Source: an uncultured Bdellovibrionales bacterium (lineage in GTDB: Bacteria > Patescibacteriota > Minisyncoccia > Moranbacterales > GWC2-37-73). Taken from it: a stretch of 64,000 nucleotides of DNA. The stretch spans positions 23,265 through 87,264 of the forward strand of contig CAZAFB010000004.1 in the NCBI GenBank assembly GCA_964484505.1. The letters are read 5' to 3'. The translations under genes were made by a program, and so were the position numbers. The notes under the pieces are model-generated. The model saw only the letters and a list, made by a program, of their open reading frames with translations, ran no database searches and was not told the DNA's origin. Positions 1 through 64,000 of this stretch are shown piece by piece (position 1 is the stretch's first letter; the number at the start of each line of letters is the position of its first letter).

Positions 1-10
1 TCTGGTTGGG

Positions 11-598
11 TTGCAAGTGAGCCACACTGCGGTCATGGGTGAAAATGGTGTTGTCAGGCAAGAGGTGATGAACACGATTGCCAGACAAGTAAAAATGCTT
101 CGTGATGAAAGATGTGATGTATTCCTTTTTGTTTCACGGGTTGCCGAGTATTGTTGCAGCGAAACGTGGACAGGAGATTTGCGGACAATATTCGGAAAGA
201 TCTGCGTGCTGCGGCAATACGCAAATGCTCTAGCGAGGCGCCATATGCAAATATGTCCTCTCGATAGCAATATCAAAACCATCAGAAAGGTGCTCGAGGA
301 GGCTTTTTACCATGAGATGGTGCCGGTAATTTCCAGTGACATTCACAACTTACATGCAAACAGGTCGAATTACTCATGCTTTATTTCCGACGATATTTAT
401 TTCGCGTCTCTTTGCTCGATGTTGAAAGCCGATGTTGCCGTGATTGTTGCGGACAAGGCGGAAGTAAACATGAAGGCAGATGAGCTTGAAAATGTTTTTC
501 CCTCCGACATGACTGTCAAAATGACCGTCTATTATCAGCCTGACTTCTTGTTGAATGCTGTTAATCCCGTGTCTGATCCCAAGCATCGCGTGGCCTGA
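11..598 (+). CDS. hypothetical protein (possibly 5'-truncated by the window edge)
   Basis: Long ORF with no recognisable motifs; followed by an intrinsic terminator. Confidence 0.3.
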   Translation: MQVSHTAVMGENGVVRQEVMNTIARQVKMLRDERCDVFLFVSRVAEYCCSETWTGDLRTIFGKICVLRQYANALARRHMQICPLDSNIKTIRKVLEEAFYHEMVPVISSDIHNLHANRSNYSCFISDDIYFASLCSMLKADVAVIVADKAEVNMKADELENVFPSDMTVKMTVYYQPDFLLNAVNPVSDPKHRVA

Positions 599-630
599 AT
601 TTCCAACTTTACCTTTCAAACTGTTTTTTG

Positions 631-666
631 GGGCGCAGCCAACGCGCTGCGCCCGCCTATTTTTTG
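631..666 (+). terminator. rho-independent terminator
   Basis: GGGCGCAGC-caacg-GCTGCGCCC hairpin followed by a T-run. Confidence 0.7.
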
Positions 667-746
667 CATAAAAACAGGCATTTGCTATACTTTAGAAGCG
701 CGTTAAAAACGTTATAAATCTTATAAGTAATATAACTTATACATAT

Positions 747-1973
747 ATGAAACAATCGAAACTGTTTACCAAAACTCAAAAAGAAATTTCCAAGGATGAA
801 ATAAGTGTTAATGCGCAACTTTTGATTCGCGCTGGTTTTATCGATAAATTGATGGCGGGTGTATATACGATTTTACCTTTAGGACTTCGTGTGATGAAAA
901 AGATCGAAAACATTATTCGTGAAGAAATGAATGCTATTGATGGGCAGGAAATATTTATGCCAACACTGCAACCCAAAGATAATTGGATTAAGACGGGACG
1001 TTGGAGCACGATGGATGATTTATATAAGGTAAAAGATTCAAGTGATCGTGAAATGGCAATGGGCCCAACACATGAAGAAGTTGTCGTTCCTCTTATGAAG
1101 CGCTTCGTTAATTCATATAAGGATTTGCCTTTTGCTGCTTATCAATTTCAGAATAAGTTTCGCATGGAGTTGCGTTCCAAGTCTGGAATTTTGCGCGGAC
1201 GCGAATTTATTATGAAAGACCTGTATTCATTCCATATTGATGAAGAGAGCCTAGACGCATATTATGAGCGTGCCAAACAAGCTTACTTCAACATATTTGA
1301 ACGTTTTGGTCTTAAAGATCAAACATATCTCACATATGCTTCAGGTGGAAGTTTTTCCAAATATTCTCACGAATATCAAACAGTTACATCTGCAGGCGAA
1401 GATATTATTCACATATGTACAAAATGCAAATTAGCAGTGAATAAGGAAATCAAGGATGAGGTAGTTGAATGCATTGAATGTGGAAACAGGGAATTTACTG
1501 AGGAAAAATCTATAGAAGTTGGAAATATTTTTAAACTGAAAAATAAATATACAAAACCATTTGATTTGAGGGTGAAGGATAAAAAAGGTGAAGATGTGGA
1601 AGTTGTGATGGGTTGTTATGGTATCGGTCTGGGAAGATCAATGGGAACAATCGTGGAAGTTCATCATGATGACAAGGGAATTATTTGGCCAGAAAGCGTG
1701 GCGCCGTTTGCAGTGCACTTGATTAGCCTTGGTCAAAACCACGAGGCGGAGAAAATATATACGATGTTAAATAATGCAGGAATCGAAGTGCTCTATGACG
1801 ATCGTGAGGCGAGTGCGGGAGAAAAATTTGCGGACAGTGATTTGATCGGCATCCCGAACCGCATCGTCGTTTCCAAAAAATCTTTGGAAAATGGCGGCGT
1901 CGAATTCAAGCGCCGCGGTTCACAGGAAAGTGAGATTGTGAAAATCGGGGATTTGGTTGCAAAAATAAAATAA
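747..1973 (+). CDS. proS: prolyl-tRNA synthetase, compact bacterial-type lacking the INS editing domain
   Basis: Class II aaRS motifs (PLGLRV..., MGPTHEE, QFQNKFRME..SGILRGREFIMKDLYSFH); 408 aa; CxxC...CxxC insert. Confidence 0.85.
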   Translation: MKQSKLFTKTQKEISKDEISVNAQLLIRAGFIDKLMAGVYTILPLGLRVMKKIENIIREEMNAIDGQEIFMPTLQPKDNWIKTGRWSTMDDLYKVKDSSDREMAMGPTHEEVVVPLMKRFVNSYKDLPFAAYQFQNKFRMELRSKSGILRGREFIMKDLYSFHIDEESLDAYYERAKQAYFNIFERFGLKDQTYLTYASGGSFSKYSHEYQTVTSAGEDIIHICTKCKLAVNKEIKDEVVECIECGNREFTEEKSIEVGNIFKLKNKYTKPFDLRVKDKKGEDVEVVMGCYGIGLGRSMGTIVEVHHDDKGIIWPESVAPFAVHLISLGQNHEAEKIYTMLNNAGIEVLYDDREASAGEKFADSDLIGIPNRIVVSKKSLENGGVEFKRRGSQESEIVKIGDLVAKIK

Positions 1974-1988
1974 TTTGAAAAATAGTAG

Positions 1989-2972
1989 ATGAAAAATGTT
2001 ATCGAAGTAAAAAATTTAAGCAAGACTTTTTCACACATACAGAAAAAGCCAGGGATTGGGAATTCTTTGCGCAATCTTTTTGCTGCTGAAAAGAGAGAAA
2101 CTCACGCTGTGAAAGACGTTAGCTTCTCGATTAGAGAAGGTGAATTAGTGGGATTTTTGGGACCAAATGGCGCAGGAAAAACGACAACCTTAAAAATGCT
2201 TTCTGGAATACTTACGCCGACAAACGGTGAGTTGAGTGTGCTTGGTTTCGAACCGATCAAGAGACAAAAAGATTATCAAATGCAGTTCGCTTTTGTAATG
2301 GGTCAAAAAAGCCAACTTTGGTGGGATCTTCCGCCGATGGAAAGTTTTTTGTTGAATCAAAAAATATATGAAGTCGATGATGAAAAATTTCAAAAAACAT
2401 TGGATGAATTGGTTGAGCTTTTAGATGTTGGTCATATTTTGGACAAGCAAGTGAGGCAATTGTCATTGGGTGAGAGGATGAAGTGTGAATTGATTGCAGC
2501 GCTCTTGCATGAACCAAAAGTGTTGCTACTTGATGAACCGACGATCGGTTTGGATGTGGTTGCGCAAAAAAATATCCGTGATTTCATTAAAAAATACAAC
2601 GAGCAAAGAAAAACCACGATCATGCTTACTTCGCATTATATGGAAGATATCGCCCAGCTTTGCGAGAGGATTATTATTATCGATCATGGTGCGGTGATTT
2701 ATGATGGATCAATTGATCAGTTTATTAATAAATATGCTGGCACTAAGAAGATCACGGTATATTTTGAAAAGGAAGTGGAGAGATCAGACGTGGAAAGATT
2801 CGGCAAATTGAAATCATTAAATCCATTGGAAGCGGTTTTTGATGTCGAACGTCAAAAAATGAAAGAAATAGCCAGCGCCATAATCACTTCAGATCTTCCG
2901 GTTAAAGATATCGACATTACCGAAGAAGACATCGAGTCGATCATTAGAAATATCTTCACAAAGAAACAGTGA
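1989..2972 (+). CDS. ABC transporter ATP-binding protein (ABC-2 type)
   Basis: Walker A GPNGAGKTT, signature LSLGERMK, Walker B LLLDEP. Confidence 0.85.
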   Translation: MKNVIEVKNLSKTFSHIQKKPGIGNSLRNLFAAEKRETHAVKDVSFSIREGELVGFLGPNGAGKTTTLKMLSGILTPTNGELSVLGFEPIKRQKDYQMQFAFVMGQKSQLWWDLPPMESFLLNQKIYEVDDEKFQKTLDELVELLDVGHILDKQVRQLSLGERMKCELIAALLHEPKVLLLDEPTIGLDVVAQKNIRDFIKKYNEQRKTTIMLTSHYMEDIAQLCERIIIIDHGAVIYDGSIDQFINKYAGTKKITVYFEKEVERSDVERFGKLKSLNPLEAVFDVERQKMKEIASAIITSDLPVKDIDITEEDIESIIRNIFTKKQ

Positions 2973-3763
2973 TGGGTAAATATATCCAAGTGATCAAAAA
3001 CAGCTTTGCGCGCAATATCGTGTATCGTACAAACGTGTTCGCGATGCTTTTTTCCGACCTGATAGTATTCGGCGTCTTCTTTTATTTTTGGAGCAGTATT
3101 TATCGCGAAGGCCATCAAGTCGGCACGTATACGTTGGCATCCATCGTTTCTTATTATTTGGCAGTTAATCTTTTCGGATTGCTTATCAAGGGTGATGATA
3201 TCGCGTGGAGAGTTGGCGACGAAATAAGATTTGGTCAAATCACTTCCTCTTTGCTCAAGCCGATTCACTATGTTTTGTATAAGTTTTCGCAGTCGATCGG
3301 CGGCTTGATTTTACGTTTGGTAGTTGTATTTTTTTCCATCACTGCGATATCGCTGTTGTTTGGTCAATATATCGATTTGCCCGATGATCCTTTGCGCGTT
3401 GTGTATTTTTTGATTTCACTTTCATTGGGATGGCTTATTTATTTTTTTCTGTTTCTTTGCGTCGGGATTGCGACTTTTTGGATTGGCATGGCTAAGGGGC
3501 TCAATTTTTCATTAAGCGTAGTTGCAGGTTTTTTGGAAGGAAGTGTGATTCCGCTTGATTTGCTCGGATCCGGATTTTTGAAAATTTCAAATTTTCTTCC
3601 TTTTAAATATATTATTTTTATGCCCGTGAGCATCTATTTGGGACGTGTACCGCTGTCAATTTCTCAACTGCTGATCCCTTTATGCTGGGCGACATTTTTT
3701 ATTTTGCTGTCGTTTATATTATTTAAATCAGGGTTAAAACGTTATGAAGCTTTTGGCGCGTAA
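2969..3763 (+). CDS. ABC-2 family transporter permease
   Basis: Multi-TM hydrophobic protein overlapping the ATPase stop by 4 nt (operon). Confidence 0.6.
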   Translation: MMGKYIQVIKNSFARNIVYRTNVFAMLFSDLIVFGVFFYFWSSIYREGHQVGTYTLASIVSYYLAVNLFGLLIKGDDIAWRVGDEIRFGQITSSLLKPIHYVLYKFSQSIGGLILRLVVVFFSITAISLLFGQYIDLPDDPLRVVYFLISLSLGWLIYFFLFLCVGIATFWIGMAKGLNFSLSVVAGFLEGSVIPLDLLGSGFLKISNFLPFKYIIFMPVSIYLGRVPLSISQLLIPLCWATFFILLSFILFKSGLKRYEAFGA

Positions 3764-4559
3764 TCTTAGAAAATATTTCTCCATCTTTTTGCAGATGCAA
3801 AAAATAGGACTTATGAATCGCATGGCATATCGCTGGAGCTTTTTATTTATGGTGGTTTCGGTTTTTTTGCAAATGGTTCTAAGTGTAATTTTCATCAACG
3901 TTACCTTTGAATATATCCCTTCGGTTGCTGGCTGGAATTATCACTCAGTATTGATCGTGGTTGCTTCCTATATGATTATTGAAGGAGTTATGTGGGCTTG
4001 TTTTGCCCAATTGGGTGCTGTTTATAATCATATTTACGAGGGAACATTAGACGGTCTTTTGCTGAAGCCGATCGATGCACAATTTTTTGTGAGTGTTTGG
4101 AGAGGTGATACGGAGGATATTACGCGAATTGTAACTGGTCTTATGTTGCTTTTATATTCTTTGACGTCATTTAATTTTAATGGGTGGCATTTAATTGGTG
4201 TTTTAACTATGTATCTCCTGTTGATTTTCAATGGTGCTGTGGTTATTTACAGTATAAATCTGTTAGTGCGGACATTGAACTTTTTTATTATTGATGCCAA
4301 GAGCGTGTGGACGATTATCGAGTCGATTACTAGGATGTCGCAATATCCAACCGATATCTTTTTCCACAAAGCCGTGCGAATTGCCGCTATGACAGTCCTG
4401 CCCTTAGCTTTCATTGCGACAGTGCCGGCAAAAATTGTCGCCTTCGGTTTTGATTGGAAATTGATCCTCGGTTCTTTCGCGGTGACCTTGGTTTTTTTCT
4501 CGCTTTCACGCGCAATGTGGAAATTCTCTTTGAAACATTATTCAAGCGCCAGCAGTTGA
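3744..4559 (+). CDS. ABC-2 family transporter permease
   Basis: Multi-TM hydrophobic protein, paralogous architecture to the upstream permease. Confidence 0.6.
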   Translation: MKLLARNLRKYFSIFLQMQKIGLMNRMAYRWSFLFMVVSVFLQMVLSVIFINVTFEYIPSVAGWNYHSVLIVVASYMIIEGVMWACFAQLGAVYNHIYEGTLDGLLLKPIDAQFFVSVWRGDTEDITRIVTGLMLLLYSLTSFNFNGWHLIGVLTMYLLLIFNGAVVIYSINLLVRTLNFFIIDAKSVWTIIESITRMSQYPTDIFFHKAVRIAAMTVLPLAFIATVPAKIVAFGFDWKLILGSFAVTLVFFSLSRAMWKFSLKHYSSASS

Positions 4560-4588
4560 TCAGAAGAGTTTATTGAGAAATGAAGAAA

Positions 4589-4618
4589 GGCGGGCTCAAG
4601 TTTGAGTCCGCCTTTTTG
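4589..4618. terminator. bidirectional intrinsic terminator between convergent genes
   Basis: GGCGGGCTCA-agtt-TGAGTCCGCC hairpin with T-runs on both strands. Confidence 0.7.
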
Positions 4619-4629
4619 GCAGGTATTTT

Positions 4630-5127
4630 TTATAATTTTTTTATGGCTTTTTCAATAAACTCCCTGGTGAGGCATCCATCACAGATTATCTTTCCATTGA
4701 GAAATTCTTGTAGTGCTCTCTCTGCGCAAAAAGCCATCATTGAATCGGAAATGTTGATTTCCGAGTGCTTCTTGTACATCTCGATTACAGCCACGTCGGT
4801 TATCAAGGAAACATGGGTGGCGCTAAATACGGAGGTGTTTCCAAAGACCTTTTCTGCTTCAGAAAGAACATCCACGTTAAGATCATCTTCAGGAAGCAAT
4901 ATTCCAAGCGCCCCCAAGATGTCTCGCGTACTTTTTTTGCAGCAGTTGCATTTTATTGACGCCAATGCAGGCTGCACATAAATTTCCACTTCAAGGCGGA
5001 ATTCGCCACCCCTGTTTGACAAGCTAATGCTCAAGGGTATAGTGATTACCAATTCGCCGCCAACCGTGATTTTTTCTGCAAGCATCTTAAGCCCTCCAAT
5101 GGAATTTTTTGTGGTCATTGACCGCAA
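4630..5127 (-). CDS. hypothetical Cys-rich protein
   Basis: ORF with CNCC and CDGC motifs; only minus-strand gene in this region, ends at the bidirectional terminator. Confidence 0.4.
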   Translation of the reverse strand: MRSMTTKNSIGGLKMLAEKITVGGELVITIPLSISLSNRGGEFRLEVEIYVQPALASIKCNCCKKSTRDILGALGILLPEDDLNVDVLSEAEKVFGNTSVFSATHVSLITDVAVIEMYKKHSEINISDSMMAFCAERALQEFLNGKIICDGCLTREFIEKAIKKL

Positions 5128-5184
5128 AAATGATAGCGTAAAAAGGCATTTCTGTCAACCCTTTTGTTTTACTTGAAATTAAAG

Positions 5185-5190
5185 TATAAT
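5185..5190 (+). promoter_or_regulatory. consensus -10 element (TATAAT) 7 nt upstream of the ispH ATG; implies a leaderless transcript
   Basis: Perfect TATAAT at 5185-5190, ATG at 5198, no SD. Confidence 0.4.
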
Positions 5191-5197
5191 TGTGCCT

Positions 5198-6088
5198 ATG
5201 ACAAAGATAACACTTTCAAAATATGCCGGGTTTTGCGAGGGGGTGGCGCGGGCATATGAAATGGTCGAAAAATTGGCGGCTGATCCAAATGTAAGGCGGC
5301 CGATTGCCGTGCTTGGTTCACTGGTTCACAACAGTGATGTTGTTGCACGTGTGGAAGCGATGGGCATCAAAAAGATAAATATCGATCGGCCAATTGATGA
5401 AATAATTTCTTCTTTGAAGGGAAAGATCGGGACACTGGTGATCACAGCCCATGGTATGGGGCCTAAGATTTATGACATGATTCAAGGAGCCGGAATCGAT
5501 ATCGTGGACACGACTTGTCCAAGAGTGATCAAGGTGCAACGTTTGGCGAAGGCTTTTTATGAACGCAACACCCAGATCGTTATTGTGGGTGATTGCAAAC
5601 ACAGCGAAGTGCGCGGTATCAATGAGTGGGGTGGTGAAAGCGCTGTGCTTATTGAAGATCAAAAGGGCTTGGACAATTTGGCGCTTGATGAAAAGCGACC
5701 GGTGGTTGTGCTTTCGCAGACGACTCAAAATGAAGACTTTGTGCGCTATGCGGAAGAAGAAATCGCCAAAAAATATCCTGACACGACGATCATGAATTCG
5801 ATCTGCATGACTACGCATGACCGTCAAAAAGAAATCCGTGATCTGGCTGCCCAAAAAGATGTGATGATCGTTATTGGATCGTTGGAAAGCGCCAACTCGA
5901 ACAGACTTTTCCAAATCGCTAAATCAGTGAACCCGCGTTCATATTTCGTGCAACATTCGGAGGAACTGAAAAAAGAATGGTTCAATGGCTGCAGCACTAT
6001 TGGCATCAGCGCCGGTGCTTCAACTCCGCAGTGGATTATAGAAGAAGTGATCAAAGATGTGGAATCAATAGCGATCAGTGAGCAATGA
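5198..6088 (+). CDS. ispH: 4-hydroxy-3-methylbut-2-enyl diphosphate reductase IspH/LytB
   Basis: GFCEGV, HN..VV, TTCP, SQTT, conserved Cys, GISAGASTP motifs. The ORF track starts at GTG 5192; ATG 5198 preferred. Confidence 0.85.
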   Translation: MTKITLSKYAGFCEGVARAYEMVEKLAADPNVRRPIAVLGSLVHNSDVVARVEAMGIKKINIDRPIDEIISSLKGKIGTLVITAHGMGPKIYDMIQGAGIDIVDTTCPRVIKVQRLAKAFYERNTQIVIVGDCKHSEVRGINEWGGESAVLIEDQKGLDNLALDEKRPVVVLSQTTQNEDFVRYAEEEIAKKYPDTTIMNSICMTTHDRQKEIRDLAAQKDVMIVIGSLESANSNRLFQIAKSVNPRSYFVQHSEELKKEWFNGCSTIGISAGASTPQWIIEEVIKDVESIAISEQ

Positions 6089-6196
6089 TCAAAAAATGCA
6101 AAACAAAAAACCAGATGCATATAACCGGGCTTATAATTTACTTTTAAAGAGCTTTTTGCTATAATTGAAGCATAAATAATCTTTTTATTTAAATAC

Positions 6197-7009
6197 ATGG
6201 CTAAGATCATGTTAGTGGAGGATGATCCGATGATTGCGGAAATTTACATGAAGAAATTTTCCGCTGCCGGTTTTGAAATGACCAATGCAACAACCGGGAA
6301 AGAAGTTTTGAAATTGGCCGGGGAAAATAAATTTGACCTGATCCTTTTGGATATGGTCATCCCTGAACTTACCGGTCTGGAGGTGCTCAAAGAGCTCAAA
6401 CATAGCGGCAACTATGTTCCGGTACCGCGAGTGGTTGTGTTCAGTAATCTCAACGAGACCGATACGCAAACCGAGGCCTTAAAACTTGGCGCGGATGGTT
6501 TTATTGGTAAATCGGAACACAGTCCTTCGGAAATTGTGGAGGAAGTGAAAAGGTTACTTGTGGAATTTTCTGAAAAAGAAAAACATCAAGTTGGAAGTTT
6601 AGCTTCTGTCGCCCCACAGCAAACAAGTCCGGCAAAAAGGGTACTGCTAATCGAAGACGAAGAAATATTTTTGGAAATGTTCGGCAAAAAATTGGAAGAC
6701 GTCGGCTTTGAAGTCGGCTATGCCAGCAATGGAGCTTGGGGTCTGAAAGAGGCTTTGGAAAACAAATATGACATTGTTGTCACTGATATCGTGATGCCGG
6801 CATTGAGCGGAGAAGAAATAATCCAAAAACTTCATGAGGATGAGAAAACTGCGAAGATTCCGGTAATTGTGCTTTCTGCATCCGTGGACCAGGATGTTCA
6901 AAAGAGAGTGGAGGATATGGGGATTGCTGATTTTTTCGTTAAAACCAAAATCGTGCCTAGTGATCTTTCACGTCGTATTGAGGAACTGATCGGCCCGGCA
7001 CGAAGTTAA
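6197..7009 (+). CDS. response regulator with two tandem receiver (REC) domains and no output domain
   Basis: Two CheY-like modules, each with an acidic pocket and phospho-acceptor Asp (DLILLDM; DIVVTDI). Confidence 0.75.
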   Translation: MAKIMLVEDDPMIAEIYMKKFSAAGFEMTNATTGKEVLKLAGENKFDLILLDMVIPELTGLEVLKELKHSGNYVPVPRVVVFSNLNETDTQTEALKLGADGFIGKSEHSPSEIVEEVKRLLVEFSEKEKHQVGSLASVAPQQTSPAKRVLLIEDEEIFLEMFGKKLEDVGFEVGYASNGAWGLKEALENKYDIVVTDIVMPALSGEEIIQKLHEDEKTAKIPVIVLSASVDQDVQKRVEDMGIADFFVKTKIVPSDLSRRIEELIGPARS

Positions 7010-7027
7010 AGCCACACACATTTTTTT

Positions 7028-8347
7028 ATGAGTAGAATTCTCATTAGTCAGACTCCCGAGCATATCGGAGAGAAAGTTTCGCTTGCCGGTTGGGTGCACG
7101 TGCGCCGCGATCATGGCAAGCTTGTTTTCATTGATCTGCGTGACCGCAGTGGTATCATTCAGACAGTGATTATTCCGGATGGCGTGAAAGCGTATGAAAT
7201 TGCCAAAGACATTCGTAGCGGTGCGGTCGTGCGTATGGAAGGCATAGTCAAAGAACGTCCGGCCAGTGCTTGCAACAATGAAACACCGATTGGTTGTGTT
7301 GAGCTGGAAGTTTCCGATATTTTCGTGCTCTCACGATCGGAAGGCGATTTGCCAATCGATATTTCTCAAGAAAAGATGGATCTTCAGTTGGAAACACTGC
7401 TTAATAATCGCATGCTTGCCATTCGCAATCCTCGGGTTGCTGCAATTTTCAGGATATATGCCGAACTTTTGCATGCATATGCTGATATCATGCGAGCGGA
7501 TGGATTTTTGGAAATAAAAACGCCTAAAATCGTGGAAGCGGCAACCGAAGGTGGTGCGAACGTTTTCAAGATCAAATATTTCGAGCGTGATGCTTTTTTG
7601 GCGCAAAGTCCGCAATTCTACAAACAAGCAGGTGCAGGCGCTTTTGAGCGCGTTTTTGAAATCGGACCGGTCTTTCGAGCAGAGCCGCATTACACGACAA
7701 GGCATGTTAATGAATATATCTCTCTGGATGCGGAAATGGCTTTTATTGAGGGAATTGAAGATCTCATGAAGCAAATAGAAAAAATGCTCTCTTTTGTGAT
7801 GGCTTCAATAGAACAACTATGTGTAGGGGAATTGGCGGCATATGGCGCAAGAGTGCCAAAAGTTGGTGTTATTCCACGGATGAAATTGACTGAAGCTTTG
7901 GATATTTTGGACAAACAATATGGCAAAAAGATGGAAGAAGTGGACATTGATCCGGAAGGCGAGAGGCTTATTTGCGAATGGGTCAAAAAGACTTATGATA
8001 GCGATTTTGTTTTCTTAACCCACTATCCCAAAAGTATTCGACCTTTTTATGCAATGCCTGGACCCGATCCTCAATATACGGAAAGTTTTGATCTTCTTTT
8101 TCGTGGGGTGGAAATTGCAACCGGCGGACAGAGGATTCATGACTACAAACAATTGGTAGCCAGTATCAAAAGTTTCGGTTTGGAGCCGGAGGCGTTTTCC
8201 GGATATTTGGAAATGTTTCGAAATGGTATGCCGCCACATGGCGGTTGGGGTATGGGCAGTGAAAGAATTGTGCAGCGCCTTTTGGAATTGGGCAGCATTA
8301 AAGAAGCCGTGCTGTTTCCAAGGGACGTGAAGCGTTTAAGTCCATAG
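7028..8347 (+). CDS. aspS: aspartyl-tRNA synthetase, archaeal/eukaryal type (possibly non-discriminating)
   Basis: 439 aa; FLAQSPQFYKQ, FEIGPVFRAE, GGWGMGSERIVQ, C-terminal VLFPRDVKRLSP closely resembles archaeal AspRS. Confidence 0.8.
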   Translation: MSRILISQTPEHIGEKVSLAGWVHVRRDHGKLVFIDLRDRSGIIQTVIIPDGVKAYEIAKDIRSGAVVRMEGIVKERPASACNNETPIGCVELEVSDIFVLSRSEGDLPIDISQEKMDLQLETLLNNRMLAIRNPRVAAIFRIYAELLHAYADIMRADGFLEIKTPKIVEAATEGGANVFKIKYFERDAFLAQSPQFYKQAGAGAFERVFEIGPVFRAEPHYTTRHVNEYISLDAEMAFIEGIEDLMKQIEKMLSFVMASIEQLCVGELAAYGARVPKVGVIPRMKLTEALDILDKQYGKKMEEVDIDPEGERLICEWVKKTYDSDFVFLTHYPKSIRPFYAMPGPDPQYTESFDLLFRGVEIATGGQRIHDYKQLVASIKSFGLEPEAFSGYLEMFRNGMPPHGGWGMGSERIVQRLLELGSIKEAVLFPRDVKRLSP

Positions 8348-8437
8348 GCGACTCTAATACTCGAATTTGCCACCCTAATGACTCTAATATTTGGGTCAGT
8401 AGATTGCTTATTGGTAAATTAGAGTCGCGCAAAAATT

Positions 8438-9613
8438 ATGCAAAAACACAAAGAACATATAGATCACGGAAAAATTCATTTGATCAGCGGTATATCTTTA
8501 GCGCTGGGATTTTCACAGGCGCTGATCCTCTATGTCGTGTCCTCGTTTTATCGAGAGGCTTCCGGCACGGAAAATGTCGGTGTTTTCTATTTCATTTCCA
8601 ATTTGATCGTACTGGTTGGGCTGCTCAACATGCACAAGTTCATCAGAAGAATGGGCAAGGCCACAGTATTTCTGTTTTTCTTTTTTGTGCAGATATGCCT
8701 GGGTGCTTTTTTGGTTATTTCCGGGCCGACATGGTTGGGCGTGCTGATTTTGATGGCGCACTTGATTGCGGTGGATATGGTTTGGGTGTCGCTGGATATT
8801 ATTTTGGAATCATATTCGACTGATCAACAATCTGGCAGAATCAGGGGGTTGCACCTGATGATTATGAACATCGGATTTTTGGCCGGACCTTTTCTTTCCA
8901 CTAGCATTCTTGAGCGCTATGGTTATTCGGAACTTTTTTTCGTCGCCATGCTCATCAACATGCTGATTTTTGTGGTTGCAATGGTGTGGCTTCGCAGAAC
9001 AAGCTATGTTTTTCGGGAACAGCTTACGGTCAAGGATTTGGCGCGCAAGATTTTCGTGAACAAGGAGTTGATGAATATTTATTACGTTTCTTTTCTTCTG
9101 GAATTCTTTTATGCTCTGATGACCATCTACATGCCGCTATATCTTGTCGATCGAGGTTTGGGTTGGGATAAGATCGGTATTATTTTCACAATCATGCTCA
9201 TCCCTTTTGTTTTGGTGGAATATCCGGCTGGGATTTTGGCGGACAAAAAAAGCGGGCATGAAAAAAAGATGATCATCATATCTTTGGTAATTATTGCGCT
9301 TTCGACACTGAGCATCTTTTTTATCAAAGGATCGCACGTTTGGATTTGGGCGGCGGTTTTGTTTGTTACGCGTATCGGCGCGGCGCTTTTGGAAGTATTG
9401 CGCGATTCCTATTTTTACAAGAAAATAGACGGGCGTGATGTCGATATAATCGGTTTTTTCAGGACCGCCAGACCAATATCATATATTATTGCGGCGACTA
9501 TTTCGGCAATGTCCGTGGCTTTATTCGGAGTGAGCGCCGTGTTTGTGGTCATTGCGATTGCGGCTTTGCTGACACTGTTTCCTGCTTTGCGACTAATTGA
9601 TAATAAATGCTGA
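8438..9613 (+). CDS. MFS-type transporter
   Basis: About 12 predicted TM helices, 391 aa. Confidence 0.55.
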   Translation: MQKHKEHIDHGKIHLISGISLALGFSQALILYVVSSFYREASGTENVGVFYFISNLIVLVGLLNMHKFIRRMGKATVFLFFFFVQICLGAFLVISGPTWLGVLILMAHLIAVDMVWVSLDIILESYSTDQQSGRIRGLHLMIMNIGFLAGPFLSTSILERYGYSELFFVAMLINMLIFVVAMVWLRRTSYVFREQLTVKDLARKIFVNKELMNIYYVSFLLEFFYALMTIYMPLYLVDRGLGWDKIGIIFTIMLIPFVLVEYPAGILADKKSGHEKKMIIISLVIIALSTLSIFFIKGSHVWIWAAVLFVTRIGAALLEVLRDSYFYKKIDGRDVDIIGFFRTARPISYIIAATISAMSVALFGVSAVFVVIAIAALLTLFPALRLIDNKC

Positions 9614-10323
9614 TGTATAAGATAAGACTGGAACAATTTGAAGGACCGCTTGATTTGCTTTTACAGTTGATTGAAAACGAGAAATTGGATATCACTCGCG
9701 TTTCCTTGGCGCAGGTAACGGATCAATATTTGGAATATATTGATCAGGCGCATGATGTGTCTTTGGCGCATATGGCCGATTTTTTGACAGTTGCTTCGCG
9801 TTTAATTCTGATCAAATCCAAGGCTCTTTTGCCACTTTTGGAATTCACGGAAGAAGAGGAGCAGGAAATACGCGACCTTGAATATTCCTTGGCGCAGTAT
9901 AAGAAATATAAAGAAGCGGCACTTGTCTTGGGCGAGATGTTTTTGAAAGCGATCGGCTTGGTGACTCGTCCGGAGGCCAAATTGGTAAAACCCGTGTTTT
10001 GTCCGCCGGAAGATATCACAGCGGCTGATTTGGAAGCATCATTTTTGCATGTGATTGATGAAATTCCCCAAGCTGAAAAGCTGGAAGAAGAAGCGATTCG
10101 CGAGGTGATTACTTTGGAAGAAAAAATTACGCACCTGCAAGATACTTTGCGCGAAAAAGTACAGGCGTCGTTTGCGGAATTGGTGGCGCACGCGACTGAC
10201 AAAGTTGAAATAGTAGTTTCTTTTTTGGCGATGCTGGAGTTGGTGAAACAAAAACTTATTCATGTGGAGCAAGGTGAACTTTTTTCCGAAATAAAACTCA
10301 AGCATCATGAAAGCACAAAATAA
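9607..10323 (+). CDS. scpA: segregation and condensation protein A
   Basis: N-terminal FEGPLDLLLQLIENEKLDITRVSLAQVTDQYLEY signature. Confidence 0.8.
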   Translation: MLMYKIRLEQFEGPLDLLLQLIENEKLDITRVSLAQVTDQYLEYIDQAHDVSLAHMADFLTVASRLILIKSKALLPLLEFTEEEEQEIRDLEYSLAQYKKYKEAALVLGEMFLKAIGLVTRPEAKLVKPVFCPPEDITAADLEASFLHVIDEIPQAEKLEEEAIREVITLEEKITHLQDTLREKVQASFAELVAHATDKVEIVVSFLAMLELVKQKLIHVEQGELFSEIKLKHHESTK

Positions 10324-10367
10324 TTGCAGTTAAAAACAAGTATAAATTAGTAATTCATGAATCATAT

Positions 10368-10946
10368 ATGGAGAAGGAAAAGCTAAAATCAATCATCGAA
10401 AGTCTGCTTTTTGCCAGTGGAGATCCGGTTTTAATTGGAAAATTGGCCAAGATTGCGGGCGTAAAAAACGAAGAAGTCGCGGCTGTTTTGGATGCCTTGG
10501 TTGAAAAATATGCCAAACCGGAAAGCGGTCTTGTCTTGCTTCGTCACGGCGAAAAAGCCCAATTGGCTACCAGAGCTGATAATTCCGAATTCATTGAACA
10601 ACTAAGGACGGTAGAACTTTCCGAAACGCTTTCGCCGGCGGCTCTGGAAGTACTTTCCATTGTTGCTTATCGCGGACCGATTTCTAAGTCGGAAATCGAA
10701 GCGATTCGCGGAGTGAATTGCAGTTATACTGTGCGAAACTTGTTACTCAGAGGTCTGATTGAGCGCAATGATAATCCGCATGACGCGCGTGGATATATAT
10801 ATTCAATCACCTTTGATTTTCTCAAAAAATTGGGGGTGGAGAAAGTAGAAAAATTGCCGCAATATGGTATACTTTCCAAGGATGAGAGAATAACGGCCAT
10901 GATGGAGGAGAACTCGGAAATTGCTGATGTTGCTCAGGCAGAATAG
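10368..10946 (+). CDS. scpB: segregation and condensation protein B
   Basis: Tandem winged-helix ScpB architecture (LEVLSIVAYRGPISKSEIEAIRGV). Confidence 0.8.
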   Translation: MEKEKLKSIIESLLFASGDPVLIGKLAKIAGVKNEEVAAVLDALVEKYAKPESGLVLLRHGEKAQLATRADNSEFIEQLRTVELSETLSPAALEVLSIVAYRGPISKSEIEAIRGVNCSYTVRNLLLRGLIERNDNPHDARGYIYSITFDFLKKLGVEKVEKLPQYGILSKDERITAMMEENSEIADVAQAE

Positions 10947-10975
10947 GGCAGTAAAAAAATAAGATTTTTAGTCTA

Positions 10976-12019
10976 ATGCAATTGATTTTATCATCATTAA
11001 TGCTGCTTGTTTTCCCGCTTAATTCATTACTTTTTTTTGACGGAAGTTGGGTGCAGGGTCGGGAAATGAAACTGGAACAAGCGAGCATAGAAAAATTGGC
11101 GGAAAAAGGAAATGAAGCCGTGGCGGGAGTGACTGATCAGAAAAAAGAGCCGCCCAAAAAAGAGGAAGAAATATTCTCTCTTTCGGGGTATGTTCCCTAT
11201 CGCAAAGAAGGAGTTCCTGATCTTGTTTTACCTAATGCACATTCCTCATTAATTATTGATGCGCAATCCGGTACCATATTGCACTATTCTAATGGCAAAG
11301 AAAGAAGGCAAATTGCCTCACTCACAAAAATGATGACGGCTGTTTTGACCATGGAAAACATCAAAGATTTGAATGCGCCGGTTATTATCGGAGAGGAAGA
11401 AGTCTATATTGAAGGCACAAAGATAGGTTGCCCGCGTAGCGGTTATTGCATCAGTCAAAGACTAAAGGTTGGCGAGAAGATATCAGCGGAAAATTTGCTC
11501 AAGGCGATGCTTATGAATAGCGCCAATGATGCGGCATTGGCTTTGGGAAAGCACATGGGCGGAGGTAGTGAAGAAAAATTTGTTGACATGATGAATGAAA
11601 AAGCCAGGAATCTAGGTCTTAGCGATACTCATTTTTGCACTCCTTCCGGTTTGGAAATAGATGGCCGAGAATCGGAATGCTACTCTTCCGCATATGATAT
11701 AGCGCGTATTGCCGCCTATGCTCTGCGCTATGACCATATTTGGAAAATTTTTCGCCTGCCAAGCAATACGGAAGTCACATCTTCGGACGGCACATTGACG
11801 CATACTATTTTAAATACGGATCTCATTTTGGATCAGGTGCCAAACTGTTTGGGAGGAAAAACCGGTTTTACGCCGCTTGCCGGACATTCTTTGCTTATGG
11901 CAGCAACCGATCCGGAAAAGAAACACACTATTGTGGCGGTACTTCTGGATGACCCTTATCGCTGGCAGGATATCAGAACTATGATTGATTGGTCATTTAA
12001 GTCATATGATTGGCGATAA
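10976..12019 (+). CDS. D-alanyl-D-alanine carboxypeptidase (PBP5/DacA-like serine peptidase)
   Basis: SxxK (SLTK), SxN (SAND), KTG motifs; N-terminal hydrophobic segment. Confidence 0.75.
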   Translation: MQLILSSLMLLVFPLNSLLFFDGSWVQGREMKLEQASIEKLAEKGNEAVAGVTDQKKEPPKKEEEIFSLSGYVPYRKEGVPDLVLPNAHSSLIIDAQSGTILHYSNGKERRQIASLTKMMTAVLTMENIKDLNAPVIIGEEEVYIEGTKIGCPRSGYCISQRLKVGEKISAENLLKAMLMNSANDAALALGKHMGGGSEEKFVDMMNEKARNLGLSDTHFCTPSGLEIDGRESECYSSAYDIARIAAYALRYDHIWKIFRLPSNTEVTSSDGTLTHTILNTDLILDQVPNCLGGKTGFTPLAGHSLLMAATDPEKKHTIVAVLLDDPYRWQDIRTMIDWSFKSYDWR

Positions 12020-12115
12020 AATAGCGAATAATCACGAATAAAAAAGCTCGCAAATTGACACGAATTAATTAGTGAATATCAGTGATAAATTAGTGTTGAT
12101 TAGCGATTTAATTAA
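12020..12115 (+). repeat. intergenic phased-repeat element (CGAAT-type array plus TTAG(N)GAT-type array)
   Basis: Same two-module element as in the ribosomal cluster, ending at the mraY ATG. Confidence 0.6.
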
Positions 12116-13216
12116 ATGCAATTTGCTCAAATCCAAACAATCCCAGAAGTAGTTAATGTGCTAAAGGTGCTGGTCACCGGTGTGTTGGCTTTTGGCTTGG
12201 CTTTTGCGCTGACGCCGATCTGGACGCATTTTCTCTACAAATATAAAATAGGCATCAAGATAAAATCTTGTGATGTTACCGGAAAAAAACTTTCCTTCGT
12301 CAGCAAACTGCACTCGCATAAAGCCGGTACTCCTACCATGGGAGGTGTTATTGTCTGGGCGAGTGTGCTTATTTTGGTATATGGTATCCACTATGTTTTT
12401 CCTTATTTGGCGTCGCTTTTTGATATTAATTTTTTGGCGCGCTTGGATTTTCTCAAACGCTCACAGGTTTGGTTGCCGCTTTTTGTGTTGGTGACCGCAG
12501 GCATCCTTGGACTTTTCGATGATGTGATGAGCGTTCGTGGTTGGGGCAAAAACAAAGGTGGTGGGATGCGTTTCGCTATGCGTTTTTGGTGGCTTTTTGC
12601 TATAGCCGCCGCCGGTTCTTGGTGGTTTTACTATAAACTGGGATGGGATATGTTCCATATTCCGGGAATCGGAGATTTCTCGATCGGACTTTGGTATATT
12701 CCTCTTTTCATCTTCATCATTCTTTTTGCGGCTGTTTCCTCCAACGAGACAGATGGTTTGGATGGTTTGGATGGCGGAGTGTTGATGATGGCTTTTTTCT
12801 CTTTTGCGATAATTTCTTTTTTGCAAAACAAAGTGGATCTGGCTTCTTTTTGCGCAGCAGTTTCCGGCGCCTTGTTGGCGTTTCTTTGGTTTAATGTTTA
12901 TCCGGCACGCTTTTTTATGGGAGATACTGGAGCAATCTCTTTGGGAACTACTTTGGGAGTGGTTGCTATGTTAACCAATTCCGCACTGGCACTTTTTGTT
13001 ATCGTGGCCGTCTATGTTTTGGAGTCGGGAAGTGTTATAATACAATTGACCAGCAAAAAATTTTTTGGTAAGAAAGTTTTTCTTGCCGCCCCGCTGCACC
13101 ATCATTTTGAAGCGAAAGGTTGGCCGGAACCGAAAGTGGTTATGCGGGCATGGATTATCACGATGATGACATGTCTTTTGGGTGTAATTATCGGGATAAT
13201 AGGAATGGGGAAGTAG
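12116..13216 (+). CDS. mraY: phospho-N-acetylmuramoyl-pentapeptide transferase
   Basis: NETDGLDGLDGG, MGDTGA, HHHFE motifs; polytopic membrane protein. Confidence 0.85.
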   Translation: MQFAQIQTIPEVVNVLKVLVTGVLAFGLAFALTPIWTHFLYKYKIGIKIKSCDVTGKKLSFVSKLHSHKAGTPTMGGVIVWASVLILVYGIHYVFPYLASLFDINFLARLDFLKRSQVWLPLFVLVTAGILGLFDDVMSVRGWGKNKGGGMRFAMRFWWLFAIAAAGSWWFYYKLGWDMFHIPGIGDFSIGLWYIPLFIFIILFAAVSSNETDGLDGLDGGVLMMAFFSFAIISFLQNKVDLASFCAAVSGALLAFLWFNVYPARFFMGDTGAISLGTTLGVVAMLTNSALALFVIVAVYVLESGSVIIQLTSKKFFGKKVFLAAPLHHHFEAKGWPEPKVVMRAWIITMMTCLLGVIIGIIGMGK

Positions 13217-13338
13217 TCTACGAATTACGAACATATACGAAAGTACAAAAAGATTCAAAAGATGTTGCTCGGACACAAATTAGTACATTTGTAAAATTCG
13301 TAGTTCGAAGAGATTAATAAATCAAAAATCAAAAAGCT

Positions 13339-14373
13339 ATGAGGAGGATTCAGGATGTCGATGTAAAAGACAAGAGAGTTTTAGTGAGAACGGATTTTAA
13401 TGTCGAGGTCGATAATGGCATAGTCAAAGAAAAATTTAAGATAGCTGCTGCTAAGGAAACTATCGATAAGCTGATAGCGGATGGTGCGGCAAGGGTTGCA
13501 ATGATGTCGCATTTGGGGCGTCCGGAAGGAAAGCGCGATGAAAAATATTCTTTGGCGCAAATAGCTGATGATGTTGCTGATATTCTTGGCAGGAAGGTTG
13601 TTTTTTGCAGTGAATGTATCGGTGCGGCAGTAGAGAAATCTTTTGAAGGAATCGAGGAAGGCGCAGTGGTTCTTTTGGAGAACACGAGGTTTTATCCCGG
13701 AGAGGAAAGTAATGATGCCGAATTTGCAAAACAATTGGCTGCAGGTTTTGATATTTTTGTTAATGAAGCATTCAGTGTTTGTCATCGTGATCAGGCTTCA
13801 GTAACGGGAATAACCAAATTCTTGTCAAGTTATGGCGGTCTTTGGTTGCAAAAAGAAATTGAAAACCTTAATCGTGTCTTGCATGAACCTGAACATCCAG
13901 CCACGGCAATCATAGGTGGTGCCAAAATTGAGACAAAACTGCCTCTAATTAAGAGATTTGAGCAGAATTATGACCATGTTTTAGTAGGAGGTAAGGTGGC
14001 TAACGAAGCTATTGATCAGAAAATAGAATTTTCGCACAAAGTTATGTTGCCGGTAGATTTCGGCGGTGACCGTTTCGATATTGGACCGAAGACGATCAAA
14101 ATGTATAAGGAGATTGTTTCCGCTTCCAAATTGGTTGTGTGGAATGGTCCGATGGGTAGATTTGAAGAACCTCCTTATGATCAGGGTACGCGGCAAATTC
14201 TGGATATAATTTCCGATGGTGACATGTTTACGCTTACCGGTGGCGGGGAGTCGATTCAGATTTTGGAAGAGCGTGGTTTGATGGGTGCGATATCCTTTGT
14301 TTCAACTGGAGGCGGAGCAATGCTTGAATATCTCAGTGGCAACAAGATGCCTGGAATAGAAAGCTTGAAATAA
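13339..14373 (+). CDS. pgk: phosphoglycerate kinase (short form)
   Basis: RTDFNV, SHLGRP, LENTRF, STGGGA motifs. Confidence 0.85.
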   Translation: MRRIQDVDVKDKRVLVRTDFNVEVDNGIVKEKFKIAAAKETIDKLIADGAARVAMMSHLGRPEGKRDEKYSLAQIADDVADILGRKVVFCSECIGAAVEKSFEGIEEGAVVLLENTRFYPGEESNDAEFAKQLAAGFDIFVNEAFSVCHRDQASVTGITKFLSSYGGLWLQKEIENLNRVLHEPEHPATAIIGGAKIETKLPLIKRFEQNYDHVLVGGKVANEAIDQKIEFSHKVMLPVDFGGDRFDIGPKTIKMYKEIVSASKLVVWNGPMGRFEEPPYDQGTRQILDIISDGDMFTLTGGGESIQILEERGLMGAISFVSTGGGAMLEYLSGNKMPGIESLK

Positions 14374-14394
14374 AAAATTGTAAAAACAAAAAGC

Positions 14395-14973
14395 ATGAAA
14401 TCCGGACAGGCGATTTTAAACAGACATGGAAAAACGGAGCAGACGGGTTCGGTTAATTATTTTGCCAGGGCTGGTCTTTATGTTTCTCAAGCCATTTTGA
14501 TTCTTGGATCCCTGCTTGTTTTCTTTGATTATTTCGGGATGTTTTCCCAAGAAGCGCTTCTTTGGTCCTATAGGATCATTGATATATGGATAATATGCGT
14601 GGGGCTTTTGATTGTTTTTGGCTGTGTTCCCTATTTGTATTTTTCCAGCTTGGTTAAATTCAAGAAGAATGACATGTTTTGGGATGTGGAAACTTTTTGG
14701 ATCTTTATTCTTTTCATGGCCGGCATGTTTTTCCAATATGGAAGTGGCAGGGAATATGCCCTACACTTGGTTGTTTTTTCCACTGCTTCCATCATGGTGT
14801 TGCACATATATTTCATGATTATCTCTTCAAATATTCACAGCGGATCCTTGGACCGTCGGCGTGCACATGTTTATTTTGAAAGCTTGAAATATTTGATCGC
14901 TTATTATGCCATAACATTGACATTGCTGACCCTGTTTAATCCTTTTGATTCGGTATATGCCATGTTTTCATGA
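14395..14973 (+). CDS. hypothetical membrane protein
   Basis: Several hydrophobic helices. Confidence 0.4.
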   Translation: MKSGQAILNRHGKTEQTGSVNYFARAGLYVSQAILILGSLLVFFDYFGMFSQEALLWSYRIIDIWIICVGLLIVFGCVPYLYFSSLVKFKKNDMFWDVETFWIFILFMAGMFFQYGSGREYALHLVVFSTASIMVLHIYFMIISSNIHSGSLDRRRAHVYFESLKYLIAYYAITLTLLTLFNPFDSVYAMFS

Positions 14974-15013
14974 GATAAAATGATTTACTTCTAATTTTTA
15001 AACAAAAATCAAA

Positions 15014-16324
15014 ATGTCAACTATAAAGAAAATTTCAGCCAGAGAAATATTGGATTCAAGAGGAAATCCCACAGTGGAAGTTGCGGTTACTCTTTCCAGC
15101 GGAGCAACAGCAAGTGCGGCAGTGCCATCTGGTGCATCCACGGGAACATATGAAGCTCTGGAATTGCGAGATGGAGACAAAAATCGTTACGGCGGCTTGG
15201 GTGTGAAGAAGGCGGTCGAACATGTTAATACGGAAATTGCCGAGGCTCTTTTCGGTCATGACGTTGATGATCAGTTCGGCATTGACAGACTTCTTTGCTC
15301 GCTTGATGGAACGGAAAATAAGTCCAGGCTCGGAGCCAATGCTATTTTGGGCGTATCGCTTGCGGTTTGTCGAGTTGCGGCAATCGAGAAAGGAGAAGCC
15401 CTGTACAAACGCATAAATTGTTTGATGGGAAAACTGGAAAAAAAAAGCGTGACCAAAATGCGCTTGCCGATTCCTATGTTTAATGTGCTCAATGGAGGAC
15501 AACACAGTGATAGTGGTCTCAGTATTCAGGAGTTCAAAGTCGTGCCAACCGGTTTTTCCGATATTGAGGATCAAGTAAGAGCTGGAAGCGAGATTTTCCA
15601 TGCGCTTAAGAAATTATTAGCAGCTGATGGACATAGTGTGGGAGTTGGTGACGAGGGAGGATTTGCGCCAAAATTGGAAAGCAATACTCAGGCGCTGGAA
15701 TATATCAAGAAAGCGATCGAAACTGCAGGTTACGAGTTTGGCAAGCAAATTCACATTGGTATTGATGCGGCAGCAAGCTCATTCTTTGATGAGCAAGAAA
15801 ACAAATATATACTCAAGCCGGAGAATGTCATGTTGGAAAAAGAGAGGTTGATCGCTTTTTATCGCGAATGGATGGATAAATTTGCGGTGATATCCATAGA
15901 AGATGGTCTTGAAGAAAATGATTGGGATGGTTGGGCCATGATGTTGGAAAAAGTTCGTAGGTACAATATCGACGGCGTGAAATCATCAATCATGAAAGAA
16001 GCGATGGTTATAGGTGATGACTTGTTGGTGACGAATGTAAAACGTCTGCAAGAGGCGATTAAACATAAATCATGTAACAGTGTCTTGATCAAAGTTAATC
16101 AAATCGGAACGCTGACAGAGACTCTGGAATGTATTTTGCTTGCCCGTAAAAACAAGATGAAGTCTGTTATTTCGCATCGCAGCGGAGAGACGACGGATGA
16201 TTTCATTTCCGACCTTGCTGTAGGAGCGGGAGCTGAATTTATGAAATCAGGATCGCTTTCCCGCGGTGAGAGACTTTGTAAATATAACAGATTGATGGAG
16301 ATAGCGGGGGAAATGAATTGCTGA
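15014..16324 (+). CDS. eno: enolase
   Basis: ILDSRGNPTVEV and SHRSGETTD motifs. Confidence 0.9.
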   Translation: MSTIKKISAREILDSRGNPTVEVAVTLSSGATASAAVPSGASTGTYEALELRDGDKNRYGGLGVKKAVEHVNTEIAEALFGHDVDDQFGIDRLLCSLDGTENKSRLGANAILGVSLAVCRVAAIEKGEALYKRINCLMGKLEKKSVTKMRLPIPMFNVLNGGQHSDSGLSIQEFKVVPTGFSDIEDQVRAGSEIFHALKKLLAADGHSVGVGDEGGFAPKLESNTQALEYIKKAIETAGYEFGKQIHIGIDAAASSFFDEQENKYILKPENVMLEKERLIAFYREWMDKFAVISIEDGLEENDWDGWAMMLEKVRRYNIDGVKSSIMKEAMVIGDDLLVTNVKRLQEAIKHKSCNSVLIKVNQIGTLTETLECILLARKNKMKSVISHRSGETTDDFISDLAVGAGAEFMKSGSLSRGERLCKYNRLMEIAGEMNC

Positions 16325-16341
16325 ATATTGAGTGTTGAATT

Positions 16342-17370
16342 TTGAATATAGAATTTTTTATGGCCCACGTATTAGTTATCGGATCGGCATGTAAGGACAT
16401 CTTTTTCCCAACAAATGAAGGAGATATTTTTGATACGCCTCAAGACGCTACTTCTCAGCGCAAAATCGCTTTTGAGCTTGGAGCTAAATATCATATTGAA
16501 AGGAGATTTGAAACTCTGGGAGGATGTGCGGTGAATGTGGGAGTCGGTTTGGTTAAGCTCGGGCATGATGTTTGTTGTCATGCTCCCATAGGGCATGATG
16601 CTACTGGGGAATGGATCGTCAAAAATATGGCGGATTTGGGCGTTGATGTTTCTCGTGTGGTGCATGAAAGCAAGGAACAAAGTGATCTTTCAGCTATAGT
16701 TGTTGATAAGAAAAGCGGGGAGCGCACCATTTTTTCAAGTCATGGAGCTAGCAGGACGTTCAGTTTTGACGCTGGAGCAACTCATGGCGCCGATTGGCTT
16801 TTTATTGGTGATTTGAGTGGCAAATGGAAGGAAAATCTTGAAGAAATTGGGAATTGTGCCAAACGCGATGATATTAAGATAGCATTCAATCCCAGGCAAC
16901 AAATGATTCATGAAGATGCTCGCTTCGTGAAAGATATGTTGGGAATCAGTGATGTGGGGATATTAAACAAAGATGAAGCTTTGGAAATTGCCATGCGTTG
17001 CGGCAGGGCAAATGTGGATTTTGAAATTGAAGACGAAATTAGCATCTTGCGTTTTTTGCAAGAGGAGGGAGCGGAGATTTTGGTGATTACGGATGGTGTC
17101 CGTGGTGCTTGGGCCTCGGACGGAATTTCTTTTTTGCATGCGGAGGCTCTTTGTCATGATGAAGTCATTGATACTACTGGGGCTGGGGATGCTTTTGCCA
17201 GTGGTTTTTTAGGAGCGATAATCGCGGGCTTGGATATTTCAAAAGCTTTATCCTGGGGAATAGTCAACAGTAGTGAATCTTTGCGGTATTATGGTGGCCA
17301 GGAAGGCTTGCTCAATAGTGCGGAAATTGTCGAAAAAAGTTCCAAAGTTAGAATAAAAAAACTAAAATAA
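16342..17370 (+). CDS. PfkB-family carbohydrate/nucleoside kinase
   Basis: DTTGAGDAF signature. True start may be the downstream ATG (MAHVLVIG). Confidence 0.7.
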   Translation: MNIEFFMAHVLVIGSACKDIFFPTNEGDIFDTPQDATSQRKIAFELGAKYHIERRFETLGGCAVNVGVGLVKLGHDVCCHAPIGHDATGEWIVKNMADLGVDVSRVVHESKEQSDLSAIVVDKKSGERTIFSSHGASRTFSFDAGATHGADWLFIGDLSGKWKENLEEIGNCAKRDDIKIAFNPRQQMIHEDARFVKDMLGISDVGILNKDEALEIAMRCGRANVDFEIEDEISILRFLQEEGAEILVITDGVRGAWASDGISFLHAEALCHDEVIDTTGAGDAFASGFLGAIIAGLDISKALSWGIVNSSESLRYYGGQEGLLNSAEIVEKSSKVRIKKLK

Positions 17371-17386
17371 CAAAAAATAAATTATC

Positions 17387-18649
17387 ATGGGTTTGTTCTC
17401 GAAAATATTCAAGGGCGGAAAAGGGGAAGTTTTCTTAGCTCTGGACATAGGTACCGAAGTTGCCAAGGCTTTGATATTTTCCGTTGGCTCGGAAGATCGC
17501 AGCGCTACAATTTTGGGCGTTGCAAAGGAAAGACAAAAGAGGGGTAATATGCAAAGTGGCGCCGTTTCAGACATCGGAGGAGTAATTGAAACTTGTCAGA
17601 GAGCAATCGCTTCGTCGCAGGAGGCTGCCGGTGTGAAAAAAGTTAAAAAAGCCATTGTGGGTATCGCTGGAGAATTGGTTAAGGGGACAACGACCACGGT
17701 GCATTATCAGAGGACTAATCCCGAGTCTAGAATAGATTTTTCCGAATTGAAAGTGATTATAAAAAAAGTCCAGGAAAAAGCTTTTGAAAGAATCAAAGAC
17801 CAAATTTCTTGGGATACGGGACAAAGTGATATTGATATAAAGCTGATCAATGCGGCTATTGTTGATGTGCGCATAGATGGTTACCAGGTGAATAACCCGA
17901 TAGGTTTTCAGGGCAAGGACGTTTCAGTGAGCGTTTTCAATGCCTATGCCCCCATGATTCACTTGGGCGCCTTGGAAGCAATTGCCGACGAATTGCACAT
18001 AGATTTGGTCAGCATAGCTGCTGAGCCATATGCGGTAGCCAGGGCGATTGATTATGAAGATATTTTGGATTTTAGCGCCATTTTCATTGATATTGGTGGT
18101 GGAACTACCGATATAGCAGTAGTGCGTAACGGGGGGCTTGAAGGAACGAGGATGTTTGCTTTTGGTGGCAGGGCTTTTACTAAAAAATTGGCACAGGAAT
18201 TGCGTATCGGTTTTGATGAAGCGGAGGACTTGAAATTGCAATATGCCTATGGAAAATTAAGTCCGGATATCAACGATAAGATCGAACAGATACTGCAAAG
18301 CGATTGTGACGTTTGGCTAAGTGGGGTGGAATTGTCCCTGTCCGAATTTGCTCAAGCCGATGTCCTTCCTTCCAAGATATTGCTTTGCGGAGGTGGTAGT
18401 GGTTTACCTGGAATTCGCAAGGCACTTCTTTCCCCTCAGTGGTTGAAGGACCTGCCTTTTGCAAAGGTTCCCACAGTCGGCTATTTGCAACCTAAAGATG
18501 TGACCAGAGTTGTGGACACTACCGGTCAGTTGAAAAATCCTCAAGATGTGACGCCAATGGGGCTTGCCAATCTTGTTCTGGACATTTCTTCCGAGGAAAA
18601 AGTAATGGCAGGAATATTACGTCGTGTGGTACAATCAATGCAGGACTAA
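17387..18649 (+). CDS. ftsA: actin-like ATPase, cell division protein FtsA family
   Basis: DIGTE...KALI, IDIGGGTTDIAV, GGGSGLPG motifs; C-terminal amphipathic tail. No ftsZ adjacent. Confidence 0.6.
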   Translation: MGLFSKIFKGGKGEVFLALDIGTEVAKALIFSVGSEDRSATILGVAKERQKRGNMQSGAVSDIGGVIETCQRAIASSQEAAGVKKVKKAIVGIAGELVKGTTTTVHYQRTNPESRIDFSELKVIIKKVQEKAFERIKDQISWDTGQSDIDIKLINAAIVDVRIDGYQVNNPIGFQGKDVSVSVFNAYAPMIHLGALEAIADELHIDLVSIAAEPYAVARAIDYEDILDFSAIFIDIGGGTTDIAVVRNGGLEGTRMFAFGGRAFTKKLAQELRIGFDEAEDLKLQYAYGKLSPDINDKIEQILQSDCDVWLSGVELSLSEFAQADVLPSKILLCGGGSGLPGIRKALLSPQWLKDLPFAKVPTVGYLQPKDVTRVVDTTGQLKNPQDVTPMGLANLVLDISSEEKVMAGILRRVVQSMQD

Positions 18650-18754
18650 TGGTATAACTCGCGAATCAACGCGAATTATATCTCGAATAATCACGAATGA
18701 ATTCATTAGGGATAATTAGTGATAAATTAGTGTTGATTAGAGATCTATATAATT
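18650..18754 (+). repeat. intergenic phased-repeat element (CGAAT x4 then TTAGNGAT x4)
   Basis: Same two-module element as in the ribosomal cluster, ending at the downstream ATG. Confidence 0.6.
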
Positions 18755-20641
18755 ATGCATCAGACATTCTACATAAGTGGTGATGAAGAAATATCCTCGA
18801 TAGTAGATAGATTGCGTAAATCCGTGTCGCAGGAGAATTATTTTGTCGTGCCTCCGCGAGCACTTGTTTTTCAAAGTGTGGTTAATTTAAAGCTGTTAGC
18901 CAAAGAAGCCGAGAAAATTGGAAGGAAGGCAATCTTGGTCACACAGGATGAAATGGGCGCATCATTGGCTCAACGTGCCGGTTTGAATGTGCGTTCTTCC
19001 ATGGAGGGTATTGGTAATAACCAGCCGAAGATCAAAGATTTTTCTACCAAGGAAGAAATATCCTCCAAAAAGATGGAATTTGGTGGTGATACGCTTGCCA
19101 GCGGAAATGAAATCGGCGAAGTGCTGGAAAAAAAGCAACGATTATCCAGCATTGGTTCAGCTGATTTTTATGGAGAGCAAAAGGCTACTAGTCAAAATGT
19201 TAAGATTGAGACAACTGCGGCGCCAGCTTCTTTGCAAGGAAAACGCGATGTGATTTATGTTGGCAAGCAGGGCTTGGCTGGCGATATAAAAAGCAACAGA
19301 CAAACTGTGCCAACTTCTTCTATTGTCCCAAAAGTTGTCGCCAGCAATGAAAGTGCAAGGAGGCCTTATCCTGGTACAGAACAGCGTATCGAAAAAATGT
19401 TTCTAAACAAAGAACATCCCAAAGTGGAAAAGCCAAAAATTTCCCATAGCGAGAGTGTTCCGGTGGGCGGGAGGACCAAGATGTTTATCGGAATATTTCT
19501 TTTATTGGGATTGTTTGTTCTTGGCGCCGTGGCTATATTTGTTATTTTGCCTAGCGCTAAAATAAAAGTTGTCGTCAATGATGAAAGACAAAAGGCGGAT
19601 ATAGCGATAGCTGGAAGTGAACAAATTGTTTCCGCTGATGAATCAACAAAAAACATTCCGGTAAAATTTATAGAAAAAGATGAAGTCGTAACTCTTTCCT
19701 ATGAAGCGACGGGAATTGCCTCTGGCTCGGGATCCAAAGCAAAGGGTGCGGTAATCATAAATAATGAATACAGCGATCAGCCGCAAACATTGATAGCAAC
19801 GACTCGCCTGAAAAACAGTGAGGGAAAAATATATCGTATAACCAAAGACGTAACTGTTCCGGGCATGCGTTCCGTTGGCTCCGACAAGGAGCCTGGTAAG
19901 GTGGAAGTGGAGGTAGTGGCGGATGACTTTGGAGAAGAATTTGATATGAGTGAAGGTAAATTTACTATTCCCGGTTTTGAAGGCGGCCCTAAATATGAAA
20001 AATTCTCTGCAGAGGTAAAAGAAAAGATTTCGGGTGGTAATATGAGCGACAATCCAATTAAAGCGGTTTCAGAGCAGGATATCATTAAGGCCAAAAAGGA
20101 AACGGAGACTGCTCTGAAAAATAAAGTAAAAGATATCATAAACGCAGACCTGGAGGAAGGATATGCTGTCATGGATGAAACCATGGATTCAATCATTGTT
20201 CAATCCAGTGCTTCGGTGAAGGCCGGTGCGGAAAAAGACAGTTTTGATTATGCAGTCAAAGCTCACATAAAGGCCTTGGCCTTTTCTGCAGAAGATGCGA
20301 AAAAGATATTGGTCTCAAGCTTTGAAAAAACAACAATTGAAAAGGCAAGTGCTAACGAAATGAAAATTGAATATACGGGCATTTCACCTGATTTCACAGG
20401 AAAAAAACTAAGCTTGCGTGCTCATGGAGAAATAGTAAAACCTTCCGATTTTGATGCGGAGACATTCAAAAAAGATATTTTAGGTAAAAATGAACAAGAA
20501 ATAGGGAAGGTTGTGGATAAATTTGAAAATATCGACAATGTAGAAATGGAATTCAATTTCAAGTTTGTTTCCAGAGTTCCAAATTATCCGCAAAGAGTGT
20601 CGGTGGAAGTTATTCATCAGGAAAAAAGCTTGGCAAAGTAG
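18755..20641 (+). CDS. hypothetical single-pass membrane protein (about 240 aa cytoplasmic N-domain, one TM, about 370 aa extracytoplasmic domain)
   Basis: 628-aa ORF with one strongly hydrophobic segment; no recognisable family. Confidence 0.5.
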   Translation: MHQTFYISGDEEISSIVDRLRKSVSQENYFVVPPRALVFQSVVNLKLLAKEAEKIGRKAILVTQDEMGASLAQRAGLNVRSSMEGIGNNQPKIKDFSTKEEISSKKMEFGGDTLASGNEIGEVLEKKQRLSSIGSADFYGEQKATSQNVKIETTAAPASLQGKRDVIYVGKQGLAGDIKSNRQTVPTSSIVPKVVASNESARRPYPGTEQRIEKMFLNKEHPKVEKPKISHSESVPVGGRTKMFIGIFLLLGLFVLGAVAIFVILPSAKIKVVVNDERQKADIAIAGSEQIVSADESTKNIPVKFIEKDEVVTLSYEATGIASGSGSKAKGAVIINNEYSDQPQTLIATTRLKNSEGKIYRITKDVTVPGMRSVGSDKEPGKVEVEVVADDFGEEFDMSEGKFTIPGFEGGPKYEKFSAEVKEKISGGNMSDNPIKAVSEQDIIKAKKETETALKNKVKDIINADLEEGYAVMDETMDSIIVQSSASVKAGAEKDSFDYAVKAHIKALAFSAEDAKKILVSSFEKTTIEKASANEMKIEYTGISPDFTGKKLSLRAHGEIVKPSDFDAETFKKDILGKNEQEIGKVVDKFENIDNVEMEFNFKFVSRVPNYPQRVSVEVIHQEKSLAK

Positions 20642-20674
20642 TAAACTTTTTGTTTAAATTTGAGGGAGTTTGGA

Positions 20675-20708
20675 AAGGGGATTCAATAGGGGTCCCTTTT
20701 GTGTTTTT
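20675..20708 (+). terminator. candidate intrinsic terminator
   Basis: AAGGGG...CCCTTT stem followed by a T-rich tract. Confidence 0.45.
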
Positions 20709-20788
20709 CGGAGTTTAAAAATAATTTTCAGTTGTGGATAAGTCCCAAAAATGGCTTAGGAAAAGGAGCTTGGCAGATATTTGACTTG

Positions 20789-20797
20789 TGGTATAAT
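20789..20797 (+). promoter_or_regulatory. extended -10 promoter (TGgTATAAT) upstream of nrdR
   Basis: TG-n-TATAAT. Confidence 0.5.
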
Positions 20798-20808
20798 GTA
20801 TCTAACGT

Positions 20809-20853
20809 ACACTATATCTTGTGGTTTTGATAATAAAACACAAAAATCGTGAG
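20809..20853 (+). promoter_or_regulatory. two candidate NrdR boxes
   Basis: ACACTATATCTTGTGG matches 13/16 of the ACACwAtATaTwGTGT consensus; second weaker box ACACAAAAATCGTGAG about 29 bp downstream. Confidence 0.45.
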
Positions 20854-20892
20854 TACGGAAATCGTAAACTTGTCAAGTTGTTATATGAGTTC

Positions 20893-20945
20893 ATAACGTT
20901 TATAACGTTCGTAACGTTATAACGTTAAAAACGTTTAAGCGTTAA
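20893..20945 (+). repeat. 9-bp tandem repeat (xTAACGTTx) x6 immediately upstream of nrdR
   Basis: AACGTT hexamers at 20895, 20904, 20913, 20921, 20930, and AGCGTT at 20938. Confidence 0.8.
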
Positions 20946-20959
20946 AACGAAAAAATACT

Positions 20960-21412
20960 ATGGTTTGTCCATTTTGCGGGCACGATGACACGAAAGTTGT
21001 CGACTCGCGTGATACGAATGACGGCCGGGCGATCCGGCGACGCAGAGAATGCGAACAATGCCAAGCACGTTTCTCAACGTACGAGGAGATGGAAATAATG
21101 AAGCTGACGGTGATTAAGCGCGACGGTTCCAAGCAGGAATATCGCAAAGAGAAAATAGAAAACGGTCTGCGTAAAGCTCTGGAAAAATGTCCAGTTAGTG
21201 AAGATAGAATCAGTAAAGCGCTCGGTGATATCGAATATGAAATCCAATCCAAGGATTCACCTGAAATCACCAGCAAGGAAATAGGTAAAATAGTTTTGGC
21301 GAAGCTGAAAGAATTGGACGACGTAGCGTATCTGCGATTTGCCAGCGTGTACAAGTCTTTCAAGAATGCCGAGAGTTTTGTGAAGGAGATGGAAAAGCTT
21401 GAATCATCGTGA
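20960..21412 (+). CDS. nrdR: transcriptional repressor NrdR
   Basis: N-terminal Zn ribbon (CPFCG...CEQC) plus ATP-cone. Confidence 0.9.
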   Translation: MVCPFCGHDDTKVVDSRDTNDGRAIRRRRECEQCQARFSTYEEMEIMKLTVIKRDGSKQEYRKEKIENGLRKALEKCPVSEDRISKALGDIEYEIQSKDSPEITSKEIGKIVLAKLKELDDVAYLRFASVYKSFKNAESFVKEMEKLESS

Positions 21413-21523
21413 TGGCGACTCGAATGATACGAATCTGCACTCGAATGACTCGAATGTCAAAGTAATCTATTCGCAAATGGGCATTTATTCGTAGGTTAGA
21501 ATTATATTATTTATTAAATACTT

Positions 21524-23806
21524 TTGGGGGAAAACGAGAGTATGAAAAAACAAAAAGGAAAATCAGCAAAGGCCGCAAAGAAGGTTGCAACCGTAACCAA
21601 GAAAACGGCAGTGAAGAAAGTAAATGTTATCAAGCAAGTTGTAAAGCGTAGTGGACGCACGGTGCCTTTTGATGCCAAAAAAATCACAGTTGCTGTTACC
21701 AAGGCATTGGCTTCTACGGGAGAAGGGACAAAAGCGGAAGCACAGAAAGTTACTGACAAGGTTGTTAAAATGCTCAACAAAAATCATGGCAAAGGATATG
21801 TGCCACAAATCGAGGAAATCCAAGACATGGTGGAGCGTGTGCTCATGGTGCTTGATTTCGAGGAAACTGCAAAAGCATATATTCTTTATCGTGAACAACA
21901 CCGAAAGATTCGTGAAACCGAAGAAGCATTGGATGAAGCAGTCTCTTTGGTTGATAAATATATCCAAGAGATTGATTGGAAAGTGAAGGAAAACGCAAAC
22001 ATGGCATATTCCTTGCAGGGACTCAACAATTACATTTCTTCGATCGTTAGCAGTAAATATTGGATGAATCGCGTGTATACCAAAGACATTCGCAGCGCAC
22101 ACGAAGAAGGTGATTTTCATATTCACGATTTGCAATTGGTGGCGGCGTATTGCTGCGGATGGGACTTGCAAGACCTACTTCGTCGCGGATTTACCGGTGT
22201 TCCAGGCAAAGTGGAATGCAAACCGGCTAAACATTTCGGCAGCGCTTTGGGTCAGATGGTGAATTTTATCTATACTCTGCAAGGTGAGGTTGCTGGTGCA
22301 CAAGCTTTCTCTAATTTCGATACGCTGCTTGCGCCGTTTGTCAGAAACGATAAACTTTCCTACGCACAAGTAAAGCAGGAGATCCAGTCTTTTGTGTTTA
22401 ACATGAACGTTTCCACGCGCGTGGGATTCCAGACGCCGTTTTCCAACATTACACTTGACATCGTTCCTCCTAAGACTTTAGCAAATGAGGCTGTGGTTAT
22501 CGGCGGTGTGCCCCAGAAAGAAACTTACGCGGAATTCCAAGATGAAATGAACATGATCAATCGTGCGTTTGCGGAAGTGATGAGTGAAGGAGATGCGAAT
22601 GGACGTATTTTTACCTTCCCGATCCCGACTTACAATATCGATAAAAATTTCAACTGGGAAGATGACCGCTTCGATGCAATTTGGGAAATGACCGCCAAAT
22701 ATGGCATTCCGTATTTTGCGAACTTTGTGAACTCCGATATGGATCCTGATGACGCACGTTCGATGTGTTGTCGCTTGCGTTTGGATAATCGCGAACTGCA
22801 TAAACGCGGCGGCGGTCTATTTGGAGCAAACCCGCTCACCGGTTCAATCGGCGTGGTAACGATCAATATGCCACGCGTGGGCTATTTGGCCAAAAACAAG
22901 AAAGATTTTTACAAACGCTTGAACGCACTGATGGATTTGGCGAAGCAAAGCTTGGAAACCAAACGCGAATTAGTGGAAGGGCTTACCGAAAAAGGACTTT
23001 ATCCATATACTAAATTCTATCTTGATTCGATCAAGGGGCGTCGCGGGCAATATTGGGCGAATCATTTTTCGACGATCGGTTTGGTGGGCATGAACGAAGC
23101 TTTGTTAAATCTGATTGGTAAAGATATTACGACCAAAGAAGGCCAGGAATTGGCTCAGGAAGTTTTGGAACATATGCGTGAATATATTACCAAATTCCAG
23201 GAGGAAACAGGTAATCTGTATAATCTCGAAGCGACACCTGCCGAAGGAACAGCCTATCGCCTGGCTCGCGCTGACCGCGAAAGATATCCGGATATTGTTT
23301 TTGCTAATAATGAAGCTGTTGTTAATGTTGGTGCGGAACCTTATTACACAAATTCCTCACAGCTCCCCGTGTCGTTTACGGAAGATATTTTCGAGGCCTT
23401 GGATTTGCAAGACGGTTTGCAGACTAAATATACCGGCGGTACGGTACTGCATGGATTTTTGGGAGAAAGACTTTGGGATATTGTCACGGTGAAGAATTTG
23501 GTGCGCCGCATTGCTGAAACCTATGAGTTGCCATATTTCACCCTAACTCCGACATTCTCGATTTGTCCGGTACATGGCTACATTGCCGGCGAACATCATC
23601 AATGTCCGAAATGTGTGATCGAGCAGCCAACGGAAGTATATTCTCGCGTGGTTGGCTACATCCGTCCTGTGCAGCAATGGAACAAAGGCAAGCGCACTGA
23701 ATTTGGCGACCGCAAGGAATTCGTAGTGGCAGGTGAAGTATGTGAACCTGTTAAGAAGGCTAAAGTTGCTAAGAAAAAAGCAAAGAAAAAGGCGAAGAAA
23801 AAGTAG
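21524..23806 (+). CDS. nrdD: anaerobic ribonucleoside-triphosphate reductase (class III)
   Basis: N-terminal ATP-cone, C-terminal Zn ribbon CPVHGY...CPKC, glycyl-radical motif SRVVGYIRP, Lys-rich tail. Confidence 0.85.
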   Translation: MGENESMKKQKGKSAKAAKKVATVTKKTAVKKVNVIKQVVKRSGRTVPFDAKKITVAVTKALASTGEGTKAEAQKVTDKVVKMLNKNHGKGYVPQIEEIQDMVERVLMVLDFEETAKAYILYREQHRKIRETEEALDEAVSLVDKYIQEIDWKVKENANMAYSLQGLNNYISSIVSSKYWMNRVYTKDIRSAHEEGDFHIHDLQLVAAYCCGWDLQDLLRRGFTGVPGKVECKPAKHFGSALGQMVNFIYTLQGEVAGAQAFSNFDTLLAPFVRNDKLSYAQVKQEIQSFVFNMNVSTRVGFQTPFSNITLDIVPPKTLANEAVVIGGVPQKETYAEFQDEMNMINRAFAEVMSEGDANGRIFTFPIPTYNIDKNFNWEDDRFDAIWEMTAKYGIPYFANFVNSDMDPDDARSMCCRLRLDNRELHKRGGGLFGANPLTGSIGVVTINMPRVGYLAKNKKDFYKRLNALMDLAKQSLETKRELVEGLTEKGLYPYTKFYLDSIKGRRGQYWANHFSTIGLVGMNEALLNLIGKDITTKEGQELAQEVLEHMREYITKFQEETGNLYNLEATPAEGTAYRLARADRERYPDIVFANNEAVVNVGAEPYYTNSSQLPVSFTEDIFEALDLQDGLQTKYTGGTVLHGFLGERLWDIVTVKNLVRRIAETYELPYFTLTPTFSICPVHGYIAGEHHQCPKCVIEQPTEVYSRVVGYIRPVQQWNKGKRTEFGDRKEFVVAGEVCEPVKKAKVAKKKAKKKAKKK

Positions 23807-24004
23807 CATTTGTCATGCTGAATTTATTTCAGCATCCCTAGGAGTACAGCGCAGATCCTGAAACAAGTTCAGGATGACAGCAATAAAACGTTTCTATCGA
23901 TAAGCTAGCGATCAATAGAAATAATTAGATATAAAATAAAAAGATAAATACAAAGGTTGCGAATTTTTTCGTACATTCGTAAAAATTCGTAATTCGTAGG
24001 GAAT

Positions 24005-24271
24005 ATGGAAAAATACATCTGCCATGATTGTGGCAAAACATTGGAAAACAATGAAGAATATATGCCCTATCAAGTAGGGGAAGAAATATATGTGAAATGT
24101 AAAGCATGTCACCAAGCCGATCCGGTGCTGCGCAATTTCCGCGCCACGGAAGTTTATTCTCGCGTGGTTGGCTATATCCGCCCGGTTAAACAATGGAACA
24201 AGGGAAAAAGGACTGAATTTGGAGATAGGAAAGAGTTTGTGGTTGAGAATGCTGGGTGTTGTGCAGCGTAG
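24005..24271 (+). CDS. free-standing NrdD C-terminal module: Zn ribbon plus glycyl-radical domain (GrcA-like spare part candidate)
   Basis: CHDCG...CKACH Zn ribbon, then EVYSRVVGYIRPVKQWNKGKRTEFGDRKEFVV, near-identical to the NrdD C-terminus at protein level but diverged at synonymous sites. Confidence 0.7.
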   Translation: MEKYICHDCGKTLENNEEYMPYQVGEEIYVKCKACHQADPVLRNFRATEVYSRVVGYIRPVKQWNKGKRTEFGDRKEFVVENAGCCAA

Positions 24272-24292
24272 ATTGGGTAGGAGACAGGAATT

Positions 24293-24320
24293 ATAGATTA
24301 TAGATTATAGATTATAGATT
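24293..24320 (+). repeat. 7-bp tandem repeat TATAGAT x4
   Basis: Direct reading of the sequence. Confidence 0.9.
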
Positions 24321-24493
24321 ATTGCGTGGTATTGGTAAAACCCAGCCTTCGCTCGCTTTGGGGCGAGCTACGGCGGGCGAGGAAAAAGATGGCGGGGCGA
24401 TATTTTCTCAGGGGAATATCGCCCTGTGTTTCCTTCGAGAGAAAATTGGGATTTGTTTAGAAATTAGATATTAGGAATTAGAAATTTACGCGT

Positions 24494-25195
24494 ATGCGTA
24501 TCGGTGGCTTCCAAAAACTCACATTGATAGATTACCCTGGCAAGATTGCGACGACGGTTTTTACGATTGGTTGCAGTTTTAAATGCCCGTTTTGTCATAA
24601 TCCGGAATTGGTTATCAAATCCGAGTTTTTGCCCTGGGAAGGCGTCGAAGAAGAATTTTTCCAGCATTTGGAAAAAAGAAAAGGGAAATTGGATGGCGTG
24701 TGTATTACTGGCGGCGAACCGACAATCCAGCCAGACATCATTGAATTTATCAAAAAGATAAAAGACATGGGTTATTTGGTGAAGCTTGATACGAATGGCA
24801 CGCAGCCGGATGTTTTGAAAAAGTTGTATGATTTGAAGCTTTTGGATTTTGTGGCGACGGACATCAAAAACGCGCCGGATAGATATGATGACACGGTCGG
24901 TCTCAAAGCAAACATAGAAAACGTGAAAAAAAGCGTGGCGATGATCATGAAAAGCGGCTTGCCCTATGAATTTCGCACCACCGTGGTTCCTGGTATCCAC
25001 ACGGAAAAAGATTTTGACGCGGTTGCTGACTGGATCGACGGTGCGGATGCCTATTATCTTCAAGAATATCGCAGCGGCAAAACGATTGATAAGAATATGG
25101 ACAAAATTACGAAAGGAAAAACAATCGATTTGGAAAAGATTGGCGAGAAAATCGGGAAGAGATTTAAAAAATTTGGGATAAGAAAAAATTTATAA
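24494..25195 (+). CDS. nrdG: anaerobic ribonucleotide reductase activating protein (radical SAM)
   Basis: CSFKCPFCHN cluster, GGEP. Confidence 0.85.
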   Translation: MRIGGFQKLTLIDYPGKIATTVFTIGCSFKCPFCHNPELVIKSEFLPWEGVEEEFFQHLEKRKGKLDGVCITGGEPTIQPDIIEFIKKIKDMGYLVKLDTNGTQPDVLKKLYDLKLLDFVATDIKNAPDRYDDTVGLKANIENVKKSVAMIMKSGLPYEFRTTVVPGIHTEKDFDAVADWIDGADAYYLQEYRSGKTIDKNMDKITKGKTIDLEKIGEKIGKRFKKFGIRKNL

Positions 25196-25400
25196 GAAAA
25201 TAGGAGTTACGCATTTGAATGAATTTCAGTAGATACTATTTTTTGCTTGTCTTTCCCTCTCGGGTCGGCCGACAGTGCGCAAAAAATAATATTTGCTGAA
25301 ATTTTTAAAAATTAAAACACGTAAGTCCAAAGAAATATATTTTTGTGGCATACGTAAAAATAAAGGCATAGGGTGAAAATAAATCGCTAAAAACCTTTAT

Positions 25401-25766
25401 ATGTGGGAAAAAATAAAGAAACATAGTGCAAAAATAATCAGCGCTTTTGTGAGTATTCTTTTGGTGATTGGCGGCGTTGCTGTTATAAAAAACAGAGAAG
25501 AAAGCAAAAATAACGCAGAAGAAAACCTGGCAGGCGAGGCAAATAGTGAAGAAAATCAGACAGCCCCAACTGAGGAAGCCGCTCAAGTAAGTCAGCCCCA
25601 GCAAGAAAACAGTGCAACTGCTGAGAATGATGTTACTTCAATAAAAAATACCGCTCCAACAGCAGCTCCAGCAACAACTGCGCCAACCGTGACCAAAAAC
25701 ACTTCCACTTCTTCCACTACAACCACAACAACCCCAAAGGCGAAGACTAAAACGAAGTCTTCTTGA
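25401..25766 (+). CDS. membrane-anchored low-complexity (Thr/Ala/Pro-rich) protein
   Basis: N-terminal TM helix then disordered T/A/P-rich region; ends 22 nt before apbE. Confidence 0.4.
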   Translation: MWEKIKKHSAKIISAFVSILLVIGGVAVIKNREESKNNAEENLAGEANSEENQTAPTEEAAQVSQPQQENSATAENDVTSIKNTAPTAAPATTAPTVTKNTSTSSTTTTTTPKAKTKTKSS

Positions 25767-25788
25767 CAAAAGCTTCGTACAACCGCAT

Positions 25789-26730
25789 ATGAAAAATAAA
25801 ACTACCGAAGTGAAAGATTTCTTCCCTGCTTTAGGGACGGATATTGAAATTAGTATTATTTTAGGCGGCAAAACACAAGAAGATAAGGCTAGAGCAGATC
25901 TTAAAAGTGTGCGAGAAGAATATGCTCGCCTCGAAAAAATGCTGAGCCGATTTTCTCCCGATAGTGAGTTGTCACATCTTAACAGCAATCTTCATTTCTC
26001 CCATGAAGCGCCGCATGATATACTAGAAATATCGCGGCGTTGTTTGGATTATTATAAGAAAACAAAAGGCGTTTTTGACCCGCGTATCATCGACGATCTT
26101 GAAAGAATCGGCTATAGGGATGATTTTAAGAAAGGAAATTTAGCTGTTTCAAAACGCAAAAATGGCAAGGAAATATATGCGCGTCATTTGACTTCCGATA
26201 TTTCTTTGGACTTTGAGAAAAAACAAATCACGTTTCATGCCAGAATGGATTTTGGCGGCATCGCCAAAGGTTATATAACGGACAAAATTGCGAAATTCTT
26301 GCGTGAAAAAGGATGGCAGAATTTCTTTGTTAATTCTGGTGGAGATATTTATTTTTCCGGAAAGGACAAAAAAGAACCATGGTATTTCGGTGTTGAAGGA
26401 ATTGAAGATGAGCAAGTGTTGCTCATGGCGTCAAACTGCGGTGTGGCAACCTCGGGAATCGTCAGGAGAAAATGGGAAGTGGGAGACAAAAAATTCCATC
26501 ATTTGATAAATCCGCATAGTCCTGAAAGCTTTTCTTTTGATCTTAAGACGGTTACGGTGATTGCCGATACCACCGAAGAAGCGGATGTGTGGGCGAAAGT
26601 TTTATTTTTAATGGGCAAGTACGAAGGCATAAAACATGCCACGGATAAAAAACTGAAATGCATTCTTTTGGATTATCGTGGCAATGTGATAATTTCTCCA
26701 GAAATGAAGAGTCATATATATAGAAAATAA
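25789..26730 (+). CDS. apbE: FAD:protein FMN transferase ApbE
   Basis: ALGT, RFSPDSELSHLN, FGGIAKGYITD, NSGGDIY motifs; no signal peptide. Confidence 0.8.
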   Translation: MKNKTTEVKDFFPALGTDIEISIILGGKTQEDKARADLKSVREEYARLEKMLSRFSPDSELSHLNSNLHFSHEAPHDILEISRRCLDYYKKTKGVFDPRIIDDLERIGYRDDFKKGNLAVSKRKNGKEIYARHLTSDISLDFEKKQITFHARMDFGGIAKGYITDKIAKFLREKGWQNFFVNSGGDIYFSGKDKKEPWYFGVEGIEDEQVLLMASNCGVATSGIVRRKWEVGDKKFHHLINPHSPESFSFDLKTVTVIADTTEEADVWAKVLFLMGKYEGIKHATDKKLKCILLDYRGNVIISPEMKSHIYRK

Positions 26731-26735
26731 AACTT

Positions 26736-27326
26736 ATGTTAGATTCATCACAAACTATCCCTTGGGCTTGGTATGTAACCCGTTCGAGCGGTTTGGTCGG
26801 CTTTTTGCTGCTTTATATTTCCGTTCTTTTGGGGCTTCTGATTCGCGTACCATATTTGCGAAAGCTTGTGCCGGGATGGTTTTCGTTGCAGATGCATTGT
26901 TGGCTATCTTTGCTGGCATTGATGTTTGCCTTGGTGCACGGCACAGCACTGCTTTTCGACAAGATGTTCGATTTCTCCTTTGGCGACATATTCATTCCTT
27001 TTTACACTTCATACGAAAAAGATCTCATGGCGCTTGGTATCATTGGGTTTTATCTGATGCTTTTGTTGGTCGCCACTTCGTATTTGAAAAATGGTATTTC
27101 TCAGAATTTTTGGCGGGCAGCGCACTTTTTGAATATTGGCATGTATTTTATTTTGATTATCCACGCGCTGTACTTGGGAACGGATATGAAGATTGCTTGG
27201 GTGAGGGATATTTTTTTAGGAATGCAAGGAGTTTTAATATTTTTCATAATCTTGCATATTTTTTCACGTATCATCTGTCGTCGAAAAACAGTTGCTAACT
27301 CAGAATGTGAAATTCCACAGCAATGA
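26736..27326 (+). CDS. ferric-reductase-like transmembrane heme-binding protein (MsrQ/YedZ-like)
   Basis: Six TM helices; two His-x13-His pairs (HCWLSLLALMFALVH; HFLNIGMYFILIIH). Confidence 0.6.
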   Translation: MLDSSQTIPWAWYVTRSSGLVGFLLLYISVLLGLLIRVPYLRKLVPGWFSLQMHCWLSLLALMFALVHGTALLFDKMFDFSFGDIFIPFYTSYEKDLMALGIIGFYLMLLLVATSYLKNGISQNFWRAAHFLNIGMYFILIIHALYLGTDMKIAWVRDIFLGMQGVLIFFIILHIFSRIICRRKTVANSECEIPQQ

Positions 27327-27544
27327 AAAGAATATACGTCAAAGTCAGCCCAAAGTCATCACGCAACGAAGTTGTGCAGGTTTCGGATGGGGAATACAAG
27401 GTGAAACTCACGGCTGCGCCGGTTGATGGCAAAGCCAATGAAGCATTGATTGCAATTTTAGCCAAACATTTCAAGGTTGCTAAAATTTGCATCAAGATCG
27501 TTGGTGGCAAAACCGCAAAGACGAAGATTGTGGATATTGGATAA
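27323..27544 (+). CDS. DUF167/YggU family protein
   Basis: VSPKSSRNEV, AAPVDGKANEALI, GGKTAKTKIV; close match to the YggU pattern. Confidence 0.75.
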   Translation: MKRIYVKVSPKSSRNEVVQVSDGEYKVKLTAAPVDGKANEALIAILAKHFKVAKICIKIVGGKTAKTKIVDIG

Positions 27545-27619
27545 TGTTTTTTCAAAACGTCCTCAGGTTGCAGTTTATTTCTGAAAGACAATACAAGCTC
27601 CCTCATAGGTTCGGAACAC

Positions 27620-27648
27620 TTGACAAATAGTGCCTTGTGGATTATTCT
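27620..27648 (+). promoter_or_regulatory. sigma70-type promoter (TTGACA, 17-nt spacer, TATTCT)
   Basis: Perfect -35 with 17-nt spacer; SD AAGGAG 6 nt upstream of the ATG at 27718. Confidence 0.5.
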
Positions 27649-27717
27649 TGTTTATCGAGATATATTCTCGCGGCTATATGTAAATATGGCATAGCTATTT
27701 CAAAAAAGGAGTCGCCA

Positions 27718-28020
27718 ATGGAAAATCAAATTGAGTACAATGATTTTAAGGAAAGGTTCAAAAAAAGATTTTCTCGATATTCCTATCTGTGCAAGCTTCT
27801 TGATGAGGATAAAATGGAGGAATTTGAAAAGCAATTCAAGCATTTTTTCCTTACGAAGCTAGGATCATTTGCAAACATCATAGAGAACGTTACGGCACAT
27901 AAGGCAGACAAGGAAGATTTGAATTTTATTTCTTCCGACGCTGTTGCAGCAGCAGTGCTTTTCATGGAATGGTGTAAAATTTCTGGAAAAACATTAGAAC
28001 AGATATTTAGCACCCCCTAA
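27718..28020 (+). CDS. hypothetical protein with canonical promoter and SD
   Basis: In-frame ATG preceded by AAGGAG; hairpin plus T-tract follows. Confidence 0.45.
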   Translation: MENQIEYNDFKERFKKRFSRYSYLCKLLDEDKMEEFEKQFKHFFLTKLGSFANIIENVTAHKADKEDLNFISSDAVAAAVLFMEWCKISGKTLEQIFSTP

Positions 28021-28346
28021 ACAACCCGCCAGCAATAAACAGTAAGCTCACTGTATTGCCAGGTGGGTTTTCTGTTTTTATAGCAAAGTTTTAATATTGT
28101 CCAAGCTCATATTTTCTGTATTTATAAAAGAAGCTCAATCTTTCTCCATAGCTCGGAGTTTCTTTATGAAATGGTTTTTTGTTACTATGTGCTTGAAATA
28201 TAAGGGAAATGGGAATATTATTTAGACATATCAATGATATTTTGTTACTTAGCATGCTACGTAACAAAGTCGATATGTAGGCTGGTACGTTTTGGAAATT
28301 TAATGTTTCATCAGTTCCCAGTTTTTTGTGGTAAGTTGTTAGTTGT

Positions 28347-29825
28347 TTGTTAATCCGTATGCATAAATCGCAAGTATTTTTCTTGTTGGTCTTGAGTTTT
28401 CTGGGGGGAGTTTTTGTGCGGTCATTTTTTGAGATTGGCTTGGTGACATATTTTTTGCTGATAATATTTGCGCTCATTATTCTCGCGGTATTCTATAAAA
28501 ACAGCAAAGCGGCTCTGGTCGCTTTTTTATTTTTGTCTTTTGCCTTCGGGCTTTGGCGCACTAGTATTTCTCTTGGAAATGTAGGGCAATATGACAAGCC
28601 CGGAATTATAAAAAATGTCGAGGCGGTGGTTGTTCAGGAGCCTGATGAGAAAGATACATACAAGAATGTAACTTTAGAATTTGAATATAATGGTGAATTA
28701 GCAAAAGCGTTGGCCATGGTTGATAGAAATTTTGATATTGTATACGGCGACAGGGTTAATGTTTCTTGCAATTTGGAAATTCCACAAAATAAAGATTCCA
28801 AGTTTGATTATCGAATGTATTTGGCTAAGGATGGCGTCGGTTATGTTTGCAAAAAAGCGCAAATCGAAAAAATATCCGGTGGCAGAAGCGGCGTGTATAA
28901 ATACCTGTTGTCGCTGAAAAGTGTTTTGCAAAAAAATATTTTTGAAGCGATGCCTGTGCCGGAATCAGCCTTGGCAAGCGGCATGTTGTTTGGTGGTACA
29001 AGCGGTCTTTCAGAAAAGGTGAAAAACAATTTTTCTAAAACAGGACTTACGCATATCGTAGCTGTTTCAGGTTTCAATGTGACGATCATTGCGGAATATC
29101 TTTTGACGCTGGGAATATTTTTGGGGCTGTGGCGAAAACAAGCACTTTGGGCTGCACTAATCGGCATACTTCTGTTTATTGCCATGATTGGTTTCCCTTC
29201 GTCGGCGGTGCGCGCCGGCATCATGGGCGGCATGCTGATTTGGGCGATGAAACATGGACGCATCGCCGAGAGTACAAATGCAATTTTGTTTTCGGCGGCA
29301 ATTATGTTGCTTCTCAATCCACTGCTGCTTCGCTATGATGTTGGTTTTCAACTTTCCTTTCTGGCAACGCTTGGTATTGTTATGCTTTCGCCGCTTTGGG
29401 AAAAAGGATTTGTGAAAAAACATAAAGCTCTCGGTATCACGGAAATGATCATGCTGACAATTAGCGCTTCAGTTTTCGTGCTGCCGATCATTATGTATAA
29501 TTTCGGCACCCTGTCGCTAATTTCCATTTTGGCGAATGTTGCAGTTTTGCCTTTTGTACCACTGGCGATGCTTTTGATCTTCATTGTTTCTTTAATGGGA
29601 GTATTGTCGCCATATTTGGCAATGCTGTTTGCTTGGTTGGTTTACATAATTAATCATTATATTATTACGATAGTAAGCATGTTGGCAGATCTCAGTTGGT
29701 CTTCCAAGAATGTTGCCATGTCTGTTTGGATGGTTCTAATATATTATATTATTCTCTTTGGTGTTTTGTGGTTATTAAAAAATGTTAAAATAAAAAAACA
29801 AAGCATTTTATCATCATATGTATAA
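28347..29825 (+). CDS. comEC: ComEC/Rec2 competence protein, membrane channel (competence) domain
   Basis: Polytopic; GLTHIVAVSGFNVTII motif. Confidence 0.75.
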   Translation: MLIRMHKSQVFFLLVLSFLGGVFVRSFFEIGLVTYFLLIIFALIILAVFYKNSKAALVAFLFLSFAFGLWRTSISLGNVGQYDKPGIIKNVEAVVVQEPDEKDTYKNVTLEFEYNGELAKALAMVDRNFDIVYGDRVNVSCNLEIPQNKDSKFDYRMYLAKDGVGYVCKKAQIEKISGGRSGVYKYLLSLKSVLQKNIFEAMPVPESALASGMLFGGTSGLSEKVKNNFSKTGLTHIVAVSGFNVTIIAEYLLTLGIFLGLWRKQALWAALIGILLFIAMIGFPSSAVRAGIMGGMLIWAMKHGRIAESTNAILFSAAIMLLLNPLLLRYDVGFQLSFLATLGIVMLSPLWEKGFVKKHKALGITEMIMLTISASVFVLPIIMYNFGTLSLISILANVAVLPFVPLAMLLIFIVSLMGVLSPYLAMLFAWLVYIINHYIITIVSMLADLSWSSKNVAMSVWMVLIYYIILFGVLWLLKNVKIKKQSILSSYV

Positions 29826-30690
29826 TCGCAAAATTATCTTTAGTATCATCATGCTACTCGTCATTCTCGGCTGTGTTGTTTGGGCAGTGGTGCTTTTCGA
29901 GCACCGACAATTTGGGCTAAGTGTAACTTTTTTCGATGTGGGGCAGGGTGATGCAATTTTGATTTCACAAGGCTCGCAGCAGATTTTGATTGATGGTGGG
30001 CGCGACGGAAATCTTCTTTTGGAAAAGTTGGGCAAAGCAATTCCTTTTTGGGACCGCACAATTGAGACCGTGATCGCTACGCATCCTGATGCGGATCATA
30101 TTGCCGGGCTTGTTGATGTTGCAAAGGCATATAAAATTGGCTCAGTGATTGAGACGGACATGAAAAGCGACTCGCAAACATATAGGGCATGGGAAGACAT
30201 GATTGTTAAAGAGGGAAGTGAGCGCATCGAAGCTTTGGCTGGCGAAAAAATAATTTTGAAAGACGGCGCGGAGATGAGTATTCTATTTCCATTTAACAAC
30301 ATCTCCAATGCTGATGAAAAAAACAGCAATGCAACAAGTGTGGTCGCAAAGTTGTCATATGGCGAAAACAAATTTTTGTTTACGGGTGATCTGCCCAGCG
30401 AGCAAGAGGCGGAGTTGGTGGATAAAAAAATGGAGCTTAGCTCCGATGTGCTAAAAGTGGGACATCATGGTTCGAAATATTCCACGAGTGAAAAATTTCT
30501 TGATGTCGTAAGTCCCAAGAGTGCTGTCATTTCAGTCGGTGCGCATAATACTTACGGTCATCCCGGACAGGAAATAATCGACCGTCTTTTGCATCGCGGA
30601 GTTGATATTCTGCGTACGGATAAGTCTGGAGATATTGGATATAACTGTAAAAGTAAAGAATCAACTTGCGCGATGAGCGTGGAAAGATAA
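29818..30690 (+). CDS. ComEC metallo-beta-lactamase domain protein (separate ORF)
   Basis: FFDVGQGDAILI, HPDADH; N-terminal TM helix; overlaps the upstream ORF by 8 nt in another frame. Confidence 0.7.
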   Translation: MYNRKIIFSIIMLLVILGCVVWAVVLFEHRQFGLSVTFFDVGQGDAILISQGSQQILIDGGRDGNLLLEKLGKAIPFWDRTIETVIATHPDADHIAGLVDVAKAYKIGSVIETDMKSDSQTYRAWEDMIVKEGSERIEALAGEKIILKDGAEMSILFPFNNISNADEKNSNATSVVAKLSYGENKFLFTGDLPSEQEAELVDKKMELSSDVLKVGHHGSKYSTSEKFLDVVSPKSAVISVGAHNTYGHPGQEIIDRLLHRGVDILRTDKSGDIGYNCKSKESTCAMSVER

Positions 30691-30740
30691 AAAGAACCCA
30701 TGCGAAACGCAGTTCACATGGGTGCGGGTGAGTCGTCTCC

Positions 30741-31196
30741 TTAGGCGGCTGTTTTCTTTTCTGAATTGTTCTCTATGCGCGGAATGGGATTAGGAGTTTC
30801 ATCCAGAACAGGAGTTGCCGCAGAAAGTGGCTCCATGTATCTGCAATTTTTTCCTATAGGGCATTCTGCTTCCTTGAGGAAATTTATGGAGATTGCATTG
30901 AAAATGAATCTGCCGCTGTTGCCTAGCTCAAGGTGACCGGCCACCATTGCTTTTGCAATATGACCAAAATTTGTTTTCTTGCCGATTTTCTCCATGATTT
31001 CAGTGATTATTTTTTTGCCTTTGATGTGATCGCATTTCATGGAGCCGGAAAGCGGCAAACATTTAACTTTGGCATCAGCGGCTTTAAATTCAATGTATTT
31101 GCCTTTCTTGCCAAGGTCACTGATGAAAACCTCAAGTTCACCTGTGGTGCGGTAGCGCAACAGAAGTTCGCTGTGATTACAGGGCATCAGTTCCAT
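30741..31196 (-). CDS. hypothetical Cys/His-rich protein
   Basis: Minus-strand ORF with scattered Cys/His; no family recognised. Confidence 0.35.
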   Translation of the reverse strand: MELMPCNHSELLLRYRTTGELEVFISDLGKKGKYIEFKAADAKVKCLPLSGSMKCDHIKGKKIITEIMEKIGKKTNFGHIAKAMVAGHLELGNSGRFIFNAISINFLKEAECPIGKNCRYMEPLSAATPVLDETPNPIPRIENNSEKKTAA

Positions 31197-31378
31197 GTTG
31201 TTTTCCCCCTTTGTTTGAGTTTATTCCATTTGGAAAATGTTTTGCCATGTATTCCTCAAAAGTCATGCAATTCCCCTTTTTGCAACATGAAGATTTTTTT
31301 ACAATGATATTGTGTTTTATAGCAAAATCTTTAAATTCAGGACAAGGCATGCATGGTCTCCAAAAAGTTAAATTGGTC

Positions 31379-31774
31379 TTAGGGAAACAATCCATTAAGA
31401 ATTTTCATATTTTCGCGGAGTCTTTTTTCAGAAGGAATTTCTTCTCTCAATTGCTCTGTGGTGCAGCTGAATTTGAGCAGAGAAGCATAGAGTGTGAGAG
31501 GTTTCCTATCGCGATACTCCAGCTCTCCGTTCAGACTGACATCTGCGAAGGGAACCCGGTTCGTCTCTCTTGCGATGTGACTGAGCATGAAAGAAATACG
31601 GTCCTTATTTTCAAAAAAAGAAATTGGACCAAACAGCACGCCATCGAGGATATATTCCACTGTCGCTTCGTTTAAATCGATAGCAACATGTCCTATGCCG
31701 CTGATGTATGCCGTCTCCGGGTAGCCACCTCTTAGTTTTACCGATGTCCGCATGTTCCTGCAAGTATATCCCAT
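31379..31774 (-). CDS. hypothetical protein
   Basis: Minus-strand ORF; no family recognised. Confidence 0.35.
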   Translation of the reverse strand: MGYTCRNMRTSVKLRGGYPETAYISGIGHVAIDLNEATVEYILDGVLFGPISFFENKDRISFMLSHIARETNRVPFADVSLNGELEYRDRKPLTLYASLLKFSCTTEQLREEIPSEKRLRENMKILNGLFP

Positions 31775-31926
31775 GGTTCACTCCTTTCCCTTTTTTGTTG
31801 GTAAATGACTGCTTTTTATATATCATTCACCGAGAAAAAAAGCAAACTGTTGCCTAATTAATAACATATGTTACAATAATCCCAGCGGACAGTCCGCTTT
31901 TATTATAATCATATAAATTCAACAAA

Positions 31927-32529
31927 ATGGAACATCCAAGAAAGGAACAAACATTCATAATCTTGAAACCTGATGCGATTCAGCGTGGCTTCATGGGAGA
32001 GATTATTTCACGTATTGAAAGAACGGGACTTAAATTCACTGCAATGAAATTTTTCGTGCCCAAAGAAGATCAATGTTGGCAGCATTATAACAAAGATGAT
32101 GCCTGGTTTGAATCCAAAGGAGCTCGTATCGTAGCCGACCGCGAAGCAGCAGGACTTCCGATTGAAAAGGAAGCTAAGGAATACGGTAAGGATATCATTC
32201 GCCAATTGGCGGTGTTTATGACTTCCGGGCCGGTGCTTGCGGCGGTGATCGAAGGTAATCAGGCAGTGAATATTGTAACTAAACTTGTGGGAGGAACGGA
32301 ACCGACAACTTCGGACGTCGGAACAATTCGTGGTGATTTGACTATCGATTCATATGCGATGGCAGGAGTTGATGGGCGCGCGGTGCGTAATTTGATCCAC
32401 TGCTCAGACAAACCAGAAGAAGCGCAAAGAGAGATTAAGATTTGGTTTGCGGAAGAAGAAATTGTAAAATATCGTCTGATCAATGAACAGATGCTCTACG
32501 ATGTGAATTTGGATGGGATACTGGAATAG
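31927..32529 (+). CDS. ndk: nucleoside diphosphate kinase with insertions
   Basis: FIILKPDAIQRG, FMTSGP, NLIHCSD (catalytic His); 200 aa against the usual ~140. Confidence 0.8.
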   Translation: MEHPRKEQTFIILKPDAIQRGFMGEIISRIERTGLKFTAMKFFVPKEDQCWQHYNKDDAWFESKGARIVADREAAGLPIEKEAKEYGKDIIRQLAVFMTSGPVLAAVIEGNQAVNIVTKLVGGTEPTTSDVGTIRGDLTIDSYAMAGVDGRAVRNLIHCSDKPEEAQREIKIWFAEEEIVKYRLINEQMLYDVNLDGILE

Positions 32530-32799
32530 TTGAATAGGTATTAGGCTTTTAGGCATTAATTACTTAGGAAATATTAGGGAATACAAATGTAAAAATATGA
32601 AAAGTCGGCTGTGATGGTCGGCTTTTATTTTATCCACAGAGCATGATTTGACAGCAGTTAAATAAGGTATAAAATGAATTCATGCAATATAACTCTGTAA
32701 AAATGATGCTCGTGCTCTTTGTGAGCCTCCTATTTGGGAGCCATTTTTCGCCGGGTTATTGCAAAGCATAAAGTTTGGAAAATAGTTCGAAGCAAGCAA

Positions 32800-32824
32800 C
32801 CCGGCAAGATCGCCGGGATTTTTG
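32800..32824 (+). terminator. intrinsic terminator with an upstream alternative (anti-terminator) pairing
   Basis: CCCGGC-aagatc-GCCGGG plus T-run; GCCGGGTT (32750-57) can pair instead with AACCCGGC (32798-805). Confidence 0.55.
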
Positions 32825-32921
32825 TTGGTCATCGAAATTTCAATTTCGCAATGAACAACAATCCTGTCGGATGACGGGATTAGTTCTTAAATAACTAAAT
32901 AAAAAAGGGAGGGATCTGGCC

Positions 32922-33119
32922 ATGAATAATGATGTTGCGGTGGTAAATGAGAATCTTCGTGGTTTCCCGGCGGCTGATGCTGAAAATTGGCGCGAGCTCA
33001 ATGAATTGGAATATGTAATAAATAATGCGAAAGGAGGATTCGTGGGGGATTTTACAAAGATTGTCGCGAGGTTTATTTGCTTGAAGAGGAAGTTGGGTTT
33101 GCCGTTAGATATCTGGTAA
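32922..33119 (+). CDS. small hypothetical protein (65 aa), SD-led
   Basis: GGGAGGG SD 8 nt upstream of the ATG. Confidence 0.35.
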   Translation: MNNDVAVVNENLRGFPAADAENWRELNELEYVINNAKGGFVGDFTKIVARFICLKRKLGLPLDIW

Positions 33120-33136
33120 AAAAAGGAGGAGATATC

Positions 33137-33346
33137 ATGGAAATAAGCATGGCTGGGGACAAACGTTTCGAAGTTTATGCTGAGTTATGCCGTGAGACAG
33201 TTCAGATCAGACTTAAATTGGATAGGAATGATATTTCGGCAGACAAGAGAATAAGACTTTCTAACCGCTTAGGGGATCTGGTGAATAGGATCATACCGAG
33301 GCATGTTGAAAGGATCAACTTTTCCGACTACAAACGTTTCAAATAG
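33137..33346 (+). CDS. small hypothetical protein (69 aa), SD-led
   Basis: AAGGAGGA SD; in-frame ATG inside the track ORF 33077..33346. Confidence 0.4.
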   Translation: MEISMAGDKRFEVYAELCRETVQIRLKLDRNDISADKRIRLSNRLGDLVNRIIPRHVERINFSDYKRFK

Positions 33347-33481
33347 CGTTTGATAAAGCGGTTTTTTCGAAAGTTAAAACTGACAAAAAGTCGGCCGAAA
33401 ACATCGGTCGCATACATGGGGAGTGTAAGTCCTTTGACCAAGGCAGCTCCCCGCGCAATTTTTTAAAGAAGGAGAAAAGAT

Positions 33482-33622
33482 ATGAACAAAAGTGATGAAA
33501 AAAAATTGAAGACCATTGAATCCGAACTGAAAAAGCGCAACTTTATTGACACCGGTCATCTTGATGGTTTACTGGCACAACGTGCCTTGATTTTACTGCT
33601 TAATCGTCCTCGCCTTTTGTGA
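33482..33622 (+). CDS. small hypothetical protein (46 aa), SD-led
   Basis: AAGGAG 7 nt upstream; followed by a hairpin plus T-run terminator. Below the ORF-track cutoff. Confidence 0.3.
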   Translation: MNKSDEKKLKTIESELKKRNFIDTGHLDGLLAQRALILLLNRPRLL

Positions 33623-33751
33623 TAACATTATCCATCGCGATAATTGTAATAGTTGTGGAGCGTTCTTTTTGAATGCTCCTTTTGATTTTTCTTTTGCGTA
33701 TGATAAGCTATAAAAAACGGGGCGTGGGGCAGTGGTAGCCCGCGAGCATGG

Positions 33752-33865
33752 CCCTGAAGTAAATTTTTCGGGCTGTAGTATACCGGTAGTACGCGTCCAT
33801 GGGGTGGATGTAGACCGGGTTCAATTCCCGGCAGCCCGACAATTATCCGAAAAATTACTTCAGGG
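33752..33865 (+). repeat. 19/20-bp inverted repeat (CCCTGAAGTAAATTTTTCGG / CCGAAAAATTACTTCAGGG) bracketing tRNA-Pro
   Basis: Near-perfect reverse complements at 33752-33771 and 33847-33865. Confidence 0.85.
33769..33839 (+). tRNA. tRNA-Pro (anticodon GGG)
   Basis: Acceptor CGGGCTG/CAGCCCG (C1-G72 typical of bacterial tRNA-Pro, A73), D arm, anticodon stem CGTCC/GGATG, loop ATGGGGT (U33, G37), T arm CCGGG-TTCAATT-CCCGG; CCA not encoded. Confidence 0.8.
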
Positions 33866-34024
33866 TAGAGGTGTTTGCTTGCCCCGCACTAAGCTTGCTT
33901 TGGTGCTGAGGTAGCGGCGGTTCGATTCCGCCTGTCCCGACCACGTAAAATTGTTACGCAATCACGTGGCATAGCCAGAAAAATTGCTGTGCAATAGCGC
34001 ATAGCCTTGGAATTGTTACGTAGC

Positions 34025-34038
34025 TAGTTACGTAACTA
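34025..34038 (+). promoter_or_regulatory. perfect 14-bp palindrome TAGTTACGTAACTA 6 nt upstream of the NUDIX gene start (operator-like)
   Basis: Self-complementary; related GTTACG / TTACGTAA motifs recur at 33950-34023 and 34610-34630. Confidence 0.5.
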
Positions 34039-34044
34039 AAAAAT

Positions 34045-34506
34045 ATGACTGAAAACCAAAACATAATCAGCGAGAGGGCGGCGGCGATCATCATTAAAGA
34101 CGATGATATTTTGCTGATGCATCGAAGAAAGCACGGCAGGGAATATTTTGCAGTTCCCGGTGGGCAAGTTGAAAAGGGGGAAACGCCGCAGATTGCCGCC
34201 CAGCGCGAGGTGAAAGAGGAAACAAATTTGGACGTAGAAATAGGCGAGATGCTACTTTCTTTTGAGCGGGATATCTATGAAGAAAATGGTATTGCTGAAT
34301 ATCATGAAAAAAGTGGTGGCAGGGTAAAAGAATATTTTTTTCTGGCGAAAAGCATTTTCGGTGAAACTAAACTTGGCGGCCCGGAACTAGAAAGACAGAG
34401 TGAAGAAAATTTCCATGAACTCCAGTGGGTTAAGCTTTGTGAGATAAAAAATATACCGCTCCTGCCGGAGAGAGTTAAGGAATTATTGGTTGAGAATTTC
34501 GGATAA
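34045..34506 (+). CDS. NUDIX hydrolase
   Basis: Nudix box GGQVEKGETPQIAAQREVKEETN. Confidence 0.85.
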   Translation: MTENQNIISERAAAIIIKDDDILLMHRRKHGREYFAVPGGQVEKGETPQIAAQREVKEETNLDVEIGEMLLSFERDIYEENGIAEYHEKSGGRVKEYFFLAKSIFGETKLGGPELERQSEENFHELQWVKLCEIKNIPLLPERVKELLVENFG

Positions 34507-34631
34507 TAGCCCAAAGTAATACGAATCTTGTACGAATATACAAATGACTTAAAACGTCTTTCGGTTAAGGTTATGATGCCCGTTTGGTTTAATGGTTAGG
34601 GTTACGGCTTAATGCCGAATTACGTAACCAC

Positions 34632-34654
34632 TAAACGACCCGGGCTTCGTAACC
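34632..34654 (+). repeat. 23-nt dispersed repeat TAAACGAcccGGGCTTCGTAACC (copy 1)
   Basis: 19/23 identical to 37746-37768. Confidence 0.7.
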
Positions 34655-34677
34655 GATAAACATAAAACGAGCGCTTA

Positions 34678-35865
34678 ATGTACAGACTCAGAAAAATACT
34701 CCTAGTCATCTTTCAAATCCTGCTGCTCGGAGGTGTTTTGTGGTATCTTGCTGATTCGCCGATAGTCAAGAAAAAAGTCGAGACAACACTTACTGATATT
34801 CAACAAAATGCGGCAGAAACAAACATAACCTTTCCTGCGCCGTCCGGTTCTTTCGAGCAAACTTTTGAATGGTCGTATGCGGGCAAAAAATATTCAGTCT
34901 CGCAAACTTTCTATAATTCCTACACCCAATATTATCAGACACTTCCACGGGAATATTCTTATGCTGGCGCATTGCCTGCCGATTGGCAAGAAAAATATTA
35001 TGGTATTTTTCTTGATACGAGCGCCAAGGACCAAACCATCAAAGCATTGGCGGATAAGATAACTACAACGGGGAAAAAACAAAATCTTTCAGATGATCAA
35101 ATAGTAGATCTTGTTATCGCTTTTGTACAAACCATTACCTATGATGACGCCAAAGCGGCAAACATAACCAGTCAGACCGGCAATACGGATATTCGTTATC
35201 CGTATGAAGTTTTGCTGGAAAGAGCGGGAGTGTGTAGTGAAAAGAGTATCCTCGCTGCCGCACTCTTGCGTCATTTGGGATATGGTAATGTCTTGTTGGC
35301 TTTTGAACAAGCCAATCACATGGCCGTCGGCATCAAATGTCCGTCGCAATATGCCAATTATCCCAGTGGCTATTGCTATGCAGAGACCACGACCGAGGGC
35401 AATCGTGTCGGCATCATCCCACAAGTGGATACAAACAAGGGAAAGGCAGTGGGAATGAGCGAGGCGCAGTATTTTGGTTCTTCTGATGGACAACAAACAA
35501 ACTTGGCCGAACTTGCTAGTCCGGATTTCTATCAAAAACAAGATGGCAAAGAATATCGTGGCATCATTGCGACGATCAAGACAAATGAAGAGATTCAATC
35601 GCTTTCCAAACAGATCGCTTCCATGCGTAGCCAACTCAAAGAGCTTAGTAGCTCAATTGCAGAGAAAATTGATGAATTGCAAAGTATGAAGAAAAAAATG
35701 GATAAGTATGAAAAGGCAGGTGATGTTGATGAATATAATGAGATGGTCAAACCATACAATAAGCTTGCAGATTCCTATAGTAAAGATGTTTCTTCCTATA
35801 ACACGCTGGTGGATTCTTTAAATCAGAAAGTGAAGAGATATAACTCGCTAGTGTCAGTGCAGTAG
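34678..35865 (+). CDS. membrane-anchored transglutaminase-like cysteine protease domain protein with C-terminal coiled coil
   Basis: N-terminal TM; GVCSEKSILAAALLRHLGY (Cys) and NHMAVGI (His). Confidence 0.5.
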   Translation: MYRLRKILLVIFQILLLGGVLWYLADSPIVKKKVETTLTDIQQNAAETNITFPAPSGSFEQTFEWSYAGKKYSVSQTFYNSYTQYYQTLPREYSYAGALPADWQEKYYGIFLDTSAKDQTIKALADKITTTGKKQNLSDDQIVDLVIAFVQTITYDDAKAANITSQTGNTDIRYPYEVLLERAGVCSEKSILAAALLRHLGYGNVLLAFEQANHMAVGIKCPSQYANYPSGYCYAETTTEGNRVGIIPQVDTNKGKAVGMSEAQYFGSSDGQQTNLAELASPDFYQKQDGKEYRGIIATIKTNEEIQSLSKQIASMRSQLKELSSSIAEKIDELQSMKKKMDKYEKAGDVDEYNEMVKPYNKLADSYSKDVSSYNTLVDSLNQKVKRYNSLVSVQ

Positions 35866-35893
35866 GGAATAAATTAGAACACAAAATTTTTAT

Positions 35894-36544
35894 ATGTCAA
35901 ATATACCTTTCGACGTGACAAATCATTTCAAGCGTGCTATCATGGTCAGTCGTATTAATCATGCTGATTATTTTGAAGAAATGGCCATCATAAAGCGCGC
36001 AACGCTCTGCAGCAAAAAAGTCGAATATACCGTGAAAAAACATCGCAAAGCCAAGCGTCTGAAATTGGCGATTTATTGCGATGGTTCTTGCGTTGTGACG
36101 GCGCCTTGGTGGATCAGCATGGAAAAAGTGGACAAGTTTGTCCGCCAGAATGCCGAGTGGGTGATTGAGAAGATGCGCAAGATGAAAAGGATCGGTCGTC
36201 AGAGCATGTTTGCCACTTCCAATCGGGAGGAATATCTCAAGCTGCGCGAAACAGCTCGCAATTTGGTGAAAAAGCGTTTGGAGATATATAACGAATACTA
36301 TGGATTCAAATATAGCCGCATTGCGATCCGTGACACCAAGACTCGCTGGGCCAGTTGCAGTTCGAAGGGTAATCTGAATTTCAATTACAAAATTCTGTTT
36401 TTGCCGCTGCGCTATGCTGATTACATCATTGTGCACGAACTGTGCCATCTGAAAGAATTCAACCATGGCAAACGTTTTTGGAATCTCGTCGCCGAAACAA
36501 TTCCGGAACATGAGAGGATCAGAGAAAAGTTGAAGGCGATGTAG
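35894..36544 (+). CDS. YgjP-like (DUF45) zinc metallohydrolase
   Basis: VHELCHLKEFNHGKRFW (HExxH). Confidence 0.7.
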   Translation: MSNIPFDVTNHFKRAIMVSRINHADYFEEMAIIKRATLCSKKVEYTVKKHRKAKRLKLAIYCDGSCVVTAPWWISMEKVDKFVRQNAEWVIEKMRKMKRIGRQSMFATSNREEYLKLRETARNLVKKRLEIYNEYYGFKYSRIAIRDTKTRWASCSSKGNLNFNYKILFLPLRYADYIIVHELCHLKEFNHGKRFWNLVAETIPEHERIREKLKAM

Positions 36545-36596
36545 TTTTTTTTGTAAAACGGGTAATATTCCAAAAATAAAATCCAAGGAGGAAGGA

Positions 36597-36815
36597 ATGG
36601 AAATCAGAGAAAAAAATGGCTCTTGTCATGTGATAAAATTACATGAAGGTGATGTGGTCCAGCTTCTAGTTCCTGCAAGTGTCGAAAGAACATGTGTCTA
36701 TCTATCGGTGATTTGTGGCAAGTTATGTATAGGGGGAGGTGCGTCTGTTATTGACGAGATTGTTGGCGAAGGAATGACCTCAAAAGTACGAGAAGGACTT
36801 TTTGATCCTTCTTGA
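36597..36815 (+). CDS. small hypothetical protein (72 aa), SD-led
   Basis: AAGGAGGAAGG SD; strong terminator downstream. Confidence 0.4.
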   Translation: MEIREKNGSCHVIKLHEGDVVQLLVPASVERTCVYLSVICGKLCIGGGASVIDEIVGEGMTSKVREGLFDPS

Positions 36816-36827
36816 ACAGACAATAAA

Positions 36828-36869
36828 TGGGCAGTTTTCAATCTTGAGAACTGCCCACTTATTTTTTTT
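36828..36869 (+). terminator. rho-independent terminator
   Basis: TGGGCAGTTTTC / GAGAACTGCCCA stem plus T8. Confidence 0.75.
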
Positions 36870-36912
36870 ATGCTATACTAATAATATAAGATTTTATTAA
36901 AAATGTTGTTTT

Positions 36913-37530
36913 ATGCAGAAATTATTTTTGGACATTGAGACGATTCCAGCAGGCGAAGAGTCGCATGAAACTTTGAAAGCTCTGTTTGATAAAAAAAGAA
37001 AAGATGACGATAAGTTTGAGGACTTTGTGGCGCGCACCTCTTTCGATGGAGCATTCGGGCAGATTTTATGTATTGGTTATGCTTTGGATAATGAGCCTGT
37101 GCAGGCTTTGTATAACAAAGACAATGAAAGAGAAACACTGAGACAATTTTGGGAACTGGCGCGTAACGCTTCGCTGTTCATTGGTCACAACGTGATGGAT
37201 TTCGATTTGCGTTTCATTTACCAACGCTCGATTGTTTTGGGTGTGCGTCCGAGCTTGGACCTTAACTTTGCCCGCTATCGCAGTAATCCGATTTACGACA
37301 CCATGAAAGAATGGGTCAAGTGGAACAATAGCAATGTCGGTCTGGAAACTTTGGCATTGGCGCTTGGCATCCCATCACCCAAAGACGGTATCGATGGTTC
37401 GCAAGTCGCCGCATTTCACGCTGCAGGAAAGGATGACGAAATTGTCGAATATTGCAAAAGAGATGTGGAAACGACTAGGGATGTTTATAAGAGGATGATA
37501 TTTGAAACGAGCAGGAATACATTGTTTTAG
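36913..37530 (+). CDS. 3'-5' exonuclease, PolB-exonuclease-like (RNase H fold)
   Basis: LFLDIETIP and FIGHNVMDFDLRF DEDD-type motifs. Confidence 0.6.
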   Translation: MQKLFLDIETIPAGEESHETLKALFDKKRKDDDKFEDFVARTSFDGAFGQILCIGYALDNEPVQALYNKDNERETLRQFWELARNASLFIGHNVMDFDLRFIYQRSIVLGVRPSLDLNFARYRSNPIYDTMKEWVKWNNSNVGLETLALALGIPSPKDGIDGSQVAAFHAAGKDDEIVEYCKRDVETTRDVYKRMIFETSRNTLF

Positions 37531-37745
37531 GTTCAGTGGTAAAGGTTAAGAAACCGGTTTCATAGAGAGGTTATGCTTTTGTTTTTAAGAGAGTAGTTAC
37601 ATAGAAAGAGGAGAATGGTACAAGAGACAGGAAAATGGAAAAAGGAGACACGGATCATTTATCTATTTTCATTTTTCCTGAACAACTTTCTTTTTTCTAT
37701 TAAACTGATTTCTTGGAGAATGGTTTAAGTTTTAACTTTTAACAT

Positions 37746-37768
37746 TAAACGATACAGGCTTCGTAACC
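37746..37768 (+). repeat. 23-nt dispersed repeat TAAACGAtacaGGCTTCGTAACC (copy 2)
   Basis: 19/23 identical to 34632-34654. Confidence 0.7.
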
Positions 37769-37822
37769 CTGACCGTTATGAAATTTGAAAGAATTGGCAA
37801 TTTAGACACGTAAACGTTAACC

Positions 37823-38143
37823 ATGACACCAATGGCGAAAATCAGGGAAAAAGTAAGATCTATTAAGCAGACAAGCGCGCAAATAGAGAAAGAAATCAGG
37901 GAAAAGACCGTGGGTTATATTGTGGCGGGTTTTTCGGTGGTTGCCGGTTTTGCTTGGAATGATGCTATCAAGGCCTTCATTGAAGAATATTTTCCGCTTT
38001 CACGTGATACCATGAAGGCGAAATTTGTCTATGCTGTATTAATAACGGCAGGGGTAGTTATTGTTTCAGTTTATTTGATGAAAATATTTAGGGTGGGAAA
38101 GAAGGAAAAAGAAAAGGATAAAGTTGAAGGAGGGGAGAAATAA
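37823..38143 (+). CDS. small membrane protein
   Basis: Two hydrophobic helices, Lys/Glu-rich tail. Confidence 0.4.
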   Translation: MTPMAKIREKVRSIKQTSAQIEKEIREKTVGYIVAGFSVVAGFAWNDAIKAFIEEYFPLSRDTMKAKFVYAVLITAGVVIVSVYLMKIFRVGKKEKEKDKVEGGEK

Positions 38144-38377
38144 AAAAGGTTGATATAATTGAGATAAGACCCGTATGTTTTTGTAAAACAGTCGAAATAA
38201 AAAAAATAAACGGGGGGATGTGTTTTTATATCAAAAAATCAACAAAATTTGATATAATCCCGTTTTTTTTGTAAATTAAATACAGTTCATTAACAACACG
38301 AAAGGAGGGCAAAAGCAACAAATCGTACCCGTGATTCAAGACATCAACCCTAATCGAAAAAGAAAAAGGAGAGTGTC

Positions 38378-39331
38378 ATGAGAAAAAGTATTTTATTGTT
38401 TACGGTTGTCGGTTTATTTTTTCTGCTTCTGATTTCAAGCGTATTTGCGTATGACGCGTGCAACGATTCTGCCCAATTTGTGCCTTGCGCAAGAGGCGGA
38501 TACAATTTTGATACGTACATATATGGAACCGGCTGGGGTAATGTGACTATATACTATCGCGCTGATTGTGCTCACGTTGGACATGAAGTAAACAATGATC
38601 CCAATATATATGACGTTGTCGTAAATAATGGAACGTGTCAACTGCAATGCGGTGTTTATGGTTGGGGCGGTTGCCAAGGAGGAGCTTCATTGGCTGGTCC
38701 TATTGTTGCGTGGGTTGGTCCTGGAGCGCCTCATCAACTTACGGTTACCCTTAATCCTGCCACAGGAGGGAGCGTAACAAGCAGTCCGGCGGGAATCGAT
38801 TGTGGAACGGATTGCCAGGAGAATCTTTCCGGGAGTGTGACGCTTGATGCTTCAGCTGCACAAAATTGGGCGTTTGGATTTTGGGACGACGGATCAACAA
38901 GTTATACCGAGAAACCAAAAACTTTCACCGTAGATTCAAACAAAACAATCACGGCGAAGTTCTTTAAAACATTTACAAACAGAGTCGGAAACTTTCAGGC
39001 CAGCACAGGCTCGACAATCGACACTGGAGAATGTGTTCCTTATGTTCGCTACGAAACCGGCGTTCCGATATATGGAGATGCCTACACATGGTATGGTCAA
39101 GCAGCTTCTGCAAATTACGCAACAAGCGCAACCGTTCCCAGGGTTGGCTCCATAATTGTGTTTGCCGTTCAAGGCGGCATGACTTCTGGACATGTTGGAA
39201 TCGTAACCTCAATTAGCGGAACTAGCTTAGGTATACGAAGCCAAAATTGGCATAATGACGGAAAAGTAAGTGACGACACTGTTGATGTGAACGGCTACAC
39301 AATTACCGGGTATATTTACTATACACCTTAG
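38378..39331 (+). CDS. secreted Cys-rich protein with C-terminal CHAP domain (cell-wall amidase/peptidase)
   Basis: Signal peptide; SD AAGGAGAG; CHAP Cys (GECVPYVRY) and His (GHVGIV); N-domain with 10 Cys. Confidence 0.65.
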   Translation: MRKSILLFTVVGLFFLLLISSVFAYDACNDSAQFVPCARGGYNFDTYIYGTGWGNVTIYYRADCAHVGHEVNNDPNIYDVVVNNGTCQLQCGVYGWGGCQGGASLAGPIVAWVGPGAPHQLTVTLNPATGGSVTSSPAGIDCGTDCQENLSGSVTLDASAAQNWAFGFWDDGSTSYTEKPKTFTVDSNKTITAKFFKTFTNRVGNFQASTGSTIDTGECVPYVRYETGVPIYGDAYTWYGQAASANYATSATVPRVGSIIVFAVQGGMTSGHVGIVTSISGTSLGIRSQNWHNDGKVSDDTVDVNGYTITGYIYYTP

Positions 39332-39357
39332 AAAAACATCCAGTACGTGATATTTCA

Positions 39358-39394
39358 AAGGGCGGAACCTAATTTGGTTTCGCCCTTCTTTTTA
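39358..39394 (+). terminator. intrinsic terminator between convergent genes
   Basis: AAGGGCGGA / TTTCGCCCTT stem plus T5. Confidence 0.65.
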
Positions 39395-39415
39395 TAAAAA
39401 GTCTTTTGAGTCAAA

Positions 39416-40102
39416 CTATTTTATAAATTTAAAAGAAGAAAGTAGTTTTATAAAGTTAGTCTTGTTGGAAGGCGTGGAATCATCACCATATATAGTTATA
39501 ATATTTTTTTCATAAATTACAACTGATACAGAATTTCCACTATCGGTAGGATTTTGAATCGAATATTTTTTTGCCTGCTCGCCACCAATATTTATGTTTG
39601 TAACAATAATTTTTTTATCTGTGTTTTTATATCTCTCCAAGGCACTGTCAAAAGCTTGATCTAGCGATATATTGTTCACATTTGCAGTAACGGTAACATT
39701 GTATGCCCAATGTCCGTCTGGCTTATCGCTTAGTCCAAAAACGCTGTCGGTTGAGTTCTGAGTAATTACTAGATCACTCGGGAATTCAAACTCGAAACCA
39801 AATGTTTTGTTGATATATTTTTTCATTTCATCATTACTGCCTTTAGCTGCTTGGAGTTGCTGTGCTTGATCTCGCTGATTAGCTGTTGGTTTTTGCAATT
39901 TTTTGATTCCAACCACATTTTGTGATTGCCCCACGCCTTTCTGATTTTTCTCAATCTTCCACACAAACACCCCCACCGTAATTGCAATTACGATAATTAT
40001 GAACGTTCCAACAATGGTTGGGATTTTTTTGTTATCCATTTTTTTGTCTTTTAAATCCGTTTTGATTACGTTTGTATTATACCACAAAAAAAATCCCGCC
40101 AA
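39416..40102 (-). CDS. membrane-anchored hypothetical protein (true start probably the internal Met near 40039)
   Basis: Single N-terminal TM; the ORF start overlaps the rpmB terminator. Confidence 0.4.
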   Translation of the reverse strand: MAGFFLWYNTNVIKTDLKDKKMDNKKIPTIVGTFIIIVIAITVGVFVWKIEKNQKGVGQSQNVVGIKKLQKPTANQRDQAQQLQAAKGSNDEMKKYINKTFGFEFEFPSDLVITQNSTDSVFGLSDKPDGHWAYNVTVTANVNNISLDQAFDSALERYKNTDKKIIVTNINIGGEQAKKYSIQNPTDSGNSVSVVIYEKNIITIYGDDSTPSNKTNFIKLLSSFKFIK

Positions 40103-40110
40103 AGCGGGAT
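40083..40110 (-). terminator. rho-independent terminator of rpmB
   Basis: ATCCCGC-caaa-GCGGGAT hairpin; on the minus strand it is followed by T8. Confidence 0.75.
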
Positions 40111-40141
40111 GTTTTCAAAAGGCTGCTAAATTTCGTGTCGA

Positions 40142-40309
40142 TTATTTATTGCTGGTTTTGAGACATTTGCTGCAAGCTTTCACTTTCTTGCCGTCGATCT
40201 TCTTGCTTTGCAGATTGATCTTGAAAGTCCTCTTGGTCGCAATATTGGAGTGGCTGCGCGAATTTCCAGTCTTAGTCCCGCGCCCACAGATTTGGCAGGT
40301 CTTACTCAT
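40142..40309 (-). CDS. rpmB: 50S ribosomal protein L28 (absent from the ORF track, 55 aa)
   Basis: Reverse translation MSKTCQICGRGTKTGNSRSHSNIATKRTFKINLQSKKIDGKKVKACSKCLKTSNK matches the L28 signature. Confidence 0.85.
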   Translation of the reverse strand: MSKTCQICGRGTKTGNSRSHSNIATKRTFKINLQSKKIDGKKVKACSKCLKTSNK

Positions 40310-40465
40310 TTCATTTAAAGCGCTAAATTGATTCGAGTCATTCAGGAAAATATTCCAATGCCCCTAATAAAAATAACGCGAATGTGCTGTTGATTTATTA
40401 CAGAAAGCATTGTAGCATTGATTAAGTGATTTGGCAAGAGAAACAGATAAACTTGTAATAACATT

Positions 40466-41155
40466 ATGTCTCAAGAAATTATCCTTATTGCATTCTATAT
40501 TGTAATTTTTCTTTATTCGGTCATCGTCCATGAGGTGATGCATGGCTTTGTAGCTCTTAAATTTGGCGATAGTACTGCTAAATATGCGGGTCGTCTGAAT
40601 TTGAATCCTGTAAAACACATCGATCCTTGGGGCTCTGTCGTGGTGCCGCTTCTGATGTATCTTACTTTCGGTTTTCCTTTCGGTTGGGCGAAGCCAGTGC
40701 CGTACAATCCATATAATCTTCGTGACCAAAAATGGGGGCCAGCATTAGTTGCTTTGGGCGGACCACTTTCCAACATAATTCTTGCTTTGGTGGCTGTGCT
40801 TGTAGCTAGAATAATTTCAATCCCCACACCTCTCAAGATTGAGATTGTACGCAATCTTAATGATTTTTCCAATCTCTCCACGGTTATTGCCGGCTCGGTA
40901 GGTTCAATCTTCTTTGCGTTGTTGATCATGATTGTTTTTTGGAACGTACTTTTGGCATTTTTTAATTTGATTCCTTTTCCTCCTCTGGATGGTTCTAAAA
41001 TTATTTTGGCAATTTTTCCAATCAAAACAGAGACCATGATTCTTCTTGAGAATCTAGGTTTTCTGCTTCTTTTGGTTTTTATCTTCGTTTTTTCCGGCCC
41101 CTTGGGCACTTTCCTCAACTTCATGCTCAACCTTTTCTTTTCTTTGGCACTGTAA
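40466..41155 (+). CDS. site-2 protease family (peptidase M50) membrane metalloprotease
   Basis: HEVMHG within a TM helix; polytopic. Confidence 0.6.
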   Translation: MSQEIILIAFYIVIFLYSVIVHEVMHGFVALKFGDSTAKYAGRLNLNPVKHIDPWGSVVVPLLMYLTFGFPFGWAKPVPYNPYNLRDQKWGPALVALGGPLSNIILALVAVLVARIISIPTPLKIEIVRNLNDFSNLSTVIAGSVGSIFFALLIMIVFWNVLLAFFNLIPFPPLDGSKIILAIFPIKTETMILLENLGFLLLLVFIFVFSGPLGTFLNFMLNLFFSLAL

Positions 41156-41360
41156 TTATCTCAAAGCTTTGTTTTAGAATTTTGGCGTTGTTGACATATT
41201 TCTTCAAATCGTTTATTATATTTTTGCTGGGTTTCCAGCTTAATTTAAGCCAATTTTTTGGCGGACCGCTCGTATTTTTTCGCCGAGTGCAGGCAAAAAG
41301 ATACGAAAGACAGAGCTGTTGCGGTTCGTACGTTTTTGTTATTCATAATTTAAAAGAGAC

Positions 41361-41783
41361 ATGCCAACAATAAATCAGTTAGTGAAGAGAAAAAGAAAGA
41401 CGGCTGCCAAGAAATCAAAATCTCCGGCAATGACCATGATTTTCAATTCACTCAAAAATCGTCCGAAAAAAACTACCAGCCCATATAAGCGCGGTGTTTG
41501 TATTAAGGTGGGAACAACAACTCCAAAAAAGCCTAACTCGGCGCTTCGCAAAATCGCTCGTGTGAGACTTACCAACGGAATGGAAGTAACAGCATATATC
41601 CCGGGTGTGGGACACAATTTGCAGGAACACTCCATTGTGATGATTCGCGGAGGACGCGTGAAAGATCTTCCGGGTGTACGCTATCACATCGTGCGCGGTG
41701 TTTTGGACAGCGCAGGAGTCGAAGGCAGAAACCGCGGACGCTCCAAATATGGTGCCAAGAGACCGAAAGCAAAGACGGAATAA
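41361..41783 (+). CDS. rpsL: 30S ribosomal protein S12 (with an N-terminal insertion of about 15 aa)
   Basis: PTINQLV...KRGVC...[10 protein letters not shown]...GHNLQEHS signature. Confidence 0.9.
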
Positions 41784-41882
41784 TATAAATCCCGAATCGA
41801 CACGAATTGTATCGCGAATAATCGCTAATACATTCGGGAATATTCGTGAAATAATTAGAGTAAATTAGCGATTCATAACATT
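41784..41882 (+). repeat. intergenic phased-repeat element
   Basis: CGAAT-type and TTAGNG-type repeats ending at the rpsG ATG. Confidence 0.6.
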
Positions 41883-42350
41883 ATGGCTAGAAGAAAAAGG
41901 ATATATGTAAAAAAATGGCAGGCGGATTCTCGTTATGGCAATCTGCTGGTCGGTCGTTTTATCGGGCAGCTTATGCGCGATGGCAAAAGAAGCACTGCCG
42001 AGAAAGTTATTTATGATGCTTTCGATGTAATTCACCAGCGCACCAAAAAAGGCGGACTTAATGTTTTTGAGCAAGCTATCAAGAACGTATCGCCGCTTTT
42101 GGAACTCAAATCAAAGCGCGTCGGTGGTGCCAACTATCAGGTGCCGATCCAGGTTAATGGCGAACGACGTCAGACTTTGGCGATCCGTTGGATTATGGCC
42201 GCTTGCAAATCCAAAAAAGGAAAGCGTATGGCTGAAAAACTTGCCGATGAACTGATTGATGCTTCAAATAAAGTTGGCTCCGCAATGAAAAAGCGTGAAG
42301 ACGTGCATCGCATGGCAGATGCCAACAAGGCATTCGCGCACTTCGCGTAG
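41883..42350 (+). CDS. rpsG: 30S ribosomal protein S7
   Basis: S7 family sequence. Confidence 0.9.
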   Translation: MARRKRIYVKKWQADSRYGNLLVGRFIGQLMRDGKRSTAEKVIYDAFDVIHQRTKKGGLNVFEQAIKNVSPLLELKSKRVGGANYQVPIQVNGERRQTLAIRWIMAACKSKKGKRMAEKLADELIDASNKVGSAMKKREDVHRMADANKAFAHFA

Positions 42351-42590
42351 TTTCTACGAAGTACGAACATTTACGAATGTACGAAAACAGAGAATAGCAA
42401 TTTAAAAGGCTGAATTTGAAGTTTCAATTCAATTATAAATGTCTAAATTTTAAAACATTTAGCATTTAGTAAATTAAAATTCATTTCAAATTTAAAATTT
42501 TAAACTTAAAATTATTCTAGCTGTTGTATCTTGGTTATTTGCAAAATATTTTTTAGTTTCAATCAATAAGAAAATATATTAAACAAACTT

Positions 42591-44669
42591 ATGGCATCTG
42601 ATATTTCCAAACTACGCAATATCGGTATTATCGCCCATATCGATGGAGGGAAGACTACTACGACGGAACGCATTTTGTTCTACACCGGAATCACTCACAA
42701 GATTGGTGAAGTGCATGAAGGTGAGGCGACCATGGACTGGATGGAACAGGAACGCGAGCGCGGTATTACCATCACTTCCGCTGCAACCAAATGTGAGTGG
42801 AAAGGTCATCCGATCAACATCATTGACACCCCGGGACACGTGGACTTCACTGTGGAAGTGGAGCGCTCTTTGCGTGTGCTTGATGGTGCGGTGGTTATTT
42901 TCGACGGCAAAGAAGGTGTGGAGCCGCAGTCTGAAACCGTGTGGCGCCAAGCTGATAAATACAATGTGCCTCGTATCTGCTTTGTAAACAAAATCGACAA
43001 GGAAGGTGCGGATTTCAACTTCGTGCTCGGTTCTATTTGGAATCGTTTAACTCCAAACGCTTTGGCGTTGCAAATGCCAATCGGTGAGCGCGGTGATTTT
43101 TCCGGTGTGGTCGATTTGATCAAAATGAAAGCCTACAAATTTGAAGGCGCGATGGGTGAAAATGTTATTGAATATGAAATCCCTGCTGAGCTTTTGGATC
43201 AAGCAAAAGAATGGCGTGAAAAAATGGTGGAAAGAATTTCCGAAACGGATGACGCGCTGACAGAAAAATTTTTGAATGGCGAAGAAATTTCCGAAGCGGA
43301 ACTCAAAACCGCGCTTCGCAATGCTGTGATTGCAGTTAAGCTGGTTCCTGTATTCACTGGAACAGCTCTTCGCAACAAGGGTGTGCAGTTGGTACTTGAT
43401 GCGGTTGTTGATTATTTGCCAAGCCCGATTGACATTCCGGCTGTTAAAGGAACAAATCCGAAAAACAACGAAGAGGTGGAAAGAAAAGCTGATGACACCG
43501 AACCATTTTCCGCACTTGCTTTCAAAGTGGCAACCGATCCTTTTGTGGGTCAACTTACATTCTTTCGCGTATATTCAGGAACGCTGAAAGCTGGTTCATA
43601 TGTAATGAATTCAACCAAAGGTGAAAAGGAACGCATCGGACGTATTTTGCAGATGCATGCCAATCATCGTGAAGAAATCGATGAAATCACTGCTGGTGGA
43701 ATCGGCGCGTTGGTAGGAATGAAAAATACCACGACTGGTGATACGCTTTGTGATGAACAAAAACAAGTGGTTTTGGAAAACATCGTGTTTCCGGAACCTG
43801 TTATTGATATCGCGGTGGAACCAAAGACGAAAGCTGATCAGGAAAAGATGGGCATGGCTCTTCGCAAATTGGCTCAAGAAGATCCGACACTCAGGCTGCG
43901 CACTGATGAAGAGAGCGGTCAGACAATCATTTCCGGAATGGGCGAGCTTCATTTGGATATCATTATCGACCGCATGAAACGTGAGTTCAAGGTTGAAGCA
44001 AACATTGGTCAGCCGCAAGTGGCATATCGTGAAACGATCAAGACTGCTGCGCAAGCCGAAGGAAAATATGTTCGTCAATCCGGAGGACGCGGACAATATG
44101 GTCATTGCTGGCTCAAAGTTGAACCTCAGGAAGAAGCTGGCAAGGGATTTGAATTCGTTGATGAAATCAAAGGTGGTGTTATTCCGCAAGAATATATTCC
44201 TGCTGTGCAAAAGGGTGCCAAGGAAGCTTTGGAAAACGGTGTCATTGCCGGTTATCCGATGGTTGACGTGAAAGTAACACTTTATGATGGTTCCTTCCAT
44301 GAAGTGGACTCTTCGGAAGCTGCTTTCAAAATTGCCGGATCTTTGGCGATCCAGGAAGCAACCAAACGCGCCAATCCTGTTTTGCTTGAACCGATGATGA
44401 GCGTGCAGGTGATCACCCCGGAACAATTCATGGGTGATGTGGTGGGTGATGTAAATTCCCGTCGCGGTATGATCAAGGAAATCAATGATCGCGGAGAAGG
44501 CAATGCGCGCGTGAAAGAAATCAACGCGGAAGTGCCGTTGGCTTCGATGTTCGGCTATGCGACGCAGCTTCGCTCCATGACGCAAGGACGCGCCAGCTAT
44601 TCCATGGAATTCGGACACTACAGCGAAGTGCCGAAGTCGATTGCGGAGACGATCGCTTCTAAAAAATAG
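42591..44669 (+). CDS. fusA: elongation factor G
   Basis: [23 protein letters not shown], full EF-G domain series. Confidence 0.95.
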
Positions 44670-44740
44670 AACTCGCGAATTTGCACGAATAAAATTCAAC
44701 GAATAATCGCGAATAGGATTCATTCGATACTATAGGGAAG

Positions 44741-44765
44741 GCGGCCTCGAGAGAGGCCGCTTTTT
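44741..44765 (+). terminator. rho-independent terminator (GCGGCCTC-gaga-GAGGCCGC plus T5)
   Basis: Perfect 8-bp stem; twin of the hairpin at 45584. Confidence 0.8.
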
Positions 44766-44766
44766 C

Positions 44767-45555
44767 TTGTCCGAATTGATAGATGGGTTTAGACTTGGGG
44801 GAGATGGGTATAGGTATGATGAGTGGAGGAATTTTGAAGTAGTTATTGAGAAGGCAAGGATTGCCCGTGAGAGAGCCAGGCAAAAGGCCTTGGACCATTT
44901 TGTTGGCGCCAACAAAATGGTTGATCTGGGGTCAGGAAGCAAGCGGGAGGTGAATGATATTATGCTCACCCGTTACGCTTGCTATCTCATTGCCCAAAAT
45001 GGAGATCCGCGAAAGAATGAAATTGCTTTCGCTATGACCTATTTTGCAGTGCAGACCAGAAAGCAAGAAATAGTCGAGCAGCGATTGGCAGAGTGGGAGC
45101 GCGTGCAAGCGCGGGAAAAATTATTGCTTTCAGAAAAAGAACTTTCGGGAGTTTTGTTTGAGCGCGGGGTTGATAGTCAGGGATTCGCTCGCATTCGCAG
45201 CAAAGGCGATGCGGCATTATTTGGTGGTTATACCACACAAGATATGAAAAACCGTTTGGGTGTGCCGGACAAAAGACCATTAGCTGATTTCTTGCCATCG
45301 GTGACGATTAAAGCCAAAGACTTGGCAAATGAAATTACCAATCATAATGTCAAAACCAACAAGGCACTTCAGGGAGAAGTCATCATCACGGGTGAACATG
45401 TGAAAAACAATCGCAATATGCGTGAAATGTTGGGCAAGAGCGGAATTGAACCGGAAAACTTACCACCAGAAGAAGATGTAAAAAAGCTTGGGAGAAAATT
45501 GAAATCAGAGGATAGAAAATTACCAAGGAATGCGAGCAAAATAAAACAAAGTTAA
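44767..45555 (+). CDS. DinD-like DNA-damage-inducible / phage-associated protein, apparently lacking the usual N-terminal region
   Basis: WRNF, DHFVGANKMVDLGSGSKRE, LTRYACYLIAQNGDPRK, TYFAVQTRKQE, FGGYTTQD resemble E. coli DinD; only a TTG start sits directly after the terminator. Confidence 0.5.
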   Translation: MSELIDGFRLGGDGYRYDEWRNFEVVIEKARIARERARQKALDHFVGANKMVDLGSGSKREVNDIMLTRYACYLIAQNGDPRKNEIAFAMTYFAVQTRKQEIVEQRLAEWERVQAREKLLLSEKELSGVLFERGVDSQGFARIRSKGDAALFGGYTTQDMKNRLGVPDKRPLADFLPSVTIKAKDLANEITNHNVKTNKALQGEVIITGEHVKNNRNMREMLGKSGIEPENLPPEEDVKKLGRKLKSEDRKLPRNASKIKQS

Positions 45556-45583
45556 CTTCAAATTGGAATATAAGTGAGTTACG

Positions 45584-45609
45584 GCAGCCTCGAGAGAGGC
45601 TGCTTTTTT
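45584..45609 (+). terminator. rho-independent terminator (GCAGCCTC-gaga-GAGGCTGC plus T6)
   Basis: Differs from the 44741 hairpin by one compensatory base-pair change. Confidence 0.8.
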
Positions 45610-45865
45610 AGTGAAAGAAAATGGGGTATTGACCGGTATATAATAATGGGTATATATTCATAATATATTCCACATTAAGAATTTATATGTAGTCCGCCAT
45701 TTTTCCGAATCAATTTCTGTGAAGGATAAAGTTTGATTCGCGGGTTTCGACTTCGTCTTGCACTTGGTTAACATGGAATCAATGCGAGAAAAATCGGCGG
45801 ACGCTCAAATTTGTAGCAAAATTTTTTAAAAATTTTGACAAATTTGGCGAAGGGAGGTGATATTT

Positions 45866-46120
45866 ATGCCAAAACAAGACGGAACAGGACCAAGAGGAAT
45901 GGGTCCGATGACCGGTCGGGGAATGGGTCCATGCGCAGGAGCATATGGTCCGGGACTCGGCTTGGGTCGCGGATATGGTCGCGCGATGTGCGGCTGGTTC
46001 TATCGCCAATATCGGGAAATGCCCAAAGAAGAACGCGCGCAAATTCTGAAAGAAGAAATTGAAGATCTCAAAGGAGAATTGGAAATGGCGGAAAAAGAAC
46101 TGGCCGAATTGGAGAAATAG
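45866..46120 (+). CDS. DUF5320-like small protein (Gly/Pro-rich N-terminus, C-terminal coiled coil)
   Basis: MPKQDGTGPRGMGPMTGRGMGPCAG; SD AGGGAGG 9 nt upstream. Confidence 0.5.
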   Translation: MPKQDGTGPRGMGPMTGRGMGPCAGAYGPGLGLGRGYGRAMCGWFYRQYREMPKEERAQILKEEIEDLKGELEMAEKELAELEK

Positions 46121-46272
46121 CGGAAACGACCTTTCTCCTTCTTCATCCCAAGAGGAAGGAGGAGGTTGTTTCTGGCAGTGGTGATATAATGGAAATATGG
46201 CGGGATGATGGCATGCTGCGGATTATATTGCTATGCATTGTGTTAATGCAATAATATTTTAATGAAAAATGA

Positions 46273-46794
46273 ATGGAGAGATGTAGCGCCAAATTTATTA
46301 CTGTTTCCTTAATTGCCACACCCATGGTTTTGCTATGGGTGGAATCTGCGCAAGCGGTTTGTCCGGTTTGCACTATTGCTGTTGGGGCAGGGGTTGGTCT
46401 TTCCCGTTGGCTAGGAATTGACGATACAATAACCGGATTGTGGATAGGCGGACTTACGGTTTCGATGATAATGTGGACGTTGAATTGGTTGCAAAAGAAA
46501 AAGTATATTTTCAGGGGAAAAGAAATTTTGGTAAGTCTGGCATATTATGTATTCATAGTTGTTCCTTTATATCGAATGGAAATCATGGGCCATCCTTATA
46601 ATACGCTTTGGGGAGTGGATAAATTATTGCTCGGCATAATTATTGGCAGCACCTTTTTCTTTGTTGGTGGCGTTTGGTATTATTATCTCAAGAAGAAAAA
46701 TGACGGTCATACCTATTTTCCGTTTCAAAAAGTTGTGATGCCCGTGGCGCCGTTAGTGGTTCTAAGTGTTGTTTTTTATTTATTAACAAAATAA
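46273..46794 (+). CDS. hypothetical membrane protein
   Basis: Several TM helices. Confidence 0.4.
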   Translation: MERCSAKFITVSLIATPMVLLWVESAQAVCPVCTIAVGAGVGLSRWLGIDDTITGLWIGGLTVSMIMWTLNWLQKKKYIFRGKEILVSLAYYVFIVVPLYRMEIMGHPYNTLWGVDKLLLGIIIGSTFFFVGGVWYYYLKKKNDGHTYFPFQKVVMPVAPLVVLSVVFYLLTK

Positions 46795-46798
46795 GATA

Positions 46799-47365
46799 AT
46801 GGAAAACAAAATAAAAAATCTCAGTGAATTCGTGGAAAAAATCGATCAGATGAAAAAACAGGACAAGATGGACCTTTCTTCCGATCAAGATCTGAGCATT
46901 GCGATTATGAATCTTGTCAGTATTGAAGAACATTTTTTCTTTACGGCGGAAAAGACAGGCAAGGATGAATATCTCGACTTGCTTCAAGAAGTGCGAAAAA
47001 TGAGAGGGGAATTGCTTCGTAAGATAATTAAGGAATATGAGGGGGAGGTATGGTGTATTTCCAAACATCTTTTGGCAGCCTCGATGCGCTTGATGGAAGT
47101 GGGTACGAAGCAGCAGGGAATGGGTAATAAGGAACAGGCGAAAGAAATGTTTCAAAAGTCCTATGATTTGTATGGAATGTTTTGGGCGCTCAACATGAAA
47201 CTCATAAATTCCAATGATGTGAAAAAGGCAGGCGGGATTGAAATCGGGGAGGGGATCAAAAAGATTGATGAAAACGCACTCAACAGACATGATAAAAATC
47301 CGGAAGGGTTTACGGGGAAATTAAGAGATTTGGTTAGGAGGGCGATTGATTGTTGCATAGAGTAA
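46799..47365 (+). CDS. hypothetical protein
   Basis: ORF tightly following the previous gene. Confidence 0.4.
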   Translation: MENKIKNLSEFVEKIDQMKKQDKMDLSSDQDLSIAIMNLVSIEEHFFFTAEKTGKDEYLDLLQEVRKMRGELLRKIIKEYEGEVWCISKHLLAASMRLMEVGTKQQGMGNKEQAKEMFQKSYDLYGMFWALNMKLINSNDVKKAGGIEIGEGIKKIDENALNRHDKNPEGFTGKLRDLVRRAIDCCIE

Positions 47366-47393
47366 GGTTGAATTTTTCTTAAGTATTTTTTCT

Positions 47394-48482
47394 TTGGCTG
47401 TAGCGATATATTTTAAAAATAGCAATAATGAGATGAAAGAAAAAGTTGCCATATTATCATTGATTGTGAATGCCTTGCTTGCCGGAGGAAAGATTGCCGT
47501 CGGGTTGTTTTCCGGTTCCGCGGCTGTTTTGGCTGAAGGAGTCCATTCTTTTACAGATATATTTTCTTCAGCTATCGGTTATGTTGGTATCAGGACTTCC
47601 CAAAAGCCTGCCGATCGGCAGCATCCGTATGGTCACTATAAGTTTGAAGTTTTGTCCGGTGTTGTTATTACTATTATTCTTTTAGCGACGGGCCTTGGAA
47701 TTATCTACGATGCTTATCAAGAATTTCTGGATCCGAAGAAAATCAACGTAGGTTATCTGGCTTTCGGGGTAATGCTGTTTTCAGCGGTTATAAATGAAAT
47801 TATGGCCAGAATTAAAATTAGCATCGGCAAGGAGGAAAATTCAATAAGTCTTCTCTCGGACGGATTTCATTCCAGAATTGACGTGTTTTCTTCGCTGGCG
47901 GTTTTGGGAGGATTGTTTTTAGTCAGTTATTGGATTTATGCCGATTCGATTCTAGCATTGTTGGTTGGGATTTATATTATCAAAGAGTCATTTTCGTTGG
48001 GTAAAGAAGCAGTTGATTCCTTGCTTGATGTTTCAGCAGGAGATGAAATAGAAGAAGAAATAAAAAAGATTGCCAAAAGGGAAAATGTCGAATTGGCATC
48101 ACTCAAGACGCAGAAAAAAGGTTCGATAGTTACTGCGAATCTGGAAATACGTCTTCCAAGTGTTCTCAAGCTGGAAGAGGCTACCAAGATAGCCGACGCT
48201 TTGAAAGACAGGCTTGTTGGTGGCATAGAAAATTTGCAGTATGTGGTTATTCAGATAGTCAGCCATGATGTGGAAAGGAGTTTTTACAAGCCGACTTTCG
48301 GCAGAAGTTTTGGTTGGCAAAGAAGGGGAAGATTTGCAAAAGTAGATAAGAGTGCTGCTGGCTTGGGGCCTGACGGACATTGCGTTTGTCCTCAATGTGG
48401 TTATTCCATTAAACACAAGAGAGGTGTTCCCTGTTCGTCAATCAAGTGCTCCCATTGCAATATAAATTTAGAAAGAAAATAA
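47394..48482 (+). CDS. cation diffusion facilitator (CDF) transporter with a C-terminal Cys-rich Zn-ribbon tail
   Basis: HSFTDIFSS...HPYGHYKFE motifs; tail CVCPQCG...CSHC. Confidence 0.75.
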   Translation: MAVAIYFKNSNNEMKEKVAILSLIVNALLAGGKIAVGLFSGSAAVLAEGVHSFTDIFSSAIGYVGIRTSQKPADRQHPYGHYKFEVLSGVVITIILLATGLGIIYDAYQEFLDPKKINVGYLAFGVMLFSAVINEIMARIKISIGKEENSISLLSDGFHSRIDVFSSLAVLGGLFLVSYWIYADSILALLVGIYIIKESFSLGKEAVDSLLDVSAGDEIEEEIKKIAKRENVELASLKTQKKGSIVTANLEIRLPSVLKLEEATKIADALKDRLVGGIENLQYVVIQIVSHDVERSFYKPTFGRSFGWQRRGRFAKVDKSAAGLGPDGHCVCPQCGYSIKHKRGVPCSSIKCSHCNINLERK

Positions 48483-48483
48483 T

Positions 48484-48759
48484 ATGACCAGACCAAGAAT
48501 GTGCCGAAGATTAAGATTTCGACCGAAAGCCCACTATTTCAAACCGCAAGGAATTCCCATGAGTTTTCTGGAAGAAGTCTCACTTTCGCGCGAGGAACTG
48601 GAGGCGATCAAGCTCAAAGATTTTGACGGTCTCGAGCAAACAGAGGCGGCGGAAAAAATGCAAACTTCCCAAAGCACGTTTCAACGCATCCTATCTTCCG
48701 CGCACAAAAAAGTTGCGGAAGCAATCGTGAAAGGCAAGGCTCTTAGGATTGAGAATTAA
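48484..48759 (+). CDS. DUF134 (UPF0251) predicted DNA-binding protein
   Basis: MTRPRMCRRL...FKPQGIP...LEEVSLSREELEAIKLKDFDGLEQTEAAEKM matches the family pattern. Confidence 0.75.
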   Translation: MTRPRMCRRLRFRPKAHYFKPQGIPMSFLEEVSLSREELEAIKLKDFDGLEQTEAAEKMQTSQSTFQRILSSAHKKVAEAIVKGKALRIEN

Positions 48760-48768
48760 TCTAAATTT

Positions 48769-49278
48769 ATGGACATCTTTTCACATGGGCTGTGGGGTGG
48801 GGTGGCTTTTGGTCGCAAGAGTAAAAAGAATTTTTGGACTGCTTTTGCAATCGGCATGATGCCGGATCTTTTGGCTTTTGCTTTGCCTTTTGTTGGTCGC
48901 ATCTCAGGCGCTGCCGAGGGCCCGGCATATTCCAACGGTCATCCCGATGCCGCTTCGATTCCGCAATATGTCTATCACATCTATAATTTTTCCCATAGTC
49001 TAATAATATTCTTGGCCGTGTTTTTGATTGTTTGGGCAGTGCGCAAACAATCCCAGTGGCTTTTGGGCGCGTGGGGTCTGCATATCCTTGTCGACATTCC
49101 AACGCACAGCTCCAACTTTTTCCCCACGCCATTTCTTTGGCCGCTTTCCAGCTATCACGTCAACGGCATCCAATGGGGCACTCCGATCATTTTCATCCCC
49201 AACCTCATTCTCCTGGCCACGGCCTATTTAATCTGGGGCATATCCTACTGGCGCAAAAAAAGATTGAAAAATAAATAG
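48769..49278 (+). CDS. membrane-bound metal-dependent hydrolase-like protein (DUF457/YdjM-like)
   Basis: N-terminal SHGLWGG...MMPDLL, polytopic. Confidence 0.45.
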   Translation: MDIFSHGLWGGVAFGRKSKKNFWTAFAIGMMPDLLAFALPFVGRISGAAEGPAYSNGHPDAASIPQYVYHIYNFSHSLIIFLAVFLIVWAVRKQSQWLLGAWGLHILVDIPTHSSNFFPTPFLWPLSSYHVNGIQWGTPIIFIPNLILLATAYLIWGISYWRKKRLKNK

Positions 49279-49301
49279 TTTAATTTTTTTAATTTATCCA
49301 T

Positions 49302-49469
49302 ATGGAAAAAATTAAGGTTGAGCAACATGGGTTCACTATGTTTTCGTGGTTTGCGGGCTGGTTGTTTACGGTTGGGTTTTTGCATTTGTCACTGGGCACA
49401 GGAATTTTGGCGATTGTGCTTTGGCCGTATTATTTGGGCGTGGCTGTCAGTGCCATGATTGGACGCTAA
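49302..49469 (+). CDS. small membrane protein (55 aa; absent from the ORF track)
   Basis: ATG, two hydrophobic helices, terminator downstream at 49585. Confidence 0.3.
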   Translation: MEKIKVEQHGFTMFSWFAGWLFTVGFLHLSLGTGILAIVLWPYYLGVAVSAMIGR

Positions 49470-49584
49470 TTACTGACAACTTACTAAAAATCACTAACTA
49501 CTAACTGCTAACTACAAAATACACGAGTCTGTAGTTGATTAAGAGTAAGTAATATAAGTAATAGTTATACAAGATTTTATAAGC

Positions 49585-49616
49585 CAGCTAGGAATTTTTC
49601 CTTAGCTGGTTTTTGT
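49585..49616 (+). terminator. intrinsic terminator
   Basis: CCAGCTAGG / CCTTAGCTGG stem plus T5. Confidence 0.6.
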
Positions 49617-49753
49617 TTGGAAAAGTTATCCACAGGGGAGGGGGTTGCAGTGATAATGGGGAAGTGATAAAATATCATCAAGAACGCGCAGAGCGTTCAA
49701 TAACTAATAATTTGACCCAGGTGTTAACCCGATGACTTGGGTCACTAAAAAAG

Positions 49754-49981
49754 ATGGAAAGTGCAAACCAGGAGAAAGTATTCTCCAAAATGCTTCGCGC
49801 CGGAGGCAAAAATTATTTTTTCGACGTGAAGCGCGCCATTAATGGCAAGAACTATCTGACAATTGCTGAATCGTACAAAAATCAAAAAGGCGAACAAGTG
49901 AGCAACCGCATCATGATCTTCAAAGATCATGCTGACAGCTTCGCTGAAACATTGAAAGAAGTGGAAGGATATCTGAAATAG
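49754..49981 (+). CDS. PUR-alpha-like nucleic-acid-binding protein (DUF3276)
   Basis: SKMLRAGGKNYFFDVKRA..GKNYLTIAES PUR repeat signature. Confidence 0.6.
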   Translation: MESANQEKVFSKMLRAGGKNYFFDVKRAINGKNYLTIAESYKNQKGEQVSNRIMIFKDHADSFAETLKEVEGYLK

Positions 49982-50050
49982 GGCGATATATCCGCGGGCA
50001 GCTGGCCAGCACTTATTGACGCAGCTGCCCGGTAGATATAAAATACTCAT

Positions 50051-50398
50051 ATGAAAAATACTATGAAAAATTCAACAAAAAAATCAGGAGAAAAAACTTT
50101 TGGCTTCAATGAAGTGATGTCATTGCTTGAATCCATGAATGATGGGATTAAAGTAATTTCCGAACAATATGGGGGAGTTGTTGCGCGTTTGGATAAAATT
50201 GATGATAGATTGGATAGAATGGAGACAAGAATGGATGGGGTAGAAACTAGATTGGACAACGTGGAAGTTAAGCTGGATAAGCTGCAAGATGACATGGTGG
50301 AAGTCAAATATGAACTCAAAAATAAAGTTGACAGGGATGAGTTCAAAAAACTGGAAAAACGCGTCGTGAAATTGGAACGACTCTCTTACTCGCACTGA
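50051..50398 (+). CDS. coiled-coil hypothetical protein with internal RLD/VET repeats
   Basis: RLDKIDDRLDRMETRMDGVETRLDNVEVKLDKL. Confidence 0.45.
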   Translation: MKNTMKNSTKKSGEKTFGFNEVMSLLESMNDGIKVISEQYGGVVARLDKIDDRLDRMETRMDGVETRLDNVEVKLDKLQDDMVEVKYELKNKVDRDEFKKLEKRVVKLERLSYSH

Positions 50399-50413
50399 TC
50401 TGAAAATATCTCA

Positions 50414-50445
50414 AACACCGACTGAGTAGTCGGTGTTTGTTTAAG
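50414..50445 (+). terminator. rho-independent terminator
   Basis: AACACCGACT-gagt-AGTCGGTGTT perfect 10-bp stem plus T-rich tract. Confidence 0.75.
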
Positions 50446-50468
50446 ACAAAAAATAATCGTTAAATCTG

Positions 50469-52094
50469 ATGCCAAAAACATATTTGCAAAAACATTTTAA
50501 TTTTGCAGACTTTCGTCCCGGTCAGAGGGAAATTGTGGAAGCTATCGTCGCCGGAAAAGATGTGGTGGCTCTGATGCCGACAGGAGGCGGCAAATCTTTG
50601 TGCTACCAACTTCCTGCGATCATGAGCGGGAAACTTTCAATCGTGATTTCACCGCTCATTGCGCTCATGAAAGATCAGGTGGATGCCCTCAATGCGCGCG
50701 GAATCGGTGCGACATATGTGAACAGCACGCTTACAAACGAAGAAAGTGCCAGACGGATGGATGATATTCGCAGTGGTAAAACAAAAATTTTGTATATAGC
50801 TCCCGAGCGTTTTGGTAGTAATGAATTCAGAAAAGAATTTTCTCAAATGGATGTGCATATGGTGGCTGTCGATGAAGCGCATTGTGTGTCGCAATGGGGA
50901 CATGACTTTCGTCCGGATTATTTGAAAATAAAACAATATATAAATCTGTTGAAAAATCGCCCGCTTGTTGCTGCGTTTACCGCTACGGCGACGCCGGAAG
51001 TTAAAGATGATATTATCGAACGTTTGGGGTTAGAAAATCCGCAAGTTTTTATCAGAGGATTTGACCGTCCCAATCTCAAGTTTTTCGTGCAAAAAGATCT
51101 CAAACCCAGAGAAAGACAAGCTGAACTGCTACGCGTTATCAAATCTTTGGAAGGAAGCGGCGTGGTATATGTGCTAACCAGAAAGTATACCGAGGAAATC
51201 GCTGCCGCACTGAACCAGTCCGGAATTTCTGCAGTGGCATATCATGCAGGAATCGACGGAGAAAAACGCAACAAAATCCAAAATGATTTTATGGAAAATC
51301 GCTACAAAGTTATTGTGGCGACGATTGCGTTCGGTATGGGTGTGGACAAAGCCGACATCCGCTATGTCATCCATTCGGGCATGCCGGCAAGTCTGGAAGG
51401 GTATTATCAAGAAGCGGGAAGAGCTGGGCGCGACGGAGAAACGGCATATTGTATTTTGCTGCACAGTAAACGCGACAACGCAACCCACAACTTTCTGATC
51501 CAATCGACGCGTCGAGACATGCTTGCGCAAGGAAAGAGTTGGGATGAAGCGACAAAGATTATCGACATAAAATATGACAGACTGGATAAAATAAAGGAAT
51601 ATGTGCATGGCGGGAGATGCCGGCGCAAAATTATTCTCAAATATTTTGATGATCCGGCGCACAAAACAAGTAAAGAAAACTGCAGTGGCTGCGATGTGTG
51701 CATGGGATGGAAAAGAAAAAATGAAGGAGAGTCTGGCGATTATGAAAACAAAAGCAGAAGGCGCAGGGAAGGATTGAGCGGAACTGTTTTGGAAACAGCC
51801 GGATATTATCAGAAAGGATATGACGTTGCCAAAATTGCCAAAATTCGCGGCTTGGGACTCTCGACTATTTTCGGGCACCTGATCGATTGGTATGAAAATG
51901 GCGGCGATTTCGATATTGGGGCGCATTTTTCGCCGCAAGAAGAAAAAATTATTTTAGCCGCAATTCAAAAAGCAGACAATGCAAAATTTCTCAGCTCCAT
52001 TAAGCAGCAGTTGCCCGAGAATATCGGTTACGAAAAAATAAGGATGGTGGTGGCAAAAAAGAAAAGAGATATTAAACAAAAAATTGTCAATTAA
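50469..52094 (+). CDS. recQ: RecQ-family ATP-dependent DNA helicase
   Basis: FRPGQREIVEA, PTGGGKSLCYQLPA, DEAH, Zn-binding Cys cluster. Confidence 0.85.
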   Translation: MPKTYLQKHFNFADFRPGQREIVEAIVAGKDVVALMPTGGGKSLCYQLPAIMSGKLSIVISPLIALMKDQVDALNARGIGATYVNSTLTNEESARRMDDIRSGKTKILYIAPERFGSNEFRKEFSQMDVHMVAVDEAHCVSQWGHDFRPDYLKIKQYINLLKNRPLVAAFTATATPEVKDDIIERLGLENPQVFIRGFDRPNLKFFVQKDLKPRERQAELLRVIKSLEGSGVVYVLTRKYTEEIAAALNQSGISAVAYHAGIDGEKRNKIQNDFMENRYKVIVATIAFGMGVDKADIRYVIHSGMPASLEGYYQEAGRAGRDGETAYCILLHSKRDNATHNFLIQSTRRDMLAQGKSWDEATKIIDIKYDRLDKIKEYVHGGRCRRKIILKYFDDPAHKTSKENCSGCDVCMGWKRKNEGESGDYENKSRRRREGLSGTVLETAGYYQKGYDVAKIAKIRGLGLSTIFGHLIDWYENGGDFDIGAHFSPQEEKIILAAIQKADNAKFLSSIKQQLPENIGYEKIRMVVAKKKRDIKQKIVN

Positions 52095-52211
52095 AAAACA
52101 TACCTCAAATCGACGGCCGTGAGTTCGTGTATAGTTTTGGTTATGATGTGATGGTTTGGACCTTGTGATGAACATAAAGGGAAAATTAATAATATGGATG
52201 AGGCGCAGGCA

Positions 52212-52240
52212 TTGACTAAACGGGGCGGGTTTGCTAAATT
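52212..52240 (+). promoter_or_regulatory. sigma70 promoter module copy 1 (TTGACT, 17-nt spacer, TAAATT, then conserved leader GCCGTGTTGGTTCTTATACAAT)
   Basis: About 50 bp nearly identical to 53721-53786. Confidence 0.6.
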
Positions 52241-52284
52241 GCCGTGTTGGTTCTTATACAATTTGACAAGGAGGAATGCAAAAA

Positions 52285-52878
52285 ATGAGCGAGAAAATAG
52301 TCCAGCTTGAAGGGGAAATCAAGGGCCTCCACTACAATCCGGTAATGGAACGTCATAGTTTCTCGAATTCCAGGACGGAGGAATTCTACAAACAGTTCTG
52401 GGAAATTCACGTGAAACAGGTCATCGAATTCAGTAGGCAGATGGCTGTGAAATACGGCGCCGATCTGGAAGTTGTGTGGCTTGCGGCTATTCTGCATGAT
52501 ATCGCACGTCTTGATGATTATGAACCTCATGATGTAATTGGATCGGAAACAGCCTACATGTTGCTGATTGAAAAAGGTTTCAAATATTCTTTGGCTGAGA
52601 AAGCCAAGGTTGCCATCTTGAGACATCGTTGCAAAGAATATGTTCCTGAAACACTGGAACAGAAAATCATTGCCACGGCTGATGCGATGGCTCACTTCAT
52701 CCCGCCGTTCTATTTCTGGATAGCCAAATATTCAAACAAAAGCTTTGAGGAAGTTCTGGAAAAGAACAAGGGGAAAATCGAGCGCGATTACAATGATAAG
52801 ATCTTTTTCGAAGATGAGAGGGTGTTGGTTTCGGGGCAGTATGAAATGTTGAAAAGCTGGTTTGGATATAAAATTTAG
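52285..52878 (+). CDS. HD-domain phosphohydrolase
   Basis: H...AILHDIARLDD; SD AAGGAGG. Start taken at the second ATG for correct SD spacing. Confidence 0.6.
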   Translation: MSEKIVQLEGEIKGLHYNPVMERHSFSNSRTEEFYKQFWEIHVKQVIEFSRQMAVKYGADLEVVWLAAILHDIARLDDYEPHDVIGSETAYMLLIEKGFKYSLAEKAKVAILRHRCKEYVPETLEQKIIATADAMAHFIPPFYFWIAKYSNKSFEEVLEKNKGKIERDYNDKIFFEDERVLVSGQYEMLKSWFGYKI

Positions 52879-52899
52879 CAAAGAAAAAGGAGACAAATC

Positions 52900-53532
52900 A
52901 TGCCAGATACTCCGAATGTGTTAGCTGCCAGAAATGCTGTTTTTGAAGTGGGAAAGGCGCGTATGAATTTGCGTATAGCCCTTGCCAATCTTTCGCTTGG
53001 AGAACTTGCCGAAGTTATCACTGAAGTGCATGCTTACAGTCCCGTCGTTATCAATATCGATTCCCAAATCTATAAAAAGAAAGGCGGGCTGGCTATTTTA
53101 AAGCCATGCGAAGATCTTAACCTGGGTATCGTTCTATGGTCAGCTCCGAAATTAACAATGATGGCTTCTTGGGAAACAGTTCCTGATTCTATTTGCGTGG
53201 ACTTCATGAGAAACAAAGTTTTTTTTGAGGTCTTTTCCGGAGGCAAAGGCAAGAGTATGGATAAGAAATTCGCCTGCATAGCAGAAGCTTGCAAAAGAAA
53301 CGGAATAAGGAACATATTTCTTTTAAATCCGGGAAATATGTGTCAGTTTTTTCGAAATACGGGAAACTGTGATATTGAAGTCACGGGAGTGGATGATTTT
53401 TTGGATATACTGAGCATGCATGTTGACCTGGGAGATCTTAAGCTTTCCTTTCTTGATTTTCAAAAAAGTACAGCATTGGAATTCCATGAATATATGCGCA
53501 AATGTGGGATACGAGACGATCTGGGGGTGTAA
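52900..53532 (+). CDS. hypothetical protein (210 aa), SD-led
   Basis: AAAGGAGACAAATC-ATG; no family recognised. Confidence 0.45.
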   Translation: MPDTPNVLAARNAVFEVGKARMNLRIALANLSLGELAEVITEVHAYSPVVINIDSQIYKKKGGLAILKPCEDLNLGIVLWSAPKLTMMASWETVPDSICVDFMRNKVFFEVFSGGKGKSMDKKFACIAEACKRNGIRNIFLLNPGNMCQFFRNTGNCDIEVTGVDDFLDILSMHVDLGDLKLSFLDFQKSTALEFHEYMRKCGIRDDLGV

Positions 53533-53576
53533 AGCTTAATTTATCCTTTTGATAATGTCTGGACTTACTTGAACAA

Positions 53577-53611
53577 CGACCTGTTGCTTAAATAGCACGG
53601 GTCGTTTTTTT
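53577..53611 (+). terminator. intrinsic terminator module copy 1 (part of a ~75-bp repeated unit)
   Basis: CGACCT / GGGTCG stem, 16-nt loop, T7; downstream GTTTGGATTTTTGGCTGGCGAAAAATGGCTTGAATAA repeated at 55240. Confidence 0.7.
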
Positions 53612-53723
53612 GTTTGGATTTTTGGCTGGCGAAAAATGGCTTGAATAAAGGGAAGAATATGGTTATATTTAACTCGCGATCCCGTTAAATGTGGTCCATT
53701 AAGTAGTTAAATTTAACAGGGCA

Positions 53724-53752
53724 TTGACTAAGTGCGGCAAGTTTGCTAAATT
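53724..53752 (+). promoter_or_regulatory. sigma70 promoter module copy 2
   Basis: TTGACT, 17-nt spacer, TAAATT and identical leader. Confidence 0.6.
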
Positions 53753-53817
53753 GCCGTGTTGGTTCTTATACAATTAAACATATTGATGCTGTGGATTTTG
53801 AGAGGAGGTGATAAAAG

Positions 53818-55179
53818 GTGATCAAGGGCATAAAAGCCGTAGTCGAAAGGGTTGTTTTAGATGGCCCGCATGGTCCATTTGTCATTACAACCTCAAAGGC
53901 GTTCACTGGCTCCGTGACGTTCTCCCTTGAACGTAACGTGTGGCAGGAACATGGGCACCCTGAACCTGGAGAAGTAGTTTTTCTTTACGAGCTTCGGGAA
54001 AAAAGACAGGGATGGAGAGCAAAAAAAGGACGGTACTGGAAACCGTCTGACGAGCAAACAGCACAGGAGGAAGAAATCATGGAAAGACTGATGTTTTCAC
54101 TCAAGAGACTTAGAAGCAAGTGGTTCCCCACGGAAGAAGACATGAAATGGAAAAGCTGGGTAGACTTCAAGTCCAGAGAAACAAGGGACTTGGTTAATCT
54201 TCTTTCCCAGAAGGTAAACGACATTTTCAAGAAACGAGCGCTATTTCTGCTGTTTGTACCTTCGGCAACAGTTAATCCTCTCTATTGGAAAGGAGACATC
54301 GGTAAGTTCTATCACGGGTTGGACATTCTCGACAAACTGACTCCTGATCTGCTGAGCTATGCAGCTGAGCTTGTCATGCAGTTTGTCACCGCTCTGAGTC
54401 CGGTGCACTGCGATCGGCCGAGGAACGTTGCCGAAGGCGGTGGTGGTATCATGATATATATGTCGATACCTGACAAATATCATGACGCGCTGTCGTTCTA
54501 CAACCGCTGTATACTGAAACTGTTGGCAAAGCTCCCTGCTGAGCAAGCAGAAAAGATCTTTCCGCTGTATTCCCTCAATGACATCTCAACATTCTGGAAT
54601 ATGGATACCGCCTCAGGATACAACCCTTTTCAGAACCTCATGTACTCCGATGACATCAACGAGAAATGGAAGAGGTTGGCTGACGGGAAGATGCGAGATA
54701 TAGTGCGCGCGGAAATTGAAGGAAAAGTAAAACCCAGAGAAGAGCATGAAGACGCTCTGCGCTGCTACTCCAGTTTTATTCAGAGGCAGTTCTATGGGTC
54801 CCATTACCCGAAGAAGTTGCTTGTCGAACAGGTGCAATTCCTCGTGGAAAACCTTCAACCGAATACACACCTCATCAACTGCTTCAATGTCATCAATTTC
54901 TTCGACCTTTTGTATGCAGATTCCCAAAAGGAACTTCGGCACAAAATCGCCAGATATACCGTCATGGAAAACATGGAGAAATACGGAAGGTTTCATGTTT
55001 ACGACACGGGAACGAGGCGGGCTGCAGAACAGATGCTCGAAGAGTTCGCTGATGATCAGGAACTTGCTGAAAAAGTTCGCGAACTTATAGCAGAAGGCGA
55101 AAGAAGACAGGCTGAAAACGCAGCTCATTATGCAGAAGAGAAAGAAGCGGAGAAAAGCATCCTTGCTGCAATGCAGTAA
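53818..55179 (+). CDS. hypothetical protein (453 aa), GTG start, SD-led, elevated GC
   Basis: GAGGAGGTGA SD; no family recognised; local GC visibly higher than the surroundings. Confidence 0.5.
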   Translation: MIKGIKAVVERVVLDGPHGPFVITTSKAFTGSVTFSLERNVWQEHGHPEPGEVVFLYELREKRQGWRAKKGRYWKPSDEQTAQEEEIMERLMFSLKRLRSKWFPTEEDMKWKSWVDFKSRETRDLVNLLSQKVNDIFKKRALFLLFVPSATVNPLYWKGDIGKFYHGLDILDKLTPDLLSYAAELVMQFVTALSPVHCDRPRNVAEGGGGIMIYMSIPDKYHDALSFYNRCILKLLAKLPAEQAEKIFPLYSLNDISTFWNMDTASGYNPFQNLMYSDDINEKWKRLADGKMRDIVRAEIEGKVKPREEHEDALRCYSSFIQRQFYGSHYPKKLLVEQVQFLVENLQPNTHLINCFNVINFFDLLYADSQKELRHKIARYTVMENMEKYGRFHVYDTGTRRAAEQMLEEFADDQELAEKVRELIAEGERRQAENAAHYAEEKEAEKSILAAMQ

Positions 55180-55204
55180 GGCGTGAAATCTCAAGCAGCA
55201 AGAG

Positions 55205-55239
55205 CGACCCGTTGCTTAAATAGCGTGGGTCGTTTTTTT
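55205..55239 (+). terminator. intrinsic terminator module copy 2
   Basis: CGACCC / GGGTCG perfect stem plus T7; same flanking sequence as copy 1. Confidence 0.75.
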
Positions 55240-55302
55240 GTTTGGATTTTTGGCTGGCGAAAAATGGCTTGAATAATGGGAAAATAGGTGTCGGGGCGAC
55301 TC

Positions 55303-55330
55303 TTGACATATTTTTTTATTCGTGTAAAAT
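55303..55330 (+). promoter_or_regulatory. sigma70 promoter for tuf (TTGACA, 16-nt spacer, TAAAAT)
   Basis: Direct reading of the sequence. Confidence 0.55.
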
Positions 55331-55484
55331 GGCTTATGTATCTTAATTTCCTGCAAAGGAATTTTTGAATTTGCGAAAAAAAGCAGATTCGAATATAATA
55401 AAAAGAAGCTGTTTTTGTAATCAATTATCTTAAATGTTCGCAAGTCGCAGACAAAAGGTTTGTGCGGCAGGCGAAAAAACAACT

Positions 55485-56678
55485 ATGGCAGCAGAACAAT
55501 TCGTACGCAGCAAACCACACGTCAATGTGGGAACCATCGGACATGTTGACCACGGAAAGACCACTCTTACCGCGGCTATTTTGCATGGTCTGAGTCTCAA
55601 AGGTTTGGCCAAGGAAAAGAATGTCAATGAAATCGACAACGCACCGGAAGAAAGAGAGCGCGGAATCACCATTGCTACTTCCCACTGCGAATACGAATCA
55701 GACACTCGTCACTATGCACACGTAGACTGTCCAGGTCATGCTGACTATATCAAAAACATGATCACTGGTGCTGCTCAGATGGATGGTGCTATCCTCGTGG
55801 TTAGCGCAACTGACGGTCCTATGCCTCAGACTCGCGAGCACATCTTGCTTGCAAAGCAGGTCGGTGTTCCTTCAATCGTTGTTTTCATCAACAAAGTTGA
55901 CATGGTTGATGATCCTGAACTTATCGACTTGGTTGAAGCTGAAGTTCGCGAACTGCTTTCCAAATATGAATTCGACGGTGACAATGCCAAGGTTGTTCGC
56001 GGATCTGCCGTGAAAGCTTTGGAAGCTGGCAGCGCTGATGATGAAAGCGTAAAGTGTATCTATGAACTTATCGCAGGGTTGGATGAACAAATTCCTGAAC
56101 CTGTTCGTGAAGTTGACAAGCCGTTTTTGATGCCTATTGAAGATATTTTCTCAATCGAAGGTCGCGGAACCGTGGTTACTGGACGCATTGAACGCGGAAT
56201 AATCAACATCAACGAAGAGGTGGAAATCGTGGGACTTAAACCTACCACCAAAACCGTAGTTACCGGAATTGAAATGTTCAACAAGTCTCTTGACAAAGGA
56301 CAAGCTGGTGACAACGCAGGACTTTTGCTTCGCGGTGTTAAGAAAGAAGATGTTGAACGCGGTCAGGTTCTTGCTAAACCGGGTTCAATCACTCCTCATA
56401 CTGAATTTGAAGGGCAGATCTATATTTTGACCAAAGAGGAAGGTGGACGTCACACCCCATTCTTCAAAGGATACAAACCACAGTTCTACATCCGTACAAC
56501 CGATGTTACCGGTGAGGTTTTTCTTCCGGAAGGAACTGAAATGGTTATGCCTGGAGACACCATTAATTTGAACATCAAATTGATTGCTCCGGTTGCTATG
56601 GAAGATGGAATGCGCTTCGCTATCCGCGAAGGAGGACGTACAGTTGGTGCAGGTGCCGTAACTAAGATTATCAAATAG
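55485..56678 (+). CDS. tuf: elongation factor Tu
   Basis: [26 protein letters not shown]. Start set at [16 protein letters not shown] rather than the track's 55434. Confidence 0.95.
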
Positions 56679-56775
56679 TTTCAGTTTACTATGCAAGCAT
56701 GCTCCAAGCGTGCTTGCTTGTGTTCACTGAATCACTAGATAAGTTAATTAAATTTCATTTATAATTTAGACAGCG

Positions 56776-57105
56776 ATGGCAGCTAAAAAACCAGAAACAA
56801 CATCGACGAGAATCAGGATTAAGATCAAAGCATATGACAATAAAGTCATTGATCAATCCGCAAGAAAGATCGTTGAAACTGCGGAACGCAGCGGAGCGAA
56901 AATAACCGGTCCGGTGCCGCTTCCTACGGAAATTCATAAAGTGACGGTGAACAAGTCAACTTTTGTGCATAAGGATGCTCGTGAGCAATATGAGATGCGC
57001 GTACACAAGCGTTTGATCGATATCACTGATCCTAGCGCAAAGACGATTGAAAACCTGACTAGCTTGGATTTGCCAGCAGGTGTTGACGTGGAAATCAAGA
57101 TGTGA
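56776..57105 (+). CDS. rpsJ: 30S ribosomal protein S10
   Basis: IRIKIKAYD...GPVPLPT signature. Confidence 0.9.
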
Positions 57106-57283
57106 TAATATTAATCACGGATCGACGCGAATTAAGTCCCGAATATTCTCGAATGGCATGTATGGGTTTATTAGAGATTGTTAGAGATAAATTTGTGTAG
57201 ATTAGAGATTTATATCACTGGTTAAAGTCCTGTCGCTTGCGAGTAACGGGATACTCAACTAGCCAAACGCGAAATTTTTCGCG

Positions 57284-57309
57284 GGTCTGGCTGCAGGGCC
57301 AGATTTTTT
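57284..57309 (+). terminator. intrinsic terminator between rpsJ and rplC
   Basis: TCTGGC-tgcagg-GCCAGA plus T6; preceded by the palindrome CGCGAAATTTTTCGCG (57268-57283). Confidence 0.6.
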
Positions 57310-57370
57310 ATACCCTACGAATTACGAATCAGTTACGAATTTACAAATTACGAATAATTGAAATAAGACG

Positions 57371-57934
57371 ATGAGCAAATTTATTTTAGGTAAGAAAATA
57401 GGAATGACTACCATCTATGATGGGGAGAAAGGAGCTTTGAATGTGACTCTCATTTCATGCGAGCCCAACAAAGTATCTTGCGTCCGTAGCACTGAAAAAG
57501 ATGGTTATGCGGCGATGCAGTTGGAGCTTTCTAAGACTAAAAATAAAACTCATCGCAAAGAGTTCCGTATTGAGGAATCTGAAGCGAAGAATGCTGGTGA
57601 TTTGGTAACGATTGAAGCGTTTGCGATTGGAGATAAAGTAAAGGTTTCAGGAATAACCAAAGCTAAAGGTTTCCAAGGTGTTGTGAAAAGACATGGTTTC
57701 AAGGGAGCTCCCAAAACACATGGTCACAAACATGACCTTCGTGCTCCTGGTTCGATCGGAGCCCAGCAGCCTCAGCATGTTATCAAAGGAAAGAGAATGG
57801 CCGGAAGAATGGGAGGAACTCGCAGCTCAGTAAAGAATCTCAAGATTGCATATTTGGATATTGAAAAGAATATTATCGGAGTGCAAGGTGCGGTTCCGGG
57901 AGTAGCAGGGAGAATCGTAGAGATCTGTGGATAG
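57371..57934 (+). CDS. rplC: 50S ribosomal protein L3
   Basis: L3 family sequence. Confidence 0.9.
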   Translation: MSKFILGKKIGMTTIYDGEKGALNVTLISCEPNKVSCVRSTEKDGYAAMQLELSKTKNKTHRKEFRIEESEAKNAGDLVTIEAFAIGDKVKVSGITKAKGFQGVVKRHGFKGAPKTHGHKHDLRAPGSIGAQQPQHVIKGKRMAGRMGGTRSSVKNLKIAYLDIEKNIIGVQGAVPGVAGRIVEICG

Positions 57935-57937
57935 AAA

Positions 57938-58040
57938 TCGCGAATCGACACGAATATAGTCTCGAATAATCGCGAATGAAATGCGTCATTAGAGATTATT
58001 AGTGATAAATTAGAGTAAATTAGAGATTTATACCATCATT
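57938..58040 (+). repeat. intergenic phased-repeat element: CGAAT x4 (57941, 57951, 57963, 57973) then TTAG(A/T)G(A/T)T x4 (57989, 57999, 58010, 58020), ending TTTATACCATCATT-ATG
   Basis: Unit spacing 10-12 bp; same architecture recurs in at least 10 other spacers. Confidence 0.85.
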
Positions 58041-58670
58041 ATGGCTAAGGTAACCGTCTACAATACAACAGGAAAGAAAGTGGAGGATATGGAATTGTCC
58101 GATAATGTTTTTGGACAAAAATCCAACAACGATCTGCTTCATCAAGTATATGTTGCTATTTCAGCAAATCGTCGCCAAGTGCTTGCGCACACCAAAGGAG
58201 TTGGCGAGCGCGCCGGATCGGGCAAAAAGCCTTGGAGACAGAAAGGAACTGGCAATGCCCGCGTAGGACAAAAAAGAAATCCGATTTGGCGTGGAGGTGG
58301 AATTTCCATGGGACCGACAAGTGACAGGAATTTCAGCAAGGATGTAAACAAAAAAATGCGTCAAAAGGCTGTCATGGTTGCGCTTAGTGAAAAAGTGCGC
58401 AGTGGTAATCTGATTGTGGTAGATAAGCTGATACTGAATGAGAAGAAGACCAAGGAATTTGCGCAGGTTCTCAAGAATCTTAAAGTTTCTGGAAAAGTTT
58501 TGGTTGCTTTCGAAGAAACTGAAAGAGAACTCATGAAGGCATCACGTAATATTGAAACGGTAAAGAATATCAGTACGAAAAATTTGAATGTTTTCGATAT
58601 GCTTAATTCCAAGAATATCTTGGTAAGCCTTGCGTCAGTAAAGTTATTAGAAGAGAAGTTTGCTAAATAA
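58041..58670 (+). CDS. rplD: 50S ribosomal protein L4
   Basis: L4 family sequence. Confidence 0.9.
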   Translation: MAKVTVYNTTGKKVEDMELSDNVFGQKSNNDLLHQVYVAISANRRQVLAHTKGVGERAGSGKKPWRQKGTGNARVGQKRNPIWRGGGISMGPTSDRNFSKDVNKKMRQKAVMVALSEKVRSGNLIVVDKLILNEKKTKEFAQVLKNLKVSGKVLVAFEETERELMKASRNIETVKNISTKNLNVFDMLNSKNILVSLASVKLLEEKFAK

Positions 58671-58702
58671 AGATTTCCTGATAATTTCAAGATATAATAG
58701 TT

Positions 58703-59050
58703 ATGGCTCCAAAAGTTGAAAAATCCAAAAAGAAGAAAGATGCCGCGGAGGCTTTTCAGAGCGCTGAGGTTGCGTATCGTGTTCTTGTTGAACCGTGGAT
58801 AACCGAAAAAACTCATGCTGGATCGGCAATAGGCAAATATTCTTTCAAGGTAACTTCCAAAGCTACCAAGAAAGAAGTTGCCGAGGCTATTGCAGGAATG
58901 TATGGAATTACCGTTACGGGAGTAAATATGATTACGGTAAAGAAGAAAAAGAAAAGCTATGGCAGATATGAAGGAGCTAAGGCTGGATATAAAAAGGCTA
59001 CAGTGACTCTGAAGGAAGGAGAATCAATAACATTTTTTGAAGGAGTGTAG
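58703..59050 (+). CDS. rplW: 50S ribosomal protein L23
   Basis: L23 family sequence. Confidence 0.85.
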   Translation: MAPKVEKSKKKKDAAEAFQSAEVAYRVLVEPWITEKTHAGSAIGKYSFKVTSKATKKEVAEAIAGMYGITVTGVNMITVKKKKKSYGRYEGAKAGYKKATVTLKEGESITFFEGV

Positions 59051-59158
59051 GGATTTAAATCGCGAATCGACACGAATTAGTCTCGAATAATCGCGAATAG
59101 AATGCAAAATTAGAGATTATTAGAGATAAATTAGCGTAAATTAGAGATTTATACCATT
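59051..59158 (+). repeat. intergenic phased-repeat element
   Basis: AATCGCGAATCGACACGAATTAGTCTCGAATAATCGCGAAT then ATTAGAGATTATTAGAGATAAATTAGCGTAAATTAGAGATTTATACC. Confidence 0.85.
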
Positions 59159-59992
59159 ATGGCGATTAAAGTATACAAACGAAATACTGCTGGACGAAGG
59201 AACATGTCCATTGTAAAAGCTGATGAGCTTACGGATAAGAAGCCTGAGAAAGCTTTGCTTTCCAAGCTCACCAAAAAATCCGGTCGCAGCAACGGAAAGA
59301 TTTCCGTGCGTCATCATGGAGGTGGGCATAAGCGTCGTTATCGTGCGGTTGATTTTCGCCAGGACAAATTTGATATACCGGGCAAGATTGAGGCTATCGA
59401 AAGAGATCCGAATCGCAGCTCGTTGATTGCTTTGGTTGTTTACCGCGATGGAGAGAAAAGATATGTTTTGGCGTCGGCAGGAATGAAAGCTGGCGTGGAA
59501 ATAATTGCTGGACCGAATGTACCAATCAAAGAAGGAAACAGGACTGAGCTTAAGAATATTCCTGTAGGAACGATTGTTTCCAATGTCGAAGTTACCTTTG
59601 GCAAGGGTGGACAGATCGTACGTAGTGCCGGAAGCGGAGCAATGCTTATGGCTGTTGATGAAAAGATGGCACAGCTAAAAATGCCATCCGGAGAAATTAG
59701 GCTAGTGAAATGCATTTGTTATGCTACAATTGGACAGGTGAGCAATTTTGAACATAACGCAGAAAAGCTCGGAAAGGCTGGTAGAAACAGATGGAAAGGT
59801 GTACGCCCGGGAGTGAGGGGAAGTGCGATGAATCCGGTTGATCATCCACATGGAGGAGGAGAAGGACGTCAGCCGATTGGTTTGAAATATCCAAAAACTC
59901 CTTGGGGCAAACCTGCCCTTGGCAAGAAAACCCGCAAGAAGTCGAAATATAGTGATAAATTTATTGTTAAGAGGAGAACTAAAAAGAAATAA
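59159..59992 (+). CDS. rplB: 50S ribosomal protein L2
   Basis: L2 family sequence. Confidence 0.95.
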   Translation: MAIKVYKRNTAGRRNMSIVKADELTDKKPEKALLSKLTKKSGRSNGKISVRHHGGGHKRRYRAVDFRQDKFDIPGKIEAIERDPNRSSLIALVVYRDGEKRYVLASAGMKAGVEIIAGPNVPIKEGNRTELKNIPVGTIVSNVEVTFGKGGQIVRSAGSGAMLMAVDEKMAQLKMPSGEIRLVKCICYATIGQVSNFEHNAEKLGKAGRNRWKGVRPGVRGSAMNPVDHPHGGGEGRQPIGLKYPKTPWGKPALGKKTRKKSKYSDKFIVKRRTKKK

Positions 59993-60085
59993 CAGAATTA
60001 ACATAGAAGAAAACAGAATAGCACAGATACACAGAATTTTTCTGTGTCGTTCCGTAAATTTCTGTGTAGTTCTGTGATAGTAATT
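59992..60085 (+). repeat. dyad repeat array: ACAGAAT direct repeats followed by TTCTGTG inverted copies, with a perfect 8-bp palindrome ACACAGAA-ttt-TTCTGTGT at 60029-60047
   Basis: Direct reading; differs from the common spacer element. Confidence 0.8.
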
Positions 60086-60430
60086 ATGGCTAGGAGTCTG
60101 AAAAAAGGACCATACGTGGACGAAAGAGTTATCAAGAAGGTTGTTGATAGCAAGCCGGGTGAAAAGACCATCAAAACATGGTCACGCGCCTGTACTATCA
60201 CTCCGGAAATGATCGGCTTTACTTTCGGTGTGCATAATGGGAAAGAATTTATTTCTGTATATGTCACTGAAGAAATGGTCGGTCATCGTTTGGGAGAATT
60301 TTCTCCTACGCGCAAATTCTTGAGACACGGAGGTAAGATGCAGAAAGAAATTGAACAGGCAGCCAAGCAAAAATCTTTGGATGCAGCGAAAGCAGCCAAA
60401 GCTGACACAGGAAAGGGAAAAAAGAAATAA
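60086..60430 (+). CDS. rpsS: 30S ribosomal protein S19 with a Lys/Ala-rich C-terminal extension
   Basis: [12 protein letters not shown]...GHRLGEF signature. Start at 60086, not the track's 60044. Confidence 0.9.
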
Positions 60431-60508
60431 GGATTTAAATCGCGAATCGAATGCAAGAATTAGAGATTATTAGGGATAAATTAGCGTAAATTAGAGATTT
60501 ATACCATT
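60431..60508 (+). repeat. intergenic phased-repeat element (shortened module A)
   Basis: AATCGCGAATCGAATGC then TTAGAGAT-type array. Confidence 0.8.
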
Positions 60509-61084
60509 ATGAAAGTTAACGCAACACTGAAAAATTTGAGAATATCTCCGCGCAAAGTGCGCTTAGTGGCTGATTCTATCAAGGGAATGAATGCTTCTGC
60601 TGCTATTGCTCATGTCCACAAGACAATAAAGCGTTCAAGCGATGACATTGAAAAACTCATCCGCAGCGCGGTGGCTAATGCGGAAAATAATTTTGGTTTG
60701 GATGGTGACAACATGTACATCTCGGATATTCAGGTTGGCGAAGGGCCAAGCATGAAACGTTGGTTGCCCAGAGCTCACGGAAGAGCAACTTCGCTCATTA
60801 AGCGTACCTCGCATGTGTATCTGGAGCTTGATGAAAGGGAAGAAGGTAAAAACCGCAAGTCGTCTGAGCAACTCCAGAAAGAGAAAGAAGAAAGAGCAAA
60901 AGCCAAGGCTGAAGCCATCAAGGAATTGGAAGAGGAAATGAAAGCCGCGGAGGAATCCGAAGATGAAGTGCATGATGAAAAGGAATTGAAAGAGCAGAAA
61001 GTGAAAAAGGAAACTGCAAAGACAGAACAGAAGGGTCAAGACAAAGGATGGAAGGGCAAGATATTTCAGCGCAAATCCGTGTAA
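60509..61084 (+). CDS. rplV: 50S ribosomal protein L22 with an ~80-aa Lys/Glu-rich C-terminal extension
   Basis: L22 core followed by a low-complexity K/E tail. Confidence 0.9.
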   Translation: MKVNATLKNLRISPRKVRLVADSIKGMNASAAIAHVHKTIKRSSDDIEKLIRSAVANAENNFGLDGDNMYISDIQVGEGPSMKRWLPRAHGRATSLIKRTSHVYLELDEREEGKNRKSSEQLQKEKEERAKAKAEAIKELEEEMKAAEESEDEVHDEKELKEQKVKKETAKTEQKGQDKGWKGKIFQRKSV

Positions 61085-61181
61085 ATAATTCACGAATCGA
61101 CACGAATTTGTTCTCGAATAATCACGAATTTATTAGAGATAATTAGCGATAAATTAGTGTAAATTAGCGATTTATAAAATT
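61085..61181 (+). repeat. intergenic phased-repeat element
   Basis: CACGAATCGACACGAAT...CTCGAATAATCACGAAT then TTAGAGAT/TTAGCGAT/TTAGTGTA/TTAGCGAT. Confidence 0.8.
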
Positions 61182-61835
61182 ATGGGACATAAGGTAAATC
61201 CAACAGGACTCAGAATTGGAATCACGACGACTTGGAAGTCGCGCTGGTTTTCCGATAAGGATTATGCAAAAAAGTTGCGCGAAGACACGCTAATCCGCCA
61301 AGCTATAGCGAAGAAGTGGAAAAATGCAGCGATTGCTGATGTGGAAGTGGAACGTAGTGCCAATACGATTAAATTGATCATCAAGACATCCCGTCCAGGC
61401 GTACTCATAGGTCGCGGAGGAACGGGAATTGAAGATATTTCCGCTTTCGTCAAGAAGAATTTTTTCGCCAATCGAAAAGTTGATCTGAAAATTGAAGCGC
61501 AGGAAGTGAAACAATTCGAAGAAAATGCCTCGTTGGTAGCCCAAAATGTTGCCGAGCAGTTGGAAAAGCGTATGCCTTTCCGCAGAGTGCTCAAATCAAC
61601 CCTGGACCAAGTGGAAAAAAATAGGAATGTGAAAGGTGTGAAGATTGAGGTTTCTGGACGTTTGGGAGGAGCGGAAATGTCTCGAAGAGAATGGTTATCT
61701 CGCGGCACGGTGCCTCTGCACACATTGCGTGCCGACATTGATTTCTCGAAAGCGACCGCGTTTACCACATATGGAGCTATCGGAGTGAAAGTTTGGATAT
61801 ATAAAGGAGAAGTATTTGATGATAAAAATCTCTAA
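61182..61835 (+). CDS. rpsC: 30S ribosomal protein S3
   Basis: MGHKVNPTGLRIG signature. Confidence 0.95.
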   Translation: MGHKVNPTGLRIGITTTWKSRWFSDKDYAKKLREDTLIRQAIAKKWKNAAIADVEVERSANTIKLIIKTSRPGVLIGRGGTGIEDISAFVKKNFFANRKVDLKIEAQEVKQFEENASLVAQNVAEQLEKRMPFRRVLKSTLDQVEKNRNVKGVKIEVSGRLGGAEMSRREWLSRGTVPLHTLRADIDFSKATAFTTYGAIGVKVWIYKGEVFDDKNL

Positions 61836-61922
61836 TCATCTCGAATTGAATCACGAATGATCACAAATATATTAGAGATAATTAGCGATAAATTAGTGTA
61901 GATTAGTGATTTATACAATAAT
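61836..61922 (+). repeat. intergenic phased-repeat element
   Basis: CGAAT-type then TTAGNGAT-type arrays. Confidence 0.8.
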
Positions 61923-62336
61923 ATGTTGATGCCAAAGAAAGTAAAACATAGAAAGATCCATCGCGGTGGAGCTATCCGCGGGGTTGCAACCAAGGGTACC
62001 GAGGTAAGTTTTGGAAGCTTCGGTCTCAAAGCAACTTCCTCCGGGCTTATTTCCGCGAGGCAGATCGAAGCCGCTAGACGCGCGATGACTAGATATATCA
62101 AGCGTGGTGGCAAAATCTGGATCCGTATTTTCCCAGACAAGCCGATGACTAAGAAGGGTGATGATGTGCCTATGGGTAAAGGAAAAGGAAGTGTGGATCA
62201 TTATGTGGCCAAAACTAAGCAAGGAAGAATGCTTTTTGAAATGGATGGTGTGGCTGAAGACGTAGCGCGTGAAGCGATGAGATTGGCAGCATATAAATTG
62301 AGCGTAAAGACTAAGTTTGTGGTAAGAGAGAAATAG
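61923..62336 (+). CDS. rplP: 50S ribosomal protein L16
   Basis: L16 family sequence. Confidence 0.9.
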
Positions 62337-62445
62337 CTGACATAAATCGCGAATCGGCACTAATAAAGTCTCGAATAGTCGCGAATAAAATTCATTAGAG
62401 ATTATTAGTGATAAATTAGTGTTGATTAGTGATTTATATAATTAT
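62337..62445 (+). repeat. intergenic phased-repeat element
   Basis: AATCGCGAATCGGCAC...CTCGAATAGTCGCGAAT then TTAGAGAT/TTAGTGAT/TTAGTGTT/TTAGTGAT. Confidence 0.8.
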
Positions 62446-62634
62446 ATGAAAGTAGGACAACTTAGAGATATGACAGTGGACGAACTTAAGAAGTTTGTCG
62501 ACGAGCAGAGATCCGGCGCAGTGAAAATGCGTTTTGCGATCGCTTCCCGTCAGGAGAAGGATCACAGGCAATATCGTCGTACTCGCAGGACGATCGCTCG
62601 TGCACTTACCATACTTAAAGAAAAGGATAAATAA
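62446..62634 (+). CDS. rpmC: 50S ribosomal protein L29
   Basis: MKVGQLRDMTVDELKK signature. Start at 62446, not the track's 62419. Confidence 0.85.
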   Translation: MKVGQLRDMTVDELKKFVDEQRSGAVKMRFAIASRQEKDHRQYRRTRRTIARALTILKEKDK

Positions 62635-62635
62635 T

Positions 62636-62866
62636 ATGGAGAAAAAAGTAGCGAAAATGAAGGGGATTGTGGTTAGCGATGCGATGGATAAAACCATTAT
62701 AGTAGCTGTCCAAACTCTTAAAACCCATCCGAAATACTTGAAAAAATATCGCTCGACCAAGAAATACAAGGTTCATGACGAGGATAATAAATTCAAGAAG
62801 GGGGATGCAGTTGAATTCATTCAATGCCGCCCAATTAGCAAGGATAAGAGGTTTAAAATAGCGTAG
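62636..62866 (+). CDS. rpsQ: 30S ribosomal protein S17
   Basis: KGIVVSDAMDKTIIVAV...KYKVHDE signature; starts 1 nt after the rpmC stop. Confidence 0.85.
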   Translation: MEKKVAKMKGIVVSDAMDKTIIVAVQTLKTHPKYLKKYRSTKKYKVHDEDNKFKKGDAVEFIQCRPISKDKRFKIA

Positions 62867-62979
62867 TATAGAAATCGCGAATCGACACGAATAAAGTCTC
62901 GAATAATCGCGAATGGCGCGAGTGAATTTATTAGAGATTATTAGTGATAAATTAGTGTAGATTAGAGATTTAAATCATT
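62867..62979 (+). repeat. intergenic phased-repeat element
   Basis: AATCGCGAATCGACACGAATAAAGTCTCGAATAATCGCGAAT then TTAGAGAT-type array. Confidence 0.85.
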
Positions 62980-63345
62980 ATGATTCAAGCAGAGACAAAA
63001 TTGAAAGTTGCCGATAATTCCGGAGCGAAAGTAATCGAGTGTTTTAAGGTGCTCGGAGGAACACGTAGGAGATATGCATCGATCGGTGATATTATTGTCG
63101 CATCAGTAAAATCAGCCGAACCTCGCGGAATGGTGAAAAAAGGCGATAAAGTGAAAGCGGTGATTGTTCGCCAAGCCAAAGCGCTTCGCAGAAAGGATGG
63201 TTCGCTGATCAGATTTGATGAAAATGCTGCTGTGATTGTGGATGGCAAAGAGCCGAAAGGAACACGTATTTTCGGACCAGTAGCCAGAGAATTGCGTGAA
63301 AAAGGTTTTAATAAGATTGTTTCATTGGCCCCGGAAGTTTTGTAA
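62980..63345 (+). CDS. rplN: 50S ribosomal protein L14
   Basis: [17 protein letters not shown] signature. Confidence 0.95.
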
Positions 63346-63475
63346 GACGCGAATTTTTACGAATTAAGAACGAATTTGCACGAATGTGTAATAAATAGCA
63401 AGTGAATATTTTTTAAGGAAACAACTGAATACGGGTTCGTACATTCGTACCAATTCGTAATTCGTAGAGAAAGTC
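63346..63475 (+). repeat. variant intergenic repeat element (ACGAAT direct copies then ATTCGTA inverted copies)
   Basis: GACGCGAATTTTTACGAATTAAGAACGAATTTGCACGAAT ... GTTCGTACATTCGTACCAATTCGTAATTCGTAG. Confidence 0.75.
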
Positions 63476-63781
63476 ATGAGGATTAAAAAAGGAGATCAGG
63501 TACAAATAATCGCCGGAAAGGACAAGGGCAAAAAAGGCAAAGTGCTGCGCACCCTGCCTAGCGTTGAGAAGATAGTCGTGGAAGGTTTGAATATGATGAA
63601 AAAGCACGTTCGCCCGAGGCGTGAGCGCGAACAAGGGCAGAGAGTGGAGATCGCCGCTCCGATGCCTGTTTCCAACGTGATGTTGATTTGCCCAAGTTGC
63701 GGCAAAATGACCCGTGTTGGTTATGCGGTGACCAAGCAGCGCAAATCCCGCGTGTGCAAGAAATGCAATAAGGAATTTTAA
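63476..63781 (+). CDS. rplX: 50S ribosomal protein L24 with a C-terminal CxxC...CxxC Zn-ribbon extension
   Basis: KKGDQVQIIAGKDKGK KOW motif; tail CPSCGKMTRVGYAVTKQRKSRVCKKC. Confidence 0.9.
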   Translation: MRIKKGDQVQIIAGKDKGKKGKVLRTLPSVEKIVVEGLNMMKKHVRPRREREQGQRVEIAAPMPVSNVMLICPSCGKMTRVGYAVTKQRKSRVCKKCNKEF

Positions 63782-63798
63782 TTCGATTTGATCGTTTA

Positions 63799-64000
63799 AT
63801 GAGTATGAACGTAGTTTCAACAAAAGAGAAATATGCCAAGTCAGTTGTGAGTCACATGATGGAGACTTTCAAATATGACAGCGTGATGTCTGTTCCGAAA
63901 ATCGAGAAAGTTGTTGTTAATGTAGGAATTGGCAAGATCCTCAAGGAAGGCGATCGTATCGACGAAATCGTTGAGGGACTTCGCGCCATCACCGGACAAC
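63799..64000 (+). CDS. rplE: 50S ribosomal protein L5 (3'-truncated by the window end)
   Basis: MSMNVVSTKEKYAKSVVSHMMETFKYDSVMSVPKIEKVVVNVGIG. Confidence 0.85.
   Translation, partial: MSMNVVSTKEKYAKSVVSHMMETFKYDSVMSVPKIEKVVVNVGIGKILKEGDRIDEIVEGLRAITGQ

Follow-up and report, generated by a model that had tools for sequence, protein, structure and literature searches.

Phased repeats in intercistronic spacers

Phased repeats stand in the spacers before several genes of the 64 kb window (the whole stretch of 64,000 nucleotides that was analysed), both inside and outside its ribosomal cluster, and this raises the question of whether they are regulatory signals of the genes that follow or copies of a propagating repeat. 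In the initial annotation they had been read as CGAAT followed by TTAGNGAT modules, that is, as two signals. All of the sequences described there were found where they had been placed, but the two modules are actually the two arms of one palindrome, referred to here as the class I element.

Four TTAGNG units at a spacing of 10/11/10 (up to 3 mismatches allowed) were matched 10 times in the whole window against 0.02 expected from shuffles, and four CGAAT units at 10/12/10 were likewise matched 10 times (0.02 expected). A profile seeded with seven window copies, six from the ribosomal cluster and the one before a gene for a 628-aa protein, was run with nhmmer and returned the copy before mraY (E=1.3e-13), the 628-aa copy (E=4.6e-28), nine more copies and a lone left arm after fusA. 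The score of the 628-aa copy is partly circular, this copy being a seed sequence; the pattern scans are independent of the profile, and the copy shows 0 mismatches to both four-unit patterns. The class I count in the window is 12 copies.

With gene identities verified with Pfam, class I was found to occupy gaps separating co-directional genes. Its placement relative to genes is non-random: in 11 of the 12 copies the first unit lies 4–13 nt past the upstream stop and the last unit ends 10–15 nt short of the ATG, which is not the random scatter about gene starts that had been envisaged as an alternative. An element is associated with 8 of 17 translation genes, as against 3 of the 49 genes of other function (Fisher p=4e-4). 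The element is dispersed and not specific to ribosomal proteins, as had been proposed from the copies before mraY, the 628-aa gene and an MFS transporter gene, yet it is strongly enriched at translation genes.

Architecture of the class I element

The element is an imperfect palindrome (foldback repeat) of 90–110 bp with four 8-nt units per arm, TC.C[G/T]AAT on one arm and ATT[A/C]G.GA on the other, the arms being mutual reverse complements. Within the units C2, C4 and AAT, or ATT, G5 and G7, are invariant and the N positions are free. The units are spaced 10/12/10 in the ATTCG-type arm and 10/11/10 in the ATTAG-type arm, and the arms thus differ systematically in the A/C position and in the 11 versus 12 spacing. 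The loop between the arms measures −2 to 23 nt (the arms overlap in a single copy; 0–23 nt in the rest), and TAAATC...GATTTA ends cap the whole. The 4+4 layout with its arm-specific spacing is repeated in about 33 copies, L063 (labelled Omnitrophota) included, and related Moranbacteria, as well as MAGs labelled Omnitrophota and Elusimicrobia, share both the layout and the 10/11–12/10 spacing. Class I is a multi-copy repeat family of Moranbacteria that occurs also in a few other candidate phyla.

Class I copies in the window

All features described in this and the next section lie on the forward strand. The spacer between the stop of a class II (D/K/N-type) tRNA synthetase gene and the MFS start (8348–8437) was missed by the nhmmer profile (E>10). 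Its left arm is intact, with four C.C[GT]AAT units of the CTAAT variant at 8352–8388, and chance clusters of at least three such units are expected at 0.015 per window. Its right arm has decayed, the sole intact unit being ATTAGAG at 8418, 13 nt before the ATG. This spacer is a real, partly decayed class I copy in normal orientation; the initial annotation had correctly seen part of an element here, but the reverse orientation assigned to it does not hold, as CTCTAAT represents the T variant of a left arm in its usual place. The mraY copy (12020–12115; nhmmer 12019–12110) follows the stop of a D-Ala-D-Ala carboxypeptidase gene and has an irregular left-arm spacing of 10/16/10. A full 4+4 copy extends from the ftsA stop to the start of the 628-aa gene (18650–18754; nhmmer 18652–18757), whose product is conserved in Moranbacteria.

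Between rpsL and rpsG, downstream of a canonical promoter at about 41193, lies a copy with mixed A/C units (41784–41882; E=5.3e-19). The truncated copy past the fusA stop (44667–44733; E=5.5e-8, profile positions 4–68), which includes the array already noted at 44676–44714, retains the left arm and one right-arm unit, and an intrinsic terminator comes next (44740–44765). After the S10 stop (57111–57218; E=1.7e-22) the element is followed by a conserved structured RNA and not by an ATG. Further copies separate L3 from L4 (57935–58040; E=1.4e-29), L23 from L2 (59051–59158; E=2e-27), S19 from L22 (60431–60508; E=5.7e-15, profile positions 41–109, with only 1–2 left-arm units), L22 from S3 (61085–61181; E=4e-26), S3 from L16 (61822–61922; E=3.7e-23), L16 from L29 (62340–62446; E=3.6e-29; fold z=−6.4) and S17 from L14 (62868–62979; E=2.4e-29). 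In the S3–L16 copy the TAA stop of S3 falls within the outermost CTCTAAT unit. Decayed or truncated copies are those of the MFS spacer, S19–L22 and the fusA 3' end.

Class II and hybrid arrays

The ACGAA/CGAAT arrays that had been reported before pgk (13217–13245) and before nrdD, like the one after fusA, were confirmed, the nrdD array at 21421–21455. The first belongs to a class II foldback, TACGAA x3 ... TTCGTA/TTCGAA, which runs from the mraY stop to the pgk start (13217–13310) and folds at −24.1 kcal/mol (z=−3.6); relative L020 has a different repeat family at this junction. Between the nrdR stop and nrdD (21413–21495) an arm of four CGAAT units is followed by two inverted ATTCG units, and the spacer folds no better than shuffles (z=+1.2). 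The L14–L24 spacer (63346–63471; −30.5 kcal/mol, z=−2.6) is a hybrid foldback, its left arm consisting of CGAAT x4 at 10/11/10 and its right arm of class II TTCGTA x4, 92% identical to 23968–24003. From the sequence, class II arms were also recognised immediately past the rpsG stop (TACGAA x4, 42354–42387) and before L3 (TACGAA(T) x4–5, 57315–57357, ending 13 nt before the ATG).

Sequence constraint and folding

The window copies are 85–94% identical to each other and closer to one another than to copies at the same junctions in other genomes. The mraY copy shares 75.5% identity with its orthologue in L020/L075 (mraY third codon positions, 42.8%), the MFS spacer 76% with the orthologous spacer of L090 (MFS third codon positions, 42%), and the copy inside lepA 64% against 40% at third positions. 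The copies that are retained change at a far lower rate than synonymous sites do.

The conserved positions of class I are invariant bases and not compensating pairs. Base-pair covariation in class I was below shuffle expectation (0.027 versus 0.044), and in each unit two positions lack a pairing partner in 60–95% of copies; the class I RNA stem may therefore be incidental. Mean fold z for class I is −3.3. The MFS spacer folds at −33.3 kcal/mol (z=−5.0), with a helix that begins 1 nt past the stop and ends 9 nt short of the ATG, and predicted helices in general extend from the stop almost as far as the start codon. For many copies in the window folding is weak (z −0.7 to −2.7). In 18 of 27 spacers the fold of the sense strand is superior to that of the antisense strand (p=0.025).

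Occurrence in relatives

Class I copies in relatives precede dnaK, rpoB, tsf and a radical-SAM gene, and are also found inside lepA, where L068 and L081 carry one in-frame copy each; a second insert, CGAAT/ATTCG and likewise in frame, is present in lepA of L081 but absent from L068. Both orientations occur between co-directional genes (in L015, and in L076 before dnaK). In L072 the S3–L16 junction reads TGATATG and the L22–S3 junction TAATATTTATG, whereas in the window each of these junctions holds a full element, and L018 and L072 are without an element between S10 and L3. While the mraY copy has its orthologue in L020/L075, class I is absent at mraY in L090 and L091, and relatives closer than the one sharing the mraY copy have different repeat families at the junctions concerned. 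At the 628-aa junction L090 has kept only the tail GAGATCTATA.AATT-ATG; other relatives have another repeat family. Equivalent junctions in relatives carry unrelated units with periods of 7–11 nt in the same stop-hairpin-start layout (z −2 to −7.3), and many are without any spacer. In L019, L063 and L067 a Shine-Dalgarno sequence stands after the array. L017 and L018 have a rearranged gene order in the S10 operon (L23-S19-L22-L2-S3), and elements lie at the breakpoints.

Interpretation

Class I looks like a spreading repeat of the REP or MITE type on which the host came to depend, and not like a promoter. Its mobile-like behaviour is clear from the two orientations, the presence/absence polymorphism, the in-frame copies in coding sequence and the homogeneity within the genome. 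The initial annotation had set a mobile MITE with target-site duplications against its regulatory reading; the mobile-like part of this alternative stands, while neither duplication nor transposase could be shown. Transposase or RAYT genes are absent from the window, no copies with arms flanking an ORF occur in 766 kb of sequence, and the TA or ATCAC flanks are ambiguous as evidence of duplication because the palindrome and the unit consensus also explain them. We tentatively favour, with slightly less than even confidence, a foldback repeat of the REP/Correia/RPE kind that propagates and is transcribed within operons; by folding stop and start together it would have been tolerated at first and constrained afterwards. 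A factor reading the units, such as a transposase- or recombinase-type protein, or else gene conversion, would spread or homogenise the copies at the DNA level. The element would then be part of the operon mRNAs, where the imperfect foldback of its arms would set the upstream stop and the downstream start at the base of one stem, and its AU-rich tail (GAUUUAUA..AUU-AUG) would provide the start context without Shine-Dalgarno sequence that is typical of the genome. Insertions would presumably leave downstream translation working and so be tolerated in compact operons, with purifying selection acting later. The strong enrichment at translation genes counts against a propagating repeat, because random insertion predicts none.

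The invariant alternate bases and the near-helical-repeat spacing would also fit a host DNA-binding regulator. Each arm would then offer four sites on one helix face to an oligomeric protein co-regulating, gene by gene, the translation apparatus together with mraY, dnaK and others. We regard such operator arrays as unlikely, although the free N positions, the absence of compensatory changes, the spacing (about 10.5 bp per unit) that different lineages and phylum labels have in common, the purifying selection on orthologous copies and the translation-gene enrichment all agree with them, as does the use of either orientation, which recognition of double-stranded DNA predicts. The elements, however, lie within operons, just past stops and without a sigma-70-like promoter, and the arms have no fixed rotational relation because the length of the centre ranges between −2 and 23 bp. 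The unrelated units (7–9 nt periods) at the junctions of relatives would demand a large number of regulators from genomes of about 1 Mb, the element is missing at mraY and the 628-aa gene in close relatives, lepA carries it in frame, and no candidate regulator gene was found in the window. That the spacers are selected purely as intercistronic stem-loops, mobility not being involved, seems to us similarly improbable. As operon punctuation they could serve as RNase III-type processing sites, as exonuclease barriers or in coupling termination to re-initiation in a largely Shine-Dalgarno-less genome; most window genes indeed lack a Shine-Dalgarno sequence. Every copy lies between co-directional genes, predicted helices begin at the stop and end shortly ahead of the start, some folds are very stable (z=−5.0 for MFS, −6.4 for the L29 copy and −7.3 for a class II spacer of L072), the sense strand is the more stable one, and different families at one junction suggest that structure rather than sequence matters. 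Against this, class I is without covariation and retains G.A or U.C mismatches in most units, the folds of many window copies do not surpass those of shuffles, flipped copies differ in RNA sequence and in mismatch type, and many junctions in relatives manage without a spacer; nor does a hairpin need a fixed 4+4 layout, fixed spacing or bases invariant across phyla.

The regulatory or expression-signal role initially suggested is unproven, sigma-70-like matches at the elements being no more frequent than by chance (14 found, 15.2 expected). Per-gene promoters of leaderless or short-leader mRNAs, in which the TTAGNG array replaces the −35 and the TTTATA/TAnnAT tail acts as the −10, are very improbable. 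The TATA-like tail is conserved, a TAnnAT hexamer adjoins the ATG and a few relatives have TATAAT 7–8 nt before it (copies of L018 and L053), but in most copies TAnnAT ends 1 nt before the ATG, which would put the transcription start within the ORF. Moreover, canonical TTGACA-N17-TATAAT promoters sit elsewhere in the window, junctions free of elements have a similar AU-rich TATAAT-like context before the ATG, and the Shine-Dalgarno sequences following the array in three relatives also speak against promoters. Just as improbable are site-specific recombination sites resembling integron attC or pdif, by which genes would become shuffleable cassettes. Imperfect palindromes that keep their mismatches and vary at the centre, set between consecutive co-directional ORFs and homogeneous within the genome, would suit such sites, as would the rearranged S10 operons; yet homologous recombination between repeats explains the rearrangement equally, the ends mismatch the attC R''/R' consensus (RYYYAAC/GTTRRRY), each arm has four units versus two in attC, and no integrase or tyrosine recombinase gene is present in the window.

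Comparison with known repeats

The propagating repeat favoured here falls into one broad category with REP/REPIN, ERIC, Correia and Rickettsia palindromic elements (RPE). Like REP, BIME and REPIN of enterobacteria and pseudomonads, class I is a short imperfect palindrome in many copies, forms a genome-specific family and mRNA hairpins, sits near stops in transcribed gaps between co-directional genes and persists long at orthologous sites. REP, however, is a single unit of 20–35 nt, whereas each class I arm comprises four tandem 8-nt units at a fixed spacing of 10–12 nt; class I is also without a GTAG-type conserved end or a visible RAYT gene, its right end is locked 10–15 nt before the next start, and it is heavily concentrated in ribosomal-protein operons.

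With Correia/NEMIS of Neisseria and with ERIC it shares a MITE-like make-up of about 100–200 bp, inverted ends, insertion in either orientation, strain polymorphism, co-transcription with neighbours, A/T-rich TATA-like termini resembling a −10 and RNase-cleavable hairpins (PMC10969869). Transcribed Correia inverted repeats are cleaved by RNase III, ERIC has effects on mRNA decay and in-frame insertions of RPE are reported (PMC10969869). Unlike in Correia and ERIC, a TA target duplication is not demonstrable in class I, the promoter signal is not above chance, and the inverted ends are phased arrays of sub-repeats in arms that differ by A/C and by 11 versus 12 spacing. RPE are likewise palindromic repeats of a reduced genome found in frame in conserved protein genes (lepA for class I), but class I is mostly intercistronic, its sequence family is unrelated and its arms consist of sub-repeats.

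Two further repeats resemble class I in position or layout. The eukaryotic FB elements have long inverted termini of short tandem sub-repeats around a variable centre, a layout common to class I, although they far exceed it in size and are known to be associated with a transposase; the likeness is one of layout and does not imply homology. MIRU lie within operons exactly between one stop and the next start, compatible with translational coupling, and are direct tandem repeats with small overlapping ORFs, whereas class I has inverted arms and a right arm with stop codons in all three frames.

Class I copies and their anatomy

The window has a G+C content of 41.8% and carries nearly all of its real genes on the + strand. 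Pfam matches agree with the initial annotation for the class II tRNA synthetase, MFS transporter, D-Ala-D-Ala carboxypeptidase, MraY, PGK, FtsA, NrdR and NrdD genes and for the str and S10 ribosomal clusters, and homologues of the 628-aa membrane protein encoded downstream of ftsA are labelled Candidatus Moranbacteria in the source records. Shine-Dalgarno sequences are absent from most genes, and an A/T-rich stretch, often TATAAT-like, is found 5' of the starts; elsewhere in the window canonical TTGACA-N17-TATAAT promoters and intrinsic terminators are present.

Class I elements (foldback repeats of 90-110 bp) were detected by pattern and profile searches. The four-unit TTAGNG and four-unit CGAAT patterns each gave 10 matches in the window, against 0.02 expected. 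A profile seeded with seven window copies returned eleven copies with E from 1e-29 to 1e-13, including that before mraY (12019-12110) and that before the 628-aa gene (18652-18757; itself part of the seed and an exact match to both four-unit patterns). In addition it returned a left arm alone on the 3' side of fusA. The spacer before the MFS gene (8348-8437) was missed by the profile and holds a four-unit C.C[GT]AAT arm, of which 0.015 clusters per window are expected by chance. This gives 12 copies in 64 kb, every one of them between co-directional genes. In 11 of the 12, the first unit starts 4–13 nt 3' of the preceding stop codon and the last unit ends 10–15 nt 5' of an ATG. The motifs reported in the initial annotation are present where it placed them, and it was right that the element is dispersed beyond the ribosomal cluster, with copies before mraY, the 628-aa gene and the MFS gene.

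The two modules that had been described are the two arms of a single palindrome: reverse complementation turns TCGCGAAT into ATTCGCGA, and this differs from ATTAGAGA, the unit of the right arm, at one fixed position (C versus A) and at the free N. The units at 8352-8388 (CTCTAAT), previously taken for a reversed copy, are therefore a normal left arm of the T type, a variant frequent among relatives. Well-preserved copies always have four units per arm, flanked by A...T on the third unit from the centre and by T...A on the others, with TAAATC...GATTTA as termini and a centre of −2 to 23 nt. Unit spacing is 10/11/10 in the ATTAG-type arm and 10/12/10 in the ATTCG-type arm, and this applies to almost every one of some 33 copies drawn from many genomes. 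The arms are reverse-complementary at the invariant positions, in the manner of MITE terminal inverted repeats; the units are also direct repeats about one helical turn apart with invariant contact bases, as in operator arrays of OmpR/PhoB-, MraZ- or ParR-like logic.

Related foldback families at the same junctions

Class II foldbacks (TACGAA / TTCGTA units) lie 3' of mraY and of rpsG, 5' of L3 and between L14 and L24, and one window element is a class I/class II hybrid. In relatives the same junctions, in the mraY-ftsA region as well as within the S10, spc and alpha operons, hold yet other families of matching layout: a stop codon is followed by roughly four units, a loop, roughly four more in inverted orientation, an AU-rich tail and the ATG. 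Their units include ATAACTA/AAGTTAT (7 nt), AAGTC/GACTTGAAA, TGTTC/GAACA, TTAGCTT/AAGCTAA and AATGCAAAA/TTTTGCATT, and their folds reach z=−2 to −7.3 against shuffled sequences. Such diversity at the same gaps cannot be explained by a single sequence-specific regulator; it can be explained by a class of structure-compatible repeats that colonise these gaps, or replace them, time and again. Helical phase, i.e. presentation of one DNA face, is weakened as the sole cause, as sister families with 7–9 nt periods share the architecture.

Other arrays occupy some neighbouring spacers. Long A/T arrays of AAATTT/GAATTT type (42390-42560) fill the 240-nt rpsG-fusA spacer, and a similar array is found in the S3 to L16 spacer of the comparison locus L018. 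The S19 to L22 spacer is 205–279 nt long, conserved and rich in TTCCGGAAT-type inverted repeats in L053 and L072; in the window this junction carries a truncated class I element.

Distribution and insertion polymorphism

When species-representative genomes were scanned with the pattern, true class I copies emerged in MAGs of Moranbacteria and other Patescibacteria, among them a copy 5' of mraY in GW2011_GWC2_37_8. The same architecture occurs before a radical-SAM gene in a MAG labelled Elusimicrobia and between rplL and rpoB in one labelled Omnitrophota, with further copies under other labels. Scanning of metagenomes added copies before L24, S8, S14, L23, EF-Ts and dnaK. Many TTAGGG-type tandem arrays from the first scan (Verrucomicrobia bin.89, RUG14632, Lutispora, Saprospiraceae) were set aside as unrelated because the scan pattern itself selects for them, and viral contigs were dismissed as carriers since their tandem repeats were all unrelated. 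With Rfam, the sole match at the gathering threshold over the whole window was tRNA, and no relevant match appeared at E<=5 over 56700-64000. No description of class I was found in the literature searched on CPR, Patescibacteria and Moranbacteria repeats and on RPE features. As the element and its sister families are absent from Rfam and from this literature, they are currently ignored in the annotation of Patescibacteria genomes.

Filled and empty sites can be compared directly. L072 has 'TGATATG' and 'TAATATTTATG' at junctions holding full elements in the window; neither L018 nor L072 has an element between S10 and L3, a junction filled in the window, and L14 to L24 gives a second comparison, L078 versus L017. 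Window copies are 85–94% identical to one another, which exceeds their identity to same-junction copies elsewhere. Flipped copies, with the ATTCG arm adjoining the ATG and the tail unchanged, stand between co-directional genes in L015 and L076, and decayed and truncated copies are present. Insertion polymorphism, either orientation and multiple near-identical copies are all features of MITEs. The candidate target-site duplications TA, ATCAC and GATTTA in these comparisons also fit the palindrome or unit consensus.

Insertion also reaches coding sequence. lepA (EF4) contains an in-frame class I-type copy in L068 (rc 8620-8720) and L081 (rc 10440-10540), which adds about 25–28 residues and contains no stop codon in frame. 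Near codon 65, L081 has another in-frame insert, of CGAAT/ATTCG type; L068 lacks it and has a CCTAnnn run of 7-nt period at the site. Gene order has changed next to elements: the near-universal S10-operon order is L23-L2-S19-L22-S3, and in L017 and L018/L078 it is L23-S19-L22-L2-S3, with class I elements at the breakpoints.

Constraint on class I copies is not universal. Comparison of the window with L020 gives 75.5% identity for the mraY copy, against 42.8% for mraY third codon positions and 48% for the next spacer; the MFS spacer and its L090 counterpart share 76% identity, with third positions at 42%. Third positions of the lepA insert are 64% identical against 40% in the rest of the gene, a figure resting on 28 codons only. 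MraY identity to the window is 90% in L090, 86% in L091 and 78% in L020, and yet L090 and L091 have other repeat families before mraY though they are closer to the window than L020. The junction between ftsA and the 628-aa gene holds class I in the window only; in L090 just the tail GAGATCTATA.AATT-ATG remains, and an AAAGTT/AACTTT foldback stands there in L092.

Origin and function of the element

The element might act purely as an RNA-level hairpin, a reading to which we give a small chance. Predicted RNA stems run from the stop codon to shortly before the start; folds of window copies have z from −0.7 to −6.4 (overall mean −3.3; MFS copy z=−5.0), and the sense strand gives a slightly more stable fold than the antisense in 18 of 27 spacers (p=0.025). 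In the class I hairpin 78.8% of cells pair, a consequence of the invariant motif. The covariation score was 0.027 against a shuffle mean of 0.044, with 498 of 500 shuffles at least as high. Two positions per unit are unpaired in 60–95% of copies, the fixed position gave G.A 47, U.C 22, U-A 21 and G-C 3 times, and N3-N6 Watson-Crick pairs occur in 32% of cases, no higher than in controls. An RNA helix under selection in class I was rejected on the covariation test and the unit-pair counts. Promoters are unlikely too: sigma-70-type matches in 56700-63600 numbered 14 against 15.2 expected, none of them in right arms or tails. The reading was rejected because the consensus scan showed no excess and the TAnnAT hexamer lies too near the ATG.

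Operator arrays bound by a regulator are likewise doubtful, with about the same small chance. The variety of families at the same gaps speaks against a single sequence-specific regulator. Several known signals were dropped as improbable: the WhiA GACAC motif, MraZ GTG repeats, CovR ATTARA, HrcA CIRCE and NrdR boxes bear a partial resemblance or are unconserved across copies; UUAGNG Shine-Dalgarno/anti-Shine-Dalgarno pairing would be at odds with the free N position; a gyrase or DNA-wrapping site with the variable centre; and DNA uptake sequences with single units outside arrays, which are not over-represented against a rough composition estimate. Recombination sites are also unlikely. Class I elements lie at gene-order breakpoints; unlike integron attC sites, they lack RYYYAAC...GTTRRRY core sites and have C.C[GT]AAT/ATT[AC]G.G units, four per arm, and no integrase was found in the window.

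The class I element is real and dispersed, and the best-supported reading, held with somewhat less than even confidence, is that it is a foldback repeat of REP/Correia/RPE type which propagates. The foldback would bridge stop and start in operon mRNAs, and by this bridging insertions may be tolerated and later constrained. Where the element lies and how it is predicted to fold point to an existence within operon transcripts; that its bases are invariant, its spacing fixed and either orientation functional suggests that the units would be recognised as sequence, most simply on double-stranded DNA. General properties of known repeat families are reviewed in PMC10969869. With REP/REPIN-RAYT systems class I shares short palindromic repeats, intergenic and transcribed position and high copy number, but a RAYT (Y1 HUH transposase) gene was not found in the window and the element ends without a GTAG-type motif. 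With Rickettsia palindromic elements it shares in-frame insertion in a conserved protein-coding gene (lepA), one insert being lineage-specific; the host phylum differs. Window ORFs contain no transposase domains, and no ORF flanked by arms, as a candidate autonomous parent, was found in 766 kb of loci. Since no transposase (ORF search of the window), target duplication or binding protein was identified for the element, we infer its mechanism of spread.

Few bacterial gene arrays are as compact and conserved as ribosomal-protein operons. Here, nearly every ribosomal-operon gene boundary is interrupted by a highly ordered 100-bp repeat, which also stands before cell-envelope genes and, in relatives, within an essential GTPase gene. 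If a domesticated selfish repeat, class I shows tiny, Shine-Dalgarno-poor CPR genomes tolerating, then depending on, insertions in critical operons, and marks recombination and gene-order change such as the L2/S19-L22 swap. If a binding array, it would point to a novel global regulator of ribosome synthesis in an uncultured phylum. A bolder and quite improbable proposal is that a dedicated oligomeric nucleic-acid-binding protein, conserved in several candidate phyla, reads the unit arrays, and that in Moranbacteria the S10/spc/alpha operons, universally compact elsewhere, have been broken into individually controlled, recombination-prone modules, each with the same eight-site element 5' of it. 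This would be a bacterial ribosomal-gene regulon with per-gene operators that spread like mobile elements.

Additional features of the window

A conserved structured RNA at 57217-57310, between the post-S10 class I copy and the L3 gene, consists of CTGGTTAAAGTC-hairpin-GGATACTCAACTAGCCA-hairpin, then CTGGC..GCCAG, then TTTTTT. It has no Rfam match, and in both L018 (1785-1895) and L072 the same sequence immediately follows the stop codon of S10. It looks like a ribosomal-protein attenuator or leader.

An 88-aa ORF after nrdD (24005-24271) is a second version of the glycyl-radical region at the NrdD C-terminus, with 80% DNA identity (23630-23727 versus 24146-24243). A class II right arm lies 5' of this ORF, a short tandem repeat of four to five ATTATAG units (24290-24322) occupies the spacer 3' of it, and L090 has an 88-aa NRDD-domain gene at the equivalent place. 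By analogy with GrcA for PflB, the ORF may provide a spare glycyl-radical domain for NrdD. Directly 5' of the nrdR start, AACGTT units recur every 8–11 nt or so (20890-20950), and two more lie at 700-720, ahead of the tRNA-synthetase gene at 747. Downstream of a canonical promoter at about 20790, NrdR-box-like sequences (ACACTATATCTTGTGG) are present in the leader of nrdR.

Genes at 52276-55179 are flanked by duplicated blocks that are 89–93% identical, one promoter-like (TTGACT-N17-TAAATT; 52208-52268 and 53720-53780) and one a terminator (53572-53654 and 55200-55282). Unlike most window genes, the starts at 52276, 52900 and 53818 have a strong GGAGG Shine-Dalgarno sequence. Near-identical intrinsic terminators (92%; 44740-44765 and 45583-45608) lie on either side of a 262-aa ORF (44767-45555) with a TTG start and without a Pfam match. 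At 33848-33943 ARAGORN calls a 96-nt tRNA-Ala(UGC) adjoining tRNA-Pro, whereas Rfam gives tRNA-Pro only; the extra length could be an intron or reflect a false call.

Follow-up and report, generated by a model that had tools for sequence, protein, structure and literature searches.

An 88-aa ORF is flanked by nrdD on its 5′ side and by nrdG on its 3′ side in the window, as we call the whole 64-kb stretch of DNA analysed here (Table 1). The NrdD encoded upstream runs from a Lys-rich N-terminus through an ATP-cone and the barrel to a zinc site and Gly loop of its own, and ends in a Lys-rich tail. It scores 1089.5 bits against NCBIfam PRK08270 (NF006126; cutoff 548), and the nearest solved structures are T. 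maritima NrdD (4COI/4U3E) and 8P23. The downstream gene reaches 208.6 bits against TIGR02495 NrdG2 (cutoff 131), and its product is presumed to activate both NrdD and the small protein, hereafter the module.

The promoter upstream of nrdR has 11 of 12 matches and is TG-extended. The NrdR-box-like palindrome that follows it, ACACTATATCTTGTGG at 20809-20824, is not a significant match by itself, with at least one match in 44 of 100 shuffles, and is plausible because it is sited upstream of nrdR. This region is the probable start of an nrdR-nrdD-module-nrdG transcription unit.

The spacer between nrdD and the module is only ~14-120 nt in relatives, compared to 198 nt here. It contains hairpins at 23816-23834, 23855-23875 and 23890-23922 and has a predicted RNA fold of -53.3 kcal/mol (z = -6.3). 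An inverted repeat (23957-23971 / 23978-23992) stands immediately 5′ of the module start codon, overlapped by three ATTCGTA heptamers (23975-23998). Between the module and nrdG are ~4.5 tandem copies of ATTATAG (24290-24322) and a G+C-rich 16-bp hairpin (24392-24427), terminator-like with a weak T run. An Rfam scan returned no match in the operon spacers, and its sole match in the window was a tRNA (33769-33839). No Fur, SOD or rubrerythrin gene was found in the 64-kb window.

The identical 88-aa protein has been recorded from 16 contigs (NCBI, JGI, ENA and Logan assemblies), so the module is not an assembly artefact. In public annotations, ORFs of this kind go under 'anaerobic ribonucleoside-triphosphate reductase' or 'hypothetical protein', names that treat them like fragments.

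Table 1. Features of the nrd locus, in window coordinates.
Feature	Position	Strand	Basis
Sigma-70-like promoter TTGGCA-16-TATAAT, then NrdR-box-like palindrome	20770..20824	+	
nrdR, 150 aa, NrdR zinc ribbon and ATP-cone	20960..21412	+	PF22811 1.1e-21, PF03477 1.3e-22
nrdD, full-length class III RNR, 760 aa	21524..23806	+	PF13597 5.3e-202, NF006126
Zinc site of NrdD itself	23564..23614	+	C681-x2-H684-x9-C694-x2-C697
NrdD Gly-loop segment T703-V735	23630..23728	+	alignment to module
nrdD-module spacer, 198 nt	23807..24004	+	hairpins and inverted repeat
Stand-alone NrdD glycyl-radical module, 88 aa	24005..24271	+	ORF recovered as originally predicted
Module-specific 4-Cys zinc ribbon	24020..24109	+	C6HDC9 … KC32KAC35
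Module Gly-loop segment T48-V80	24146..24244	+	alignment to NrdD T703-V735
C-terminal Cys pair C85-C86	24257..24262	+	CC, CxC or CxxC at extreme C-terminus in subfamily
Module-nrdG spacer features	24290..24427	+	tandem repeat and hairpin
nrdG, radical-SAM activase, 233 aa	24494..25195	+	TIGR02495 NrdG2 5.1e-62

Relation to the NrdD C-terminus

The homology expected between the module and the glycyl-radical C-terminus of NrdD is confirmed. BLASTP aligns the small ORF to NrdD with 33 of 40 identities (E = 9e-21), and Pfam NRDD (PF13597) matches it with E = 1.9e-12 and 47.1 bits (cutoff 26.2). Module residues 5-78 align to the last 53 of the 562 PF13597 positions (510-562) only. NCBIfam NrdD equivalogs give 28-37 bits where their cutoffs are 326-585, and no alignment was obtained to NrdD residues 1-680; the ten-stranded alpha/beta barrel, the finger-loop Cys and the nucleotide-binding site are absent from these 88 residues. 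By its sequence the module is a domain-level relative of NrdD and not an NrdD. Pfam and NCBIfam scans of the module at E <= 0.1 returned NrdD models only, with no match to PF01228 or GrcA.

The shared segment is also the sole long direct repeat of the region (23630-23727 vs 24146-24243; 98 nt, 80% identity). Residues T48-V80 of the module and T703-V735 of NrdD are identical at 32 of 33 positions, the single non-synonymous difference being K62/Q717; 15 of the 33 codons are identical and 17 differ synonymously. By the Nei-Gojobori method pS is 0.82 (saturated) and pN 0.039. The full-length NrdD retains its Gly motif, as originally predicted, in the form RVVG711Y, with the presumed radical glycine G711 at 23654-23656. 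The corresponding G56 of the module, at 24170-24172 within YSRVVGYIRP, is invariant. A profile search of PDB sequences aligns G56 with Gly621, the radical site of T. maritima NrdD (PMC4493059); this sole match is weak (E = 0.13) and serves only to place the glycine.

The original prediction described the module as a duplicate of the NrdD C-terminus. That description is apt for the Gly-loop half, which is a near copy, and fails for the zinc ribbon, which is of another type. Every full-length NrdD examined in this clade has a compact CxxH-x9/10-CxxC zinc site, and an equivalent Cys/His/Cys/Cys site is present in T. maritima NrdD (PMC4493059). The module ribbon is spaced C6xxC9-x22-C32xxC35, with C6, H7, D8, C9, K31, C32 and C35 invariant in the family, and its CHDCG…KCxxC pattern was not found in any full-length NrdD examined. 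Members encoded by viruses and members linked to PerR share this ribbon (hhalign E = 7e-41 and 1e-42 for the two subfamilies). A recent local duplication of the nrdD tail was considered and rejected, as the two ribbons are of different types and the modules of cells and viruses together form a monophyletic family.

Structure prediction adds a partial picture. In the AF2 model of a virus-type member, the glycine is at the tip of a beta-hairpin that follows a beta-rich zinc domain, and the model of the window protein is of moderate confidence (pLDDT 66.6). Neither matched the NrdD fold significantly, and a Foldseek search of the window model against the PDB returned only generic ribosomal-protein zinc ribbons (E ~0.4-1). 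The case rests on sequence because fold comparison cannot pick out the C-terminal domain of NrdD from a protein as small and extended as the module.

An old family under purifying selection

We identified 669 homologues of the module, of ~86-88 aa (E <= 1e-3), and the best 150 representatives at 50% identity are all proteins of 42-159 aa. Three subfamilies show no variation at G56 or at the residues that flank it. The gene order nrdR-nrdD-module-nrdG recurs at 29 genome loci and at further metagenome loci, so that the nrdD-small ORF-nrdG synteny proposed for survey proves to be conserved in many genomes. As judged from these sequences, the module family is old, large and unnamed, stand-alone, and possessed of its own ribbon type.

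Divergence from the NrdD tail had been read as mainly synonymous and as a sign of purifying selection on the protein. Both points are borne out by the 17 synonymous codons and low pN of the loop and by an orthologue dN/dS of 0.03-0.11 for the module, which also rules out a pseudogene. The manner in which public annotations treat these ORFs would suit a decaying nrdD fragment or a gene-calling artefact. That reading is so improbable that it can be set aside: the conservation data already refute decay, with pN far below pS, hundreds of full-length orthologues whose Cys and Gly positions are invariant, a distinct ribbon that did not come from the neighbouring gene, and the same protein on 16 independent contigs.

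Gene conversion was detected in L005, L006 and L011, where 88-93 of 99 nt are identical between the module and cis loops. Similarity of the loops within a genome is thus partly a product of gene conversion and not of co-adaptation alone. For the window pair, 15 of the 32 codons that specify the same residue match exactly, a share equal to the background of 0.46 between genomes, with no sign of recent conversion.

Complementary loss of the NrdD Gly loop

In Moranbacteria-like genomes, three states are seen: NrdD with its own Gly loop, NrdD with its own loop together with the module (14 loci plus the window), and truncated NrdD with the module (15 loci, for example L007, LBXA01000011, of Moranbacteria GW2011_GWA2_39_41). 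On the NrdD tree these states are interspersed with one another, and each of 56 loci has at least one of the two Gly loops. The truncated NrdDs end 6-29 residues (median ~14) past the last zinc Cys, and the radical Gly of intact NrdD is 14 residues past that Cys. Some retain decayed vestiges, such as '…STVYLKVVMAD*'. The truncated cores are themselves under strong purifying selection (dN/dS 0.03-0.04), and in at least 15 genomes of this kind no Gly loop other than that of the module occurs near nrdD. A frameshift or assembly split behind the truncations was rejected, because the truncated state recurs in 15 or more independent assemblies, the spacers measure 30-100 nt and they conceal no Gly motif.

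Where NrdD stops close to the Gly position and the sole Gly loop nearby is that of the module, the module must, on this sequence evidence, supply the radical loop in trans to truncated NrdD. The same loci bear on the idea of a regulatory or decoy role, in which the module would compete for NrdG or fill the barrel, and so throttle or buffer radical formation, or would store a radical equivalent. The elements for NrdG recognition, zinc ribbon and Gly loop, are present, nrdG is co-located, and viruses could manipulate host dNTP supply in this way. However, genomes whose NrdD has no Gly loop retain a selected NrdD core and nrdG, which makes the module a productive partner there, and a decoy has no need of the near-perfect match at the barrel-contacting residues after the Gly. 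We regard the decoy idea as improbable.

PerR-linked and viral copies

In other Patescibacteria, the module is found in oxidative-stress neighbourhoods. At 17 loci a Fur-family regulator, with best matches to PerR models, is directly upstream of the module, and in many of these an Fe/Mn SOD, rubrerythrin, desulfoferrodoxin or hemerythrin gene is directly downstream. There is no nrdD within 4-6 kb of the PerR-linked modules (loci such as OZ246412.1 and JBAZUH010000001.1). The same subfamily also occurs beside nrdD-nrdG (L028, L177, L189-L194). The module of relatives of the window genome, usually 14-120 nt behind nrdD, looks constitutively co-expressed and not stress-induced.

Many viral contigs, IMG/VR contigs among them, encode a module subfamily of 110-135 aa, and ANMV-1 likewise encodes a stand-alone module. 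Neither the viral contigs nor ANMV-1 have nrdD or nrdG within 6 kb of it. The module is almost missing from cultured or deposited phage genomes, where only ANMV-1 and one uncultured phage have it, and PHROGs has no dedicated family, giving weak matches to the C-terminal end of phrog_487 (NrdD large subunit). The viral modules parallel Y06I of phage T4, a spare part for pyruvate formate-lyase (PFL).

These settings bear on an alternative account, by which the module is an ordinary radical subunit that acts in trans and has no particular tie to oxygen. Once it had been acquired, cis and trans loops would have become redundant, lineages would drift by neutral loss between one-piece and two-piece NrdD, and the window would be an intermediate. 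Interleaving of the three states on the NrdD tree, with either loop losable, fits it well, as do the short spacers of most relatives, which point to co-transcription, and a window without stress genes. Yet strong purifying selection, not expected of purely redundant copies, acts on both in at least 15 genomes, and neither the PerR-like, SOD and rubrerythrin neighbourhoods nor the viruses that carry only the module are explained by neutral redundancy, which we consider unlikely.

Proposed role of the module

Oxygen destroys glycyl radical enzymes by chain cleavage at the radical glycine. The one known repair device is GrcA/YfiD of E. coli (IPR011140), a spare part for PFL. Once the cognate activase has acted on it, GrcA takes the place of a radical domain cut by oxygen (PMC8683613, PMC12338860). 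The reading we favor, and think probably correct, is that the module is a GrcA/YfiD-like autonomous glycyl-radical cofactor of class III RNR, activated by NrdG and restoring oxygen-cut NrdD. The analogy, drawn at first from this one locus, is supported and strengthened at the sequence level by the truncated-NrdD loci, the PerR/SOD neighbourhoods and the viral copies. For this genome, the oxygen-rescue role is one we infer by analogy.

We propose a model where NrdG binds this zinc-ribbon protein, probably recognizing the ribbon by analogy with the cis domain, and abstracts a hydrogen from Gly56, the radical glycine on the C-terminal hairpin, by radical-SAM chemistry. A contact between the zinc domain of NrdD and NrdG has been conjectured previously (PMC4493059). 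The activated module would dock on an NrdD that lacks a loop of its own or has one that is cleaved or unactivated, its Gly hairpin would enter the barrel beside the finger-loop cysteine, and its radical would then power nucleotide reduction. We infer both activation by NrdG and docking in trans. In the window genome, the module may be a co-expressed replacement domain that restores NrdD after an oxygen cut at G711, a reading we adopt because NrdD there retains its own loop. In sister lineages the cis loop has been lost, and the module may now be an obligatory radical subunit. A cleaved NrdD would keep its own zinc ribbon alongside that of the module, and the need to accommodate two ribbons weighs against the model.

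In a broader context, the module may represent a widespread, unrecognised class of autonomous cofactor for class III RNR with three uses: a spare part for oxygen-cleaved NrdD, co-expressed or PerR-controlled; an obligatory radical-carrying subunit of a naturally two-piece NrdD in many Patescibacteria; and a minimal auxiliary gene of viruses. We put the chances of this wider scheme as even. In it, bacterial and archaeal viruses would bring ~115 residues with which to re-arm host NrdD via host NrdG.

Like GrcA/YfiD and T4 Y06I, the module is a small free-standing protein whose C-terminal half is the glycyl-radical loop of its cognate enzyme, and cellular and virus-encoded versions both exist. 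Unlike GrcA/YfiD, it derives from NrdD (PF13597) and not from PFL, its gene sits between those for the enzyme and the activase, and a structured 4-Cys zinc ribbon takes the place of the disordered N-terminal half of YfiD. In many genomes, again unlike GrcA/YfiD, it is the only Gly loop beside nrdD, as in an obligatory two-piece enzyme; we know of no such case for PFL. The order of a zinc ribbon followed by a radical-Gly hairpin is that of the NrdD C-terminal domain (T. maritima 4COI/4U3E; T4 1H7A), from which the module differs in being free-standing and in its CxxC-x22-CxxC ribbon with CHDCG and KCxxC motifs. Other small proteins, often Cys-rich, are encoded adjacent to glycyl radical enzymes and needed for activity, namely HpdC of 4-hydroxyphenylacetate decarboxylase and BssB/BssC of benzylsuccinate synthase (PMC13450708). 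In those systems the radical glycine stays on the large subunit, whereas the module carries it itself.

The literature leaves room for such a protein. Validation extends to just two spare parts, both for PFL, and the question whether other glycyl radical enzymes have them too has been raised explicitly (PMC8683613); the formate lyases are given as the sole class with identified spare-part proteins (PMC13450708, June 2026). These accounts agree with the original prediction, in which no such module was known to have been described for class III RNR, and our full-text search of the literature turned up no report of spare parts for NrdD, of NrdD in split form or of an NrdD Gly module in viruses. 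Strict anaerobes depend on class III RNR for DNA precursors, and the module is a concrete spare-part candidate for it. The truncated-NrdD genomes are a natural control, as the NrdD they encode already stops near the cleavage site and relies on the module. If the model holds, this would be the first glycyl radical enzyme with the radical on a separate polypeptide as its normal state. It is tempting to speculate that the module indicates how oxygen-sensitive, genome-reduced Patescibacteria withstand oxygen pulses, and among viruses it hints at an auxiliary gene of very small size that targets host nucleotide supply. Hundreds to thousands of database entries with fragment-like or hypothetical names would gain a proper name, and a truncated nrdD beside a module would be inappropriately labeled a pseudogene.

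The C-terminal Cys pair

A further difference from GrcA/YfiD is the terminal Cys pair of the Moranbacteria-type subfamily. At least two Cys occur in the last eight residues of 107 of 120 Moranbacteria-type members, as CC, CxC or CxxC endings, and of 0 of 106 virus-type members. In class I and II RNR, C-terminal Cys pairs of the large subunits re-reduce the active site; for class III we are not aware of any thiol shuttle at the C-terminus. The pair could be the module's main contribution, acting as a mobile thiol tail to re-reduce the active site of NrdD while the Gly loop serves mainly in docking. Window NrdD belongs to the T. maritima-like clade, with an SMCCR motif, in which a protein reductant and not formate has been reported (PMC4493059). 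Despite this context, we judge such a primary role highly improbable, since the pair is missing from virus-type members and from many PerR-linked ones and the Gly is invariant throughout. The shuttle could instead be an added function, and the Cys pair of Moranbacteria-type members may also re-reduce the active site in a module that acts as a radical cofactor. Similar Cys motifs end some NrdDs, both truncated (L015, '…SCCK'; L026, '…KVCC') and intact (L006, '…ACESC').

Relation of the module to the NrdD tail

The 88-codon ORF exists in the nrdD-nrdG interval as originally predicted, and its protein (the module, a zinc ribbon followed by a Gly loop) matches the window NrdD with 33/40 identities (E = 9e-21) and Pfam NRDD with E = 1.9e-12, the latter match being confined to the final 53 positions of a 562-position profile. 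The region's DNA contains a single long direct repeat, which pairs 23630-23727 with 24146-24243 over 98 nt with 80% identity. Residues T48-V80 of the module and T703-V735 of NrdD are identical at 32 of 33 positions, with 17 codons synonymously different. Across the 33 Gly-loop codons pS is 0.82, which is saturated, and pN is 0.039, in agreement with the claim that divergence is mainly synonymous and reflects purifying selection. In an alignment, the counterpart of module residue G56 in T. maritima NrdD is Gly621, which sits at the C-terminal loop's tip and is the site of the glycyl radical (PMC4493059). The window NrdD also retains its own motif, RVVG711Y, as had been noted.

The original prediction took the entire module for a copy of the NrdD C-terminus. 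This stands for the Gly-loop half, a near copy, and fails for the zinc ribbon, which is of another type (C6xxC9-x22-C32xxC35 in the module versus C681xxH684-x9-C694xxC697 in NrdD).

An old family with its own zinc ribbon

Conservation in other genomes was borne out. A search of 5.8 billion proteins found 669 module homologues at E <= 1e-3, nearly all of 85-90 aa. Their annotation reads "anaerobic ribonucleoside-triphosphate reductase" or hypothetical, and the taxon, where one is named, is Moranbacteria, Parcubacteria or Patescibacteria. The window sequence is found unchanged on 16 contigs, from four sources. When 1.84 billion representatives (50% identity) were searched exhaustively with a profile, there were 3826 matches at E <= 1e-3 (420 at <= 1e-10), the best 150 being all small proteins of 42-159 aa. 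A 28-member alignment shows no variation at the four Cys, at H7-D8 and K31, throughout the YSRVVGYIRP block (G56 included) or at QWN, and orthologue dN/dS is 0.03-0.11 over the full ORF, the zinc-ribbon half too.

The ribbon motif CHDCG…KCxxC…DPxLxNF is common to three stand-alone subfamilies; hhalign aligns the Moranbacteria type with the virus type (E = 7e-41) and with the PerR-linked type (E = 1e-42), in both cases across the ribbon. The CHDCG…KCxxC motif was found in none of the full-length NrdDs inspected, cellular or viral, all of which have a compact C[PS]xHGY…CPxC site. Since the ribbon is shared by the three subfamilies and absent from these NrdDs, the module family is monophyletic and old. 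An origin of the module as a copy of the adjacent nrdD tail is ruled out by this distinct, family-wide ribbon.

A terminal Cys pair (CC, CxC or CxxC; 24257-24262 in the window) is present in 107/120 Moranbacteria-type modules versus 0/106 virus-type ones; it may serve as a thiol shuttle or bind metal. Similar terminal motifs occur in some truncated NrdDs (L015 '…SCCK', L026 '…KVCC') and some intact NrdD tails (L006 '…ACESC').

Complementary loss of the NrdD Gly loop

A genome scan restricted to one genome per species yielded 80 loci, which were annotated by phmmer with the window proteins as queries. The module lies directly 3' of nrdD in 29 of them, with nrdG next almost always and nrdR ahead. 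These loci fall into two states. In state A (14 loci, and the window), a full-length NrdD with its own Gly loop, the cis loop, accompanies the module. In state B (15 loci: L002, 4, 7, 8, 12, 14, 15, 16, 18, 19, 20, 23, 24, 26, 33), NrdD ends 6-29 residues (median ~14) past its final zinc Cys; the distance from that Cys to the radical Gly of an intact NrdD is 14 residues. Decayed vestiges of the loop are seen in some state-B tails (for example "…CPKCKAEQSSTVYLKVVMAD*" in L007, "…TEVFLKVGEEEL…" in L019, "…SEGKYLKVKK…" in L002), and by sequence state-B NrdDs look like an NrdD that oxygen has cut at the glycine. Their cores (~700 residues) are under strong purifying selection, with dN/dS of 0.027 and 0.037 in two pairs. 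Only 30-100 nt separate them from the module, so no Gly loop is hidden there.

In a neighbour-joining tree of NrdD cores, cis only, cis plus module and module without cis are all interleaved; for example, state-B L008 nests with L009 and L013 (state A), beside L046 (cis only). Both Gly loops are missing in none of the 56 loci with a complete NrdD; L056 was scored as lacking the Gly by regular expression, yet has an NrdD tail match by phmmer. The simplest reading of these sequence patterns is that the module gives NrdD its radical loop in trans, interchangeably with the cis loop.

The module loop is closer to the NrdD loop of its own genome than to those of other genomes, with mean identities of 79.4 versus 67.3 of 99 nt and 28.7 versus 24.9 of 33 residues; among identical residues, identical codons are used at 0.65 versus 0.46. 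In L005, L006 and L011, NrdD tail and module loop are identical at 88-93 of 99 nt within the genome, a sign that nrdD and the module gene have recently undergone gene conversion. The window loops have an identical-codon fraction of 15/32, equal to the between-genome background, and the highest protein identity of all genomes compared (32/33), so that either selection has kept the match, or there was an old conversion and selection has acted since. Presumably both loops are constrained to fit one barrel and one NrdG.

A second, independent type of two-piece NrdD was observed in L075 (3743-5782 + 5929-6108), L079 (3864-5915 + 5971-6108), L061 and L072. The large ORF stops past the zinc site ('…CPKCDAEIGY…') and a separate ORF of 46-66 aa, with its own start codon, carries the Gly loop only, without a ribbon. 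Its occurrence in two related MAGs (Falkowbacteria, Buchananbacteria) makes sequencing error unlikely. Full-length NrdDs of 1020-2034 aa, cellular and viral, have large core insertions, probably inteins or other inserts (L045, L126, L134, L139, L160, L192, L229, L233, L243).

Oxidative-stress neighbourhoods

A module variant of 92-103 aa occurs at ten genome loci (L027, 29, 30, 32, 34-39) in Staskawiczbacteria, Paceibacterota and "Saccharibacteria"-labelled MAGs; neither nrdD nor nrdG lies within 6 kb of it. A Fur-family gene lies directly 5', often overlapping, and Fe/Mn superoxide dismutase, rubrerythrin, desulfoferrodoxin or hemerythrin follows 3' on the same strand. In NCBIfam the Fur homologues score highest against PerR models, with 90 bits (under the curated cutoff), and we call them PerR-like only. 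In L029, class I nrdA/nrdB lie on the opposite strand, 2-5 kb 5'.

An independent scan of metagenome contigs found such clusters again (within L166-L186), showing that they recur in Patescibacteria. It gave Fur-module-SOD (L166, 167, 168, 172, 175) and Fur-module arrangements (L171, 174, 178, 179, 180, 181), with rubrerythrin at L178, 184 and 186 and desulfoferrodoxin at L178. Members of the PerR-linked subfamily also lie between nrdD and nrdG (L028, L177, L189, 190, 192, 194), which ties the two contexts together. No stress genes were found in the 64-kb window. The PerR-like/stress-gene clusters are the main evidence for a putative link of the module to oxygen damage, and not to enzyme architecture alone.

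Viral copies

The virus-type subfamily (110-135 aa; 2391 members at E <= 1e-5, of which nearly all lack a name) has an N-terminal helix, a longer ribbon with ISGGAxY and the same Gly loop. On three contigs the module sits amid runs of tiny ORFs, with primase/helicase, SNF2 helicase, HU, endolysin, DNA methylase, ThyX and HNH as neighbours. An IMG/VR scan returned 80 loci, ~60 with a stand-alone module (43-156 aa) and neither an NrdD core nor NrdG within 6 kb, and ~14 with an ordinary full-length viral NrdD. Stand-alone viral modules from IMG/VR and metagenome contigs are L081-L124 and L163; among them, the deposited archaeal virus ANMV-1 (KP703175.1, 25525-25959, L085) encodes a copy of 144 aa under the annotation "anaerobic ribonucleoside triphosphate reductase". 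By analogy with Y06I, which is GrcA's viral counterpart in T4 (PMC8683613), the virus-type module looks like a minimal viral auxiliary gene.

Proposed role

We propose a model where NrdG activates G56, the zinc ribbon of the module probably being the handle for the activase; the cis zinc domain of NrdD has been conjectured to contact NrdG (PMC4493059). The module would dock on an NrdD without a usable loop and then supply the finger-loop cysteine with the radical. Its role in the window genome would be that of a co-encoded stand-in for a cis loop that oxygen has cleaved at G711, and in state-B genomes that of a constitutive radical subunit. The sequence comparisons establish homology, selection, synteny, complementary loss, stress contexts and viral copies; activation, docking and rescue are inferred. 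Weak points are that the window has no stress genes, that the module appears co-transcribed with nrdD in most relatives, and that a cleaved NrdD would keep its resident ribbon.

AF2 models the window module with moderate confidence as a beta-rich zinc ribbon (pLDDT ~77) and with less confidence in its C-terminal half (56-67), as expected if the loop orders only on docking. In a virus-type member (pLDDT 75.7) the Gly is at a beta-hairpin tip (strands 81-84 and 87-90), and a helix comes next. Fold searches with the AF2 models were uninformative.

In its proposed role the module would work like GrcA/YfiD, but it is not of that family, PF01228 and GrcA matches being absent; it is NrdD-derived, carries a zinc ribbon and, judged from gene content, appears obligatory in many genomes. 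YfiD and Y06I are the only validated spare parts, others for further glycyl radical enzymes being possible (PMC8683613). Full-text literature searches turned up no account of such a module for NrdD, of NrdD in split form or of viral versions.

The window locus

The array runs nrdR, nrdD, module ORF, nrdG, and on sequence the three flanking genes are securely identified, NrdD scoring 1089 bits against NCBIfam PRK08270 (cutoff 548).

Features of the nrdR-nrdD-module-nrdG locus and heptamer sites
Feature	Position	Strand	Remarks
Sigma-70-like promoter	20770-20797		ahead of nrdR
NrdR-box-like palindrome	20809-20824		ahead of nrdR
nrdR	20960-21412		zinc ribbon + ATP-cone
nrdD	21524-23806		ATP-cone + PF13597 across whole length
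Module ORF	24005-24271	+	88 codons, between nrdD and nrdG
Strong hairpin	24392-24427		3' of module
nrdG	24494-25195		passes TIGR02495
ATTCGTA/TACGAAT sites	23975-23998, 57316-57355, 63443-63466, 34520-34537, 21428-21434, 21487-21493

The module spacers (198 and 222 nt) are unusually long here compared with 14-120 nt in relatives. The nrdD-module spacer (23807-24004) folds into four hairpins at -53.3 kcal/mol (z = -6.3 versus shuffled controls), has no Rfam match, and ends 3' in an inverted repeat overlapping ATTCGTA heptamers. The ATTCGTA/TACGAAT heptamer occurs 24 times in the window versus 8.1 expected (0/100 shuffles reach 24), is enriched in intergenic spacers window-wide in tandem clusters, one directly 5' of the module, and may be a genome-wide intergenic signal of the source organism. 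Other repeats are ~6 AACGTT-containing 9-mers 5' of nrdR (20893-20950), ACTCGAATG/ATACGAAT 5' of nrdD (21413-21455) and ~4.5 copies of ATTATAG 3' of the module (24290-24322).

Both termini of the window NrdD are extended by Lys-rich stretches, N-terminal MKKQKGKSAKAAKK… (21524-21640) and C-terminal …KKAKVAKKKAKKKAKKK (23752-23803). In L015, L016 and L019, among several truncated-NrdD genomes, a similar Cys-Pro-Lys-rich tail is on the small ORF instead; the tail thus goes with the Gly domain wherever it is encoded. For TPA MAG records with typical Moranbacteria-like nrdR-nrdD-module-nrdG loci (L001-L003, L011, L014, L018 and others), the title 'uncultured Bdellovibrionales bacterium' looks unreliable.

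Follow-up and report, generated by a model that had tools for sequence, protein, structure and literature searches.

The nested tRNA-Pro locus and its parts

The 64,000-nucleotide stretch of DNA analysed here (the window) carries two tRNA-Pro(GGG) sequences on its forward strand, one lying inside the other. The locus sits just 3' of ndk in the gene order ndk-tRNA-NUDIX, and a ProRS of bacterial type is encoded elsewhere in the window (747-1973). Over the 395 bases from 33650 to 34044, nine independent assemblies are 100% identical wherever they cover the sequence, which excludes an assembly artefact.

Upstream are three small open reading frames (32922-33622), for which nothing significant was found in Pfam, PHROG or NCBIfam. 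A terminator-like hairpin with a T tract (33657-33689), consisting of a 9-pair stem (33657-33679) and then TTTTGATTTT, closes this small-ORF unit. The idea that the small ORFs and the tRNA form one inserted island was dropped for the tRNA, as the linkage of ndk with tRNA-Pro(GGG) is widespread. A putative promoter, recognized from its sequence, follows at 33682-33709. It has a -35 element TTGATT (33682-33687), a 16-nt spacer and an extended -10 element TGaTAAGCT (33701-33709); a consensus promoter scanner made no call for it. The predicted start is about 7-9 nt past the extended -10, i.e. at or near the 5' end of the outer tRNA. The succession of TGnTAWGCT, an A-rich stretch and CGGG is kept in L010, L014, L016, L098 and L099 (related loci are given by their L numbers), and the A-rich stretch is ATAAAAAA in both the window and L010.

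The 5' half of the outer tRNA-Pro(GGG) spans 33718-33751 and is assigned by its sequence and fold and by its match to the intact tRNA of L098, L010 and L014. It consists of the 5' acceptor strand (33718-33724), U8 and G9, a D arm (33727-33741), G26, the 5' strand of the anticodon stem, CGAGC (33743-33747), and the loop bases A32, U33, G34 and G35 (33748-33751). The stretch that runs from G26 over the anticodon-stem strand into the loop (GCGAGCATGG) is the same as in the intact tRNA of these three loci; the bases of the acceptor and D stems are unlike theirs, and pairing is nonetheless kept.

At this point the outer gene is interrupted by 118 bp, between anticodon nucleotides 35 and 36. The insert begins with a left arm, or leader (CCCTGAAGTAAATTTTT, 33752-33768). 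The inner tRNA-Pro(GGG) follows (33769-33839), with 71 nt up to the discriminator A73 and CCA not encoded; this is presumably the working gene. Next come the trailer and right arm (33840-33865), of which 33840-33846 are unpaired and 33847-33865 pair with the left arm. This segment is the same in L226 and L227 and differs at two positions in L013. The final bases of the insert are a linker, TAGA (33866-33869), where related loci have TATA, TAAA or TGAA.

The outer tRNA restarts at 33870-33877 with G36, G37, U38 and the 3' strand of the anticodon stem, GTTTG, as placed by alignment to intact type-B tRNAs and by ARAGORN on the spliced sequence. A second insertion, absent from the first-pass annotation, then occupies the variable loop. 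It is a 34-nt hairpin (33878-33911, CTTGCCCCGCAC...GGTGCTGAGG) that is missing from intact orthologues, and homologous hairpins are found at the same position in L013, L148, L201 and L218. The remaining 3' part (33912-33943) contains variable-loop bases TAGC, the T arm GGCGG-TTCGATT-CCGCC, the 3' acceptor strand TGTCCCG, A73 and an encoded CCA, and is the same in L098 and in the nested relatives L226, L227 and L013.

Two tRNA sequences and the helix between them

The first-pass annotation had described a canonical tRNA-Pro(GGG) bracketed by inverted repeats and set between the halves of a second tRNA-like gene. The observation is confirmed. ARAGORN calls the inner gene at 33769-33840 and draws it as a cloverleaf, and Rfam RF00005 matches 33769-33839 over its full model (1-71) with 51.4 bits, against a gathering score of 29. 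The inner gene thus has everything by which a canonical bacterial elongator tRNA was defined here: a score above that gathering score, U8, G18-G19 and a T loop of the form TTCRANY. The stand-alone tRNA of L099 and the tRNA-Pro(GGG) of L117, L139 and L150 match it with 100% identity, and it is shown to be a widespread and highly conserved functional sequence.

The inverted repeats pair 33752-33767 with 33850-33865 (16 nt, 94%) and 33762-33771 with 33847-33856 (10 nt, 100%). The duplex formed by the flanks has a computed energy of -32.9 kcal/mol, compared with -16.6 +/- 3.5 for shuffled sequences, none of which (0/1000) reaches the observed value. Across lineages the arms differ in sequence and keep their complementarity (298 Watson-Crick pairs and 40 G-U). 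In 15 of 16 loci the sense strand forms the more stable helix, with 40 G-U pairs against 15 for the antisense strand. Sequences that diverge yet still pair, and G·U pairs that favour the tRNA strand, show that the arms behave as an RNA helix on that strand.

The outer halves also pair as had been claimed. The 5' acceptor strand (33718-33724) matches 33933-33939 at 7/7 positions, two of them G-U, and the D arm, the T arm (33916-33932) and A73 with CCA (33940-33943) are all present. The proposed anticodon stem needs a partial correction: CGAGC stands, and its partner is GTTTG (33873-33877) rather than either GCTTG, by homology to intact orthologues. When both inserts are removed, ARAGORN calls a canonical 74-nt tRNA-Pro(GGG) with CCA. 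Studies of E. coli ProRS have defined a proline identity set of C1-G72, A73, G35, G36 and G37. Judged by sequence, both tRNAs carry this bacterial set, with C1-G72, A73 and the anticodon loop AU-GGG-GU, the outer one only once 33752-33869 is taken out. Folded at minimum energy (-100.9 kcal/mol, z = -3.9), the whole 226 nt is closed by the outer acceptor stem, and the inner cloverleaf caps a long helix; where the outer anticodon stem meets the arm helix, an asymmetric internal loop of about 2 x 5 nt is predicted.

Gene finders do poorly with this arrangement. ARAGORN in intron mode reports the inner gene alone, an outcome that the first-pass annotation had listed as counting against a second tRNA; the miss reflects the limits of predictors and not the absence of the outer gene, which every predictor used overlooked. 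ARAGORN also calls a tRNA-Ala(tgc) at 33848-33943, which is spurious, with three of seven acceptor pairs mismatched and the outer 3' half reused. Such errors matter because tRNA counts feed genome-completeness estimates for Patescibacteria.

Other RNA classes were considered and rejected. A tmRNA or two-piece tmRNA is contradicted by the lack of G3-U70, the short length and weak partial matches only. Matches to bacterial Y RNA families are poor (Deinococcus_Y_RNA 24 bits against 80, YrlA 14.8 against 69), and the ORFs tested contain no TROVE/Ro domain (rsr). A tRNA-Sec or class II tRNA does not apply, the long variable arm being an insertion missing from orthologues.

Is the outer gene spliced? 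The first-pass annotation had suggested an intron-containing or split tRNA. The 118-nt cassette, perhaps with the variable hairpin, would be excised and the outer exons ligated, so that each transcript yields two functional tRNA-Pro(GGG). Without the insert the outer exons do make a complete, canonical tRNA, with an expected exon-exon junction ATGG/GGTG, i.e. GCATGG/GGTGTTTG, and the arms would keep both exons together, much as in archaeal split tRNAs. [quoted passage not shown] 2026, PMC13011429). The junction, however, is preceded by G rather than U (G35/C), and the insert, which ends in TAGA, has A rather than G as its last base. Group I and group II models give no match at E <= 10 in the window region (for Rfam Intron_gpI, 33600-34050), and none that reaches the gathering score, whether in the window or among 10 nested loci; no ribozyme or Rfam family other than tRNA was detected in any of them. 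An insert of 118 nt that is mostly tRNA leaves no space for a ribozyme core. The predicted 2 x 5 internal loop at the junction is not a bulge-helix-bulge (3-nt bulges with 4 bp between). In addition, cuts by RNase P and RNase Z would leave exons still carrying the arms, the outer anticodon bases are missing in L201, L211, L218 and L159, and a second identical isoacceptor would be redundant. Splicing is highly improbable on these grounds. Within the 64 kb of the genome covered, the ORFs near the locus contain no domains of tRNA splicing endonuclease or ligase. The other first-pass suggestion, a tRNA inserted into a tRNA, is supported by related genomes.

Related loci in Patescibacteria

Genomes that share the ndk-tRNA-NUDIX order include several states of the locus. 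The two outer halves of the window add up, as comparison of sequences shows, to exactly one tRNA-Pro(GGG), which is uninterrupted in L098, L014 and L010. Spliced in silico, the outer tRNA of the window is 89% identical to that of L098, the 3' half being identical. In L099 the inner gene stands alone at the same locus, with 100% identity. L010 has an intact type-B tRNA with degraded outer halves on either side, and L098 and L016 retain, of the outer pieces, only the 5' half. L013, L226 and L227 are nested like the window.

L013 is nested while L014 and L098 are intact, despite NUDIX proteins that are 86-87% identical. L226 and L227, whose NUDIX is 97% identical to that of the window, have the same arms and outer 3' half and a different inner tRNA. 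Over the 104 nt of the outer 3' half, right arm and variable hairpin, L226/L227 have 0 differences from the window, against about 5 per 100 in the downstream spacer; compared with L013, the outer 3' half shows 0/39 differences and the spacer about 6/33. The outer D stem of the window differs from intact orthologues by two double compensatory changes that retain pairing. L148, from a Jorgensenbacteria MAG, shares a homologous variable-loop hairpin and the arms with the window, and its adjacent NDK is only 61% identical. Such data suggest constraint on the outer half rather than decay, and agree with long-term maintenance or repeated gene conversion as well as with a recent relic.

More widely, a strict test (outer T stem 5/5 and outer acceptor 7/7 across the inner tRNA, plus U8) identifies composites at seven of about 120 loci from GTDB species of Patescibacteria. 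All seven are tRNA-Pro, and they come from Jorgensen-, Kaiser- and Vogelbacteria and other Parcubacteria. Looser, partial or degraded versions occur at more than 10 additional loci, and the nested arrangement occurs in only about 6-15% of the tRNA-Pro loci sampled. Nested examples of Ala and Arg tRNAs are also present. The arrangement is shown to recur across many lineages in intact, reciprocal and decayed forms, with partial nesting and turnover among close strains, and probably in multi-level form in some relatives. The outer 5' acceptor strand pairs 7/7 with the outer 3' strand in 10 of 11 composites and with the inner 3' strand in two of 11. In minimum-energy folds of the window and nine other loci (eight composites and L187, in which the outer 3' half has decayed), most, the window included, are closed by the outer acceptor, with a long helix that ends in the inner cloverleaf.

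How did the cassette enter the outer gene? tRNA genes are classic integration sites, as are their anticodon loops, and orphan 5'-only and 3'-only fragments adjoin intact tRNAs in L126, L152 and L098. Both points would suit an origin of the outer pieces as attachment-site debris of a deleted integrase-type island in the tRNA-Pro gene, or through tandem duplication and later deletions, but such an origin is scarcely credible. Integration gives a direct repeat of part of the tRNA, whereas here the halves are complementary and non-overlapping, with breakpoints that abut exactly at 35/36, and the insert is only 118 bp long with complementary arms. Neither an integrase or other recombinase nor any other common gene was found nearby; all-against-all clustering of ORFs within 3.5 kb on either side of 21 nested or partial and 100 simple loci revealed no enriched family, mobility genes included. 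The breakpoint recurs in independent loci, after ATGG in the window, L148, L098, L187, L209 and L155 and after CG in L211. Two independent deletions with exactly complementary breakpoints are implausible, and tandem duplication with two deletions, which would demand them repeatedly, was rejected.

With arms of about 19-20 nt, the cassette does have terminal inverted repeats, as expected of a TIR transposon or MITE. There is no target-site duplication: the flanks ATGG and GGTG rebuild ATGGGGTG of the intact gene, with no base duplicated. Nor were dispersed copies with conserved ends found; the left arm and the variable-loop hairpin each occur once in the 64-kb window, and arms differ widely between lineages. 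Crossover by a serine or tyrosine recombinase was rejected, as inspection of the junctions reveals no shared core or duplicated dinucleotide. Phage DNA gave no match to the locus (blastn) or to the surrounding 8 kb (megablast), and the cassette bears no sign of phage carriage, since a scan of viral contigs with the tRNA-Pro pattern returned 0 matches. A search of genome contigs with the NUDIX protein gave no match, and a metagenome scan with a NUDIX alignment gave, among the matches listed, only distant NUDIX genes without synteny or tRNAs.

Could the composite have become a functional RNA in its own right? Once the cassette had been inserted, selection would have kept the outer tRNA-like domain, made up of acceptor, D arm and T arm (elbow and top half), as a scaffold. 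Its role may be to bring in or place RNase P, RNase Z or the CCA-adding enzyme, to shield the transcript ends, to set a 3' end before the co-transcribed NUDIX mRNA, or to serve as a tRNA-like RNA that does not decode. Outer acceptor, D and T stems are whole in at least seven distant lineages, with variable sequences and constant complementarity; the G-U bias of the helices towards the RNA strand, the compensatory changes in the D stem of the window and the conservation of the outer 3' half and arms above the adjacent spacer in the clade of the window point the same way. Remodelling has turned the junction of L201, L211 and L218 into a paired, continuous helix, and in L159, where the outer anticodon arm is trimmed on both sides, the helix is still continuous and the top half perfect. 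Close relatives nevertheless differ in presence and absence (L013 versus L014 and L098, with L099 simple), and many lineages retain a 5' or 3' remnant only, or carry hairpins or tandem repeats that disrupt the outer D or T loop (L010, L121, L135 and L229 are among them). The arrangement is confined to a minority of sampled tRNA-Pro loci, and the conserved stems could reflect outer genes that were functional until recently or recombination with functional alleles. A selected two-domain RNA is possible but rather unlikely.

The reading favoured here, by a modest balance of the evidence, is a nested or 'matryoshka' ("Russian doll") tRNA gene. A resident tRNA-Pro(GGG) has been broken at G35/G36 by a tRNA-plus-arms cassette; the inner tRNA would be the one that works, and the outer one would no longer decode. 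One promoter would give a transcript with its start at the 5' end of the outer tRNA and a dumbbell fold, in which a helix of about 25-30 bp connects two tRNA-shaped domains. The inner tRNA would be freed by RNase P, a 3' endonuclease or exonuclease and the CCA-adding enzyme, and would then decode. The outer gene product would be two pieces joined through the arms and the acceptor stem, with no part in decoding. The probable origin of nesting is that tRNA-plus-arms cassettes are repeatedly inserted or replaced within the anticodon loop of a gene for the same isoacceptor. An insertion into the outer gene would be viable only because the cassette supplies a replacement tRNA.

A broader proposal is put forward tentatively, and has somewhat less than an even chance of being right: that nested loci represent a new class of tRNA-borne intervening element in Patescibacteria. 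A tRNA-plus-helix cassette would invade position 35/36 of the gene of its own isoacceptor and assume its function. Recombination might spread it as a minimal 'addictive' selfish element, or it might be the starting point of a functional two-domain tRNA-like RNA with the outer body as scaffold. The literature searched contains no account of a nested tRNA-in-tRNA arrangement.

Relation to known tRNA disruptions

Several systems resemble the nested locus in part. As in att-site partial duplications of tRNAs, an intact tRNA has fragments next to it, the anticodon loop is a favoured target and incoming DNA restores function; the nested locus differs in having no direct repeat or integrase, a cargo of 118 bp, and an insert that brings a whole tRNA rather than completing the host gene. 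The long helix formed by sequences flanking a stable RNA is reminiscent of the stems that RNase III cuts in rRNA operons. As in engineered 'tRNA scaffold' RNAs, which carry cargo in the anticodon stem, a tRNA body takes large inserts at the anticodon arm, position 26 and variable loop and keeps its L-shape; here the scaffold is natural and the cargo is another tRNA. If the outer body is functional, the locus would be a natural tRNA scaffold presenting a second tRNA, and would bear on pre-tRNA processing with minimal RNase repertoires.

Among archaeal disrupted tRNAs are genes with bulge-helix-bulge introns, one of which, in tRNA-Trp, contains a C/D box sRNA, as well as the split tRNAs of Nanoarchaeum and Caldivirga. 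Like these, the nested locus is broken in or near the anticodon loop, the complementary flanks of its halves form a uniting helix, and the intervening RNA can be a functional small RNA. Unlike them, the host is a bacterium, the junctions lack a bulge-helix-bulge, a splicing endonuclease is not known, halves and cargo belong to one transcription unit, and the cargo is a tRNA that duplicates the identity of its host.

Bacterial tRNA genes with group I introns, above all those for tRNA-Asn and tRNA-Asp in Patescibacteria, share the anticodon-loop insert, the unusual 35/36 site, the phylum and an interrupted gene that standard finders miss. The nested locus has no ribozyme core, pre-junction U or terminal G, splicing is not indicated, and its insert is essentially a whole tRNA of the same isoacceptor with a leader-trailer helix. 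The report of group I introns enriched at 35/36 describes tRNA-Asn and tRNA-Asp, and neither tRNA-Pro nor a nested tRNA (Nakagawa et al. 2026, PMC13011429). Is 35/36, common to both, a general hotspot? The locus represents a new disrupted-tRNA architecture in bacteria, and its recurrence and strain turnover point to an unknown process of insertion or replacement at anticodon loops. Should the cassettes prove to be a class of their own, they would be a fourth kind of disrupted tRNA besides the intron-containing, split and permuted ones, and the first to do without splicing.

Structure of the nested locus

The inner tRNA-Pro(GGG) gene (33769-33839), which the first-pass annotation took to be canonical, is found by both ARAGORN and Rfam (51.4 bits vs a gathering score of 29) and has no encoded CCA. 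The inverted repeats said to bracket it are present as complementary arms (33752-33768 and 33847-33865); their duplex has a predicted stability of -32.9 kcal/mol, compared with -16.6 +/- 3.5 for shuffled sequences, and 0/1000 shuffles were as stable. Beyond the arms lie the parts of an outer tRNA. The 5' part (33718-33751) comprises the acceptor 5' strand, D arm and anticodon-stem 5' strand with terminal AUGG; the 3' part (33870-33943) starts with GGU, followed by GTTTG, the T arm, the acceptor 3' strand, A and CCA. That these represent a second tRNA split around an insert is borne out when 33752-33869 and a variable-loop hairpin (33878-33911) are deleted in silico, as ARAGORN then predicts a textbook 74-nt tRNA-Pro(GGG) with CCA. 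On the native sequence, the ARAGORN intron mode detects the inner gene alone, and the outer gene is seen only once the inserts are removed. A 96-nt 'tRNA-Ala(tgc)' called by ARAGORN at 33848-33943 is spurious: it has 3/7 acceptor mismatches and is assembled from the outer T arm and acceptor 3' strand. In the predicted fold of the 226-nt RNA (-100.9 kcal/mol, z = -3.9), the outer acceptor is the closing stem and the inner cloverleaf tips a long helix. The 395 bases at 33650-34044 are identical wherever covered in nine independent assemblies.

The window is bacterial chromosome with genes mostly on the + strand, among them ProRS, enolase, NrdD, ComEC, EF-G and EF-Tu. The prolyl-tRNA synthetase (747-1973) is of bacterial type and only 408 aa long; both ends match ProRS models, and the central INS editing domain is missing. 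The tRNA locus is flanked on one side by ndk (31927-32529), whose nearest counterpart among the fetched loci, at 75% amino-acid identity, is in a Candidatus Moraniibacteriota MAG, and on the other by a NUDIX gene (34045-34506). Linkage of ndk to tRNA-Pro(GGG) is widespread in Patescibacteria. Three small ORFs between ndk and the tRNA locus (32922-33622; 65, 69-89 and 46 aa) have no family match in Pfam, PHROGs or NCBIfam; ORFs of matching size and position are called in relatives with a tRNA here, and are absent in the tRNA-less loci L100 and L104.

A putative promoter consists of an extended -10 element, TGaTAAGCT (33701-33709), with TTGATT 16 nt upstream. It was not called by a consensus scanner; the -10-like element is conserved in relatives and would have transcription begin near the outer tRNA 5' end. 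No terminator lies between the tRNA locus and NUDIX. The intervening 33944-34044, which ends at the NUDIX start codon, contains a ~33-nt direct repeat in two copies (AAAATTGYTRYGCAAT..CATAGCC) and a palindrome pair (GTTACGTAGCTAGTTACGTAAC), and may serve the NUDIX operon as operator or promoter; the ACGTAA-type palindromes are kept in relatives.

Origin by insertion of a tRNA into a tRNA

Relatives with the same gene neighbourhood were retrieved via NUDIX homologues. In three contigs (L098, L014 and L010) the tRNA-Pro(GGG) is uninterrupted. This form, termed type B, matches the window outer halves in its anticodon arm, variable loop, T arm and 3' end (...GCGAGCATGGGGTGTTTGTAGCGGCGGTTCGATTCCGCCTGTCCCGACCA). 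The spliced window outer tRNA is 89% identical to that of L098, with an identical 3' half. L099 has a stand-alone tRNA right after the promoter, termed type A, that is 100% identical to the window inner gene and recurs as tRNA-Pro(GGG) in several GTDB MAGs. The window locus is thus a type B gene interrupted by a type A cassette, and the proposal of a tRNA inserted into a tRNA proves to be right. Alignment places the insert at 33752-33869, at the G35/G36 junction, with zero duplicated bases. These genome comparisons show that a resident tRNA-Pro(GGG) was split at position 35/36 by a cassette bringing a replacement tRNA of the same identity.

In L099 (2354-2430) the NUDIX start codon either adjoins or overlaps the 3' end of tRNA-Pro (CCCGACATGAATC), so the tRNA and NUDIX mRNA are probably co-transcribed; tRNA processing would then generate the mRNA 5' end.

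Could the insert be an intron? The first-pass annotation had also raised this reading, and it finds no support: group I/II models gave nothing at E <= 10, the insert does not have the length for such an intron, G|C forms its 5' junction and A is its last base, and the predicted fold has no bulge-helix-bulge of the archaeal type at the junction. True splicing of the outer tRNA is thus very improbable, even though excision in silico restores a textbook gene. A classical transposon or MITE is rejected, as the target site is not duplicated and both arm and hairpin occur just once within the window. That the outer halves are att or duplication debris is, if anything, more improbable than splicing: the halves are non-overlapping, and the genes beside nested loci show no enrichment of recombinases or of any other family. 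IMG/VR and GenBank phages gave no sign of a phage-borne cassette.

Judged from the sequences of these relatives, turnover of states at the locus is fast. L013 is nested and L014 and L098 are intact, despite NUDIX proteins that are 86-87% identical. L226 and L227, window-like nested loci as is L013, share one identical NUDIX protein, 97% identical to that of the window, and their right arm, variable hairpin and outer 3' half are identical to the window's. The L226 inner tRNA differs, with 92% identity to the window inner gene and 99% to that of L152. The L227 inner gene has a variable-arm hairpin at its end, which suggests an additional nesting level. In L098 and L016 the outer 5' half is the only remnant, and in L098 it again ends ...ATGG|. 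L229 carries remnants in several layers, and in L010 the intact type B tRNA sits between degraded outer halves containing extra hairpins; on comparison with L229, these halves are not clearly of type A.

As to mechanism, a single transcript would fold as a dumbbell of two tRNAs, from which RNase P, a 3' nuclease and the CCA-adding enzyme would free the inner one, and the outer RNA would remain as two base-paired pieces incapable of decoding. A single-copy essential tRNA gene presumably survives insertion only when the insert brings the same isoacceptor, which would account for the strict match of host and cargo. At the DNA level, the cassette may have arrived, for instance, by recombination following DNA uptake, through a nuclease acting in trans together with gene conversion, or in some new way.

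Nested tRNAs across Patescibacteria

A scan with a degenerate tRNA-Pro 3' pattern, using one genome per GTDB species, yielded at least 120 loci. Most of the 120 listed are from MAGs labelled Patescibacteria/CPR, and some carry automatic labels of Gammaproteobacteria, Bdellovibrionales or Nanoarchaeota. The strict definition of an intact composite was that a called tRNA be followed downstream by an orphan T arm with a 5/5 stem, that the 7-nt acceptor strand of this orphan arm pair fully with a 7-mer that lies upstream of the called tRNA and precedes a U8, and that no further tRNA intervene. At least seven of the 120 listed loci are such composites: L148 (Jorgensenbacteria), L159 (Kaiserbacteria), L167, L201, L209, L211 (Vogelbacteria) and L218. 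L218 has at least three layers. Looser inspection adds a second Pro composite and an Arg(CCG) composite in L211, bringing that contig to three nested composites in 1.1 kb (Pro-CGG, Pro-GGG and Arg-CCG; oriented coordinates ~1764-2010, 2423-2609 and ~2640-2820). It also adds a nested Pro(UGG) in L121 (~220-470), a nested Pro(CGG) in L135 (~3360-3620), a tRNA-Ala(CGC) within a tRNA-Ala-like outer carrying G3-U70 in L120 (~4640-4830), and about ten loci with a 5' or a 3' remnant alone. On these gene calls, same-isoacceptor nesting extends beyond Pro(GGG), and host and cargo are always of the same isoacceptor type. The survey shows that splitting by such cassettes occurred, or spread, repeatedly in Patescibacteria.

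The breakpoint ...AUGG| recurs in the window, L148, L098, L187, L209 and L155, with ...UUCG| in the L211 Pro(CGG), and cassette ends have in common the motif |CCC...GGG-U(R)(R)AG|. The arms and the variable-loop hairpin starting CTTGCCCCG... are recognisably homologous in the window, L013, L148, L201 and L218. Ten minimum-energy folds were computed (the window, eight other composites and L187); most, including that of the window, are closed by the outer acceptor, and in most a long helix lies inside it with the inner cloverleaf at the tip. These loci have only tRNA matches in Rfam at gathering scores.

Arms, outer body and other disrupted tRNA genes

In the arm and junction helices of 16 loci, Watson-Crick pairs number 298 and G-U pairs 40, and there are only two 1x1 A-C oppositions. 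In 15/16 of these loci the sense strand has the greater stability (40 G-U pairs vs 15 for the antisense strand), and arm sequences diverge widely between lineages with complementarity kept. This points to selection for pairing of the arms as RNA, in the transcript of tRNA sense, and speaks against a role as terminal repeats for a transposase. In arrays of tRNA-Val, Pro-CGG and Pro-GGG (L113, L136, L155, L185, L138, L203, L210 and L213), the tRNA-Pro(CGG) has complementary leader-trailer arms and no outer halves, so that the 'tRNA plus arms' unit seems to be a stable processing cassette. An example of array arms is GGGAGGTGTTCT... / ...AGAACATCTCCC; in L155 an orphan anticodon remnant, ...GCGCATGG|, precedes the left arm.

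Is the outer body then a relic or a scaffold? We lean towards a non-decoding remnant or by-product, as composites are present or absent between close relatives, half-deleted forms are numerous, hairpins or tandem repeats break outer D or T loops (L010, L121, L135 and L229) and several lineages have lost the outer anticodon. The same features weigh against retention of the outer body for a scaffold function, which we consider rather unlikely, although several observations favour it. The outer acceptor is paired 7/7 in 10/11 composites, and 7/7 with the inner strand in only 2/11. The arm and outer 3' half of the window show 0 differences in 104 nt from L226/L227, compared with about 5% in the adjacent spacer; against L013, the outer 3' half has 0/39 differences vs about 6/33 in the spacer. 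The window outer D stem has double compensatory changes, and the junction has been remodelled to a continuous helix in L201, L211 and L218.

Outer relics gather GC-rich hairpins or tandem repeats in the D loop, at position 26, in the variable loop or in the T loop (L135 ~3520-3600, L121 ~400-470, L010 2868-2895 and L229 ~175-205). The L135 T loop has a 13-nt unit, TCCGCCAGCCGGC, repeated five times, and the relic T loops of L010 and L229 carry the same hairpin, TTTACCCTGTYGTGTATGCRACAGGG. Elsewhere, a 94-nt tRNA-Met(CAT) called by ARAGORN on a metagenome contig (L031, 654-747) may hold an intron.

The arrangement belongs to a recurrent family of nested tRNA genes in Patescibacteria, and apparently an undescribed one: a search of the full-text literature found no description of a tRNA gene within a same-isoacceptor tRNA gene, and an earlier report elsewhere is possible. 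In the same phylum, self-splicing group I introns occur at 35/36 of tRNA-Asn and tRNA-Asp, and position 35/36 is enriched (Nakagawa et al. 2026, PMC13011429); that paper makes no mention of tRNA-Pro or of tRNA nesting. The nested tRNA-Pro adds a variant to disrupted tRNA genes.
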